Shown: in pieces, positions 1 to 32,000 of the stretch
Position numbering within the stretch: position 1 is the first letter of the stretch
Layout: the number at the start of each line of letters is the position of its first letter
Position numbers and translations under genes: made by a program
Origin: Ignicoccus pacificus DSM 13166
GTDB lineage: Archaea; Thermoproteota; Thermoprotei_A; Sulfolobales; Ignicoccaceae
DNA: 32,000 nt
Direction of reading: 5' to 3'
Assembly: GCA_025340205.1 (NCBI GenBank)
Contig: CP006868.1
Span: 270,001-302,000, forward strand
Notes under the pieces: generated by a model
Told to the model about the DNA's origin: nothing
The model's database searches: none
What the model saw: only the letters and a program-made list of their open reading frames with translations

Positions 1-74
1 CCACTTTCACGGCATCCCTGAGGTCCACGAAGTCCAAGGCCACTTGGAGTAGAGGTCTCTCCCTTCTCTCCCAT
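1..74 (-). CDS. First 24 codons of a gene that runs off the left edge; the N-terminus resembles hexulose-6-phosphate synthase / KGPDC (OMP-decarboxylase-fold) enzymes
   Basis: The reverse complement of 1-74 starts with ATG (74-72) and reads MGEKGERPLLQVALDFVDLRDAVKV. 'LQVALD..DL..A' is the typical N-terminal strand/helix of HPS/KGPDC-family proteins. It is absent from the ORF track because it is truncated. Confidence 0.35.
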   Translation of the reverse strand, partial: MGEKGETSTPSGLGLRGPQGCRES

Positions 75-171
75 ACCATTCCTTTTCCACCGAGTTAAGT
101 GAGGGAAGGGCGTTAATGAGGGGAAATCTCTAAGGCTTGAATGTGAGTCCAGCTCGATGCACCTTGCACCC

Positions 172-182
172 TTATATTAAAA
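172..182 (+). promoter_or_regulatory. Candidate TATA box for the 217..795 gene
   Basis: TTATATTAAAA lies about 35-45 nt upstream of the ATG at 217, in a divergent intergenic region. Confidence 0.3.
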
Positions 183-216
183 CCTTCCACGGCCTTTTCA
201 TTTCGGTGAAGAAGAG

Positions 217-795
217 ATGCCCAAGGACTTCCTGAGGCAGATAGTGAACCCAACCCTCTTGGAGTTCGAGATACCGGCGCAAGTACTGATAGAGATAAGG
301 AAGAAGATTGAGGCAGCTGAAAACAAGTACAACTTCAGCGCCTTCGGAGGAGACGTCAAGAACTTGGTCAAGTTCCTCCAGTCTCCAGAGTGGAAGGAGT
401 TGGTAGCACTCTTCGAGGCTGCCAACGCTAAGGTCGCCCTCATAAAGATACTCGAGAATGCCAAGGAAGCTTACAAGGACTATCCAGAGGTGGTCAAGGC
501 GATAGAAGAGGCCTTGAAGGCCCTCGAGAAAGGGGAGGAGGTAAAGGCGATAACCAAGCTGGAGGAGCTGAAGAAGAACGTAGAGAAGGCCCTAGAGGGT
601 AAGTATCCCACTAGGATATCTGAGAACAAGGTAGTTGTTGAGAGCGACAAGCTAGAGGCCTACATAGAGGAGGACTCCGGAGAGTACAAGATGAAGGTAG
701 AGGTGAGGGGAACCAAGGTAACCGCCACTTGGGAGGAAGCGAAGAAGATACTCCAAAAGGCAAAGGAATTAGCTGATGCCCTCAATCCTCCGTAA
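217..795 (+). CDS. Hypothetical K/E-rich, mostly alpha-helical (coiled-coil-like) protein
   Basis: 192-aa ORF with an ATG start and backbone-like composition. I recognise no catalytic motif. Confidence 0.55.
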   Translation: MPKDFLRQIVNPTLLEFEIPAQVLIEIRKKIEAAENKYNFSAFGGDVKNLVKFLQSPEWKELVALFEAANAKVALIKILENAKEAYKDYPEVVKAIEEALKALEKGEEVKAITKLEELKKNVEKALEGKYPTRISENKVVVESDKLEAYIEEDSGEYKMKVEVRGTKVTATWEEAKKILQKAKELADALNPP

Positions 796-806
796 GGTGA
801 TAGAGC

Positions 807-1259
807 TTGAAGGACGTTGAAGCCAAGTTCGATCGTCTTTTTGAATGTCTCGTTATGTGCTTGGAGATACTGCTGATACTCCTAACAGCAGGCTTCACCG
901 TCCTCTCCCTCTTCTGGTTCGGAACGACGCTATACCATGACTTCATGACTATACAAGAGCTGAACAAGGACGTAATAGTAAAGCTACTGGACATAACCTT
1001 ACTGACCCTAATAATCATCGACGTGCTCCAGATAGTTGTGGCAAGGTACACCAGCAGCTACGAGTACCTAAGGGTGGCGGTCGAGGTAGGTATACTATCC
1101 ATGCTGAGGGAACTGATATCAATCGAGATCAAGAAACCTGACCCATGGAAAGTGATCGCCTTCGCACTTACCATACTGATACTCTTCATCGTATGGGTAG
1201 GGCTCAGCAGGTCTAAAGTTATGGAGGCAATAGAGAAGCGCTTGGGGAAAGAATCTTAG
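807..1259 (+). CDS. Small multi-pass membrane protein (possibly PsiE-like)
   Basis: 150-aa ORF with a TTG start at 807. It has several hydrophobic helices (LEILLILLTAGFTVLSLFWF, LLTLIIIDVLQIVV, VIAFALTILILFIVWVGL). The family assignment is tentative. Confidence 0.55.
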   Translation: MKDVEAKFDRLFECLVMCLEILLILLTAGFTVLSLFWFGTTLYHDFMTIQELNKDVIVKLLDITLLTLIIIDVLQIVVARYTSSYEYLRVAVEVGILSMLRELISIEIKKPDPWKVIAFALTILILFIVWVGLSRSKVMEAIEKRLGKES

Positions 1260-1847
1260 ATCCTCAATCCAGTAATCCACGTACTTTTTGAGTTGCTCGT
1301 CCCTGACTCCAATTCCACACCCAGAGGCGAGGAGGGCCGGGAGATCTATTAGGGAGTCGCCTACGAATATGCTTTCCTTAACGTCTACGTCCAACCTCCT
1401 CAGAAGCCTTATCAATCCCTTCAGCTTGTTCTTGGGTTCAACTGCCGGCTCGCAGTCCTCGCATATGGGATTAGCTATCCAGAGATGAATTCCCAGGGCC
1501 TCCGCCACCCTCTTGGTGGAGGGAGCCAGGCCAGCGCTTACTAACCCTACCCCGAGTCCCCTCCTCTTCGAAAGGGAGACCGCTTCCCTAGCTCCGGGAG
1601 ACAGATATTTCTCTATATCCTCAAACACCTTCTCTATGTCTTCCAAGGTGGGCTCCCTTCCTAGTGCCTTGGTCCACCTCTCCTTGTCCCTTCTGCACCA
1701 CTCTCCATAGCTTATCTCCCCCTTGAAGTAGGCCTTCATGTCCTCTACCGATCCCTTGCTCCCGAATGCCCTATGCACCATCTCCCAGCTGCTCTTGAAA
1801 GTTACCAATACTCCGTCGACGTCGAATGCTATGAACCTAGGCCTCAT
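1119..1847 (-). CDS. HAD-superfamily phosphatase (phosphoserine-phosphatase-like subfamily)
   Basis: HAD motif I 'FIAFDVDGVLV' sits at the N-terminus and motif IV-like 'FVGDSLIDLPA' is present. The start overlaps the hisH stop by 4 nt, giving an operon hisE-hisH-HAD. The C-terminal ~45 aa are antisense to the 807..1259 gene. Confidence 0.75.
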   Translation of the reverse strand: MRPRFIAFDVDGVLVTFKSSWEMVHRAFGSKGSVEDMKAYFKGEISYGEWCRRDKERWTKALGREPTLEDIEKVFEDIEKYLSPGAREAVSLSKRRGLGVGLVSAGLAPSTKRVAEALGIHLWIANPICEDCEPAVEPKNKLKGLIRLLRRLDVDVKESIFVGDSLIDLPALLASGCGIGVRDEQLKKYVDYWIEDLRFFPQALLYCLHNFRPAEPYPYDEEYQYGKCEGDHFPWVRFLDLD

Positions 1848-2452
1848 CTCCTTATCTCCCTTGCTAAGTTCTCCAAGAACTTCCTCCCCGCGGAGGAGCT
1901 CTTCTCTGGGTGGAACTGAGTACCAATAATCTTCCCTTTCTGAACCAACGATGTGAACTTCACTCCCTCGTACTCCGTAATTCCTAACTCCTCCTCCCTT
2001 CCCTCAAAGGGCTTGTAGAAGCTGTGGGCGAAGTAGAAGTTCCTTCCCTCTATTCCCTCGAGGAGGGGGGTTTCCTTAGAAGCGTTGACCTCGTTCCATC
2101 CCATATGGGGAACTTTCCTCACTCCCCTAAACCTTATGACCTCTCCTTTGAGCAAACCCAATCCCTTCAGTCCTCCCTCCTCGCTCCTCTCGTATAGCAA
2201 CTGCATGCCTAGGCATATCCCTAAGACCCATCCATCCGGATCCTTAAGGTAATCGATTAGCTTGTACCTCTCTATGTTACTCATAGCCGCTTGATGGGAG
2301 CCTACTCCCGGAAGGACAACCAAGTCAGCCCTCCTCAACGTCTCCAAGTCCTTGGTGAGTACCGCTCTAAAGCCAACCCTTTGCAAGCCGTTCCTTATGC
2401 TGAAGGTGTTTCCTATTCCGTAGTCAACCACCGCTGCCAGCACTTCCCCCAC
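1844..2452 (-). CDS. hisH: Imidazole glycerol phosphate synthase, glutamine amidotransferase subunit
   Basis: Class-I GATase/HisH motifs are present: VVDYGIGN, LPGVGS, GICLGMQLL (catalytic Cys), VPHMGWN, FYFAHSF, GTQFHPEKS. Confidence 0.9.
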   Translation of the reverse strand: MGEVLAAVVDYGIGNTFSIRNGLQRVGFRAVLTKDLETLRRADLVVLPGVGSHQAAMSNIERYKLIDYLKDPDGWVLGICLGMQLLYERSEEGGLKGLGLLKGEVIRFRGVRKVPHMGWNEVNASKETPLLEGIEGRNFYFAHSFYKPFEGREEELGITEYEGVKFTSLVQKGKIIGTQFHPEKSSSAGRKFLENLAREIRR

Positions 2453-2735
2453 CCCTATGCCTAGCTCTGCTCTCCAGCTCTTTGACCACCTCCTCCCAGC
2501 TTACTCCACTTATAGCCAGTAGAACCATTAAATGGTAAATTAGGTCAGCCGCCTCATATACCAAGGAATCCTTCCCCTCCTCCAAGGCAGCCACTATTAC
2601 CTCAACCGCCTCCTCTCCCACCTTTCTAGCAGCGTATCCCTTCCCCTTCATCGCTATCTTCGATGTGTAGGACCCTTCCCTAGGATTCTTCACTCTATTT
2701 AGAATTACCTCCCACAGCTCTTGAAGATAGTCCAA
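2424..2735 (-). CDS. hisE: Phosphoribosyl-ATP pyrophosphohydrolase
   Basis: The sequence 'GSYTSKI...KVGEEAVEVIVAA...LVYEAADLIYHLMVLL' is the MazG-like HisE signature. It lies directly upstream of hisH with a 29-nt overlap. Confidence 0.85.
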   Translation of the reverse strand: MDYLQELWEVILNRVKNPREGSYTSKIAMKGKGYAARKVGEEAVEVIVAALEEGKDSLVYEAADLIYHLMVLLAISGVSWEEVVKELESRARHRGGGSAGSGG

Positions 2736-2936
2736 GCTTCGTTCCCACGAGCATGGGAGCGAAGGCGGTTAAATCCGGCTGAGTAGTAGGAAGGATCCTT
2801 TATGCTATCTCATTGTATTTCTTAGTTTCTACTTACCCTGCGTTCTAATAACCTGTATGTTCCTTCAACGCTTCACTAATAGCTCATGTCGATATCCTTA
2901 GTTCCTCTTGGAGAAAGCTTATTCTCTTAGTTCGGT

Positions 2937-2950
2937 ATTAATTTAAAAAA
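2937..2950 (+). promoter_or_regulatory. Candidate TATA box for the 2983..4659 gene
   Basis: ATTAATTTAAAAAA is centred about 39 nt upstream of the ATG at 2983. Confidence 0.3.
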
Positions 2951-2982
2951 GTAGACTTTCTGGATTTCGGGGACTCAGGGCT

Positions 2983-4659
2983 ATGAGAATGAAGACATAT
3001 GCACTACTCTTTCTGCTGGCGTTTACATCAAAGTTAATGGCAATTTCATTGACACAAATATGGACGTTCAAAACCAATACTTCAGTCGCCGCATTAGCCT
3101 TTTCCGATAATGGTCATTTAGGAGTGGCCTCAGGTCGCTGTGCCTATATTCTCGATCAAAATGGAAACTTAGTAACTAAACATTGTGGGAAAGAAGATAT
3201 AGTTGACCTCTCCTTCCGTTGCTGTAGGTTTGGCTTCTTAGAAAATTACTGTTGCGGTTATGGAGGACACGTTTACATTTATGACCTTACAACAGGAACT
3301 TGGAAGAAGATGTACATTGGAAAGGATTACTGGAAAGTAATCCTCATGCTCGGGGATGGCTTCCTAGCTAGTGGGAATAAAAAGCTCGCCTACTTCGATT
3401 TCAACGGAAACAAAAGATGGGACGTAGATATATATAACATTGCGCACGGTCTAGCAGTTTATAAGGGATACGTTTACGTCCCAATAAGCTATTGGGATAC
3501 AGGCGCGCTCACCATCCTCAGACTCTCCGATGGGGGTGAAGTAAAGACTATAGACTTTGATGAAAATGTTAATGTTGTTCAAGTTTGTAGTCATTACCTA
3601 GCTCTCGGAACAACTCACAGTGTTTATCTTTACGATATAAGTGATCCTACAAATCCAAAGGAGCTTTGGAAGTTCGATGAGGTCGCGACTAGCTGCAGAG
3701 GAGGTTGCTTTGGAACTGTGAGCATTGCGTTCAGTCCGGGATGTAGGTATCTGGTAAGCGCCGATCCCGACGATCACAAAATTCACTTGCTCGATGTAGC
3801 CACTGGAAAGCAAGTGCTGGAAAAGAAGTTTGAGGATAAAGTTTGGTCAGTGGCTTGGTGGGGGAAGTTCGAGAGAGTGCTAGGAACGATTTGGTGGATG
3901 GATAGAATAGCTGTTGGGTTGGATAATGGTAAAGTTTACGTATTCAAAGTTGAAGGCGATGAACCACAGACGACAATCCTCATTGCCACAAGGGGAACGG
4001 GCACAAACGTACAAGGGACACCTCTCCCGTCCTACTTCTCCTCAGTTCTAGCTCCTTATGAGAAGCTTAGATCCGTATACGATACGCTAAGCAAAGCCAG
4101 CGCGACCACAGTTGGGATAGCTGCTCTAAAGAAGTACTTCCAGTCAAACATGGGCTTTATGGTCTCATTGGCACAGTTCGGAGACTTGCTTCAAAGGATG
4201 GCTGCGTTACTAACGGAAGCTGAGCAGTTACTGCAAAAAAGCGAGAACATCTTGAACACGAAGAGCGATTTCAATTCAATATATACAGCGATGAATTACT
4301 TACAGAGGGCTAAGGTAGACTTAGCCTTGATTAATAATACCCTAAAGCAACTGGACGAGATCGTGAATGAGCTAAAGCTCAACAAGCCTACGGAGGCTAT
4401 GAGTTGTGGCCTTGCGTGGAACACAGTGGAAAACATAATGAAGGCAAAGTCTGTGAATGAGATGTATATGTTCTTAAGCAAAGTAGGTGGAGATTTGAAC
4501 AAAGTAGTAAAGACAGTTATATCTTGTACAATAGAAAAGGTCTTGAAGAATTACAGCACCTTCAGATCAGAGCTCGTGAAAGATGTGGCAAGGCTCAGCA
4601 TCAAATGGAATAAACTAAACGCTATGCTCACGCTAGTTATGAAGATAGCAACCGGCTAG
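2983..4659 (+). CDS. Secreted or surface protein: signal peptide, WD40/PQQ-like beta-propeller, and a ~190-aa alpha-helical C-terminal region
   Basis: The N-terminus MRMKTYALLFLLAFTSKLMA looks like a signal peptide. WD40-like blades recur (VAALAFSDNGHLGVASG; VSIAFSPGCRYLVSADPDDHKIHLLDVATGK; VWSVAWW; GLDNGKVYVFK). The C-terminus is helical. The gene is AT-rich relative to its flanks. Confidence 0.6.
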   Translation: MRMKTYALLFLLAFTSKLMAISLTQIWTFKTNTSVAALAFSDNGHLGVASGRCAYILDQNGNLVTKHCGKEDIVDLSFRCCRFGFLENYCCGYGGHVYIYDLTTGTWKKMYIGKDYWKVILMLGDGFLASGNKKLAYFDFNGNKRWDVDIYNIAHGLAVYKGYVYVPISYWDTGALTILRLSDGGEVKTIDFDENVNVVQVCSHYLALGTTHSVYLYDISDPTNPKELWKFDEVATSCRGGCFGTVSIAFSPGCRYLVSADPDDHKIHLLDVATGKQVLEKKFEDKVWSVAWWGKFERVLGTIWWMDRIAVGLDNGKVYVFKVEGDEPQTTILIATRGTGTNVQGTPLPSYFSSVLAPYEKLRSVYDTLSKASATTVGIAALKKYFQSNMGFMVSLAQFGDLLQRMAALLTEAEQLLQKSENILNTKSDFNSIYTAMNYLQRAKVDLALINNTLKQLDEIVNELKLNKPTEAMSCGLAWNTVENIMKAKSVNEMYMFLSKVGGDLNKVVKTVISCTIEKVLKNYSTFRSELVKDVARLSIKWNKLNAMLTLVMKIATG

Positions 4660-5167
4660 CACCTTAGATTAATCTCTTTCGAAGTATCGAATTTTGTTCA
4701 CTGAGGTATGATCCTTTTGAAAATGCTTTTACTTTCCCTCACTAGCGTTAACGCCGTTCCTCCACTAATTACATTATCTTAAAGATAACGCTGAGCCCTA
4801 GTTATACTGACTAGCTAATCAGATTCCTAGCATACTCGATAAATTCACTGAACTTGCTTTACGAACTTGATAATGAAGGAAACCTATAATCTTTCAACGT
4901 TTTGAGAAGAGCTTCTGAAAAAAGTCGTTGATGGTATCAGTAAAATGCAGCTCGAAGAAGGTGTGAATAAGATACTTGCAACAAGATGAATTACATTAAA
5001 CTAACGTTTCCGTTAATTGATTGTGGTTTTCAGCATTCATGTAAGGGGTTAGGAGGAGTGCGTTGGAAGAAGCGGAGAGCGTAGCGAAAGGTGACGGAGT
5101 CGGTCAAGCTCGGAGTAAGATCCAGCTGAGGCTATATTCTCGCCTTTGCCGACCCTAGGGGAGAGCC

Positions 5168-5662
5168 ATGCCTTTCGACGTGCTCTGGACCCCTTGGAGG
5201 ATGGAGTACATAAAGAACGTAGTGAAAGGGAAGGAGGAAGGGTGCTTGTTCTGCAGGGTACAGAAGATGGACGATGAGGAGGCCCTAATAGTTTACAGAG
5301 GGGATCACAACTTCGTGATGCTGAACGCGTTCCCCTACAACAGTGGGCACGTAATGATAGCCCCCTATAGGCACGTGGGAAGCGTTGAGGAGATGAGCGA
5401 CGAAGAGCTAATGGATGCTATGAGGATACTCAAAAAGGTAATGAAGGCATTAAGGAACATCTACAAGCCCGAAGGCTTCAACATAGGGTGGAACATAGGT
5501 AGGGCCGCTGGAGCCGGAATACCGGGCCACGTTCACTTGCACGTAGTTCCCAGGTGGGCCGGAGATGCCAACTTCATGCTCACCATAGGCCACACTAAGG
5601 TCCTCCCAGAAGCCCTCAACGAGACGTGGAAGAGGCTGAGGGAAGAGCTTGAAAAGCTATAA
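5168..5662 (+). CDS. HIT-family nucleotide hydrolase/transferase (Ap4A-phosphorylase/GalT-branch-like)
   Basis: Histidine triad 'GHVHLHVVPR' is present, with an N-terminal 'LWTPWRMEYI...GCLFC' and 'NAFPYNSGHVMI'. Confidence 0.8.
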   Translation: MPFDVLWTPWRMEYIKNVVKGKEEGCLFCRVQKMDDEEALIVYRGDHNFVMLNAFPYNSGHVMIAPYRHVGSVEEMSDEELMDAMRILKKVMKALRNIYKPEGFNIGWNIGRAAGAGIPGHVHLHVVPRWAGDANFMLTIGHTKVLPEALNETWKRLREELEKL

Positions 5663-5730
5663 CCTTTGAAGAGAAGAACTCCAAAGTTTATTAAACCTTA
5701 CCTCCCATGGAGGCTCGGATGAAATAAGGT

Positions 5731-5879
5731 GGGCCCGTAGCTCAGCCAGGCAGAGCGGCGGGCTCCAGACGTATCTACGGGTCTGGACGAGCCGTAAGGC
5801 GATGATCGTCGTCTGGAGCGTTAAAGACCCGGGAGGAGAGACCCGTAGGTCGGGGGTTCAAATCCCCCCGGGCCCACCA
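5731..5879 (+). tRNA. tRNA-Trp (anticodon CCA) with a 72-nt intron at the canonical 37/38 position; the 3' CCA is encoded
   Basis: Hand-folded. Acceptor stem GGGCCCG (5731-5737) pairs with CGGGCCC (5869-5875). D arm is GCTC/GAGC. Anticodon stem GCGGG (5758-5762) pairs with CCCGT (5842-5846). The loop is CT-CCA-G..A, the T arm is GGGGG-TTCAAAT-CCCCC, the discriminator is A and CCA is at 5877-5879. Confidence 0.9.
5769..5840 (+). other. tRNA-Trp intron (bulge-helix-bulge compatible)
   Basis: CTCC (5763-5766, positions 32-35) can pair with GGAG (5835-5838). This leaves 3-nt bulges AGA at both junctions (5767-5769 and 5839-5841). Because both junctions carry an A, the boundary can shift by 1 nt. 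Confidence 0.75.
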
Positions 5880-5917
5880 CACCCGGAAGGGGTCCCCCGG
5901 GCTCCTAACCTCCTCCC

Positions 5918-6619
5918 TTATCCTAGATAGGGCCACAAGTCGCCATACCACTTTATCGTTGAAGTAAAGGGATCGAAGTACATTCCATGAACTCTTACCT
6001 CGACTCCCATCGAGACGCTTTCCAAGAGACGGTCGAGGACCTCCGGATCTCCCTTGAGGTAAGGCCTGAAGCAGCAAGCGCCCGGAAAGCCCGCTATGAA
6101 GGTAACTACCGCCCTATTCCCCTTCCTCACGAACTCACCCAACTCTAACAAGTGCCTCTTTCCCCTCTCCGTAGGGCAGTCCGGCCACATCGCCTCGTTG
6201 AAGGGTCCTTTGAGGTCAGCGCTCTTCAGCTCCACGATGGTTCTAGTTCCGTTGCATGAGAATTCAAAGTCTGAAAAGCCCTTGCCGAGCCTAGGCCTTC
6301 TCCTAACGAATGAGCAGTCCTTGAGCCAGTGGATTAAGTTCATTTCGTAGGCCTTCAAGAAGGCCATCTCTTGGAGGTTGGTGTCTACTACGGCGAAGCC
6401 TCCGTCCCTAACTTGAGCTGCTACTAGCTTGTACTTGGTCTTCCCTGAGCTCTTAGAGGAACAATAAGCTAGGTTTCCTTCCCAGATGAGGTCCTCCAGC
6501 CTTCCGGTGTTCGTGTTGTGGACCTTCGCTTTCTCATTACCTATTCTGGCTTCTATTACGAAGCGGTTAAGCTTTCTTATTATTGTGCAAGGAAGTGTTT
6601 CTAGTTTGAGAAGTTGCAA
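5918..6619 (-). CDS. sfsA: SfsA-family (sugar fermentation stimulation protein homolog) nuclease-fold DNA-binding protein
   Basis: Motifs are 'LNRFVIEA...VHNTNTGRL', 'SDFEF...IVELKS' and 'WPDCPTERGKRHLLEL...RAVVTFI', which align by eye with E. coli SfsA 'FPDAVTERGQKHLREL'. Confidence 0.8.
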   Translation of the reverse strand: MQLLKLETLPCTIIRKLNRFVIEARIGNEKAKVHNTNTGRLEDLIWEGNLAYCSSKSSGKTKYKLVAAQVRDGGFAVVDTNLQEMAFLKAYEMNLIHWLKDCSFVRRRPRLGKGFSDFEFSCNGTRTIVELKSADLKGPFNEAMWPDCPTERGKRHLLELGEFVRKGNRAVVTFIAGFPGACCFRPYLKGDPEVLDRLLESVSMGVEVRVHGMYFDPFTSTIKWYGDLWPYLG

Positions 6620-6668
6620 GGTCTCAGCCTACCGTTCAACTTGATTTTCTGATGAAAATACTGGAAAA

Positions 6669-7769
6669 TTATATGGGAATGGGGACAAGCGTTCCAAAGC
6701 CCAATTCCCTTAGATCTCCTGCGCCCTCTCTATAGAGCTTGTGCCAGTCATCACAATTACCATAAAACAATCCCTTCCATATACCATGTCTGAACCCCCT
6801 CGGTCTGTTTTTCGCGAGACTCCAGCCTAAGCTGAAGGCATCAACTTCAACGCGATAAGGTGGAACTATAGATTTTAGGAAGTCTTCCTCTTTTGGAGTA
6901 AAGTGTTTTATTTCGTTTTTCAGTAGCTTCTCGATTTTTTCTCTTAATTGTGCAAATGAAGAGGAACGTACGTTTAGTGGTTCCTTGAAGAGTAATGGTG
7001 TGGCTATTAGTAGTAAACATTCGCCTCCATTTCTTCCATTCCAAAGGTGAGAGAGTTCTTCTTCTATCAAGTTCTTTTTAGAAAGCTCTAGTCTAGCTGG
7101 CAATCCTTCCCCGCCGAAACCTAGTATTGTTTTTTCTTCATGTCTTAAATCACCATATATATCCGCTACTATGGAACCCATTATTATTTTCTTTCCTTCT
7201 TGCACTGCGATATACCTTCTTTCTTGAATATAGATCATACCTTTGGAACTCTCAATTCCCGTTTGCTTTTTCGTTCTATGGAGAGCTATTCCGGTCAGTT
7301 CAGTTGCTCCTATTTGAGGTATTGGTCGTTTCATTACTTCAAACAAGTTCTTAGACTTTGATGGTATAAGAACCTCTCTTTTTAGTAGATCCTCAATTTT
7401 CTTTCCACTTCTTTCAAGCTCCTTTACTAGTTTACGTAGTCCCAGGATAGGAGTCCCATCAAAAGCTGTGAGCTCCTTGGCCTCACCCTCTTCAAAGATA
7501 GCGAATGCTCCGGTGAGCCTTTTCACGCCAAGCTTTTCCAAGCATTTTTTCACATCGCTTAGAATCTCGAAATTTTTATCGTCCAATTCTTTGCAAGAAG
7601 AATCTCTCTGATAGACGATTTGAGCTAGAGCTCCAGCTAAAGTCGTTGGGGGAGGAAGAGGGTAGCTTAACGAGTAGGTGACGCTTCCCCTTGTCTGAGG
7701 GCTGAAGTTTCCCGGCTTCCTAAAGCTGGAACTACCTAGTGGTCTAATTATTACTCCCATCTCGATCAC
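6669..7769 (-). CDS. cmr3: Type III-B RAMP subunit Cmr3 (Cas5-like)
   Basis: The N-terminus 'IIRPLGSSSFRKPGNF...SYPLPPPTTLAGALAQ' matches the Cmr3 pattern (l.fRd.rpF...s...P.P.T.aGA). The C-terminal glycine-rich 'GAGDLRELGFGTLVPI' is also typical. The start overlaps the cas10 stop. Confidence 0.75.
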   Translation of the reverse strand: MIEMGVIIRPLGSSSFRKPGNFSPQTRGSVTYSLSYPLPPPTTLAGALAQIVYQRDSSCKELDDKNFEILSDVKKCLEKLGVKRLTGAFAIFEEGEAKELTAFDGTPILGLRKLVKELERSGKKIEDLLKREVLIPSKSKNLFEVMKRPIPQIGATELTGIALHRTKKQTGIESSKGMIYIQERRYIAVQEGKKIIMGSIVADIYGDLRHEEKTILGFGGEGLPARLELSKKNLIEEELSHLWNGRNGGECLLLIATPLLFKEPLNVRSSSFAQLREKIEKLLKNEIKHFTPKEEDFLKSIVPPYRVEVDAFSLGWSLAKNRPRGFRHGIWKGLFYGNCDDWHKLYREGAGDLRELGFGTLVPIPI

Positions 7770-10700
7770 CTCAAAGTGTTACTCCATATCAAGAGGAAAC
7801 GGGCTAACTCTTTAGGCAGACAGACCATCTCAACCTTATCGCTGTTAGATGCATAGGCCTTACCATGTTCCTTCATCAATTTCTCCACTACTTCCTTTAA
7901 CCAGAGCTCCGTTTCACAGTTTCTCTTCCTCATGTTCTTTCGTACTACGTACTCAAAGAGTAAGGCTATGTTGGGATCGCACGTCCTACAATCAAATTCT
8001 CTTAAAGCTTCTGCAGCGTCGTAGAACGCTTGCCTCGATAGCACGTCTTTCACAAATATCAAGCCTAGACCTTTTTTCGTTATGTTTGCTAAGGGAAGTT
8101 CCAGTTTCTTTTTAGCGAACGTTGTATTGGGCAAGGTAGTAGAGTTATCTATATTTCTATAGGCGATAGCTATTCCATCTTTCCTTATGACCCATCCATC
8201 TGGAAAGACCTTCGTCGGTTTCTTGCCCTTCTCATCAGCTAGCCTTCTTGCATCCCTTAGTGCAAGTACTAGAGGCTCACGATAATGTTTCACAGCTATT
8301 CCGTACTTTCGTCCATATGCTATGAGAGCTGGTGCTAATGCTCCAAGAGGCAATTCCCTCGAATCTCCCTTCATCTTGATTTTTACCGTTATTTTCTTGA
8401 AACCGTCTTTTAGCTCGATCTTATTATCCTCTTCATTATCCTCGAAACTTGTTAATGATTCTGACTCGAAGCCCCAGTAAGCAGCTCTAGTGGTTTCCCA
8501 GATGTACAAGGGAGGACTATAAGCACCTTTTTCATTCAACTTTTTAACTGGAGCTAGAGCTAGTAGATCATCTCCCCCAGCATAGATCGTAGTACCTTCA
8601 TATTCATTTTCAATTAATGCAGTATCTATAACAGCGCCAACCATGGTAGAGTAAGAGATCTGCGCGAGATAGCTTGGAGTAACGACAATTGTCGGTATAC
8701 CTCTTCTCGCTCCTATCTCTTCCGGATTTAAGACATCTGAGAATCTAGTTACGTCCTTCATGGTATTTATAATTTCTTCTATTCTTTTTGCTTCTGAGCT
8801 GTTCTTAGATAACAAAGACTTTTTGAAGGATTCAAAGTACCTATTCTTATCATTTGGATCCTCGGTCAGCTTTCCAGTAAGTATTAAATTCATGTTGTCT
8901 CCATCGGCTCTAATGATCGCGTAGTATTTCCTTGCCTTTAATATTGCCTCCTTTATTTCTTGTAATATGTCACCTTTTACGATTATATAATTTCTGGTGA
9001 CTGGATCAAGTACTCTCACTATTTTAACGGTATCCTGTTTAAGAAACGTGTTTTCTAGAGAAACCGTTTGAATCATTTTTTCTATTAATTCATCAAGCTG
9101 ATAATCAGTCGAATTCTTCTTGCCATTAGCTTCTTCTATCTCTACTTTTATCGTATCGGTACTCTTCCCATTTCTTTTTCGCTCCCTCTTTACTAGTTCC
9201 TCGAGTTGAGTTGAGAGGGCTAAGTTCAAGAGGTCTACGCTTCTTCGCGTTTTAATTTTGAGTGCAGCATCAAGAAGAGACTCGAACAGACCAAGGTTCA
9301 AATACCATTCATATCCAAGTATTCTCTTTATAAGGCAATAGGGACAGAGAGCCTCACGCTCTCTTATAAGAACTATTCCTTTTTCTGAGTTTATCACGAA
9401 TTCTCCATTATTTCTTTTCAATACCTTTATTGGATCATCGCTTCTGTTCTTTATTATCGCCGGGAGTCCGCAGCGACACTCCACTCTAGCGACCTTTGGA
9501 TCGTTTCCGAGAAGATTCAGCCTCGATAAGTCCAACTTTACGGCGTCAAATGATTCCCTCCTGAGCTTGTTCGCCCATAACCAATGGAAGAAGAGTTTTT
9601 TCTTTAATTCATCTTTCTGATTACCTTTTTTTGATTTTTCTTCGCCTTCATTAATATTGTATTTCTCTAAGAGTTCATTAAGTTCTTTGTTATTCTCAAT
9701 ATGTTTCTTAAATATATCTTCATATTCTTTCCACGCGTCTTCAAGCTTGATCTCGACTATCGAAAGCGGTAGAGGTGGGACCTTTACGGTATTTCCGATC
9801 ATTTCCTCGATTTTCTCCTTTGTGAGCTCACAACTTACTCTATTTTCTTCACACGTATTGTAATAATCATGTAAGTTCTCTTTTACGAATTCAAATATTT
9901 TAGAGGCGAACTTTTCCCAGCAGCCCCTAAACTTTTCTCCAAAATACTCACTCCAAGAGGTTATGTCTTTCTCTAGCAATTCTTTGGCAATGTCAAGAGG
10001 AGGTAAGAGCAAAGTAGCAGTAGCGGGCATTACCGGATGTTCAGGGTTGAGAAGATAATTCGAGTGCGAACGGTGTTTAGATCTTGATTCGTTCGACTCT
10101 CTTCTTGGTGTTGATTCAGCAAGATCATCGTCATTATCGAGTAATAAACCCTTAAGGAACTTGTTATTTACCATGTGTAAATAGAAGGGGTTGAAGCGTG
10201 CCGTCGGAAGGAGCATTGTATCGGGTCCTATCTTCTCCACTACCTCCCTTATCGTGCACCACATAAGCGCAGATACTAACCAGCTGGAGGCCCAAAGATC
10301 CACTGGACCCCTCGAGTTGCTTATAAATTCTTGAACGTTTTCTATCTTTAATTTAATCATATATCCTTTCCATTTTCTGTTCCATATTACATTCACCATT
10401 TGTGCCGTAGCTGAGAGGTGATCGAATATGGTGTGATGAGGAACCCTCGTCTCTGCGACTGGAGGAACTCCAACTATTCCGTACCATAGGGGTTCAGCGA
10501 AAGCGTAAAGGACGTGGTATTTTTTCCTCAAACAATCTGTTGAATCTTCTTCATCACATTTGGTAGCACCTAGTAGCGACTTTAGCAAATTATAGAATTG
10601 ATACATTTTTTGAACTAAAGGATAAACTTCTTTATCATTTTCATGAAGAAAGTCGGGATTTGTGATATTGACCAAATGAGGGAAATTGAAAATATTTTCT

Positions 10701-11101
10701 CTTTTTCTCTTTGTAAGTAACCAACGATCAAGAGATGAGGCTATTTGATCGTAGCCCCATTTACTTTTACCACCTGTATACTTTTCTATTATCTCTATTA
10801 TCTCGTCTTCACTGAGTAATGATGCAAATAAATACTTTATTACTACAATAGCTTCTATTTCATGCATTCTTTTTCTGGAGTACTTCTTGTCATTACTCTT
10901 CTTTTTCCTTTCTTCATAGAACTTATATATCAGATTGTTTTTGTCCTCACAATTGTCTTCACAATTCTTGCTTACCCTTTTTGCCCATCTACCTTCACTT
11001 CTATTTATTATCCATGGCTTGTGAAACGGATCATGAAGATAGGCTACTATCTTTTTCTTAAAGAATTTAGTTTTATCAAGCTTGCTGCTCACTGTTATCA
11101 T
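7766..11101 (-). CDS. cas10: Cas10/Cmr2, type III large subunit (HD domain, Zn finger, two Palm/cyclase domains)
   Basis: 'AYLHDPFHKPW' (HD at 11030-11035) is the Cmr2-type N-terminal HD motif. The treble-clef cysteines 'CRCG...CPYCLIKR' are present. 'IIRADGDNMN' and 'IYAGGDDLLALAP' (GGDD at 8567-8578) are the Palm motifs. The protein is 1111 aa. Confidence 0.9.
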   Translation of the reverse strand: MITVSSKLDKTKFFKKKIVAYLHDPFHKPWIINRSEGRWAKRVSKNCEDNCEDKNNLIYKFYEERKKKSNDKKYSRKRMHEIEAIVVIKYLFASLLSEDEIIEIIEKYTGGKSKWGYDQIASSLDRWLLTKRKRENIFNFPHLVNITNPDFLHENDKEVYPLVQKMYQFYNLLKSLLGATKCDEEDSTDCLRKKYHVLYAFAEPLWYGIVGVPPVAETRVPHHTIFDHLSATAQMVNVIWNRKWKGYMIKLKIENVQEFISNSRGPVDLWASSWLVSALMWCTIREVVEKIGPDTMLLPTARFNPFYLHMVNNKFLKGLLLDNDDDLAESTPRRESNESRSKHRSHSNYLLNPEHPVMPATATLLLPPLDIAKELLEKDITSWSEYFGEKFRGCWEKFASKIFEFVKENLHDYYNTCEENRVSCELTKEKIEEMIGNTVKVPPLPLSIVEIKLEDAWKEYEDIFKKHIENNKELNELLEKYNINEGEEKSKKGNQKDELKKKLFFHWLWANKLRRESFDAVKLDLSRLNLLGNDPKVARVECRCGLPAIIKNRSDDPIKVLKRNNGEFVINSEKGIVLIREREALCPYCLIKRILGYEWYLNLGLFESLLDAALKIKTRRSVDLLNLALSTQLEELVKRERKRNGKSTDTIKVEIEEANGKKNSTDYQLDELIEKMIQTVSLENTFLKQDTVKIVRVLDPVTRNYIIVKGDILQEIKEAILKARKYYAIIRADGDNMNLILTGKLTEDPNDKNRYFESFKKSLLSKNSSEAKRIEEIINTMKDVTRFSDVLNPEEIGARRGIPTIVVTPSYLAQISYSTMVGAVIDTALIENEYEGTTIYAGGDDLLALAPVKKLNEKGAYSPPLYIWETTRAAYWGFESESLTSFEDNEEDNKIELKDGFKKITVKIKMKGDSRELPLGALAPALIAYGRKYGIAVKHYREPLVLALRDARRLADEKGKKPTKVFPDGWVIRKDGIAIAYRNIDNSTTLPNTTFAKKKLELPLANITKKGLGLIFVKDVLSRQAFYDAAEALREFDCRTCDPNIALLFEYVVRKNMRKRNCETELWLKEVVEKLMKEHGKAYASNSDKVEMVCLPKELARFLLIWSNTLR

Positions 11102-11666
11102 CCTCCTTTATGTAAGCTTCAACTAATTTCTTGAGTTCGATAGAGTATTCAATTACCATTTTTTCTAATATAGATCTTGAAGTTCCATCCCACATTAATA
11201 TTTCCTCTAACAAATCTAATAATCCACAAAAGTTAGAGGTAGTTCGAAATTCTCCCCTTCCTAACTTTCTTCCTATGTGTTCTATTGCTGAGACATAACA
11301 CGCTAACGCTATGCTGTAGCTGACCTTCTCGGTCTTTGATTCAAGATCATTTAGAGTAATGCTTTCCGCAACTGAAAGAGCATTATCTGGGTTTCTAAAA
11401 TCATTAATGATACTCTCGAAGGTCTTTGGATCCGATTTCGACATGTAAAATGTTAGGGTTCGGAGGAGCCCATCAGAGCTAGCCATAGATGGGAATGACC
11501 TCACTCTACTCCTAACTCCCTTCTTCATTGCTATCTTTGTTTCTTCCTTAATTTTCCCGTCCACTTTTTGTAAATCATCAAAGGTATTCTTTATGATTCC
11601 TGCATGCCTCACGGCAAGTAATATTAAATCGAGGTCGGAGGGTTCCGATGTCAAAGTCCTTTTCAC
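11076..11666 (-). CDS. cmr5: Type III small subunit Cmr5 (Cas11)
   Basis: 196-aa all-helical protein between cmr4 and cas10. 'VRSRVRSFPSMASSDGLLRTLTFYMSK' fits the Cmr5 pattern (lr..v..lP.mI..nGL..tlaFl.sK). The helical C-terminus 'IEYSIELKKLVEAY' also fits. Confidence 0.6.
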   Translation of the reverse strand: MKRTLTSEPSDLDLILLAVRHAGIIKNTFDDLQKVDGKIKEETKIAMKKGVRSRVRSFPSMASSDGLLRTLTFYMSKSDPKTFESIINDFRNPDNALSVAESITLNDLESKTEKVSYSIALACYVSAIEHIGRKLGRGEFRTTSNFCGLLDLLEEILMWDGTSRSILEKMVIEYSIELKKLVEAYIKEDDNSEQQA

Positions 11667-12712
11667 CTCAGCAGGAACTTAAGCATTCCCTTCCCTAGCG
11701 TCTCCTTTCCTCCTAATGCTAGATCGAACTCCACTGGGCCTCTTGTCTTGTTGTCTTTTGAGAGTAGGCGCTTGAGTACCTCTATCGGTTCTTCCTTCAC
11801 TAATGTCATTAGCTCCTCTTCCTCTGACACTTTTTTGTTATTGTTATCAGAAGAACTCTCACAATATTCGTTTTCAAATCCTCTTGTACCTATTAGGCCA
11901 GTGAATACCGTACCATGAGGTAGGTATTCTTCTTTCCAAACTCCTCCTCGTTGAACCGTCTTTTTCCTATAGTTTAATCTAATCCTTGTAACCCTAAACA
12001 AGGCCTTCTCTATAATATTTACTATGTCTGCATCCTCAAAGAGGTAAACTTTAGTGTGTTGGAGGAAAGGTATTAGATTAGAAATGTCCTCTTTTTTACT
12101 GCCAAGAACCCTAGCCATCCTCTCTTCGATTTCATCGTCTAATTCAACTGCTTCGAACTTCTCTAATTCTACAAATACTTTTTTCTTTTCCTTGTTTTTG
12201 ATGGAGTTTGGATCTATATTCAAATCTATACCATTAAGCTTAGCTCTAGAGAGAAGATAGGGACTAGTTGCATAAGCGAAAACATCATTTAAACTCGGAA
12301 AAGGAATGAATAGGGGATAGAGATCGCCTAGTATGAGCTTTGATGCACCCTTCTCCGTATCTTCGGGTTCATGGCCTAATAGACAGCAGATGAGGTTACA
12401 CGTATTAACATTCTCTTTTTTGTTTGATTGATTTTCACTTTTCTTAACTTCACACTTAACCCTTCCACCACTATCCAAACATCTAAACTTTCTTGCCAGT
12501 GATGACTTCAATGAACCTTTAAACGAAGACGCTGGAATAAAAGGTATTCCGAAGGGATCCCTTATTATTGGGAGATCTACGACTCCCCTGCTTCCTTCGG
12601 CTCCAACGTGAACGTGAGTCAACGCTATCGCAAGCAAGGGTGAGGTTTCCTTCAAGGAGTTTGACCCATCTATCCATTTGGACGGTAAGTTATAAAGAGT
12701 TCTTTGATTCAC
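11663..12712 (-). CDS. cmr4: Type III-B backbone RAMP Cmr4 (Cas7); the true start may lie about 25 codons downstream
   Basis: 'ALTHVHVGAEGSRGVVDLPIIRDPFGIPFIPASSFKGSLKS' includes the catalytic-Asp context and the P.IPgSSlKG motif. 'CNLICCLLGHE' and the C-terminal 'LGGKETLGKGMLKF' G-rich loop are also present. The annotated GTG start is only 14 nt from the divergent gene. Confidence 0.8.
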   Translation of the reverse strand: MNQRTLYNLPSKWIDGSNSLKETSPLLAIALTHVHVGAEGSRGVVDLPIIRDPFGIPFIPASSFKGSLKSSLARKFRCLDSGGRVKCEVKKSENQSNKKENVNTCNLICCLLGHEPEDTEKGASKLILGDLYPLFIPFPSLNDVFAYATSPYLLSRAKLNGIDLNIDPNSIKNKEKKKVFVELEKFEAVELDDEIEERMARVLGSKKEDISNLIPFLQHTKVYLFEDADIVNIIEKALFRVTRIRLNYRKKTVQRGGVWKEEYLPHGTVFTGLIGTRGFENEYCESSSDNNNKKVSEEEELMTLVKEEPIEVLKRLLSKDNKTRGPVEFDLALGGKETLGKGMLKFLLR

Positions 12713-12726
12713 TTACTTGATAGAAG

Positions 12727-13299
12727 TTGAGCGTTCTCCAGAGCCCTTTAGCGGTCGCTTACCTTCATGGCAAGATATTGTGTAAGATCATAGAAGATAA
12801 TACAGATGAGAACTTTCAGAAGGCCCTTAGATCAATACTCCGCTCCCTTCCTTCGGAGCTTAGCGATTCTGGCTACATTGGTGTTCTATCCATGAAGCTT
12901 TACAAGACATGGGAACAATCAAGCGTTCTCGCAGATCTATACCTTGATCTCTTGCCAAGTGTTGACTTGGAAAGGAATAAGAAAGAAGATATCGAAAAGA
13001 GTATTGAGAATGTAAAAACAAAGATAATAAACCTTATACAAAATACGGCAGATAAAAGAACTCTCGCCGAGAGCCTCGTTACATCAATGCTAATCGTGGC
13101 CTTAGCTACGCTTAATCCATCTTGCAAGAAGTGTCTTGATATACAGCTCAGCGTCGCTCTAAGGAAGCTTTTGAGCGGGAAGTGCTGTAAAATACCGGAG
13201 AGAGCAATTCTTCTGTACTCGGAGGAGATGAAGAAGTTTGTAGACGGAATAGTCCAAGTGGAGGAGGGAAAGGACAATGAGTCTCGAGATCGACTTTAA
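12727..13299 (+). CDS. Helical protein, candidate second Cas11/Cmr5-like small subunit
   Basis: 190 aa with a TTG start. 'ALRSILRSLPSELSDSGYIGVLSM' parallels 'VRSRVRSFPSMASSDGLLRTLTF' of the neighbouring Cmr5. The C-terminus 'ILLYSEEMKKFVDGIV' parallels 'VIEYSIELKKLVEAYI'. Confidence 0.4.
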   Translation: MSVLQSPLAVAYLHGKILCKIIEDNTDENFQKALRSILRSLPSELSDSGYIGVLSMKLYKTWEQSSVLADLYLDLLPSVDLERNKKEDIEKSIENVKTKIINLIQNTADKRTLAESLVTSMLIVALATLNPSCKKCLDIQLSVALRKLLSGKCCKIPERAILLYSEEMKKFVDGIVQVEEGKDNESRDRL

Positions 13300-14830
13300 T
13301 GAGTATCTCAGAAATGATCAATTAGAAGATCCCCCTCTGGAATTCTTAGGCACCTTCGTAAATATAACTCCCTACATGGGCGGTAGCTTTGACAACGGCA
13401 AAACGTTCAGAGGCAACCGCTTCATAGGTCATCCTACAGCGCAAGCAATAAAGGCGAGAGCTCGTTACGCCTCCTTACTCGCGCTAACTTCTTTCATTAC
13501 TAGTCCTCAAAGTTACAAGGATGCATTCAAAATAAAAGTAATTATCGAAGGAGATAAAGAAGAAATTCCCTTACTCTGTTTGATCTATGGTTGTGTAGAC
13601 TCTCATCAATTCGGTTCCCCCTTTCACTTGATAGTTAAGAACGTAAGGGGAGCCAAGAAGTGGCGCAACGCCGGAAACAGGAAAGCGAAAGATAGGTACA
13701 ATGCTATTCTAAGAAGAAACGATAAGAGAATGGAGTTAGCTCCTGCAGAAACCGGTACTGTAAGTTTTGAGTTACACGTCTCCGTTGATGAGGATAGATT
13801 GGTCTTATTAGAACTCACTCCTAGAGAGATCGAGATACTTAAGGAAATATTCGAATCAAGCGTTCTCGTAGCGCTATCTCTCTTCGGTATAGGAAAGGCA
13901 GCTAGCCGAGGATTCGGACGCTTCTGGAAAAAAGACGAAGAGCTAACTTTTGAGAAACTGATAGAAAACGTGGAAAAGTTGTTGGAACATTGGAAAGAGC
14001 TATTAAGCAAATTAAAGAAGTCAGATAAGCTAAAAATATATAAAGATGAGATCGAACTAAAGGATGATTACTCAAAGGATATTATTATTGGAAAGGTTCC
14101 CCACTTGGGATTCATTCCAAGGATAAAGACCGAGTTTTCAAACGAACTCTTCATGAGATCTAGAGCTCCAATTGATACTAAGATAGAGATGATTGCTAGG
14201 GCAGTGTTGAAGTCCAATTGGAGAAGAAGGAGTTCCGGAGGCGGAGCTCGCTTCCACACGTGGCCTCTAGGTCTCCCAAGGTCCTCAAAGATCAAATGTA
14301 CATGCTATGGATATGATGGGAATTATCAAAGATACGGATACTTCGTAACAAGCATGATCAGTCCCACGAGAGAAATCGCTTGTGAACACTCTAGACCTTG
14401 CGGAGGCTCAAACATCCCAACAACGGAAGATAGGCACCAATCCATGGTTTACTTCATTCCATTGAAGGAAGGAATAGTAATAGTTCCTTTCTTCACTGAT
14501 GCAATGAAAGATGAGCTGATATTTACGAGAACTGCTCGGAAACTTTACCATGTTGGAGGAATCTTCGTTGAAGGTAAGCCTTGCTGTAATAGAAGGTTCA
14601 TAAGCGTTTCGAGGGTGCTTCTTGGAAGAGACCCAATCAAGTTCCCAGAGGCTCGCGAAGGATGTGATTGTGGAAGCGAAAGACTGGGAATAGCAAGGCC
14701 GCCGAGAAGGTCCCCGAGGTTAATGAATGAGGTTACAAAAGGCAGTCGAGGTAGAGATGATCGATTATATAGGGAAGCGTTGGCAGCATCACTGGAATGG
14801 ACAATCTTCGTACTAAAAAGAAGATTCTAA
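13277..14830 (+). CDS. cmr1: Cmr1-like RAMP (Cas7-family) with a compositionally distinct Cys/Arg/Gly-rich C-terminal extension
   Basis: 'FVNITPYMGGSFDNGKTFRGNR...PTAQAIKARARYASL' fits the Cmr1 pattern (TPlf.gG...R.psiKG.lRfw.Ra). The G-rich loop is 'LFGIGKAASRGFGRFW'. From about aa 310 the composition changes (RRRSSGGGARFHTWPLGLPRSS, several CxC/CC pairs). Confidence 0.55.
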   Translation: MSLEIDFNEYLRNDQLEDPPLEFLGTFVNITPYMGGSFDNGKTFRGNRFIGHPTAQAIKARARYASLLALTSFITSPQSYKDAFKIKVIIEGDKEEIPLLCLIYGCVDSHQFGSPFHLIVKNVRGAKKWRNAGNRKAKDRYNAILRRNDKRMELAPAETGTVSFELHVSVDEDRLVLLELTPREIEILKEIFESSVLVALSLFGIGKAASRGFGRFWKKDEELTFEKLIENVEKLLEHWKELLSKLKKSDKLKIYKDEIELKDDYSKDIIIGKVPHLGFIPRIKTEFSNELFMRSRAPIDTKIEMIARAVLKSNWRRRSSGGGARFHTWPLGLPRSSKIKCTCYGYDGNYQRYGYFVTSMISPTREIACEHSRPCGGSNIPTTEDRHQSMVYFIPLKEGIVIVPFFTDAMKDELIFTRTARKLYHVGGIFVEGKPCCNRRFISVSRVLLGRDPIKFPEAREGCDCGSERLGIARPPRRSPRLMNEVTKGSRGRDDRLYREALAASLEWTIFVLKRRF

Positions 14831-14894
14831 GCGAAAGGTCCTCGAAGGAAAAAGATAAAATAAGGGAAACGAAAGTTCTTTTGGATGGAAACAT

Positions 14895-15911
14895 ATGGCA
14901 TATGCCATCCCCTTTAATATAAATGAAATACCTCAAAGGTACGAAATATTTGAAAAATTAAACTTATTCTATAATGAGAGTGCTACTTTTCTCTCAAGGG
15001 TGTTGAATAGAAATGAAAACGATCTTCTAACGTTGTTCCATGAGAATGGTAGCTTCCTCTTCGAAACTTATCTAAGAAAGATAATGTTCATTGAATACAA
15101 AGGAAATATAATGACCTTTGAGGGCCCTCCTGGAAGCGGAAAGTCCACAGCACTCTTGTCACTCACAATGGGAGGATCGGACTTTTACCTTGATGGTAAT
15201 CGAAACGAAATTAACGAAATTTTTAGACAAAGACCCATATTTCCTTTGGCTATTGTTGATGTTCAAGTAGTTCCAGAAGAAGATAGCTTATTCTCTTGGA
15301 TCGAGGGATATATGAATAATTATTTATCGATATTATTTGACCATTTTGAGAGAAGTTCATGTCCTACAGAAGCTATGGAAAGGGTAGAAATTACAAAAAA
15401 GACGTTTAATGAAGTGGCAAGATCACTAGGATTCTTAATGCTCGATAAGGATCAATTAGCACAAACGATGGCAACCGATCTCAGCGAATATATTGACAAC
15501 TTAAAGAAGATATCAAAAAGTGGGATGGAATTTAGAGAAAATTACTTAAAATTTGCTAGAGAGCTGCGATTACTACTTAAAGAACTACGGGCTACAGAAC
15601 ATTATCCCTTACTCCTCTTCGCTTTCGATAATGTAGAAAGCAATCTTAAGACGTTTAGAGAAATTATGACACTCTGTAAGCTAATCTCAGTAGATCCCTT
15701 GAGCTTGTGTATCTTAGCCATACGTGATTACAGACCTCTTTTGCCAGCACTCCTTAGTTGGGATGCATGGGAAAATTTACAATACCTAAACGATATCACT
15801 GCGGAACGTGATGAGATAGCGTATGAGCTATTATATAGAATTACAATACTCGATGCAATAAACACCATTGAGAAGCTCTTTCTACCTCAATATATTATAA
15901 AGTTTAGGTAA
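14895..15911 (+). CDS. P-loop NTPase of unassigned family, embedded in the cmr operon
   Basis: Walker A is 'FEGPPGSGKSTALLSL' (15123-15149). The Walker-B candidate is 'YPLLLFAFDNVE'. It has the same strand and AT-rich composition as the cas genes. Confidence 0.6.
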   Translation: MAYAIPFNINEIPQRYEIFEKLNLFYNESATFLSRVLNRNENDLLTLFHENGSFLFETYLRKIMFIEYKGNIMTFEGPPGSGKSTALLSLTMGGSDFYLDGNRNEINEIFRQRPIFPLAIVDVQVVPEEDSLFSWIEGYMNNYLSILFDHFERSSCPTEAMERVEITKKTFNEVARSLGFLMLDKDQLAQTMATDLSEYIDNLKKISKSGMEFRENYLKFARELRLLLKELRATEHYPLLLFAFDNVESNLKTFREIMTLCKLISVDPLSLCILAIRDYRPLLPALLSWDAWENLQYLNDITAERDEIAYELLYRITILDAINTIEKLFLPQYIIKFR

Positions 15912-15953
15912 CATTGTCAGTTAACTTATACTTCATAATGGAGGTGTGAATCC

Positions 15954-17375
15954 ATGAGATTAACTACTCCGAATGAAATACTTCAACAAGATGAATATGG
16001 TGTACTCTACGTTAAAGAAGTATGGGAAGATTTACAAGAAATATTTAATAGAGATAGAAGGGGCAGAAGGAGAATATATCCCATAGATAGAATTACAAAT
16101 CTCTTAGAGAGGAATGTGCCAGAGTTTAGGGAAAGGTACGAAAACTTGTTTTACGAAACGTTCGAAGGCCTCGGGCTCAATGAAACTTTAAGTAGAGAGC
16201 TCTATGAATTGTTGTTCTCTCAAGAAAATCATGATCAAAGAAGTTCCCTAACAGGCGTTATTAAGATTTTCCTTGAATTAGTGTTTCGTGCTCCGTTTTC
16301 AGAAATCTTTATCTCCCTTCGTTGCAAGGAGAAACTCTCGATTATCTATGATACTTTCCAAGATATGGAGGAGAACCGAGAGGAGTATATTAAATCGTCG
16401 ATAATTCACCTTGCTAGACAGTGTTTCCCTTACTCGTTCTTTGCAAACGATACGATTTACGTTTTCCACCAAAGTGATTTAAATGAGTTATACAATATGT
16501 ACTTTAACGATACTGTTCGAAGAAATACTGATGCAATTAATTTAGACACTTTGTTCAGCTTTAGTACCGTTAGTACCGATGGTGAGGGAGAAGAACAAGC
16601 AGAAGTCTACACGGAAATTAGGAGGTTGTTAGTATCTCCTTATCAATTGGTTGTACTGTTGGAAGAGTATATAAGAAACGAGCCTTATTCTAGGGTAATA
16701 CATGAAATTCTTAATTACACTAGTAGACCTAGGTTCGGAGGAGGAATAGGAAAATACTCTATAATCGAACACGTAATCTCAGAGCCCGGAAGAAATCTAT
16801 ATATCGAGCCATTCCTACATCCCCATCCCAAAAGAGCTGTAGAAGTTCTCTTTTATCACGCAGTGTTCTATTCATGGCTAGAGAAACTACTTCAAGCATG
16901 GTTTGAGATAATTAGGTTTAATGTTACTAACACAAATGAATCAAGAATGATAAATAACTTTATCCTTATCATATCACTAATTTACATTTATCTGTTATTG
17001 ATTCATGTTAAAAGAAGAATAGGGAACAGAGATGTTATCGTACCTACCGTTAAAGACCACCTCATAGTCCTCTTTACCCTGATTACTTTATTACACAGAG
17101 CTCCATACAATGAAATAAGAGATATCTTGCTTGAAAACAATATATTAGCTATTGTTGGAGGTGAAAGAGAAAATATCCTTGGAGATCAATTTGGAGGAAC
17201 TACATATAGAAGATACATCCTCTTCCTCTTGAACATAATATACAATGACACAGTAAGGATTGTTGATATTCGCGATCAGTTAACCGATCCAGAAGTTCTC
17301 CTCACTATAGGCTACGTTAGACGTAAACTCCTCGATATTCAGAGGTTCTACAACCCACCAAGAGAGGAGGGATGA
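15954..17375 (+). CDS. Uncharacterised 473-aa protein with one or two hydrophobic segments, embedded in the cmr operon
   Basis: A long ORF with GGAGGTG 6 nt upstream of the ATG. Its stop overlaps the start of the deaminase gene (ATGA). Hydrophobic stretches are 'MINNFILIISLIYIYLLLIHV' and 'LIVLFTLITLL'. I recognise no catalytic motif. Confidence 0.5.
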   Translation: MRLTTPNEILQQDEYGVLYVKEVWEDLQEIFNRDRRGRRRIYPIDRITNLLERNVPEFRERYENLFYETFEGLGLNETLSRELYELLFSQENHDQRSSLTGVIKIFLELVFRAPFSEIFISLRCKEKLSIIYDTFQDMEENREEYIKSSIIHLARQCFPYSFFANDTIYVFHQSDLNELYNMYFNDTVRRNTDAINLDTLFSFSTVSTDGEGEEQAEVYTEIRRLLVSPYQLVVLLEEYIRNEPYSRVIHEILNYTSRPRFGGGIGKYSIIEHVISEPGRNLYIEPFLHPHPKRAVEVLFYHAVFYSWLEKLLQAWFEIIRFNVTNTNESRMINNFILIISLIYIYLLLIHVKRRIGNRDVIVPTVKDHLIVLFTLITLLHRAPYNEIRDILLENNILAIVGGERENILGDQFGGTTYRRYILFLLNIIYNDTVRIVDIRDQLTDPEVLLTIGYVRRKLLDIQRFYNPPREEG

Positions 17376-19615
17376 GGATGAATGGTGTCTTGAGACTGCC
17401 ACATTTCTACAACAATTTGAGAGACTCCTTGAAAGCAATTCTCATAGTCCCTATTAATCTCACTAAACATGAACATTCTGAGGAAATTATTAATGAGATA
17501 AATAAATGTTATCAAGGTCTAATAAGAGGGAGGGGACGACGGTTAGAGACTTGCAGAAAAGTAGTTCAACTAAGTGGCATGAAGAACGTCGTCGGAGAGA
17601 CGAAACTCAAGAAGTTCTTAGCCGATCGAATGTTAAATGATCCCCCTCCGTTCTCTCCCCTATACCCTCTTAGGATTGATTTGATCAACTCCATTCTAGA
17701 TTATATAAATACAGAAGTAAAGAAAGCAGTTGGAAGAGAACTTTACAATCTTAATCTATATGATGCTGATTATTCAACCTTGTTTAAGGCACTTACTGAT
17801 GGAATAATCCGGAATATCCGCGGTGTTATAAACGTCAATGATGTTACCGAGCTTATCATACTCAGTAGGAGAATCCCCATAGAACACCTAAGTTGGCAAC
17901 TTTCTCCAGGATTTCTACGAGAAGTGACAGATGAACATGTTCATTTAGGAGCATCCTTAACTCCTCTGTCAGCTTTCTTCCACGTGAGTTACTTCATCTA
18001 TTCCCTTCCTCGCAACATCGTGAAGAAGACTAGTAAATACTCGAGCTTTTTGAGTGAGAACTTCTTCAAACTTCTGGAAGTGCTCCCGATAGCGCGCATA
18101 GCTCTTGAAGCTTGTTTAGAAAGAAATGTACCTTCTATCTTTAGTGATAATGAAGAAGTTAATAAGAAAGCGATTAGAGAATACTTAGAGACGCTCTTGA
18201 GCAAAAACGTAGTAGAAGAAGAAAGACTATTGGTACGTGATGTTCTTTTGAGAAATAAATGTTCGATTGAATTTCTAATATACGAATTGATATCATCATC
18301 CCTAGTCTCCTCAATAGTTCAGAACGACCTCTATACCGGTCTGAGCAGCTTCAGCATGTTCTACAGTCGTGGCAGCACAGCAATAAAAGCGATCAGGAAA
18401 GCAGTTAAGAACAGTATCGCGAAAAACGCCAAGAGACGTTACGTTAAGATAATAGAACACTTCCACGGGACGATGGATGAGGTTATCGGAACTAGATTAA
18501 CCGTCCGCTTTAAGATATCTGCAGAGGATTTTTACAAGAACTTTAAGATAATAAATAACTTCAAGAGGTTAAGTTCCCAGAAATACTTTCTAAGTTATGT
18601 AAAAAGACCTTTTAAAAATGAACGGAAGAGAGCACTGCGTTCTCTTCTTGACGACATGTATAAGGAAGCGTACTACTTCAAGCTAGTTCTTGAAAATTAT
18701 GAGAACGCTAAGAAGATAGTATTAGGTCCTGATGTAGCCGGAGTTGAGGAACACGTGCCTAACTGGATTGGGGTTAGGTACGTGAGCATGACTACCGAAT
18801 TTATGACCGAGAAAGGGGTTCCCTCTATCATAAGCTATCATGCTGGGGAAAGTTACTTCAACGTCTTCAACGGCCTTCGTTCAATGTATGAGGTAATAGA
18901 ATTTGGAGGGTTAAGGAGCGATGATAGAATAGGTCACGCCTTAGTTCTCGGAGACACAGAAGTCATGAACAGTTACATAGAAAATGCTTGGGATGCCCTC
19001 TTCGATCTCGTTTTCATTCGCTTGTTTCTAGAAAGGGAAATGCCACACCTAGTGAATCAGCTAGAAGGTACCTTTAGACAAGTGATCTATAAAGTCAGAA
19101 GAGAAGGGATGGAAATACAGCCAGAACTACTAATGGAACTTTGGAAGGATCTGTTTGATGAGGAAAGGTTAAGGTATCTCCTCTTCCATTCCAGCTATCC
19201 TGCACTTTCCAACGGTTACTACTATAGTGTGGTAAATAATTTCAAGATGAGAGAGGTTGAAGAAGAGATATTGGAAGTATTCAAGCACTATTTCAATAGC
19301 TGGCATAAGACTCAATCAGTTGATCTTATTAAAGTTCTGCAGAGATCGTTCTCAGAAGATCAAATAAGGGAGATAGCTACAAACATCAGAGAGTTTCTGA
19401 TGGAGTTAGTGAAAAGAAAAGGTATATTCATCGAAAGTTGCCCTACATCAAACATCATAATAAGGCACTTGAGTTCACATCCGCTTGGTCTATTTAAAGA
19501 AAAAGAATTGAAGGTGGGAATGGGAACAGACGACCCGTTGATTCTAAATACAGAGCCTTTTATAGAGCAAGGCATATTTAACAAACTTCTTGAAGAAGTA
19601 GACATGACAAGGTGA
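17372..19615 (+). CDS. Adenosine/AMP-deaminase-fold metallohydrolase with an N-terminal ~185-aa domain of unknown type; candidate CRISPR-linked nucleotide deaminase (Cad1/RdrB-like)
   Basis: The full deaminase signature is present in the canonical order: 'EHVHLGAS' (H189/H191, nt 17936-17944), 'SYHAGESY' (H490/E493, nt 18839-), 'DRIGHALVL' (H522), 'ESCPTSNI' (690-694) and 'GMGTDDPL' (D720/D721, nt 19529-19534). Confidence 0.8.
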   Translation: MRMNGVLRLPHFYNNLRDSLKAILIVPINLTKHEHSEEIINEINKCYQGLIRGRGRRLETCRKVVQLSGMKNVVGETKLKKFLADRMLNDPPPFSPLYPLRIDLINSILDYINTEVKKAVGRELYNLNLYDADYSTLFKALTDGIIRNIRGVINVNDVTELIILSRRIPIEHLSWQLSPGFLREVTDEHVHLGASLTPLSAFFHVSYFIYSLPRNIVKKTSKYSSFLSENFFKLLEVLPIARIALEACLERNVPSIFSDNEEVNKKAIREYLETLLSKNVVEEERLLVRDVLLRNKCSIEFLIYELISSSLVSSIVQNDLYTGLSSFSMFYSRGSTAIKAIRKAVKNSIAKNAKRRYVKIIEHFHGTMDEVIGTRLTVRFKISAEDFYKNFKIINNFKRLSSQKYFLSYVKRPFKNERKRALRSLLDDMYKEAYYFKLVLENYENAKKIVLGPDVAGVEEHVPNWIGVRYVSMTTEFMTEKGVPSIISYHAGESYFNVFNGLRSMYEVIEFGGLRSDDRIGHALVLGDTEVMNSYIENAWDALFDLVFIRLFLEREMPHLVNQLEGTFRQVIYKVRREGMEIQPELLMELWKDLFDEERLRYLLFHSSYPALSNGYYYSVVNNFKMREVEEEILEVFKHYFNSWHKTQSVDLIKVLQRSFSEDQIREIATNIREFLMELVKRKGIFIESCPTSNIIIRHLSSHPLGLFKEKELKVGMGTDDPLILNTEPFIEQGIFNKLLEEVDMTR

Positions 19616-20493
19616 GAGTCGAAATGAACGGTAAACGGCCGGATCTCATAGCGTTCGAGGAATTTGTGAAGACCATCGTTGACGCTTATGAGAACCCTGA
19701 GGGAGCTGCTTCGATGATAAAGAACCTCAAACGAAGTATAATATTGAAGCTGGAGAGTGAGACCCTAGACTACGTACCTAAGATATTCGAGCTCATAAGG
19801 AGGCTAAACGAGATGAAGAAAGAAGCGTTGAAAAGAAACGGATATTGGGTAGGATATGTTCAAGCGAAATTAGTCTCTCCAGGTCTTGTAGGCTCTAGTG
19901 AGGGCATCTTCAAAACTGTGTTCGAAGTTGGACTAACCCTTGACAAAGTGTTGGGCGTCCCCTTCTACCCCTCTTCGTCGGTAAAGGGGGTGGTCAGATC
20001 TAGGATTAAAAATATGCTAGAAAAAGAAGATAAAAATGTAGAGGAAGTCGTACAAGAGCTTTTCGGAGATATGGAAAGCGAAGGAAACGTGATTTTCATG
20101 GATGCTTACCCGATTGGCTGTATAGAGGAGCAATGTTCCTTATTCTCAGGAGCGGTGATTACTCCTCACTACTATAAAGGAGGCCAAGTAGTAGATAATG
20201 AACTTGGAGTTAAACCCGTTCCTATTCCACACCTTGTTGTCTCTCCAGGTTTGGTATTTGAGTTTATAATAGGAGTTAGGCGTGATGGAGGATATACGAA
20301 CACTATAAAGATGCTAGGAAATGGAAGCATAAGAGCTCATGAAATACCTCAAAAAGTTCTAATTAAGATCATGAGTTTATTAGTCGAAGAATTACAGAAG
20401 GGAGCCTTCGGTAGGGCTAGTAAGGGTTTCAACGTATTTGAGCCCGATAAAGGGTTAATCCCCAGTCAAGTGAGGGCATTAGGGATTCTATAG
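19612..20493 (+). CDS. cmr6: Type III-B RAMP subunit Cmr6 (Cas7-family)
   Basis: 'KLVSPGLVGSSEG...GLTLDKVLGVPFYPSSSVKGVVRS', 'VITPHYYKGG' and the G-rich 'GAFGRASKGFNVFE' match the Cmr6 pattern. The GTG start overlaps the deaminase stop (GTGA); an alternative ATG is at 19624. Confidence 0.75.
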   Translation: MRVEMNGKRPDLIAFEEFVKTIVDAYENPEGAASMIKNLKRSIILKLESETLDYVPKIFELIRRLNEMKKEALKRNGYWVGYVQAKLVSPGLVGSSEGIFKTVFEVGLTLDKVLGVPFYPSSSVKGVVRSRIKNMLEKEDKNVEEVVQELFGDMESEGNVIFMDAYPIGCIEEQCSLFSGAVITPHYYKGGQVVDNELGVKPVPIPHLVVSPGLVFEFIIGVRRDGGYTNTIKMLGNGSIRAHEIPQKVLIKIMSLLVEELQKGAFGRASKGFNVFEPDKGLIPSQVRALGIL

Positions 20494-20795
20494 AGAATTT
20501 ACTACATCTTCTCCAAATGTTATAAAGAGAAAGTATTTCTTGAGAAGTGTGTTACCGTCAGGAGCTCTCCAGATGTAAAGACGATTCTATGAGATACTCA
20601 CATCAAAGATAAATAGATATGTGAATAGCATGGAGGATCAAGCCATTTTAACCCTTTCAAATGGCTAGCAAGCTGTTTTTACTTTTTACTATTTATAATA
20701 ATAGTGTTTTCTTGGTAATACTTTGTCTATCTGTCAGTGTAGTTTTTCCACATCGATAATTCTGAAATTATCTTTAGAACCATTGAGAGGCACCA

Positions 20796-21562
20796 CTTTC
20801 TATTCACTCTTGTAACTCTTCATGGTATAAGACATGTTGCTACGCTTCCCGGCATTCCTGATGCCTTTCTATTCACTATTGTAACTCTTCAAGGGCCCTA
20901 GAGCTCCTGAGCAGCCCCAAGCTGATCCTCTCGCTTTCTATTCACTATTGTAACTCTTCCTACCGACTTCATCAAGGATCAAGTGAGCTCAAAGATCCAG
21001 GACTTTCTATTCACTATTGTGACTCTTCAGGTGAGAAGATGAAAATCGTCGAGACCAAGAAGCTCCCTTATCCTTTCTATTCACTATTATAACTCTTCAT
21101 CTTTATCATTGTATATTATAGATAGTGTGAGCAGTAAGACTTTCTATTCACTATTGTAACTCTTCGATGGTTCGACTACGACCTCGGACACGATAGATCT
21201 GGGCTTTCTATTCACTATTGTAACTCTTCCTCAAGCTGGCTGAGTACTACGCGGAGCTGGCAAAGAAGACGCTTTCTATTCACTATTGTAACTCTTCCTC
21301 AATCGACCTAGAGAATTTGACCATGGCCGTAGAGCCGAAGACTTTCTATTCACTATTGTAACTCTTCAAAGCATTGAAAAGCTGAAGACCGAGTGCCGGG
21401 ACAAGGTTGACTTTCTATTCACTATTGTAACTCTTCGACTTCATTGTGGCGTTGGTAGGAGAGCCGGGCTGCCTTTCTATTCACTATTGTAACTCTTCGC
21501 CCTAGATCATCCCCTCGAGGCTGGGACTGGATCATACTTTCTATTCACTATTGTAACTCTTC
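20796..21562 (-). CRISPR. CRISPR array with 12 repeats of 26 nt and 11 spacers of 36-44 nt; probably transcribed from the minus strand
   Basis: The plus-strand repeat is CTTTCTATTCACTATTGTAACTCTTC, starting at 20796, 20865, 20934, 21003, 21073, 21140, 21204, 21272, 21342, 21411, 21473 and 21537. Variant repeats are R1 (A>C, CACTCTTG), R4 (GTGACTC) and R5 (ATTATAAC). The reverse complement GAAGAGTTACAATAGTGAATAGAAAG ends in ATAGAAAG, like the ATTGAAAG 8-nt crRNA tag of archaeal repeats. Confidence 0.95.
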
Positions 21563-21650
21563 CGTGACCCTCCTATTTAACTAGCCCTTCCTTTCACTAA
21601 TAAGCCATTCCTTTCCCATTGTCTTGATTTGGTTACTTTATTAACTCTGA
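21563..21650 (-). promoter_or_regulatory. Candidate CRISPR leader/promoter, assuming minus-strand orientation
   Basis: This AT-rich flank is adjacent to perfect repeat R12. On the minus strand it carries TTAATAAAG (21636-21644) and TTAAATAG (about 21572-21579). TTAATAAAG resembles the TATA-like elements upstream of both tRNA genes. The degenerate repeat R1 lies at the opposite end of the array. Confidence 0.4.
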
Positions 21651-22088
21651 ATACTTAAGCTTTCATGAGAACAGTTTTGCTCCACTTCCATCAATTAGAA
21701 TTACCTAACCAAAACTAATGGTCAAACAAAAGAGTTCATTATCATCGGCGTTCCCATGTGTGTGGCAATGGAAAGATTAGTTTAGCCTTTAAAATGAATT
21801 GAAGAATTTGTATTCAAAGACGAATAGAGCTCAAGGTGAAGGGAAGAAAGGATACCATAAATGTCCTAATGTGTGATCATTGAGAAGTGTAAATAATAAG
21901 GAATGAGAGTAGTGATGGGGATTTATGGAAATGGTTGACTTAGAAGGAAATAGAATGAAAATGGTATAACTAAAGCTAGGACAAGATCGAAGGGAGCTCT
22001 TGGAAGGGTAAGAACTCACAGGTGTGAAATGATAAAGGTTCCGGTATTCTCCGCTTCTTCAAGAAGTTCACGAAAGGATAGGGCGCCT

Positions 22089-22165
22089 TGGTGGGGCCGC
22101 CGGGATTTGAACCCGGGACCACCAGCGCCCCAGGCTGGCATCCTACCAAGCTAGACGACGGCCCC
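22089..22165 (-). tRNA. tRNA-Pro (anticodon GGG), no intron; the 3' CCA is encoded
   Basis: The minus strand reads GGGGCCG-TC-GTCT-AGCTTGGTA-GGAT-G-CCAGC-CTGGGGC-GCTGG-TGGTC-CCGGG-TTCAAAT-CCCGG-CGGCCCC-A-CCA, a hand-folded cloverleaf. Confidence 0.9.
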
Positions 22166-22192
22166 ACGCACCGTGCCTCATGATGAAAGGGA

Positions 22193-22201
22193 GTTTATTA
22201 A
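22193..22201 (-). promoter_or_regulatory. Candidate TATA box for tRNA-Pro
   Basis: The minus strand has TTAATAAAC 28-36 nt upstream of the tRNA 5' end. A near-identical TTATTAAAC (5687-5695) lies 36-44 nt upstream of tRNA-Trp. Confidence 0.4.
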
Positions 22202-22276
22202 TTTTACTTCAAAAATCAGATGAGAGTGCCGAGTATGGTCCTAGCCTTTACCACTCCCTTTAGCCTCTTGCTCTCA

Positions 22277-22966
22277 TCAACTATAGGCAAGACCTCCAGC
22301 TGCTTGTCCAGCATTTTCTGTAGCTACGTCCTTTATCTTGGCATCTTCATGATAATAATTGCTCACGGCTATAGCCAAGTCGCCCACCACGCTCTCCATG
22401 ACCGATGGCTCTCCCCTCTCTATCATTGAGACTACGTCGTCTCTGGTGTAGAACTCTAGGAAGGTTATGGGAGTTAGCTGACCCATTATCCTTCCTTGAC
22501 CCACGTAGAGGTAGCCATCTAGTCCAAAGGCCAAGGAGCTCAAGAGCGCCTCCCTGACGGTTACCAACGGATCTATTACCTTGGGCCTCTCGTCCATTAT
22601 CTCCTTCACCTTGGTTTCCGGCAGATCTCCGGCGAGCTTTCCTAGGAAGTAGAGGGAGCTCACGACGTTGCCTCCCTTGAGAACTACTGCTCCTAGCTCC
22701 CTCACTATCATCGTCTTCGGCCCCTCCACCTCCTCCACTATGGGGACCTCGTAGGCCCACTGCTCAGCGTCCGTAGAGAGGACCTCGGCTAGCTCCACCA
22801 CGCTGTTGGCGGAAGCTATGGCCCTCAGCACTTGGGGAGCGTCTATCATCTTCACAGGCTGTCCTTCCAGCAAGACGTAAGGGTACTTGGCCATAGCCAT
22901 AGCCTTTGCCACGTCGAGCAGGGGAGTGCCCTTAGCTAGGGGACCTATAGTTGAGTGAACTATCAA
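22277..22966 (-). CDS. CBS-domain-containing protein
   Basis: 'VKEIMDERPKVIDPLVTVREALLS...YLYVGQGRIMGQLTPITFLEF' and the N-terminal 'TPLLDVAKAMAMAKYPYVLLEGQPVKMIDAPQVLRAI' both resemble CBS repeats. Confidence 0.5.
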   Translation of the reverse strand: MIVHSTIGPLAKGTPLLDVAKAMAMAKYPYVLLEGQPVKMIDAPQVLRAIASANSVVELAEVLSTDAEQWAYEVPIVEEVEGPKTMIVRELGAVVLKGGNVVSSLYFLGKLAGDLPETKVKEIMDERPKVIDPLVTVREALLSSLAFGLDGYLYVGQGRIMGQLTPITFLEFYTRDDVVSMIERGEPSVMESVVGDLAIAVSNYYHEDAKIKDVATENAGQAAGGLAYS

Positions 22967-23013
22967 GGATCTCTTCCCGTGTGACTTACGAGAATCTGAA
23001 TAAAAATCACGGG

Positions 23014-23466
23014 TTACTGCTCCTTCCTTATAGCCTCAACCAAAACCTTCGCCAAGGTAGCTACAGCTACCTTAGGCCTCTCGCTGCTATCTACCTCAGC
23101 GAAGGCGGAGTACACGTCAGCGGGGTTCTTTCCGCTCGCCTCAGCGATCATGGCGATTACGTCGATTACATCCATGGTTAGGAACTGAGCCACCTTAGCC
23201 TTCACTCCCTCGCTCATGTTCTCCTTTAATACCTCCAACAGAGTTTCCCCTCTTTCCACGGCCTCGGTAATTACGGCCTCTCCGACGTTGTCCAGTATCT
23301 CGCTGAAAGTGATATCGATGTCGAGCTCCAAAGGCATGGCTCCAGCATTTATCATTAACCTTAGGAGCTCTGCCTCGGCCTCCTTGTAAGGATCTACCTC
23401 GTGGAAGCCGAGCGCGTTTAGAGTTGAAGCCACCGAAGCCTTGGTAACAGCCTCACTAGCGCTCAC
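23014..23466 (-). CDS. Hypothetical acidic protein
   Basis: 150-aa ORF with backbone-like codon usage. I recognise no motif. Confidence 0.5.
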   Translation of the reverse strand: MSASEAVTKASVASTLNALGFHEVDPYKEAEAELLRLMINAGAMPLELDIDITFSEILDNVGEAVITEAVERGETLLEVLKENMSEGVKAKVAQFLTMDVIDVIAMIAEASGKNPADVYSAFAEVDSSERPKVAVATLAKVLVEAIRKEQ

Positions 23467-23568
23467 GTGTGATCCCGCTGTGTTACTAGCTCTACCGGAG
23501 TATTTGAAGCGGGGAAGAAGGTAGGACTACAAGATGGTTTCCTTAAGACACCTAACTGAAAGTAATAC

Positions 23569-24402
23569 TCAGATGGGCGAGCCTAACAGCATGGCCACTC
23601 CTTCCCTCGGGAAACTATCCAAGGGCTCTCCCAGAAGCTTGCCCAGCTCCTCCGCTTCCTTAACCAATTCCTTGAGCCTTTTGATGACTCCAGCCTTCCC
23701 GACGCTCTCTATCCATCTCCTGAACAGCTTTGCAGAGAAGCTGTTGTCCTCGGAGTAATCCATTAGGTCGTCCGCTATCTGGTAGGCCTTTCCTAGGATG
23801 AAGCCGTACCTCCAAGCGTCCTCCAGCCTCTCCTCCTCTCCAGCAGCCAAGGCTCCCAAGTAGGAAGCTAAGGCGAACAAGGATGCGGTCTTAGCTTCGA
23901 TGATCCTCTCGTAGGCCTTTAAAGGTTCCTCCTCCTTTGGAGGACCGTGAACGTCCCACACCTCGCCCTTTGAGATCTCCCACCATACTTCTATTACCTT
24001 ATTGACTGCCCTAAAACCGTAAACCCTTACCAAGGAAATGGCGTGAGGGATGAGCAAGTTGCTAACCATTACGGTGTCTCCAACGCCATGGACCACCCAG
24101 CTGCTTGGCCTCCCCCTTCTGGTCAAGTCTTGATCGATTATGTCATCGAGGGAGAGGGAGGCGGCGTGGACTAGTTCAAGGGCTAGGGCAGCCGGCATGG
24201 CGTCCTCCGCCCTTCCTCCCAAGGCCTCGCTTACCAGGATCGCTAGGGAACCCCTCAGCCTCTTCCCGTTCTCGACGATATACTTGGCGGTTCCAATTAC
24301 TTGCTCCTCATAGCAGTTTTTAATGAGTTCTTCCAGCCTCTTGTCGATCTCTTTTTTCCACTTCGCTATGATGTCTTTCAAGTTGTCCAATGAGCTTCCC
24401 AC
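23569..24402 (-). CDS. trans-Isoprenyl (polyprenyl) diphosphate synthase
   Basis: The first Asp-rich motif is 'LSLDDIIDQD...RRGRPS' and the second is 'GKAYQIADDLMD'. The 'KRLRGSL' substrate-binding motif is also present. Confidence 0.85.
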   Translation of the reverse strand: MGSSLDNLKDIIAKWKKEIDKRLEELIKNCYEEQVIGTAKYIVENGKRLRGSLAILVSEALGGRAEDAMPAALALELVHAASLSLDDIIDQDLTRRGRPSSWVVHGVGDTVMVSNLLIPHAISLVRVYGFRAVNKVIEVWWEISKGEVWDVHGPPKEEEPLKAYERIIEAKTASLFALASYLGALAAGEEERLEDAWRYGFILGKAYQIADDLMDYSEDNSFSAKLFRRWIESVGKAGVIKRLKELVKEAEELGKLLGEPLDSFPREGVAMLLGSPI

Positions 24403-24550
24403 CAGCTATTGACGCGTAGATGTCAAAAGCGCTCTTGTTCGAAGTGGTTGGGAGCTTCCCTTGGTCAGCGAGGTAAGCGTCACCACCGGGGAGGTGCTGG
24501 AGGGCACCACTCGATACACGGGGGAGAGCGAGAGGCTTTGTGACGAGGTA

Positions 24551-25588
24551 ATGATAATTCACGTCATGACAGGAGGGACCGAGCATAAGGTAATAGAACT
24601 TTATCAGTCTTGCAAGCCTAAGGCCTTGTTCATAACGGCTTTCCCCAAGAGAAACTCTCTTCCGGCTGCCCTGGAGGCCCTTCAAGGCCTCGAGAAGGGA
24701 GGCCTCTACTTGGTAAAAAGCGATGAGGACTTACAGAAGGTAAGGGTTATGGCGAAGAGGGCTGAGAGGTTCGTTAACAGTAAGAGCGTGCTGATAGGAG
24801 GAGTCGCCCCTTGGCTGGTGGAGGTACCAAGCAGGGAAAGGCTGGAGGAGGTCTTCGGGATAAGGGTAATAGACGTAAGCATAGATGAGTTAATAACTTC
24901 ATTTGAGAACTCAAAGGTAGAGGAGGATACAATAAAGTCGATAAAGGCTGGAGCGAGCAAGGTGGAGGTAAAGGACGAAGACTTGGTAAACGCTCTGAAG
25001 CTGAGAAATGCCTTAGAGAAGGTGATAGACCTCGTCGGAGCTAAGTCCTTAGCGATCAACTGTTTTGAGCTAATCAAGCACTTGGGAGTAACGCCTTGCT
25101 TGCCCCTAGCCTTGCTCAACTCCGCTAACATACCCTCCGCTTGTGAGGGAGACCTCTTGGCCCTAAGCGGGATGATCTTGAGCTATATCGCCTTCGGAAA
25201 GGTTGGAGGGGTCTTCAACGTCGTGGACTTGCAGAGAGGAAGGGTGCTCTTGGCTCACTGCACCGCTCCCCTTACCATGCTGGACGATTATTCCCTGGTT
25301 CCCCACTACGAGACCGGAGCTCCGGTAGCCGTTCAAGGAAGGATCCTTCCCGGAAGGGATCTGATAGCTCTTAGATTGAGTAAGGGCCTCAAGGAGGCGC
25401 AAGTGTGGATCGGAAAGAGTACGGTAGGTCCTAGAGCGGACGCTTGCAGAACTCAAGTGTGGATGGAGGCGAACGTCAATCCTAGGGGTAACCACAGAGT
25501 TCTGGTGGACTCCTCCGACACGAGGGCGCTAAGAGCTGCCCTCGGAGCCTTTGGAATAAAGCCTCCTGACGAGCTCTATCTGGCTTAG
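24551..25588 (+). CDS. FucI/AraA-like (L-fucose-isomerase-related) family protein; the ORF track extends it to 24461, but the ATG at 24551 is more likely
   Basis: 'LAINCFELIK..GVTPCLPLALLNSANIPSACEGDLLALSGMIL' and 'LLAHCTAP' fit my recollection of the sugar-isomerase-related family pattern (aCE.D..ga..m.il; l.HcG). Starting at 24551 leaves a 148-bp divergent promoter region. Confidence 0.45.
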   Translation: MIIHVMTGGTEHKVIELYQSCKPKALFITAFPKRNSLPAALEALQGLEKGGLYLVKSDEDLQKVRVMAKRAERFVNSKSVLIGGVAPWLVEVPSRERLEEVFGIRVIDVSIDELITSFENSKVEEDTIKSIKAGASKVEVKDEDLVNALKLRNALEKVIDLVGAKSLAINCFELIKHLGVTPCLPLALLNSANIPSACEGDLLALSGMILSYIAFGKVGGVFNVVDLQRGRVLLAHCTAPLTMLDDYSLVPHYETGAPVAVQGRILPGRDLIALRLSKGLKEAQVWIGKSTVGPRADACRTQVWMEANVNPRGNHRVLVDSSDTRALRAALGAFGIKPPDELYLA

Positions 25589-25951
25589 GAACCTCCTCGC
25601 CTCCTCCTCAGTCCTCTTCTTGTCCTCCTCGTACTCCCTTTCATCTCCGAAGATGAACTCGCAGTCCTCGAAGAGTCTCTTCCTACTTGATGGATTTACC
25701 CTATCTACTACGAAGAACTTTGGATCCGTGTGATACCTAGTGTAGATGTAGTCGTGGAGATCAGTTGCGTAAATGGTAGCCTTTTTCGGATCCTTGAACT
25801 TTATGACAACCCTTATCCACTGAGCTGTGTCTGGGCATGCCAAGACATAGGATATAGGGATGAGTTCCTTAACATCCTCAAGGGCCTTGAGGACCAGCTT
25901 TTTTCTGGCCTCGTACATTACCTTTATCTTTTCATCCTCCACGGATCCCAT
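25529..25951 (-). CDS. Hypothetical protein downstream of the SAM synthetase gene
   Basis: 140-aa ORF lying 9 nt downstream of the MAT stop on the same strand. It overlaps the 3' end of the convergent 24551..25588 gene by 60 nt. Confidence 0.5.
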   Translation of the reverse strand: MGSVEDEKIKVMYEARKKLVLKALEDVKELIPISYVLACPDTAQWIRVVIKFKDPKKATIYATDLHDYIYTRYHTDPKFFVVDRVNPSSRKRLFEDCEFIFGDEREYEEDKKRTEEEARRFLSQIELVRRLYSKGSEGSS

Positions 25952-25960
25952 CCCAAGAAA

Positions 25961-27166
25961 TCAGAAGAGCATTACCTTTCCTTCAATGATCTCCTTGGTT
26001 ATCTGAGGTATTCTGTCGAGCACCTCCTCAGCTATCTCTTGCGCCCTCTTCCTTATGCTTTCATTGATTTCTCCCTTAACCCTCAGAGTCGCTACCAAGG
26101 GCTCGGTTATCGGCTTGCCTATCTGGCTCAGGAGCTCTACGTACACCTCCTTGGTCTCCGGAAGCTCCTCAACCACCTTCCTAGCTATCTCGTTAGCGGC
26201 CACGTTGTAGAGCTTCCCTACGTGGCTCACCGGGTTCTTTCCAGCAGCAGCTTCCATGCTCATGGGCCTCATGGGAGTGATTAGGCCGTTAACCCTGTTG
26301 CCCCTTCCGGTCATTCCGTCATCTCCGTGCTCGGAGCTGGTTCCGGTTACCGTTAGGTAGTAGATCCCTTGTTCAGGCTTGTCGGCGGTGTTCACGAATA
26401 TCTCCACGTCGTGGTTGGGGGCGTATTCCCTCGCTACCCCCTCAGCTATGTCCTTCACTTGCTCCTTGACGGCCATGTACTCTCCCGGATCTCTAACCTC
26501 GGAGCTCACGATAGCAGCAGCTATGGTGAGCTTGATCTTGTTGCCTAGCCTGAGTCCCATTACCTTTATGTCCTCTCCTAGGGCCTTGACCTTGCTCTTG
26601 GTCTCAGGGGAGTTCAGCTTCCTCTCGACGTGGAACACCACGTTCTCCAGGGTGCTGAAGGGAGCGTAGCCGACTCCCACGGAAGTGTCGTTTGCAAGGG
26701 GAACGGTCTTGCCCAGCTCGAACACTCCCACCAGATCGGCTGATCCCTTTCCTACCTTGTAGTCTATGATCACGTCGTGCTCAACGTCTAGGTGGGGCAA
26801 GTTCTTCTTTAGCCAGTCCTTAGCTGCTCTGATCAGGATGGTTCCGAGAGGTATCTGCTCTATTCCGTCTTCAGTTCTGACCTCGGTCACGGCCCTTCCG
26901 GAGATCACTATGTATATGGGATGTAGGACCTCTCCTCCTCCGAACTTAGGGTTGGCCTGTCCTCCAACTAGTAGGGTCTTGTCGAGGTTGTGGTGGAATA
27001 TGTGGCCGAACCTCTCAAGGTAGAAGAGGGAGAGCTGTCTGCTGGCCTCCTCGGAGATAGCGTCAGAGATGTAGTCGGGGTGTCCGGTTCCCTTCCTCTC
27101 CACTATCTCAGTGTCTATCTCATCCTGAGGGGGTAGAGGTAGCTTTGATACCACTACGTTCTTCAT
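25961..27166 (-). CDS. mat: Archaeal-type S-adenosylmethionine synthetase
   Basis: '[14 protein letters not shown]', 'HHNLDK', '[14 protein letters not shown]', '[10 protein letters not shown]', '[48 protein letters not shown]' and the C-terminal 'IEGKVMLF' align closely by eye with the M. jannaschii MAT. Confidence 0.95.
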
Positions 27167-27169
27167 GTC

Positions 27170-27442
27170 TCACAGCCCCAATACCTTGTGGTAATCCAAA
27201 CTTACGTACATGACGTAGCTTCCCCTGATCATGACCCTTCCGTACTTCGCTATTACCTCGCCAGTCTCTGGAGATCTCTCCTCGCAGTCGTCCAGTATCA
27301 AGTTCATCGTGTTGTCACTGAACACCAGCTTTCCGGTGTACTCGCTTCCGTCCTTTAGCTTCACTAAGACCACGTTGTTCTTCGCACCTCTGAGGTACTT
27401 CAGGGGACTCTCTAGCTTGAGCTTGGTTTCCTCGCGTGGCAC
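27170..27442 (-). CDS. Sm-like (LSm) archaeal protein
   Basis: The Sm1 motif is 'VVLVKLKDGSEYTGKLVFSDNTMNLILDD' and the Sm2 motif is 'GRVMIRGSYVMYV'. It has a GTG start and sits 3 nt upstream of mat. Confidence 0.8.
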   Translation of the reverse strand: MPREETKLKLESPLKYLRGAKNNVVLVKLKDGSEYTGKLVFSDNTMNLILDDCEERSPETGEVIAKYGRVMIRGSYVMYVSLDYHKVLGL

Positions 27443-27564
27443 GCTGCCTTCCCTAATTGCCTCAACCGATGGTTGCTTTAAAGAGGTTCCGCGGGAGCTC
27501 GTCTCAAAGCGAATAGCGCCTTCTGACTCTTAGCTCGTGGAGAGGTTGGGGTAGGGGAGAAAAG

Positions 27565-28032
27565 GTGGCCCTCTCCAAACCAATTCCCAAAGACATAACC
27601 GAAGAGCTCTTCAGATACCGCTTAGAGCAAGCTGAGGAAGAGGTTAAGCTTGCTAAGAGGCTCTTGAAGGAAGGTTTCATTAGGAACGCCGCTGGTAAGG
27701 CCTTCCAAGCCTGGAAGGAACTGCTCGGAGCTTACATCGTCAAGCACTATGAGGACCTCAAGGGCTTCTACAGCGAGGAAAAGTTGAAGAAGTTAGCTTT
27801 ACTCGTTCCGACCACGAAGATGAAGGAAATAAGCAACAAGTTGGCTCAAGTTGGGGAAAGGGAACTAACTGCTTGGACCGATAAGGCCCTCTCCCTCCAT
27901 AGGTTCCAATATAACGGCCCAGATCCAGACTTGGCCCTAAGCGATTACAGGAGCGAGGAGGAAGCTAGAGAGGATATTGAGATATTGATTGGGGAGATAG
28001 AGAGGAGAGTGAGAGAACTTAGGAAAGGTTGA
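27565..28032 (+). CDS. PaREP1-family-like (HEPN-like helical) protein
   Basis: 'EEVKLAKRLLKEGFIRNAAGKAFQAWKELLGAYIV' resembles the conserved core of archaeal PaREP1 proteins as I recall it. The start is GTG. Confidence 0.4.
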   Translation: MALSKPIPKDITEELFRYRLEQAEEEVKLAKRLLKEGFIRNAAGKAFQAWKELLGAYIVKHYEDLKGFYSEEKLKKLALLVPTTKMKEISNKLAQVGERELTAWTDKALSLHRFQYNGPDPDLALSDYRSEEEAREDIEILIGEIERRVRELRKG

Positions 28033-29035
28033 AAGCCTCGTCTGCCATAGACAAGATTTCCAGAAGCAATCGTCGGTGTCTTTCGGAATCTTCCTCTATA
28101 TCCCCCATAAATGATAACTTTACGTATCCGAAGTTACAATTCAACACCTTTACCTCTTCCATACGCGAACGGACAACAGCTATAAAGAAGTAGTCTTTCC
28201 CAAGTTCTTTTTCGTACGCGCTTAGTTGATAATAGGCCCTTCGCAGAGCTTCCTTATCATCTCTATAGAATTTACATTCAATGATGATGCTAGTTTTCCT
28301 TTTTGGGAGAAAGATGTCTATTATTGGATCAAGGAAGCATGAGCCATTCAATTTCACATTTAAGTAGGCTTCACCAAAGGGACCGCTAAGTTTAGAACCT
28401 TTGAACTTGAGACGAAGAACTTTATCTTCTCTAAGGATTAGAGAAGCAACGTAGAGTTCGAAAAGAAATCCAAAAGCGGTTTCTCGGAATTCGTAACCTT
28501 CCCTCTTTCCTCGTTTTCCAATATTCTCGATCATCTTGAGCACTTTTGATAAATAAATCAATCTTGGACTTCTAGGTGTTTTAGGAGGAAATCTTGAAGT
28601 CTCCAATATATAGGGCAAGTAATGCATTCGATCCCTCAGTACCATGGAGGCAAACGGATCACGCTTGATATGATTCATTATTGCTATTATCTTCCTCGAA
28701 AGCCATGAAATCTCAGAAATGAAGGATCGGTTAGCAGAGGGTCTGTACCATGATAATTTATTCTTAATCAGCGGTCTTCCAGGAGGAACGTCAAATGCTT
28801 CAATTCCCCCACCTTTTCGGGCCTTCAAGTATTCTTCTGTCAATTCTTTCATTATGTCCCGAAGAAGCATGGCCTCTATTACATTTAGCGAATCATCATC
28901 GGCCAAGTAAGGTGGAAGTTCCATCTTTATAGAATCCTTCAAATAAGCGACTATCTCAGCCTTGGCTAGATCAAATTCATCCCTTACATCTTTTAAGGCA
29001 CTCAAGTTCATCCGGATCCACCTTTCTCCCTTCAA
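28019..29035 (-). CDS. McrC-like PD-(D/E)xK nuclease partner of the upstream AAA+ protein
   Basis: It lies immediately downstream of, and overlaps, the McrB-like gene. The C-terminal 'DPIIDIFLPKRKTSIIIECKFY' fits a D...E.K nuclease core. The gene is AT-rich. The start could instead be the internal Met (MNLSALKD). Confidence 0.55.
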   Translation of the reverse strand: MKGERWIRMNLSALKDVRDEFDLAKAEIVAYLKDSIKMELPPYLADDDSLNVIEAMLLRDIMKELTEEYLKARKGGGIEAFDVPPGRPLIKNKLSWYRPSANRSFISEISWLSRKIIAIMNHIKRDPFASMVLRDRMHYLPYILETSRFPPKTPRSPRLIYLSKVLKMIENIGKRGKREGYEFRETAFGFLFELYVASLILREDKVLRLKFKGSKLSGPFGEAYLNVKLNGSCFLDPIIDIFLPKRKTSIIIECKFYRDDKEALRRAYYQLSAYEKELGKDYFFIAVVRSRMEEVKVLNCNFGYVKLSFMGDIEEDSERHRRLLLEILSMADEAFNLS

Positions 29036-30371
29036 CTTCTCTCAAAGCAAGGTACACTTTTTCACAGAAGTCGGGTTGCAACTCCAAAGAAGGAGGAACG
29101 AATACGGAACAGAAAGCCCTCCTTATACCGAGGACTTCCTTTAATGATTTATATAGATCAAGAGCACCCTTACCCATGGGTATCGGAATAGTAATACTCT
29201 TTTCAAGGACTTTTCTCATGAATTCGACAACCCATTGATCTTCTTCGTCCGTCCTTATGTCTATTTGCATCATCAATACCGGAAAGAACCTTCTCCTCAG
29301 AGCTTCTCCTAACGTAAAGGTACTAGCATAATCGACGGTATTCATGGTAGCTGCTATCCTCAAATTTTGTCTTATCGTCTCTTTGTTATACTTAAGTATG
29401 TTTAAAGCTTTCTTCGCTATTTCGTCCAACTCCATCTCTCTTTTCCTTCTTTCTAGAAATTGTTCTAAAACTTCTAAGTTCCATTGATGCGGCATTGGTC
29501 CCGAGAAAGTAGCAAAGAAGATACCAAATGCCTTATCTGCATCACATCTGTTTATTTCATCGAATATCAAGAGGGTCTTTCCTTTACAAGATTCCACTAT
29601 GGCTTCCAGCAGCGCCCCCGAAGAGAACGCCAAGGTGGAGTGTTTCAGCGTCTCCCCTCCTATTACGTCCTTCTCGGTCCAAGTTGCATTACCTACGTAT
29701 ATCAAAGTTTTCACGCCCTTCTCTTTTAGACGCACCAAGGTGGATGTCTTCCCTATTCCTGGAGGACCTTCTAACAAGATATTTCCTCTTTTAAGGAGGG
29801 ATAGAGGCGGTTCGATCTCTATTTTCTCCCAAGGATCGTTCTTACAAGATATACCGAGGATTCTCAAAATAACTTCCCTTATCTCTTCTGATCTTTTGCT
29901 CACTCTCTGGAGACTTTGACTACCAAAACCTTGGTACACCAATCCAAGAACTTCGGTTGCCTCACAACCCTTTATCAGGGGTTTAAGAAATACCAGATAT
30001 CTGAAGCTCTCTGCTTTTTCCCACTTAAGGTTTAACGCCTCCTTTAGCTCACTGTCCTTGTCGTCTGCGACACAAACGATTGGACCTACTAAGGGAAAGT
30101 CTACGTTCTTTTTCTTTCCACAGTAGTGTACTATTCCCCAAGCCTTTCCCTTTTCGACAGAGCGTTTGAGTAAGGAGAAAGTCTTCTCGTTTCCCTTCTT
30201 CTCGGTTATACCCCAAACGAATAATCCTATCTTCTTTAAGGCTTCAATAGAAACATCAAAGTTCTTAGGATTTAAACTGCCTATGACATATACGTCCTCT
30301 ATGCTTTGGGGATTGTAAGCTAGATTACACGTACCTTTATCCCTAACTAAATTTAGCGTCTCCCCATTCAT
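28977..30371 (-). CDS. McrB-like AAA+ (GTPase-type) motor with an uncharacterised ~190-aa N-terminal domain
   Basis: Walker A is 'LLEGPPGIGKTS' (29745-29768) and Walker B is 'LLIFDEINRCD'. The McrB-type signature 'IAATMNTVDYAS...GEALRRRF' is present. Confidence 0.75.
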   Translation of the reverse strand: MNGETLNLVRDKGTCNLAYNPQSIEDVYVIGSLNPKNFDVSIEALKKIGLFVWGITEKKGNEKTFSLLKRSVEKGKAWGIVHYCGKKKNVDFPLVGPIVCVADDKDSELKEALNLKWEKAESFRYLVFLKPLIKGCEATEVLGLVYQGFGSQSLQRVSKRSEEIREVILRILGISCKNDPWEKIEIEPPLSLLKRGNILLEGPPGIGKTSTLVRLKEKGVKTLIYVGNATWTEKDVIGGETLKHSTLAFSSGALLEAIVESCKGKTLLIFDEINRCDADKAFGIFFATFSGPMPHQWNLEVLEQFLERRKREMELDEIAKKALNILKYNKETIRQNLRIAATMNTVDYASTFTLGEALRRRFFPVLMMQIDIRTDEEDQWVVEFMRKVLEKSITIPIPMGKGALDLYKSLKEVLGIRRAFCSVFVPPSLELQPDFCEKVYLALREVEGRKVDPDELECLKRCKG

Positions 30372-30907
30372 TCCCTCTCTTGTTCATCTGCAATTTGAGG
30401 GTGAAAAGAGCTTAATACGATATCTTTTGACGATAATAGTCAATCTAGACATATGACGAGTGCGTGGGGGATAGGAATCATAGGAGAGAAGAGAGCACGC
30501 GAACTCACTAGAATTCACGAAAGATAAGTAGGTAATGTGTATGTCTGTATGCCTTGTAAGACGAAGACGTCAGCTTTACTTCGATCATTCCCACTACCTT
30601 CTCGCTGTCGTTTAAATGGTCATTAGGAAACGTTAAATATTCATAACATTTTGTTCGACTATATGCGATTGGTTCTAGATTAGATCTGGCGTTAAGGTAG
30701 ACTCGAAACCGTATGAAGAGGGATATTGATTTGATAGGTAGTCAGTAAACGAGAGAGAAGAGTCACCAAGGACGCTATCCTTCCCTTCTGCACTTAGATT
30801 AAGTCCATTATTGGATATCGATGACTGGAGCGTGAGGATGCCCTCATCCATCATAACCTTTCTATGTTCTAATCCAAGAACTTCAGTCGTCTTCCATCAA
30901 TATAAGT

Positions 30908-30917
30908 AAATATATAC
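30908..30917 (+). promoter_or_regulatory. Candidate TATA box for a leaderless transcript of the 30939 gene
   Basis: AAATATATAC is centred about 27 nt upstream of the GTG at 30939. An in-frame stop at 30924-30926 limits upstream extension. Confidence 0.4.
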
Positions 30918-30938
30918 AGCTCTTGACTTCCGAGAGCG

Positions 30939-32000
30939 GTGGAAGTTGTGGAGTACAAGGATCCCGGAAAGCCCGTTCACAAGCTGATAGAGGAGCAAGC
31001 GAACAAGAATCCCGATAAGGTCGCCTTCGTCTACGAGGACGGAACCAAGCTAACCTACTCCGAGCTCGTGAAGAGATCAAAGGCCGTCGCTAACCTATTG
31101 AAGGAGAAGGGGGTGCAGAAGGGAGATACCGTGTTCCTCATAATGTTCAACAGGCCCGAGTTCGTGACCGGCTTACTAGGATCCCTTTACGCCGGAGCTA
31201 GGGTAGTCATTGCGGACGCTCTAACGCAGAAGGAGGACTTAGCCTTCCAGCTCGAGGACAGCAAGCCCAAGGTGGTCTTAGCTGACAGCGAAGTCTTGGA
31301 AAGGGAGAAGGAGACGCTCAAGGACTACCAAGTTCTAACCGAGGATGACCTAGCCAAGGCTCAAGGAGAGCACGAGGTAGAGGTAGATTACGAGGACGAC
31401 GCTAGGATATTCTACTATGCTGGAATAGCCGGCAGGACCATGCAAGTGATCCACTCTCACAGATCCTTCACCGGAGCGATAGTGCCCTTGGTACAAGCAG
31501 AGGGCATCGAGGAGAGCGATGTAAGCTTGGTGACCGTTCCCTTAACCCACGTCTTGGGATTGGACGCAGCCTTCCTCTCCGCCTTGGTGAGCGGTGGTAC
31601 TGCTTTACTCCTCAAGAAGTTTAACATGAACAAGATAAAGGAGCTAGCGAAGGAGCACAAGCCCACTTATATCGTAGCGGTTCCTTTGGTATACCAAACC
31701 ATGATGAAGGAGGATGAGGAGTTCGTGAAGGAGTTAGGGAAGAGCCTCAAGTGGTCCATGAGCGGGGGAGCTTACTTGCCTCCAGACGACCAGAAGAGGT
31801 GGGAGGAGCTAACCGGAAAGCCCTTGCTCCAAGTCTACGGAATGACAGAGGCCCCTCAGATCTTCGCGACCACCCCTCAGAAGCATAAGATAGGGAGCCT
31901 GGGCTTCCCATTACCCGGAGTGGAGGCCCTACTGGTAGATCCCGATACGCTAGAGATCAAGGAGGACCAAGGAGAGCTCCTCGTAAGAGGCCCTCAAGTG
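30939..32000 (+). CDS. AMP-dependent synthetase/ligase (acyl-CoA-synthetase-like, ANL superfamily), 3'-truncated by the window edge
   Basis: My own translation is open for 354 codons to the window end: VEVVEYKDPGKPVHKLIEEQANKNPDKVAFVYEDGTKLTYSELVKRS...VPLTHVLGL...YIVAVPLVYQ...WSMSGGAYLP...LLQVYGMTEAP...GELLVRGPQV. These are typical ANL motifs. It is absent from the ORF track because no stop lies in the window. Confidence 0.8.
   Translation, partial: MEVVEYKDPGKPVHKLIEEQANKNPDKVAFVYEDGTKLTYSELVKRSKAVANLLKEKGVQKGDTVFLIMFNRPEFVTGLLGSLYAGARVVIADALTQKEDLAFQLEDSKPKVVLADSEVLEREKETLKDYQVLTEDDLAKAQGEHEVEVDYEDDARIFYYAGIAGRTMQVIHSHRSFTGAIVPLVQAEGIEESDVSLVTVPLTHVLGLDAAFLSALVSGGTALLLKKFNMNKIKELAKEHKPTYIVAVPLVYQTMMKEDEEFVKELGKSLKWSMSGGAYLPPDDQKRWEELTGKPLLQVYGMTEAPQIFATTPQKHKIGSLGFPLPGVEALLVDPDTLEIKEDQGELLVRGPQV

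Follow-up and report, generated by a model that had tools for sequence, protein, structure and literature searches.

The present analysis points to a diverged RADAR module seated between structural genes of an archaeal type III-B CRISPR operon in Ignicoccus pacificus DSM 13166. RADAR pairs the AAA+ ATPase RdrA with the adenosine deaminase RdrB (Gao et al. 2020; structures 8fnv, 8hr7; PMC9994260), and profile, structure and context tests upheld the proposal of the initial annotation that a RADAR-type ATPase and a large deaminase lie among the Cmr genes. It had also called this arrangement undescribed, and indeed, no published description of a RADAR-like module between cmr1 and cmr6 was found in the literature searched. 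Our preferred reading, to which we assign a probability of about 0.6, is that such a module was captured once by a hyperthermophilic archaeal III-B ancestor, has been kept since, and is triggered by Cmr target recognition. If true, RNA-guided virus recognition would be tied to ATP-pool poisoning without the usual cyclic-oligoadenylate sensor domain.

Within the window, i.e. the 32-kb stretch of DNA analysed here, the boundaries of the three plus-strand open reading frames previously reported between cmr1 and cmr6 proved exact (Table 1). The cassette is AT-rich, as had been noted, with a GC content of 0.36–0.40 that is the lowest within a low-GC defence island (flanks 0.49–0.55). The cas10/cmr2 translation carries an intact cyclase motif (YAGGDDLL, hence GGDD kept) and an N-terminal HD-like motif (LHDPFH), and Cmr1 shares 41–44% identity (tblastn; 42–47% with MAFFT) with the product of the gene directly 5' of the ATPase gene in the related loci L001 and L002. 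The repeat of the CRISPR array reads GAAGAGTTACAATAGTGAATAGAAAG on the minus strand; since it ends in ...GAAAG and variant repeats lie at the left end, the array is probably convergent with the cmr6 operon. Profile searches with Pfam, PADLOC and NCBIfam detected no CARF/SAVED effector in the window, and none of the cassette proteins showed a CARF, SAVED or other known ligand-sensor domain.

Table 1. Features of the I. pacificus Cmr locus and its embedded cassette (positions within the window).
Feature	Position	Strand	Evidence or remark
cmr3	6669..7769	-	Pfam Cas_Cmr3 4.5e-08; last gene of divergent cmr4-cmr5-cas10-cmr3 operon
cas10/cmr2, 1111 aa	7766..11101	-	Pfam Cmr2_N 9.4e-26 and Cas10-Cmr2_palm2 2.4e-12
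cmr5, small subunit	11076..11666	-	PADLOC Cmr5 5.6e-14; Pfam Cas_Cmr5 7e-4
cmr4, Cas7 backbone subunit	11663..12712	-	Pfam RAMPs 3.5e-23; 33% identity to L002 Cmr4
second, weak Cmr5-like small-subunit gene	12727..13299	+	PADLOC Cmr5 1.2e-4, residues 20-178; opens plus-strand operon
cmr1, 517 aa	13277..14830	+	PADLOC Cmr1 5.3e-12
split RdrA-like AAA+ ATPase, N-terminal part, 338 aa	14895..15911	+	identity to fused ATPases; hhalign vs RdrA
fission point	15912..15953	+	sequence and frame translation
split RdrA-like ATPase, C-terminal part, 473 aa	15954..17375	+	position of fused C-halves and common motif
RdrB-like adenosine-nucleotide deaminase, 747 aa	17372..19615	+	NCBIfam/PADLOC RdrB, PDB profile search, Foldseek, hhalign
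cmr6	19612..20493	+	PADLOC Cmr6 2e-33; NCBIfam TIGR01898 1.6e-25, 90 bits vs cut-off 51
CRISPR array	20796..21562	-	12 repeats of 26 nt, spacers 36-44 nt

The deaminase carries the strongest signal. All four motifs of the catalytic signature claimed for the 747-aa protein were located and are intact (HVH at 189–191 for HxH, HAGE at 490–493, RIGH at 519–522 and TDDP at 719–722), and their spacing reproduces the three insertions described for RdrB (PMC9994260). Besides the ADA catalytic tetrad, the protein shares with RADAR an extension at its N-terminus and two large insertions, although insertion 2 is shorter by ∼50–120 aa than in bacterial RdrB. RdrB models matched at 6.8e-17 (NCBIfam) and 5.1e-16 (PADLOC), as they did for 58/58 of the nearest deaminase representatives, while generic adenosine-deaminase models were restricted to the last 50–60 residues. 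In a PDB profile search, RdrB (8fnv/8fnw) came first over ∼400 residues (320–714), and alignment to five RdrB sequences with hhalign reached a probability of 99.8% (E 2.4e-29, 410 columns). Foldseek returned eight RdrB chains at 6e-9 to 9e-6 as the only significant matches, the next lying at ∼0.1, in a 3Di+AA score that partly reuses the sequence signal. Structural support for RADAR homology is nevertheless thin, because both AlphaFold models are poor (pLDDT 44 and 36). Taken together, the hhalign score, the top PDB matches by sequence and by Foldseek, the motifs and their spacing identify the 747-aa protein as a diverged RdrB-type deaminase. We rejected a Cad1-like identity: PADLOC gave 23 bits to CARF_ADA, for the deaminase part only, versus 56 to RdrB, no CARF domain was present, and no Cad1 chain appeared in the PDB searches with the deaminase.

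The P-loop NTPase reported upstream was confirmed as well. Its Walker A motif (GPPGSGKS, residues 77–84 of the 338-aa protein, with K83) is followed by a helical insertion (∼130–235) and a Walker B motif (FDNVE, D245/E248), with D278 as the candidate for sensor 1. Walker A and Walker B lie 162 aa apart; in E. coli RdrA the corresponding distance (K82, D221) is 139 aa. The hhalign comparison with RdrA spanned 158–194 columns in the order Walker A, helical insertion, Walker B, sensor 1, at probabilities of 97.2–98.1% (best of five RdrA: 98.1%, E 1.2e-13, 194 columns), whereas four generic P-loop/AAA+ profiles, used as controls, aligned over 25–45 columns at the P-loop with probabilities of at most 80%. 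This supports a specifically RdrA-like N-domain. On the other hand, the PADLOC RdrA models were not reached (E > 0.1 for the 338-aa part, E > 1 for the L001/L002 ATPases), and an HMM-to-sequence search of the PDB with the ATPase ranked RFC above RdrA.

The 473-aa protein had been listed as a third component with no recognisable motif. This description did not hold, as it is the C-terminal part of the same ATPase, which is fused in the closest relatives. There, single open reading frames encode ATPases of 838–876 aa (L001, L002, L016), and the 338-aa part shares 30–32% identity with residues 10–351 of the L001/L002 proteins (844/876 aa), the 473-aa part occupying the position of their C-halves. 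A motif P-R-C-L-x-K-[LI]-Y, with substitutions (PRYL in L011), is collinear in 8/8 family members; in the 473-aa part it reads LRCKEKLSIIY (residues 121–131) and holds a candidate sensor-2 arginine. Single proteins in relatives, the N-part alignment and this mid-protein motif thus show that the two proteins jointly make up a single RdrA-like AAA+ ATPase that has been split. Both share one reading frame, with in-frame TAA stops at 15909–15911 and 15936–15938 ahead of the ATG at 15954; the 42-nt gap noted earlier was confirmed, including GGAGGTG at 15940–15946, a perfect Shine-Dalgarno-like sequence 7 nt 5' of that ATG. L011/L012 has an independent split, into 357 + 403 aa, where the two parts differ in frame. 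Beyond the motif, similarity of the C-terminal parts of these ATPases to RdrA C-domains, or even among themselves, is undetectable, and the hypervariable 473-aa part, a putative lid and sensor domain, found no match in Pfam, PADLOC, NCBIfam or the PDB.

The cassette therefore resembles RADAR as a two-function module in which an ATPase gene precedes an overlapping or abutting deaminase gene. Its ATPase also has the RADAR layout: an AAA+ domain at the N-terminus, in which a long helical insertion separates Walker A from Walker B, followed by a fast-evolving helical C-terminal region. Combined ATPase length (811 aa), gene order and overlap with the deaminase gene all match RADAR loci, and profile-profile probabilities are 98–99.8%. 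Yet, divergence is extreme, the NCBIfam RdrB score being 61 bits against an equivalog cut-off of 800 and the RdrA HMMs unmatched. Besides, the host is an archaeal hyperthermophile, the I. pacificus ATPase consists of two polypeptides, the ATPase C-parts carry strongly hydrophobic segments that bacterial RdrA lacks (by hydropathy, residues 332–350 of the 473-aa part), no RdrC/RdrD (SLATT) gene is present, and RADAR stands alone, whereas this module is embedded between cmr1 and cmr6.

The junctions are as tight as first described. The ATGA overlap at 17372–17375, preceded by GAGGAGGG, and the GTGA overlap with cmr6 at 19612–19615 were both confirmed, the latter placing the cmr6 start codon inside the deaminase stop codon. 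Throughout the clade of Cmr-embedded cassettes, the cmr6 start overlaps the deaminase stop or falls within ∼45 nt. Based on this gene layout, we infer that the cassette is co-transcribed and translationally coupled with cmr6 and may be controlled by, or attached to, Cmr. The first cassette gene is preceded by a gap of 64 nt in I. pacificus (64–83 nt across the embedded loci), which could therefore harbor an internal promoter.

Relatives of the deaminase bear on how far the cassette is tied to CRISPR. A search of ∼15 billion proteins (1.84 billion representatives) yielded four members of the tight deaminase clade, i.e. four known loci, two of them from one metagenome. The order ATPase-deaminase-cmr6 holds in 4/4, and cmr1 lies 5' of the ATPase gene in 3/3 that extend far enough, the upstream context of L008 ending inside the ATPase gene. 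At one clade locus, L002, the ∼4.4 kb upstream of cmr4 and the ∼3.3 kb downstream of cmr6 showed neither cas10 nor cmr3. Since three further loci, all strongly diverged, have the same gene order, the position is no chance juxtaposition. In sister Cmr loci, cmr6 directly follows cmr1 without a cassette. The seven next-nearest loci (L010, L011/L012, L015, L016, L023/L024, L025, L026), in contrast, are stand-alone ATPase-deaminase pairs with no cmr or cas genes nearby (E 2e-47 to 3e-26 with the deaminase profile and 1e-14 to 1e-21 in BLAST with the ATPase N-domain). These are the closest relatives of both cassette proteins and share the PRCL motif, and one of them, L011/L012, likewise has a split ATPase. 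Hence, the suggested link to CRISPR holds within a small four-member subclade and fails for its nearest relatives. The simplest reading is that a stand-alone pair was captured once between cmr1 and cmr6 and kept since. A ParA-like gene in convergent orientation or a thymidylate-kinase-like gene lies next to some of the stand-alone pairs.

Clustering of defence genes frequently comes without functional coupling. The cassette might be an autonomous RADAR-like system that merely shares the operon, senses through its own ATPase C-terminus, and owes its site to defence clustering and convenient co-expression, a possibility that we regard as real, if doubtful. Given its stand-alone relatives, an ATPase-deaminase pair evidently can work by itself; the lack of a detected CARF or SAVED domain and the room for a promoter of its own fit this view, as does the ATPase C-part, whose hypervariability, seen in other RADAR-type proteins too, is what one expects of a direct virus sensor in an arms race. 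Against it, the site between two structural genes has been kept in all clade members despite 29–44% identity among their proteins, whereas some descendants should have lost or relocated a neutral hitch-hiker. The overlap or close spacing of the deaminase stop and the cmr6 start also speaks against it. Moreover, the embedded deaminases are monophyletic in a neighbor-joining tree, and the deaminase and Cmr6 identity matrices yield the same quartet, for which the chance expectation is 1 in 3.

Under the preferred reading of a Cmr-triggered module, cassette and Cmr6 would be made from one transcript, and the two ATPase parts would assemble as one AAA+ unit that binds the deaminase oligomer in the way RdrA docks on RdrB. 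Recognition of a viral transcript by the Cmr-crRNA complex would then trigger the variable C-terminal ATPase part, perhaps via contact with the complex or via a Cas10 product, whereupon the deaminase would turn ATP/dATP, its likely substrates, into ITP/dITP and bring the infected cell to a halt, as RADAR and Cad1 do. The module would thereby fill the place held by CARF/SAVED effectors in other type III systems. It may still keep a sensor of its own, as its nearest relatives presumably work without Cmr. The parallel to Cad1/CAAD, in which type III systems have an adenosine deaminase fused to CARF (PMC11645235, PMC12669630), lies in an adenosine-deaminase-fold enzyme genetically tied to type III CRISPR and, by analogy, in an expected output of ATP-to-ITP conversion and growth arrest. 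Unlike Cad1, however, the cassette deaminase lacks a CARF domain, would need a partner AAA+ ATPase, and is encoded within, not next to, the effector-complex operon. Shah et al. (2018; PMC6546367) compiled non-cas genes within type III interference operons, a placement read as co-function, among them clusters of AAA/ABC ATPases and operon-internal peptidases; ATPases without CARF are a recognised accessory class there. That catalogue has no deaminase or Ignicoccus entry, and, unlike its accessory genes, the cassette amounts to a complete, otherwise autonomous defence system.

We consider it improbable that the module instead modulates type III signalling, with ATP-to-ITP conversion near Cas10 limiting or reshaping cyclic-oligoadenylate synthesis, be it as an off-switch or by producing base-modified (e.g. 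inosine-containing) signals for an effector encoded elsewhere. Cas10 does keep GGDD and uses ATP, the window holds no effector with a sensor domain, and dITP is an immune signal in Kongming, with which RADAR-like systems are genetically associated according to its authors (10.1101/2024.12.20.629578). Yet, this is speculation to which no sequence feature lends support, bulk nucleotide conversion is how RdrB and Cad1 work (PMC9994260, PMC11645235), and PADLOC found no HAM1- or KomB-like reader gene in the window. Even harder to sustain is an RNA-editing arm acting on adenosines in target RNA or other Cmr-held transcripts. The deaminase gene does adjoin genes of an RNA-binding complex, and the first report on RADAR described it as editing RNA (cited in PMC9994260), but purified RdrB left a model hairpin RNA unedited where ATP was fully converted (PMC9994260), and the fold is of the mononucleotide ADA/amidohydrolase rather than the ADAR/cytidine-deaminase type (Pfam, PDB profile search). 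Finally, the deaminase might serve housekeeping purine salvage, or the cassette might be decaying, with an ATPase pseudogene marked by its in-frame stops, as the rarity of the cassette and the two in-frame TAA codons might indicate. Both views are largely refuted by a protein of twice the canonical size with RdrB-type insertions, of which canonical adenosine deaminases match just ∼60 C-terminal residues, by wholly intact catalytic and Walker motifs, by the GGAGGTG before the restart codon and the parallel split in L011/L012, and by the setting within a low-GC defence island.

The cassette between cmr1 and cmr6 is best described as a RADAR system, i.e. an RdrA-type ATPase paired with an RdrB-type deaminase, captured as a module of a type III-B CRISPR locus. 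Its three ORFs are annotated as hypothetical proteins (IPA_01635, IPA_01640 and IPA_01645), and their placement among the cmr genes, as claimed in the initial annotation, is borne out by the ORF list and by the PADLOC matches to the flanking genes (see table). The tight junctions were likewise recovered: a 42-nt gap precedes the ATG at 15954, with GGAGGTG seven nt upstream of that codon, the 473-aa ORF meets the deaminase gene in an ATGA (17372-17375), and the deaminase gene meets cmr6 in a GTGA (19612-19615). The AT-rich composition said to be shared with the cas genes also holds, as the whole cas region (6600-22165) forms a low-GC island (GC 0.36-0.43 vs 0.49-0.55 in the flanks) in which the cassette has the lowest values. 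Besides, the locus contains the components of a type III-B (Cmr) module, namely cas10/cmr2 with a GGDD palm, cmr1, cmr3, cmr4, cmr5, cmr6 and an adjacent CRISPR array; cmr4, cmr5, cas10/cmr2 and cmr3 lie on the strand opposite to the cassette, and Cas10 retains the cyclase motif YAGGDDLL and an HD-like motif at its N-terminus. When the 64-83 nt gaps ahead of the ATPase genes were inspected for archaeal promoter elements that are conserved, no convincing common element emerged.

Features of the locus and of stand-alone relatives (window coordinates; coordinates preceded by an L number refer to stand-alone ATPase-deaminase loci)
Feature	Location	Strand	Evidence or remark
Cmr1	13277-14830	+	PADLOC 5.3e-12
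338-aa ORF	14895-15911	+	ORF list
473-aa ORF	15954-17375	+	ORF list
747-aa ORF	17372-19615	+	ORF list
Cmr6	19612-20493	+	PADLOC 2e-33; TIGR01898 above cut-off
CRISPR array	20796-21562	-	12 repeats of 26 nt, spacers 36-44 nt; 3' of cmr6
ParA-like gene + small ORF	L010 4309-5920; L023 10580-12038; L024 4044-5502; L025 2741-4223		
Thymidylate-kinase-like gene	L011 12350-13300; L026 2250-3170		

The complete catalytic signature initially attributed to the 747-aa protein is present and invariant in its clade: H189/H191, H490-E493, H522 and D720/D721 do not vary among three aligned members, and a motif scan found all four motifs (HxH, HAGE, final His, DD) in the fourth member, P0006, as well. Generic adenosine-deaminase models (Pfam PF00962, TIGR01430) cover just the last 50-60 residues, while RdrB models reach higher scores and cover a larger share of the protein (NCBIfam NF041744, 6.8e-17; PADLOC RdrB, 5.1e-16). 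Its 61.3 bits against NF041744 fall short of the curated equivalog cut-off of 800 bits, which marks the protein as a remote member of the RdrB family rather than an equivalog. The best PDB sequence matches are the RdrB chains 8fnv, 8fnw and 8hr7, and a family-profile alignment pairs residues 320-714 with residues 356-760 of 8fnv (∼400 residues); canonical deaminases in the PDB align over ∼60 residues, and Cad1 chains are absent from the PDB matches. Against the RdrB proteins of five RADAR-type loci from plasmids, our reference set for both components (Aliivibrio annotated rdrA/rdrB, another locus with a SLATT gene), hhalign gave a probability of 99.8% (E 2.4e-29, 410 columns), and the cross-controls (ATPase vs RdrB, deaminase vs RdrA) gave 0.1%.

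Motif spacing points in the same direction. The distances from the N-terminus to HxH, from HxH to HAGE and from RIGH to DD are 141-189, 272-301 and 197-215 residues in the clade and 162-179, 348-420 and 224-248 in the five RdrB, compared with about 15, 199 and 57 in canonical ADA (mouse ADA numbering). RdrB differs from the ADA core by an N-terminal extension, a core-dividing insertion and another that follows the final catalytic His (PMC9994260), and judging from these spacings all three RdrB-specific additions are reproduced in the clade. An AlphaFold2 model built from a three-sequence alignment was poor (pLDDT 44); its Foldseek matches in the PDB comprised eight RdrB chains (6e-9 to 9e-6), followed by a gap to ∼0.1, which we take as weak corroboration. 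A housekeeping adenosine/AMP deaminase was rejected as an identity of this protein, because canonical models and PDB chains align over only ∼60 residues and because the motif spacing is of the RdrB type.

The ATPase N-domain, in turn, aligned with the five RdrA at hhalign probabilities of 97.2-98.1% (E 4.6e-11 to 1.2e-13, 158-194 columns). The best of these alignments (98.1%, 1.2e-13, 194 columns) pairs residues 69-294 with RdrA 60-254 and spans Walker A, the beta2/3 ‘IDP’ element, a long insertion, Walker B (FDNVE vs IDDVD) and the sensor-1 region, whereas generic AAA+/P-loop controls (McrB-like, Vps4, HerA, ParA) aligned over at most 45 columns, at probabilities of at most 80% and across the P-loop alone. 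Among the conserved ATPase residues (K83, D245/E248 and D278), K83, D245 and D278 correspond to K82, D221/D222 and D253 of E. coli RdrA, whose four-helix ‘crown’ insertion contacts RdrB (PMC9994260). We therefore assign to the ATPase a predicted RdrA-type AAA+ domain with Walker A and B, sensor 1 and a putatively multi-helix insertion, whose helicity comes from a low-confidence model. In a HMM-to-sequence search of the PDB, RFC ranked first, and a single-sequence AlphaFold2 model of the ATPase N-part was unusable (pLDDT 36). The PADLOC RdrA HMMs (PDLC02216/02217) matched neither the I. pacificus ATPase at E ≤ 0.1 nor those of the clade contigs L001 and L002 at E ≤ 1. In a calibration, however, the same models also missed the Cetobacterium ATPase and matched the Rhizobium and Aureibacter ATPases in the N-domain alone. 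The C-terminal regions of proteins in the RdrA position are thus hypervariable in bacteria too, and current HMMs may under-count RADAR. The Cetobacterium protein (1027 aa; L007, 1430-4513), unseen by both models, is encoded directly upstream of an RdrB-like gene.

What was listed as a protein of unknown function proved to be the second half of the ATPase. L001 and L002 carry, in this order, a cmr1-like gene, a gene for a single P-loop protein of 844 or 876 aa, the deaminase gene and cmr6. The 338-aa protein corresponds to residues 10-351 of these ATPases (30-32% identity, E 1e-37 to 1e-40), and the place of their C-terminal halves is taken by the 473-aa ORF, i.e. 338 + 473 aa in I. pacificus vs a single 844- or 876-aa chain. 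This part evolves so fast that no alignment was obtained even between the C-halves of L001 and L002. Yet a multiple alignment revealed one motif, consensus P-R-C-L-x-K-[LI]-Y, at a collinear position in all family members (8/8); it reads LRCKEKLSIIY in the 473-aa ORF (residues 121-131) and recurs in a further split version, within its second ORF. On the basis of this motif and of the position of the ORF, we rejected an independent third component; the ATPase and the deaminase of the initial annotation stand, and the cassette appears to encode two functions, not three.

The two ORFs share one frame, with two TAA codons between them and a perfect Shine-Dalgarno-like sequence ahead of the restart, and an independent split (357 + 403 aa, different frames) is found in a stand-alone relative (L011/L012). 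For these same reasons a sequencing artefact was rejected, and the fission is real and tolerated: an AAA+ ATPase has withstood separation of its P-loop core from the remainder twice independently. RdrA of RADAR, by contrast, is a single polypeptide of ∼850-1000 aa with an alpha-helical C-terminal domain. BLAST and hhalign detected no significant similarity of the ATPase C-parts to RdrA C-domains, no mutual similarity except between L002 and the fourth clade locus, L008, and no PDB matches. The PRCL arginine was placed by hhalign ∼20 residues from RdrA sensor 2, not significantly; from the resemblance of the motif we hypothesize that it might serve as sensor 2, which would make both ORFs an obligate split AAA+ module. 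Each archaeal-type ATPase C-part (I. pacificus, L011, L001, L002, L008, L016) contains one or two 19-residue segments that are strongly hydrophobic, with Kyte-Doolittle values of 2.36 in I. pacificus (residues 332-350 of the 473-aa protein) and 2.53 in L011 (8755-9966). Such segments are missing from four of the five bacterial RdrA, and those of Salmonella RdrA are weaker (1.66-1.89) and all in the N-terminal AAA+ domain. These segments may be membrane anchors or buried helices.

These data largely substantiate the RADAR-type pairing proposed at the outset, the profile comparisons having returned RdrB and RdrA kin and the PDB searches no Cad1 chains. By fold, motifs and gene order (rdrA immediately upstream of rdrB, as in the cassette) the system agrees with RADAR, although it falls below the curated HMM thresholds. 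Cad1 carries an N-terminal CARF domain, binding cA4/cA6, fused to its deaminase. The I. pacificus deaminase, on the other hand, lacks CARF: Pfam and NCBIfam gave no CARF match, and the PADLOC CARF5-CARF_ADA match covers only residues 436-531 (profile 404-485, 23 bits). Membership in Cad1 was rejected for this reason. Moreover, a classical type III ancillary effector carries a cOA sensor domain (CARF/SAVED), whereas searches of the three cassette proteins and of the rest of the 32-kb window revealed none; a new sensor fold may reside within the hypervariable 473-aa part. A deaminase is not among the entries of the main inventory of accessory genes in type III systems (PMC6546367), and the only reported genetic link of RADAR-like systems to another defence module is Kongming KomBC (10.1101/2024.12.20.629578). 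Within the literature searched, whose coverage is incomplete, we found no description of an RdrA/RdrB-like pair in a cmr operon, in agreement with the novelty first suspected.

The embedded cassette is rare but evolutionarily maintained. A word-index search of 5.8 billion clusters returned only two relatives of the deaminase, those of L001 and L002, and, for the 338-aa and 473-aa proteins, no homologues beyond the queries; ATPase relatives were reached through the deaminase's neighbour genes. When 1.84 billion representatives were searched exhaustively with the deaminase profile, 3379 relatives passed E ≤ 1e-3 and about 1000 RdrB-like sequences E < 1e-10, yet only four proteins form a tight clade (≥503 bits, next protein 194 bits); the nearest representatives matched RdrB models in 58 of 58 cases. 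The cmr-embedded arrangement recurs throughout this clade, whose four members all lie in cmr operons (in L008 as ATPase C-part, deaminase, cmr6), and is not shared by the seven next-nearest loci with usable context (L010, L011/12, L015, L016, L023/24, L025, L026), which are stand-alone, with no cas genes seen nearby. The ATPase gene lies immediately upstream of the deaminase gene in six of these seven, the L026 contig ending at that point; L011 is archaeal, given CdvB and Vps4 nearby. Scans of genome, metagenome and viral contigs with the deaminase alignment, and of genome contigs with Cmr1, gave no matches, the genome collection apparently lacking the I. pacificus genome itself. A Cmr6 scan of metagenomes alone supplied loci with a related Cmr6 (28-40% identity), in which cmr6 directly follows cmr1 or cmr5 and the insertion site is empty. 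In a neighbour-joining tree (no bootstrap), the four embedded deaminases form a monophyletic group whose sister is the stand-alone one, and canonical bacterial RdrB lies apart from both. Deaminase and Cmr6 identity matrices give the same grouping, (I. pacificus, L001) and (L002, L008); across loci, identities are 33-50% for Cmr1 and Cmr6, 29-44% for the deaminases and 27-34% for the ATPase N-domains, and throughout the clade the cmr6 start coincides with the deaminase stop or lies no more than about 45 nt away from it. On the simplest reading, a stand-alone pair was captured once between cmr1 and cmr6 and has long been co-inherited since.

We assign a probability of roughly 0.6 to the composite explanation of a captured RADAR module coupled to Cmr. 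Homology to both RADAR proteins, as judged from the sequences, is highly probable; functional coupling to Cmr, to which the gene layout points, is somewhat favoured. The main rival, an autonomous RADAR-like system merely co-expressed with the cmr genes, would resemble RADAR as known from stand-alone operons (with or without rdrC/rdrD); the cassette, instead, sits inside the cmr operon in 4/4 clade members, and we consider this rival less likely. Much less likely still are a signalling modulator, RNA editing, and a housekeeping enzyme or pseudogene. The catalytic and nucleotide-binding motifs are intact, and Cas10 is cyclase-competent by motif.

In RADAR, an RdrA heptamer docks on an RdrB dodecamer and ATP/dATP is converted to ITP/dITP on infection (PMC9994260). 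The expected mode of working of the captured module would be alike and, at the output level, would also resemble that of Cad1. By analogy to both, the ATPase would activate the deaminase, which would convert (d)ATP to (d)ITP and arrest the infected cell (PMC9994260, PMC11645235). From the gene layout, the trigger might be target recognition by Cmr, read by the variable C-terminal part of the ATPase, a region proposed as the sensor of RdrA by the RADAR authors (PMC9994260). That the Cmr complex itself switches on the RdrB-like deaminase, through crRNA-guided target-RNA binding read by the ATPase C-part, is accordingly put forward as a tentative proposal. The read-out could then rely on a direct interaction with Cmr1/Cmr6 or on the sensing of a Cas10 product through a new non-CARF fold, and the reader in I. 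pacificus would be a separate, possibly membrane-associated C-part protein.

The infection feature that induces RADAR is unknown (PMC9994260), and the cassette bears directly on this question: a RADAR-type pair in a Cmr operon points to a trigger amenable to testing (target-RNA-bound Cmr and/or Cas10 products), which would offer an experimental handle absent from stand-alone RADAR. Members of the clade are very few (four loci), and every functional step is an inference; should these steps hold true, type III CRISPR would have an output pathway independent of CARF, and the cassette would be the first system of the RADAR family whose activation signal is defined and programmable. It would extend type III outputs past CARF/SAVED-sensor effectors and be the second time, after Cad1, that type III systems independently recruited ATP deamination. 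The locus further shows an entire autonomous defence system that has become a module within another.

Several further observations concern the surroundings. The CRISPR repeat on the minus strand reads GAAGAGTTACAATAGTGAATAGAAAG. Its end ...ATAGAAAG argues for array transcription opposite to the cmr6 strand and, together with variant repeats at the array's left end, suggests that the array is probably transcribed towards cmr6 from a leader in the ORF-free stretch 21563-22088. The right edge of the low-GC island coincides with a tRNA-Pro(GGG) gene (22089-22165, minus strand), which suggests acquisition by integration beside a tRNA gene. There are two Cmr5-like small-subunit genes, one strong (11076-11666, minus strand, PADLOC 5.6e-14) and one weak (12727-13299, plus strand, 1.2e-4); the annotated starts of the second and of the divergent cmr4 are only 14 nt apart, which makes a wrong start codon probable for at least one of these genes. 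A second low-GC patch (28019-30371, minus strand, 0.40-0.42) encodes a 464-aa ATPase of the AAA_5 (McrB-like) type and, overlapping with it, a 338-aa partner with no family match, and this pair may be a McrBC-like restriction module. A lower-GC patch (0.41-0.44) at 2983-4659 (plus strand) encodes a 558-aa WD40/beta-propeller-like protein without a defence-family match, separated from the cmr3 end of the island by two housekeeping-looking genes.

Among the relatives, L002 (1-16436) carries cmr4-cmr5-cmr1-ATPase-deaminase-cmr6 on one strand, with a HEPN/nucleotidyltransferase pair and a PaREP1 gene upstream; cas10/cmr3 were undetected in the ∼4.4 kb upstream of cmr4 and ∼3.3 kb downstream of cmr6. 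A convergent ParA-like (AAA_31) gene, accompanied by a small ORF, immediately follows the deaminase gene in several stand-alone relatives and may be a further associated module. Besides, a thymidylate-kinase-like gene (306-316 aa) adjoins the RdrB-like deaminase gene in two different archaeal-type genomes, an intriguing neighbour since the deaminase-based Kongming system is set off by nucleotide kinases of phages (10.1101/2024.12.20.629578).

What the first reader, a model, noticed from the sequence alone, without database searches (positions are those of the whole stretch)
14895..17375. P-loop NTPase plus 473-aa partner: possibly a split large ATPase (RdrA-like?) or a new Cmr accessory pair
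Seen in sequence: the 338-aa protein has Walker A and a plausible Walker B but little else. The next gene starts 42 nt downstream, behind a strong GGAGGTG, and encodes 473 aa with hydrophobic segments and no NTPase motif. Together they total about 810 aa.

Inference: the pair could be an ATPase core and its C-terminal or effector-interaction region encoded as two polypeptides, or by one gene split by a mutation. That would be comparable in size to the large ATPases that partner with deaminases in RADAR. Alternatively, the second protein may be membrane-associated and localise the module.
Basis: inference. Interest (0 to 1): 0.6.

Follow-up and report, generated by a model that had tools for sequence, protein, structure and literature searches.

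The report
Split RADAR ATPase inside cmr operon
The 338-aa protein is the ATPase core of an RdrA-type (RADAR antiviral system) enzyme, and the 473-aa protein is most likely its detached helical half; together with the RdrB-type adenosine deaminase next door, they form a very divergent archaeal RADAR module built into a type III-B CRISPR (cmr) operon.

Summary
Two intact ORFs (338 aa and 473 aa) lie 42 nt apart, and GGAGGTG sits 7 nt before the second ATG.

The 338-aa protein is an RdrA-type AAA+/KAP ATPase core.
- It has both RdrA-specific helical insertions and ends at strand beta5.
- It therefore lacks the part of RdrA that carries the sensor-2 arginine and the C-terminal helical lobe.

Its only relatives among 1.84 billion proteins are mostly single 785-883-aa proteins whose first ~340 aa align with it. 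The closest (876 aa, 37% identity) also sits directly after cmr1.

The two ORFs share one frame, separated by two TAA codons.

The 473-aa protein is all-helical and has no detectable homologue. It is of the size that fused relatives carry beyond the ATPase core. Its identity as the RdrA C-terminal lobe is therefore an inference (about 0.6-0.65).

The next gene is RdrB-like, with conserved catalytic residues and the three RdrB insertions.

Decayed copies sit after cmr1 in two other Ignicoccus genomes.

Verdict: a new variant of a known kind.

The parts
14895..15911 (+). RdrA-type AAA+/KAP ATPase core (338 aa). It has Walker A K83, Walker B D245 (DN rather than DD) and a sensor-1-like D278. A four-helix 'crown' insertion covers about residues 132-232, and a second helical insertion covers 282-328. 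The protein ends at strand beta5 (334-336).
15912..15953 (+). 42-nt spacer in the same frame as both ORFs. It holds a second in-frame TAA (15936-15938) and a Shine-Dalgarno-like GGAGGTG (15940-15946) 7 nt before the ATG.
   Evidence: Sequence read directly; frame arithmetic 1059 = 353 x 3.
15954..17375 (+). 473-aa all-alpha orphan protein. It is inferred to be the detached lid and C-terminal helical lobe of the RdrA-like ATPase, and possibly supplies the sensor-2 arginine in trans. It has one strongly hydrophobic helix at 332-352.
   Evidence: No homologue found. About 20 helices in a low-confidence AF2 model. Its size and the position of its hydrophobic helix match the C-terminal parts of the fused relatives. 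Same frame as the ATPase gene.
17372..19615 (+). RdrB-type adenosine deaminase (747 aa). Its start overlaps or abuts the stop of the 473-aa gene.
   Evidence: NCBIfam RdrB 6.8e-17, PADLOC RdrB 5e-16, PDB RdrB 8fnv 3.8e-5. Catalytic residues and the three RdrB insertions align with annotated RdrB.
13277..14830 (+). cmr1-like gene immediately upstream. This adjacency to the ATPase gene is conserved in other lineages.
   Evidence: PADLOC Cmr1 5e-12. cmr1 is followed by the ATPase in I. islandicus and in metagenome contig L037.
19612..20493 (+). cmr6 gene. Its listed start overlaps the deaminase stop, so the cassette lies inside the cmr transcription unit.
   Evidence: PADLOC Cmr6 2e-33, NCBIfam Cmr6 1.6e-25.

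Best explanation
The two genes encode one RdrA-type ATPase in two pieces, as part of a highly divergent archaeal RADAR module (RdrA plus the RdrB adenosine deaminase) that is built into a type III-B cmr operon of an Ignicoccus genome.

Shown:
- The 338-aa protein is the AAA+ alpha/beta core. It carries the RdrA 'crown' insertion, which in E. coli RADAR makes nearly all contacts with RdrB.
- It stops right after strand beta5, so it has no lid, no sensor-2 arginine and no C-terminal lobe.

Inferred:
- The 473-aa helical protein supplies those missing parts in trans. The ATPase ring would then be complete, and probably hydrolytically competent, only when both polypeptides assemble.
- By analogy with RADAR, the ring docks through its crown on the RdrB-like deaminase and licenses conversion of ATP/dATP to ITP/dITP during infection.
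- The split arose by fission of a fused ancestor. Bacterial RdrA and most archaeal relatives are fused, including the closest one, which is also cmr-embedded. The two ORFs are still in one frame, and a strong ribosome-binding site serves the second.
- The module acts together with the Cmr complex. This rests only on the cassette being translationally packed between cmr1 and cmr6.
For: Fold:
- The AF2 model shows a four-helix insert between beta2 and beta3 and helices between beta4 and beta5. These are the two insertions that Duncan-Lowey et al. 2023 (PMC9994260) describe as distinctive for RdrA.

Sequence:
- The family profile aligns collinearly with annotated Aliivibrio RdrA over Walker A, the IDPxL motif, Walker B and sensor 1 (E 4.5e-9).
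- The fused archaeal relative in genome G014 matches it at 7.5e-9 by BLASTP. P0007, a 359-aa fragment that matches the start of that protein, hits PADLOC RdrA at 2e-7.

Fused forms:
- The HMMER search listed nine proteins, one of them the query itself. Five of the eight others are 785-883 aa, with the match in their first ~340 aa.
- The closest relative, P0003 (876 aa, 37% identity), begins 83 nt after a cmr1 homologue on metagenome contig L037.

Position:
- E. coli RdrA sensor 2 is R377, beyond the residue 311 to which the 338-aa protein maps.
- The fused relatives carry about 455-535 aa past that boundary, and the partner is 473 aa.
- All fused relatives have one strongly hydrophobic helix 354-450 aa after the CKLxSxDP motif. 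In the concatenated pair it is at +409.
- The ORFs share a frame, with two TAA codons and GGAGGTG between them.

Partner and co-occurrence:
- The RdrB-like deaminase has aligned catalytic residues and all three RdrB insertions.
- The ATPase and deaminase homologues are found in the same few genomes of the class.
Against: - No sequence or structural similarity links the 473-aa protein to the C-terminal part of any fused relative or of RdrA. Its AF2 model is unreliable (pLDDT 37). The C-terminal parts of the fused relatives are barely alignable even with each other, so this absence is weak evidence.
- The 338-aa protein itself hits no RdrA HMM.
- Walker B reads DN rather than the DD of E. coli RdrA.
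- Being in the same frame has a one-in-three chance expectation.
- The copies in the other two Ignicoccus genomes are decayed, so loss of function in this lineage is conceivable.
- No CARF, SAVED or other known cyclic-oligoadenylate sensor was seen in the cassette, so coupling to Cmr is unproven.
Confidence: 0.62

Rival explanations
1. The 338-aa protein is a truncated RdrA-type core, but the 473-aa protein is not the old C-terminal lobe. It would be an unrelated, lineage-specific partner that replaced the lobe, for example an adaptor to the Cmr complex or a membrane anchor.
For: The 473-aa protein has no detectable homologue anywhere, including the fused relatives. It has a very hydrophobic 19-21-residue helix followed by KRR (332-356), plus a second hydrophobic segment. 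Such helices are weaker in the three bacterial RdrA proteins compared.
Against: Its size and the position of its hydrophobic helix match those of the fused archaeal relatives. It is in the same frame as the core gene. The core ends exactly at a domain boundary where the missing parts must come from somewhere. RdrA C-terminal lobes are known to be hypervariable (PMC9994260).
Confidence: 0.2
2. The split is the first step of decay. The ATPase gene was inactivated by nonsense mutations, and the module is no longer functional, as in the sister genomes.
For: Ignicoccus islandicus keeps only a 209-aa ATPase piece and a 152-aa deaminase piece after cmr1. The genome of I. hospitalis size (G177) keeps a 92-aa deaminase remnant. 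G556 has a deletion that joins the ATPase N-terminus to the deaminase C-terminus. There are two in-frame stops here.
Against: Both ORFs are long and uninterrupted in AT-rich DNA (0 of 5000 shuffles stay open). A perfect GGAGGTG sits at the right distance from the second ATG. The break is at a clean domain boundary. The deaminase keeps all its catalytic residues. The genes are tightly packed with the essential cmr6.
Confidence: 0.1
3. The pair is a generic KAP/STAND-type NTPase with a helical sensor, unrelated to RADAR, and its position next to a deaminase is coincidental.
For: Pfam and ESM-Atlas label the core KAP/AAA_16/STAND-like. No RdrA HMM hits the 338-aa protein directly.
Against: Annotated RdrA itself scores as KAP_NTPase. 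RdrA is the best structural match by a wide margin and shares both family-specific insertions. The ATPase and RdrB-like deaminase homologues co-occur in the same genomes, and in G556 one ORF joins pieces of both.
Confidence: 0.05

Closest known systems
RADAR RdrA (AAA+/KAP ATPase; E. coli and S. suis structures 8FNT, 8HR8, 8FNU; Duncan-Lowey et al. 2023, PMC9994260)
   Same: - It has the same ATPase fold, with both RdrA-specific insertions (crown, and helices between beta4 and beta5).
- Walker A, Walker B Asp and the sensor-1 Asp lie at nearly the same residue numbers.
- The gene lies upstream of an RdrB-type deaminase.
- The total length of the pair (811 aa) is within RdrA's range.
   Different: - It is encoded as two polypeptides, split right after beta5.
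- Walker B is DN, not DD.
- Sequence identity is about 12-15% in structural alignments, too low for the RdrA HMMs.
- The C-terminal half is not recognisably similar.
- The host is a hyperthermophilic archaeon.
- The genes sit inside a cmr operon rather than forming a free-standing two-gene system.
RADAR RdrB (adenosine deaminase that converts ATP to ITP)
   Same: The neighbouring 747-aa protein aligns at HxH, HxxE, the final catalytic His and DD. It has the N-terminal extension and the two internal insertions typical of RdrB.
   Different: It is about 100 aa shorter. It scores 61 bits against a curated cut-off of 800 bits for NCBIfam RdrB. Its oligomeric state is unknown.
Cad1/CAAD (CARF-fused adenosine deaminase of type III CRISPR-Cas)
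   Same: It is an adenosine deaminase encoded with type III CRISPR genes. The expected chemistry (ATP to ITP) and the logic of arresting growth on infection are the same.
   Different: No CARF domain was detected. The PADLOC CARF_ADA matches cover only the deaminase part and are weaker than the RdrB matches. Here the partner is an ATPase rather than a fused cyclic-oligoadenylate sensor.
Fused archaeal relatives (P0003 876 aa, P0004 844 aa, P0005 785 aa, P0006 838 aa, P0009 883 aa, G014 at least 781 aa)
   Same: The N-terminal ~340 aa are homologous (20-37% identity). P0003 also follows cmr1. G014 probably precedes an RdrB-like deaminase.
   Different: They are single polypeptides. G014 is not in a CRISPR context: its upstream genes are AcnX and SHMT.

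Membership tests
RADAR RdrA | P-loop AAA+/KAP core with Walker A GxxGxGK[ST] | tested here: met
   GPPGSGKS at 77-84. K83 corresponds to E. coli K82.
RADAR RdrA | Walker B acidic pair (E. coli D221, D222) | tested here: inconclusive
   D245 is present, but the next residue is N246 (FAFDNVE). The two closest relatives also read DN[VI]E, while the more distant ones read DD.
RADAR RdrA | Sensor-1 Asp after beta4 (E. coli D253) | tested here: met
   D278 follows beta4 (270-276). The Walker B to sensor-1 spacing is 33 residues against 32 in E. coli. In the profile alignment the family's conserved 'RD' falls on the 'GD' of Aliivibrio RdrA.
RADAR RdrA | Insertion 1: helical bundle ('crown') in place of helix alpha2, between beta2 and beta3 | tested here: met
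   The AF2 model has helices 132-153, 158-181, 185-192 and 196-232 between strands 115-122 and 239-245. They lie within the RdrA-aligned range.
RADAR RdrA | Insertion 2: helices between beta4 and beta5 | tested here: met
   Helices 282-301 and 307-328 lie between strands 270-276 and 334-336. The model shows two helices, whereas three are described for E. coli RdrA.
RADAR RdrA | Sensor-2 arginine (E. coli R377) and a large C-terminal alpha-helical lobe on the same polypeptide | tested here: not met
   The 338-aa protein maps to RdrA 25-311 and ends there. The missing parts may lie in the separate 473-aa protein, but homology could not be shown.
RADAR RdrA | RdrA is the best structural match | tested here: met
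RADAR RdrA | Match to curated RdrA HMMs (PADLOC PDLC02216/02217) | tested here: not met
   The 338-aa and 473-aa proteins give no RdrA hit at E <= 0.1. P0007, a fragment matching the start of the G014 fused protein, hits PDLC02217 at 2.1e-7.
RADAR RdrA | Encoded next to rdrB | tested here: met
   The RdrB-like deaminase gene follows at 17372.
RADAR RdrA | Heptameric ring that docks on an RdrB dodecamer, and anti-virus activity | not testable with these tools
   This needs multimer modelling or experiment.
RADAR RdrB (neighbouring gene) | Adenosine-deaminase catalytic residues plus three RdrB-type insertions | tested here: met
   H189/H191, H490/E493, H522 and D720/D721 align with Aliivibrio RdrB 164/166, 519/522, 551 and 796/797. 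The N-terminal extension and both internal insertions are present.
RADAR RdrB (neighbouring gene) | Score above the NCBIfam equivalog cut-off | tested here: not met
   61.3 bits against a cut-off of 800.
Type III CRISPR ancillary effector (cOA-dependent) | CARF, SAVED or other known cyclic-oligoadenylate sensor domain | tested here: inconclusive
   Pfam, NCBIfam and PADLOC found none in the three proteins. The N-terminal 188 aa of the deaminase and the whole 473-aa protein remain unassigned.
Type III CRISPR ancillary effector (cOA-dependent) | Conserved placement within or next to type III cas operons | tested here: met
   The cassette lies between cmr1 and cmr6 here. It follows cmr1 in I. islandicus (decayed) and on metagenome contig L037 (fused form). 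In G177 the remnant lies next to a weak Cmr1-like ORF.

The most novel reading that the evidence does not exclude
This would be a type III CRISPR effector arm that does not use CARF. The Cmr complex, through Cas10 products or direct contact, would activate a two-piece RdrA ring. The detached 473-aa lobe would be the regulated or Cmr-facing subunit, and the ring would switch on an RdrB-type deaminase that converts ATP to ITP. RADAR would then act as a hard-wired output of RNA-guided sensing rather than as an autonomous innate system.
Probability: 0.3. Interest if true: 0.8.

Novelty: new variant of a known kind. Interest (0 to 1): 0.6.

Why it matters
What activates RdrA in RADAR is still unclear. 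Three points make this locus useful.

- **A defined sensor nearby.** A RADAR module is conserved inside cmr operons, in three divergent lineages after cmr1. This places it next to an RNA-guided Cmr/Cas10 sensor, so a signalling link can be tested directly.
- **A parallel with Cad1.** Cad1 is the CARF-fused deaminase of type III systems. The parallel suggests that type III CRISPR recruited ATP-to-ITP conversion more than once.
- **A natural domain dissection.** The break comes right after beta5, before the sensor-2 arginine. It therefore separates the ATPase core from the C-terminal lobe, whose role is unknown.

The module also shows that current RADAR models (PADLOC, NCBIfam) miss very divergent archaeal members.

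Tried and rejected
**Homologues of the 473-aa protein**
- K-mer searches of 5.8 billion proteins, at near and longer lengths, found only the protein itself.
- A six-frame search of 300 genomes of the phylum found nothing credible.
- BLASTP against the fused relatives and their C-terminal halves gave nothing significant.
- An HMM built from the C-terminal halves scored the 473-aa protein at -0.5 bits, no better than shuffles.
- A global MAFFT alignment with the fused forms smeared it over the whole length and was discarded.
- BLASTP against three bacterial RdrA proteins gave nothing.
- Single-sequence AF2 gave pLDDT 37, and the fold search had no hit with E <= 0.001.
- The ESM Atlas gave only weak helical-repeat look-alikes.

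**A possible sensor-2 motif**
- 'LRCKEK' at R123 resembles 'PRCLEK' of P0003.
- A motif HMM did not support it: 200 of 2000 shuffles scored as well. It is kept only as a lead.

**Hydrophobic-helix landmark**
- It holds within the archaeal family.
- It is weak and variable in bacterial RdrA.

**Genomic context of relatives**
- Two scans of genome contigs found nothing.
- One metagenome scan gave a single 1089-bp contig.
- Three viral scans found nothing.

**Short-form relatives**
- P0007 (359 aa), first taken for a split form, matches the N-terminus of the G014 fused protein and one source names it 'partial', so it is a contig-end fragment.
- Only P0008/P0012/P0013 (351-357 aa, on large contigs) remain as possible short forms.

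**Literature**
- No paper in the held library links RdrA or RdrB to cmr operons.
Full report
**1. Observation**

The window carries a type III-B CRISPR locus.
- On the minus strand lie cmr3 (6669-7769), cas10/cmr2 (7766-11101), cmr5 (11076-11666) and cmr4 (11663-12712).
- On the plus strand lie a cmr5-like gene (12727-13299), a cmr1-like gene (13277-14830), the 338-aa ORF (14895-15911), the 473-aa ORF (15954-17375), a 747-aa deaminase (17372-19615) and cmr6 (19612-20493).

- Walker A is GPPGSGKS and Walker B is LLLFAFD.
- The gap is 42 nt, and GGAGGTG lies 7 nt before the second ATG.
- The second protein has no NTPase motif but has hydrophobic segments.
- The long second frame is not chance: 0 of 5000 shuffles of its DNA stay open.

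One detail was missed. Both ORFs are in the same frame, separated by two TAA codons (15909 and 15936). A single base error therefore cannot explain the split.

**2. The 338-aa protein**

The family libraries gave only weak P-loop hits, and the k-mer protein search found only the protein itself. An exhaustive HMMER search of 1.84 billion representatives listed nine proteins, one of them the query itself.
- Five of the eight others are 785-883 aa: P0003, P0004, P0005, P0006 and P0009. In each, the match covers the first ~340 aa.
- The rest are short: P0007, P0008 and P0010.
- P0007 matches the N-terminus of the long protein of genome G014 and one source names it 'partial', so it is a contig-end fragment.
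- P0010 is the Ignicoccus islandicus remnant.
- Only P0008/P0012/P0013 (351-357 aa, on contigs of 0.47-0.76 Mb) may be true short forms.

With this 11-sequence alignment, AlphaFold2 gave a usable model (pLDDT 77, pTM 0.79).
- In Foldseek against the PDB the top 19 ranks are all RdrA chains from E. coli RADAR (E 5e-7 to 6e-5). An S. suis RdrA follows at rank 21 (9e-4), just after BrxC at rank 20 (8e-4).

The model has the two insertions that Duncan-Lowey et al. (PMC9994260) describe as distinguishing RdrA from other AAA+ clades.
- One is a four-helix bundle between beta2 and beta3, the 'crown' that contacts RdrB.
- The other is a set of helices between beta4 and beta5.

Residue numbering nearly coincides with E. 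coli RdrA: K83 against K82, D245 against D221, and D278 against D253.

At the sequence level there is further support.
- The family profile aligns collinearly with an annotated RdrA from Aliivibrio plasmid pVSAL840, across Walker A, IDPxL, Walker B and sensor 1 (E 4.5e-9 for that comparison).
- The G014 fused form matches it by BLASTP at 7.5e-9. The P0007 fragment of that protein hits PADLOC RdrA at 2e-7.
- Annotated RdrA itself scores as Pfam KAP_NTPase. This explains the KAP labels from the ESM Atlas.

**3. Where the protein ends**

The model ends at strand beta5 (334-336), which maps to RdrA residue ~311. E. coli RdrA has its sensor-2 arginine at R377, followed by a large alpha-helical C-terminal lobe. 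The 338-aa protein therefore lacks an element described as positioned to catalyse hydrolysis, and it lacks the whole second layer of the RdrA ring.

**4. The 473-aa protein**

It is an orphan.
- It has no homologue in the k-mer database at near or longer lengths.
- It has none in 300 genomes of the phylum.
- It has no family hit and no PDB sequence hit.
- BLASTP and an HMM built from the C-terminal halves of the fused relatives give nothing.

Those C-terminal halves are barely alignable with each other. RdrA C-terminal lobes are reported as structurally conserved 'despite high sequence variability'. The negative results are therefore weak.

The single-sequence AF2 model is unreliable (pLDDT 37). 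It predicts about 20 helices and almost no strand, and its fold search is uninformative.

The following points favour its being the detached C-terminal part:
- It immediately follows a core that stops at a domain boundary.
- Its size fits: the fused relatives carry about 455-535 aa past that boundary.
- It is in the same reading frame as the core.
- It is all-alpha in composition.
- All six fused relatives in which the CKLxSxDP motif could be found have one strongly hydrophobic helix 354-450 aa after it. The concatenated pair has its own at +409.

A candidate sensor-2 motif (LRCKEK at R123, compared with PRCLEK in P0003) failed a shuffle test and is only a lead. I put the split-RdrA reading for this protein at about 0.6-0.65.

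**5. The neighbouring deaminase**

It matches RdrB models: NCBIfam 6.8e-17, PADLOC 5e-16, and PDB 8fnv at 3.8e-5. Aligned with three plasmid RdrB proteins, every catalytic residue lines up, and the N-terminal extension and both internal insertions of RdrB are present. The three genes thus form a RADAR-like cassette. It is far below the curated cut-offs (61 bits against 800), so standard annotation would miss it.

**6. Distribution and context**

The genome belongs to the genus Ignicoccus. A same-genus genome, G118, has the contig length recorded for I. islandicus DSM 13165, and G177 has a contig of 1,297,538 bp, which I recall as the size of I. hospitalis.

In 351 genomes of the class, strong ATPase matches and deaminase matches fall in the same few genomes.
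- **G014.** A fused ATPase of at least 781 aa runs off the end of one contig. A 734-aa RdrB-like gene starts 37 nt from the end of another. The two are probably adjacent, in a non-CRISPR context: the upstream genes are AcnX and SHMT.
- **G380 and G381.** These are the same genus as G014, and both genes lie on short contigs.
- **I. islandicus.** The order is csx1, cmr1, a 209-aa ATPase remnant, a 152-aa deaminase remnant, cmr4, cmr5, cmr6, cas10.
- **G177 (I. hospitalis size).** A 92-aa deaminase remnant lies next to an ORF with a weak Cmr1 match (PADLOC 2.5e-5).
- **G556.** One 229-aa ORF joins the ATPase N-terminus to the deaminase C-terminus. This deletion scar proves that the two genes were adjacent.

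A 1089-bp JGI metagenome contig (L037) gives the most useful context. It encodes the end of a cmr1 homologue (41% identical to the window's cmr1). After 83 nt comes the start of a protein 98.8% identical to P0003, the 876-aa fused form that is the closest relative of the 338-aa protein.

The placement of the RdrA-like gene after cmr1 is thus shared by three lineages. Their Cmr proteins are only 27-41% identical, and their ATPases 24-37%. This argues for an old, maintained association rather than a recent chance insertion. It also argues that the split in this genome is derived.

**7. Mechanism**

- **Shown:** the fold and motifs of the core, its truncation at beta5, the existence of fused relatives, the RdrB character of the neighbour, and the operon packing.
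- **Inferred:** the two polypeptides assemble into an RdrA-like ring. The second would supply the lid, sensor 2 and lower layer. The ring would dock by its crown on the deaminase, which converts ATP/dATP to ITP/dITP as in RADAR.
- **Speculative:** activation comes from the Cmr complex. No CARF or SAVED domain was found in the cassette. A Csx1 homologue exists elsewhere in the genome, so the cell is not without a classical CARF effector.

**8. Rivals**

| Reading | Confidence |
|---|---|
| The second protein is an unrelated replacement partner, possibly membrane-bound | 0.2 |
| The split marks incipient decay | 0.1 |
| The pair is a generic KAP/STAND NTPase unrelated to RADAR | 0.05 |

**9. Novelty**

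I found no paper in the held library that links RdrA or RdrB with cmr operons or describes a split RdrA. Within this scan, an earlier follow-up on another genome (e1-3064035) described the decayed version and mentioned intact copies elsewhere. I reached the I. islandicus remnant independently before reading that note. I class this as a new variant of a known kind.

**10. Limits**

Noticed in passing
L036 (G118 = Ignicoccus islandicus, C1:280000-299900), 12699-14001: After cmr1 lies a decayed version of the same cassette: a 209-aa ATPase N-terminal piece (followed by fragments with stop codons) and a 152-aa deaminase C-terminal piece. The middle, including any 473-aa-type gene, is deleted. Here csx1 sits just upstream of cmr1.
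   Followed up: partly
L010 (G556:C65:1-1623), minus strand 1538-852: A single 229-aa ORF joins an RdrA-like N-terminus (GGRGSGKST P-loop) directly to an RdrB-like C-terminus (ESCPSSN ... GSDDP). This looks like a deletion scar spanning most of both genes.
   Followed up: partly
L045 (G177, contig size of Ignicoccus hospitalis), about 8686-8862 minus strand: A 92-aa open frame is all that remains of the deaminase (47% identity over residues 677-734). It lies next to a 509-aa ORF with a weak Cmr1 match. The following ORFs give no Cas hits in PADLOC.
   Followed up: partly
L035 end (G014:C46) and L044 end (G014:C28): The fused ATPase gene runs off one contig end, and the RdrB-like gene starts 37 nt from another contig end. 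Both ends are AT-rich and of low complexity. The assembly probably broke between the two genes of a free-standing archaeal RADAR pair.
   Followed up: partly
G000:C1:1353499-1354977 (outside the window): A Csx1 homologue (38% identical to I. islandicus Csx1, ORF 575 aa) lies about 1.07 Mb from this locus. The genome therefore has a CARF effector, although the cmr island in the window has none.
   Followed up: no
window 14831-14894: The 64-nt gap between cmr1 and the ATPase gene contains an A/T-rich GATAAAATAA about 35 nt before the ATG. This could be an internal archaeal TATA box giving the cassette its own promoter.
   Followed up: no
window 17340-17380: GGAGGG lies just before two closely spaced ATG codons (17372 and 17378) at the deaminase start. 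The true start may be the second ATG, which would abut rather than overlap the stop of the 473-aa gene.
   Followed up: no
L052 (Rhizobium leguminosarum plasmid pRLN3), 676-8695: A RADAR-like pair (993-aa and 844-aa proteins, both annotated as hypothetical) lies about 0.9 kb upstream of an adenylosuccinate synthetase gene. That enzyme uses IMP, so it could bear on purine recovery after ITP formation.
   Followed up: no
window 12727-13299 and 11076-11666: Two Cmr5-like small-subunit genes are encoded divergently at the junction of the two cmr operons. The first-stage reader had already noted this.
   Followed up: no

Follow-up and report, generated by a model that had tools for sequence, protein, structure and literature searches.

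Gene content of the locus

The window, which is the whole 32,000-nt stretch of Ignicoccus pacificus DSM 13166 DNA that was analysed (contig CP006868.1, positions 270,001–302,000), contains a complete type III-B CRISPR locus. An ATPase-deaminase gene pair is located between cmr1 and cmr6 of this locus, and a CRISPR array is adjacent. The features, in window coordinates, are as follows.

6669–7769, minus strand: divergent cmr3
7766–11101, minus strand: divergent cas10/cmr2, with a GGDD cyclase motif at aa 842 and HD at aa 23
11076–11666, minus strand: divergent cmr5
11663–12712, minus strand: divergent cmr4
12727–13299, plus strand: may be a second gene of cmr5 type, listed with 190 aa but of uncertain start (PADLOC Cmr5 1.2e-4)
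13277–14830, plus strand: cmr1, 517 aa (PADLOC Cmr1 5.3e-12; 47–50% identical to Cmr1 of loci L001 and L002)
14895–15911, plus strand: N-terminal part (338 aa) of a split gene, encoding an RdrA-like AAA+ ATPase domain
15954–17375, plus strand: 473-aa protein occupying the place of the C-terminal helical lobe of RdrA, assigned by position only
17372–19615, plus strand: RdrB-like adenosine (probably ATP/dATP) deaminase, IPA_01645 (NCBIfam, PADLOC, Foldseek, hhalign)
19612–20493, plus strand: cmr6, 293 aa (PADLOC Cmr6 2e-33; NCBIfam TIGR01898 1.6e-25)
20796–21562, no strand: CRISPR array with 11 spacers (36–44 nt) between 12 repeats (26 nt each)

The ORF at 17372–19615 (+) starts with ATG, encodes 747 aa and is 100% identical to IPA_01645 of I. 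pacificus DSM 13166. The deaminase gene overlaps its neighbour on each side, start codon to stop codon; at the cmr6 end the overlap is 4 nt. No shift in GC content separates the module from the cmr genes. A GGAGG box abuts the ATG at 17372; a second ATG at 17378 (M3) is better spaced and could be where translation really begins. L002 and L022 likewise have a Cmr5 gene, or one of that size, directly ahead of cmr1. Neither the 32-kb window nor the L001 and L002 flanks yielded a CARF effector, and the window also showed no ring nuclease.

Catalytic site of the deaminase

The Pfam A_deaminase model matched the ORF with an E-value of 4.7e-8 and a score above its gathering threshold. The catalytic elements are encoded at three places.

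17936–17944, plus strand: HVH (H189/H191), first metal-ligand pair; aligned with H152/H154 of RdrB, conservation of 90% or more across 126 sequences
18839–18937, plus strand: HAGE (H490/E493) and RIGH (H522), which supply a metal ligand, the catalytic Glu and the last catalytic His; aligned with H498/E501/H530 of RdrB
19439–19537, plus strand: ESCPTSN (688–694) and GTDDP (718–722, D720/D721); Pfam A_deaminase match at 675–727, and conservation

The initial annotation had reported adenosine deaminase motifs in canonical order, and HVH (189–191), HAGE (490–493), RIGH (519–522), CPTSN (690–694) and TDDP (719–722) were all located exactly where it placed them. H490, G492, E493, H522, E688, S693 and N694 are invariant in 126 relatives; for H189, H191 and D720 conservation is 90% or higher. 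Judged from the sequence, the motif matches are not due to chance, and the claim of an intact active site agrees with the presence of the catalytic residues and their conservation among relatives. The spacings, estimated earlier as about 300 aa from HxH to HAGE and about 200 aa from RIGH to TDD, were measured as 301 aa (H189 to H490) and 198 aa (H522 to D720). In canonical RdrB (n=6), the equivalent columns H152, H498, H530 and D748 give spacings of 346 and 218 aa. In classical adenosine deaminase the spacings are roughly 200 and 57 aa (H15/H17, H214, H238 and D295 in mouse ADA numbering).

Relationship to RdrB

The RdrB models of NCBIfam and PADLOC matched the deaminase with E-values of 6.8e-17 (61 bits versus a curated cut-off of 800 bits) and 5e-16. 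The structure was modelled with AlphaFold2 from a 90-sequence alignment (mean pLDDT 80.4, pTM 0.84). The top Foldseek match of the model was E. coli RdrB (8fnv/8hr7), with an E-value of 2.5e-15 and TM of 0.52–0.56 over the whole length. The best match to classical ADA reached only 4.7e-5 (TMq 0.29), and Cad1 was matched only at an E-value of 1e-2, via the catalytic core. When aligned with six RdrB sequences by hhalign, the deaminase gave a probability of 100% and an E-value of 1.9e-43 over 630 columns, and every catalytic column was matched. By profile comparison and predicted structure, the gene encodes a strongly diverged archaeal homologue of RdrB, which deaminates adenosine nucleotides in the anti-virus defence system RADAR. 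We infer its substrate and oligomeric state by homology to RADAR; both could differ, because the RdrB score is so far below the cut-off and the PADLOC RdrA models do not match the ATPase.

N-terminal region and insertions

Three regions surround or interrupt the catalytic barrel.

17372–17923, plus strand: N-terminal extension (aa 1–184), counterpart of RdrB 'insertion 1' (AF2 pLDDT blocks, hhalign)
17963–18496, plus strand: helical insertion dividing the barrel (about aa 198–375), counterpart of RdrB 'insertion 2' (AF2, hhalign)
18986–19420, plus strand: helical insertion (about aa 539–683) that follows the last catalytic His, counterpart of RdrB 'insertion 3' (AF2, hhalign)

In the AF2 model, residues 131–747 are mostly confident, and residues 131–184 are both confident and conserved. 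R166 and D187 are invariant in 10 relatives. Residues 125–188 pair with residues 64–151 of the RdrB N-terminal extension in hhalign. Residues 1–124 align with nothing and are poorly conserved, and the family member P0004 does not have about 55 of these first ~124 residues. The predicted helices of H198–H375 are inserted between strands 185–191 and 376–383, and those of 539–683 between strands 519–522 and 686–689. In E. coli RdrB, insertions 1, 2 and 3 build the dodecameric shell, and insertion 3 comes after H530 (PMC9994260). Because AF2 and hhalign match them to insertions 1–3 of E. coli RdrB, the N-terminal region and the two insertions are, in alignment and model, the three insertions that define RdrB.

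The two large insertions noted in the initial annotation are thus both present in the deaminase barrel, in addition to the N-terminal extension. It also chose RdrB correctly for comparison, and its suggestion that these parts could serve in ATPase docking or oligomerisation was sound. Residues 1–185 do precede the fold as described, whereas the proposed beta-strand 'AILIVPINLT' is not supported by the model, in which residues 1–130 have pLDDT below 50 and are predicted to be helical. The suggested unassigned, sensor-sized N-domain did not stand: Pfam gave no match for residues 1–190 at E ≤ 10, no CARF, SAVED or other sensor family was found in the N-terminal region with Pfam, PADLOC or NCBIfam, and residues 125–188 align with the RdrB extension. 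The sole PADLOC CARF_ADA match in the protein covers residues 436–531, inside the core. Most full-length relatives, free-standing ones included, have 107–259 aa ahead of HxH and a few have much less; the extensions are as long in free-standing relatives as in the cmr-embedded clade. The annotation had also considered that the N-domain might be an ordinary part of a known housekeeping deaminase family. It is an ordinary part of a known family, of defence rather than housekeeping enzymes.

These data bear on the earlier model of a Cad1-like, cOA-gated deaminase, in which the N-terminal 185 aa or the insertions would be a new second-messenger sensor. Cad1 is an existing cOA-gated ATP deaminase (PMC11645235), the type III locus has a GGDD Cas10, and the unaligned, low-confidence residues 1–124 leave room for a small novel ligand site. 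This model is nevertheless improbable: it is opposed by the missing CARF/SAVED signal, the weak, core-only Foldseek match to Cad1, the variability and partial loss of the first ~124 residues, the same-size extensions in free-standing relatives without a CRISPR link, and the alignment of residues 125–188 and both insertions with assembly interfaces of RdrB.

The partner ATPase

Every relative with sufficient flanking sequence has a large P-loop ATPase gene immediately ahead of the deaminase gene. In I. pacificus, the 338-aa piece contains Walker A (GPPGSGKS, 77–84) and a Walker B-like motif (FDNVE, 244–248), and has 30–32% identity to the N-terminal 340 aa of the L001 and L002 ATPases (844 and 876 aa). 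The ATPase family profile matched the RdrA family with a probability of 98.3% and an E-value of 1.3e-14 over 247 columns, which cover Walker A, a long helical insert and Walker B. BLAST against Aureibacter RdrA gave 22% identity over 272 aa. Sequence comparison of the 473-aa piece with other C lobes gave nothing significant. The ATPase partner and the cmr operon setting, which are the main point of the locus, lie outside the segment described in the initial annotation and were overlooked there.

The two pieces are in frame, with two TAA codons between them, and sum to 811 aa (338+473) versus 838–892 aa in unsplit relatives. The 473-aa ORF has its own GGAGGTG box ahead of its ATG. The break is located at the boundary of the AAA+ domain and the helical lobe, and the identical split (357+403 aa) occurs in the free-standing cassette L010/L011 of two other assemblies. 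At the sequence level, the two upstream genes are a split RdrA-like AAA+ ATPase, the partner of the deaminase, with the C-terminal piece assigned from its position. Because the second piece has a ribosome-binding box and the split recurs in two assemblies, the split is probably functional.

The split could also be read as decay, with an inactive module heading for loss as in Ignicoccus islandicus. Two in-frame stops interrupt the ATPase gene, the 473-aa piece has no detectable homologues, and the sister species carries a clear remnant. This reading is scarcely credible when both pieces are long intact ORFs, the second with its own box and ATG, when the break falls at a domain boundary and is shared with an unrelated free-standing cassette in two assemblies, and when the deaminase catalytic residues and the Walker A Lys are all intact.

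Conservation of the arrangement

A search of 1.84 billion cluster representatives found the order cmr1-ATPase-deaminase-cmr6 in all four intact family members (4/4), which come from different organisms. The deaminases of these four cmr-embedded loci have a mutual identity of only 32–44%. L002 and L003 are the closest pair by deaminase and by Cmr6; in L002, the flanks contain neither cas10 nor cmr3. In I. islandicus, a degraded remnant of the module was found at the same place after cmr1, which shows that the module is dispensable, and a Csx1 effector is encoded beside cmr1. Any complementarity between Csx1 and the module is seen at this single locus, with the absence of CARF judged in the 32-kb window; CARF effectors may also be encoded elsewhere in the I. 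pacificus genome.

Farther archaeal relatives (P0006, P0007, P0009, P0010, P0011; L004, L005, L007, L008, L010) are free-standing two-gene cassettes with no adjacent cmr genes. Their deaminases matched the clade profile with E-values of 1e-31 to 1e-52, and their ATPases were matched by BLAST at 1e-10 to 1e-15. These cassettes appear to be unannotated RADAR-like systems. Because such closely related pairs occur as cmr-free cassettes, the module can, by analogy, be expected to sense infection alone and may still do so in I. pacificus.

The module might therefore be an autonomous RADAR-like system lodged in the cmr operon, sharing its promoter and defence-island address and exchanging no signal with Cmr. 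The nearest relatives outside the clade are self-sufficient, the module has no CARF/SAVED or other known cOA sensor, the embedded clade has no clade-specific domain and no longer N-terminal extensions than free-standing relatives, and I. islandicus kept its cmr genes while the module decayed. We regard this alternative as rather unlikely, although it deserves serious weight. The same mid-operon slot was kept in four lineages at 32–44% protein identity with overlapping coding sequences, and three loci with intact modules have no other ancillary effector in their flanks, at least one of them with a Cas10 predicted to be cyclase-competent. Such retention of the slot is more than a passenger would be expected to show, given that defence islands tend to shuffle systems as whole units and rarely interleave them.

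Proposed role of the module

We consider it fairly probable that a RADAR-type ATP/dATP deaminase has been recruited as a built-in ancillary effector of Cmr. The gene order shows co-inheritance and probably reflects co-transcription, neither of which implies signalling; any physical or signalling link between the module and Cmr is inferred. Recognition of target RNA by the Cmr complex would activate the module. No cOA-binding domain was found in the deaminase or the ATPase. Since the module has no CARF/SAVED sensor, the signal would pass through direct contact with Cmr or through a Cas10 product sensed by the RdrA-like ATPase. By analogy to RADAR, the ATPase ring would dock on an oligomeric deaminase and trigger the conversion of ATP/dATP to ITP/dITP. 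This would either poison the invader's replication or starve it, and bring the cell to arrest.

A different role would be to act on the signal itself, with the enzyme deaminating Cas10-made cOA or SAM-AMP to turn the signal off, or making ITP/dITP as a second messenger that acts on another effector, as in the Kongming system. The RADAR deaminase reportedly accepts several adenosine-containing metabolites (PMC12669630), a dITP signal made by a bacterial deaminase exists (bioRxiv 10.1101/2024.12.20.629578), and a ring nuclease was not seen in the window. This role is speculative and very improbable: sequence features pointing to cOA binding are absent, the obligatory AAA+ partner and RdrB-type architecture favour the RADAR mode, and the locus has no candidate downstream ITP-sensing effector.

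For the recruited Cmr effector, the new element is the wiring, in which an ATPase-deaminase pair is captured within a cmr operon and co-inherited with it. No description of a RADAR pair inside a type III-B cmr operon was found in the literature searched.

Comparison with known systems

Classical ADA, AMP deaminase and ADAL have the TIM-barrel amidohydrolase fold of the I. pacificus enzyme, with identical metal and catalytic residues. They do not have the three insertions, the ATPase partner or the defence context, and Foldseek matches only their core (TMq 0.23–0.31). The free-standing archaeal cassettes consist of the same ATPase and deaminase families, and one shares the ATPase split, but they have no adjacent cmr genes. 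The TPR-CHAT protease Csx29, which acts with gRAMP/Cas7-11, is an effector attached directly to a type III complex and not via CARF. It provides a precedent for an operon-encoded effector enzyme that is gated by target-RNA binding without a cyclic-nucleotide sensor. Csx29 belongs to another enzyme class, and its physical association is demonstrated, whereas that of the I. pacificus module is hypothesised.

Cad1 (CARF-adenosine deaminase 1; PMC11645235, PMC12669630; PDB 9c67, 9mmw) is also an ADA-fold enzyme of a type III CRISPR locus, and as an ancillary effector it converts ATP to ITP, the output proposed for the I. pacificus enzyme. In contrast, Cad1 is hexameric, works without an ATPase and binds cA4/cA6 through an N-terminal CARF domain, while the I. 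pacificus protein has no CARF and instead has the RdrB insertions and an AAA+ partner.

RADAR (RdrA AAA+ ATPase and RdrB deaminase; PDB 8fnv, 8hr7; Duncan-Lowey et al. 2023, PMC9994260) resembles the module in having the ATPase directly upstream of the deaminase, the same deaminase catalytic columns and the same three insertions, an RdrA AAA+ domain in which a long helical insert separates Walker A from Walker B, and a fast-evolving helical C-terminal part after the AAA+ domain. The I. pacificus deaminase is only 13–15% identical to E. coli RdrB and comes from an archaeal hyperthermophile, and its ATPase is split into two genes and missed by the PADLOC RdrA models. Unlike the free-standing RADAR operon, the I. 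pacificus pair lies within a type III-B CRISPR locus, with cmr1 on one side and cmr6 on the other.

The deaminase is a distant RdrB homologue with a complete catalytic set

The ORF at 17372–19615 (+) encodes a 747-aa protein with 100% identity to IPA_01645, a hypothetical protein from the hyperthermophilic crenarchaeon Ignicoccus pacificus DSM 13166. The deaminase motifs listed in the initial annotation were all borne out: HVH (189–191), HAGE (490–493), RIGH (519–522), CPTSN (690–694) and TDDP (719–722). The catalytic set H189/H191, H490/E493, H522 and D720/D721 is complete and is conserved in 126 relatives. In a profile alignment, these residues share columns with H152/H154, H498/E501, H530 and D748/D749 of RdrB, which is the deaminase in the RADAR defence system, and the latter are invariant in six canonical RdrB sequences. 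From the alignment to solved RdrB and ADA structures, the metal and catalytic ligands are predicted to converge on one site.

The Pfam A_deaminase match is limited to the C-terminal strand-loop region (aa 675–727, E 4.7e-8). The best family matches are to RdrB, both in NCBIfam (NF041744, E 6.8e-17, 61.3 bits, which is below the equivalog cut-off of 800 bits) and in PADLOC (5e-16), and a sequence search of the PDB matched 8fnv/8fnw/8hr7 at 3.8e-5. By its sequence, the deaminase is a distant homologue of RdrB and no equivalog. These comparisons identify a predicted RdrB-type deaminase with an intact active site.

The ORF contains two in-frame ATGs, M1 and M3 (17372–17380). A GGAGG box abuts the first ATG and lies 7 nt before the second one, so translation may start at 17378. 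Such a start would abolish the 4-nt overlap with the upstream gene.

Architecture of the deaminase

RdrB has an ADA core and three additions that together build a dodecameric shell: an N-terminal extension (insertion 1), a segment that divides the core (insertion 2) and one that follows H530, the final catalytic histidine (insertion 3) (PMC9994260). By hhalign, Foldseek and AlphaFold2, the N-terminal extension and the two insertions noticed in the initial annotation turned out to be exactly this set. AlphaFold2 with a 90-sequence alignment gave a mean pLDDT of 80.4 and a pTM of 0.84, and only residues 1–130 were below pLDDT 50; the model from a 3-sequence alignment (pLDDT 44) was not used. Helical blocks are located at aa 198–375 and 539–683 of the model.

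Foldseek matches of the deaminase model in the PDB
E. coli RdrB (8fnv, 8hr7): E 2.5e-15, TM 0.52–0.56 over 820–900 columns
Classical ADAs: from E 4.7e-5, TMq 0.23–0.31, core only
Cad1: E 1e-2

When ten archaeal relatives were compared with six RdrB sequences by hhalign, the probability was 100% (E 1.9e-43, 630 columns), and the alignment began at I. pacificus residue 125, opposite RdrB residue 64, and extended as far as the C terminus. Residues 1–124, which were unaligned, are weakly conserved even among the closest homologues and partly absent in one of them. The RdrB and RdrA references came from six canonical plasmid-borne RADAR loci, retrieved with a 120-aa E. coli RdrB fragment as query; one of these loci carries an rdrA/rdrB annotation.

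Word-index searches with the single sequence or with a 3-sequence profile found the same three proteins each time. The superfamily came to light when 1.84 billion cluster representatives were scanned exhaustively by HMMER with a profile of three close homologues, which gave 3379 matches at E ≤ 1e-3, mostly of 700–950 aa. Among the best 40 of these 3379 matches, the full-length proteins share one layout, in which HxH lies 30–259 residues from the N terminus (mostly beyond 100), H-x-G-E about 270–410 residues after HxH and x-D-D-P about 230–270 residues further, so the motif spacings regarded as unusual in the initial annotation are typical of the superfamily, as is the N-terminal extension, and are not peculiar to this deaminase. 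A profile search of genome contigs with a 10-sequence alignment returned one distant Acidilobaceae fragment and did not recover I. pacificus itself.

The deaminase is neither Cad1 nor a housekeeping enzyme

The N-terminal 190 aa gave no CARF/SAVED-type signal in Pfam, PADLOC or NCBIfam, and no CARF domain was matched elsewhere in the deaminase by these libraries. In PADLOC, CARF_ADA matches only within the core (aa 436–531). Identity with Cad1, the CARF-adenosine deaminase of type III CRISPR systems, was rejected because there is no N-terminal CARF and the Foldseek match to Cad1 reached only E 1e-2. A Cad1-like sensor in the N-terminus is very improbable. On these comparisons the deaminase, taken as a protein, belongs to an already known type as a remote relative of RdrB, and is not Cad1. 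A housekeeping adenosine or AMP deaminase was also rejected, since the NCBIfam ADA equivalogs score 15–35 bits against cut-offs of 216–549; this identity is further contradicted by the TMq of 0.23–0.31 and by the defence-related context.

The partner ATPase is related to RdrA and split into two genes

Two genes lie directly upstream of the deaminase gene:
14895–15911 (+), ATPase-N, 338 aa, with Walker A GPPGSGKS and Walker B-like FDNVE
15954–17375 (+), ATPase-C, 473 aa, assigned to the C-terminal lobe by position and size

They share a reading frame with two in-frame TAA codons between them, and the break falls on the boundary between AAA+ domain and lobe. The 473-aa gene has its own GGAGGTG box ahead of its ATG. 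The 338-aa protein is 30–32% identical to the first ~340 residues of two one-piece ATPases (844 and 876 aa) encoded ahead of the deaminase in homologous loci from metagenomes (L001 and L002). Unsplit ATPases of 844–892 aa were found in L001, L002 and a third such locus assembled from two contigs (L022+L003).

In hhalign, a profile of six archaeal ATPases matched one built from six RdrA sequences with a probability of 98.3% (E 1.3e-14, 247 columns), and the match spans Walker A, the long helical insert, Walker B and beyond. Pairwise BLAST against Aureibacter RdrA gave 22% identity over 272 aa. The sequence-to-profile search with PADLOC HMMs found no RdrA match to the ATPase, and PDB sequence-profile searches for RdrA returned only generic P-loop, RFC, Lon and 'mad8' matches.

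RdrA has an N-terminal AAA+ domain and a C-terminal helical lobe without known homologues, and the RADAR structure authors proposed this lobe as the sensor (PMC9994260). The 473-aa protein sits where the lobe would be. Nothing significant was found for it by BLAST against the unsplit ATPases, in Pfam at E ≤ 10, or by hhalign against eight aligned C lobes (E 0.42); the one feature common to it and the C lobes is an 'RC.EK(L/I)' motif. The assignment of the 473-aa protein as the counterpart of the RdrA lobe is positional, based on its place and size. Pfam and PADLOC found no recognisable second-messenger sensor (CARF, SAVED, etc.) in any of the three proteins, deaminase, ATPase-N or ATPase-C, though a sensor of a novel type is conceivable.

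In GCA_027078975.1 and GCA_035615675.1, a free-standing cassette has its ATPase divided in the equivalent way, into 357 + 403 aa (L010/L011: 5665–6738, 6755–7966). Since two assemblies carry the same split there, the split form can be argued to work, and a pseudogene was judged unlikely. The split puts the AAA+ ring and the putative sensor lobe on separate polypeptides, a natural dissection that could help experiments.

The ATPase and deaminase genes are embedded in a type III-B locus

The ATPase–deaminase pair is embedded in a complete type III-B locus, in which Cmr1–6 and Cas10 were identified. The minus strand carries cmr3, cas10, cmr5 and cmr4; the plus strand carries a weak cmr5-like ORF, cmr1, ATPase-N, ATPase-C, the deaminase gene and cmr6. 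The deaminase gene overlaps its neighbour by 4 nt at each end. Cas10 has GGDD at aa 842, an intact cyclase motif, and an N-terminal HD, and the whole 32-kb window encodes neither a CARF effector nor a ring nuclease. A role of the deaminase in modifying the signal is highly improbable, more so than a Cad1-like N-terminal sensor.

Cas10 (7766–11101) is unusually long, with 1111 aa. Its Cmr2_N match begins at aa 249, the extra N-terminal ~250 aa contain the HD motif, and Lys/Glu-rich low-complexity stretches are present, e.g. at aa 480–500 and 640–665. In addition to the clear cmr5 at 11076–11666 (-), the weak second cmr5-like ORF is located just before cmr1 at 12727–13299 (PADLOC Cmr5 1.2e-4). 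Its start is 14 nt from the divergent cmr4 ORF, which ends at 12712, so both listed starts (TTG/GTG) are probably too far upstream.

The locus also includes a repeat array:
20796–21562, CRISPR array after cmr6, 12 repeats of 26 nt (CTTTCTATTCACTATTGTAACTCTTC), spacers of 36–44 nt

Read on the minus strand, the repeat has ATAGAAAG at its end, which resembles the usual 8-nt crRNA handle of archaea, ATTGAAAG. This resemblance makes minus-strand transcription of the array, in the direction of cmr6, probable. The window contains neither cas6 nor adaptation genes. A McrB-like AAA_5 ATPase of 464 aa (28977–30371, -) overlaps a 338-aa ORF (28019–29035) without Pfam match; 28019–30371 may be a McrBC-type restriction pair, and a PaREP1 gene (27565–28032) adjoins it.

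The order cmr1-ATPase-deaminase-cmr6 is conserved

Among the 1.84 billion cluster representatives, the close deaminase family consists of four intact proteins (E ≤ 1e-145), and the next match is at 4.5e-52; with one remnant, the family comprises four intact loci and five loci in all. The order cmr1-ATPase-deaminase-cmr6 was found in 4/4 intact members, the window included. L001 and L002 show it directly. In L003, the fourth member, cmr6 follows the deaminase gene, and L022, which carries a cmr5-like gene, cmr1 and the start of the ATPase gene, joins it via a 9-nt overlap just before an adapter sequence, yielding an uninterrupted ATPase ORF of 892 aa. The L022 contig (ERZ27262679 k141_581844) ends at 3377–3456 in a Nextera adapter (CTGTCTCTTATACACATCT...), where the assembly broke in the middle of the ATPase gene; with the adapter removed, it joins k141_625484 (L003).

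Pairwise identity among the loci
Deaminase: 32–44%
Cmr6: 38–53%
Cmr1: 47–50%

The GC content of the loci is 44–55%, which indicates that the hosts are distinct lineages. L002 and L003 are the closest pair for the deaminase and for Cmr6 alike, which is consistent with co-inheritance. A recent horizontal insertion of the module, that is, the ATPase and deaminase genes, was rejected because there is no GC discontinuity relative to the cmr genes. These results show an RdrA-type partner and a stable embedding in cmr operons.

In Ignicoccus islandicus DSM 13165 (L021), a decayed copy of the module lies between cmr1 and cmr4 (11609–12911), followed by cmr4-cmr5-cmr6-cas10-cmr3. The ATPase remnant, a 209-aa ORF with similarity extending to nt 12346, keeps Walker A and aligns to residues 17–277. 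The deaminase remnant (P0017) comprises the C-terminal 152 aa and aligns to 587–739, with CPTSN and TDDP and without HxH/HAGE. Both fragments are still open ORFs; another deaminase fragment of this type from elsewhere, P0014 (131 aa), likewise comprises just the C-terminal part. For the I. pacificus module, with its complete catalytic residues, such decay is the least probable of the readings considered. A Csx1 (CARF-HEPN) gene is located directly upstream of cmr1 in I. islandicus (8322–9911), and the anticorrelation between intact module and Csx1 is a single case. Downstream of the operon in L001 (10167–13675), a 443-aa protein and a 726-aa HerA/FtsK-like ATPase are encoded; Shah et al. 2018 (PMC6546367) list HerA/NurA pairs as co-evolving partners of type III systems.

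Free-standing relatives keep the ATPase

In the distant relatives (E 1e-31 to 1e-52) whose contigs reach the neighbouring genes, the upstream ATPase is always kept and there are no cmr neighbours; the contigs of P0031 and P0008 are too short to include neighbours. The main rival reading, which is rather unlikely, is that the module is autonomous and merely shares an operon with Cmr. The free-standing cassettes and the split-ATPase forms belong to an unannotated archaeal RADAR branch, which standard models do not call RADAR because RdrB is far below its cut-off and RdrA is unmatched. In L010 (10350–11300) and L011 (10365–11300), a thymidylate-kinase-family gene (PF02223) lies directly downstream of the split cassette. 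With a nucleotide kinase and a nucleotide deaminase side by side, the arrangement is reminiscent of the Kongming system and its reported kinase-dependent dITP signalling.

Proposed mechanism

We consider that the module is probably coupled to Cmr. By analogy with RADAR, the ATPase ring would dock on the oligomeric deaminase and stimulate the conversion of ATP/dATP to ITP/dITP, and growth arrest would follow. The gene context suggests the Cmr complex as the trigger, acting upon binding of target RNA. As no known sensor domain is present, Cmr and the module would be linked either by direct contact or by a Cas10 product read by the ATPase. Contact could take the form of docking near that end of the complex where Cmr1 and Cmr6 are located, the two subunits encoded on either side of the module. 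The full proposal, to which we give slightly less than an even chance, is that crRNA-guided Cmr serves as the infection sensor of a RADAR machine, in which target RNA activates ATPase and deaminase for sequence-programmed conversion of ATP/dATP to ITP/dITP without CARF/SAVED.

According to the structure authors, the infection feature that activates RADAR is unknown, and the C-terminal lobe of RdrA is suspected (PMC9994260). If the proposal is true, RADAR would gain a defined and programmable trigger, and a module wired into an RNA-guided complex could be given its trigger at will as target RNA. It would also be the first known instance of CRISPR taking over, as an effector, a whole defence system of two proteins that otherwise acts on its own. 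Type III logic would broaden to a sensorless two- or three-protein ATPase–deaminase machine in the effector slot. Because the module is expected to produce ITP, as Cad1 does, ATP deamination would have been recruited by type III systems twice independently.

Comparison with known systems

To our knowledge, nearly every type III ancillary effector described so far is one protein that carries a CARF or SAVED sensor. Like cOA-dependent effectors, the module belongs to a type III locus with a GGDD Cas10; unlike them, it has no recognisable CARF/SAVED sensor. The literature searched (the RADAR structure paper, the Cad1 papers, systematic surveys of type III accessory genes and full-text matches) contained no report of a RADAR module interleaved with cmr genes; its coverage was incomplete, and this is absence of evidence only. 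Classical ADAs are compact barrels of ~330–370 aa, or have the AMPD architecture, and lack an RdrA partner, in which they differ from the deaminase here. RdrB forms a dodecameric hollow shell and converts ATP/dATP to ITP/dITP, and both properties are predicted for the I. pacificus deaminase by homology. As in RADAR, an RdrA-family ATPase is encoded directly upstream of the deaminase in the same operon. In contrast, RdrA is one polypeptide with AAA+ domain and C-terminal helical lobe, whereas the ATPase here is two; and RADAR is a free-standing operon of two genes, or two plus an accessory gene, whereas the intact members of this family are all embedded between cmr1 and cmr6.
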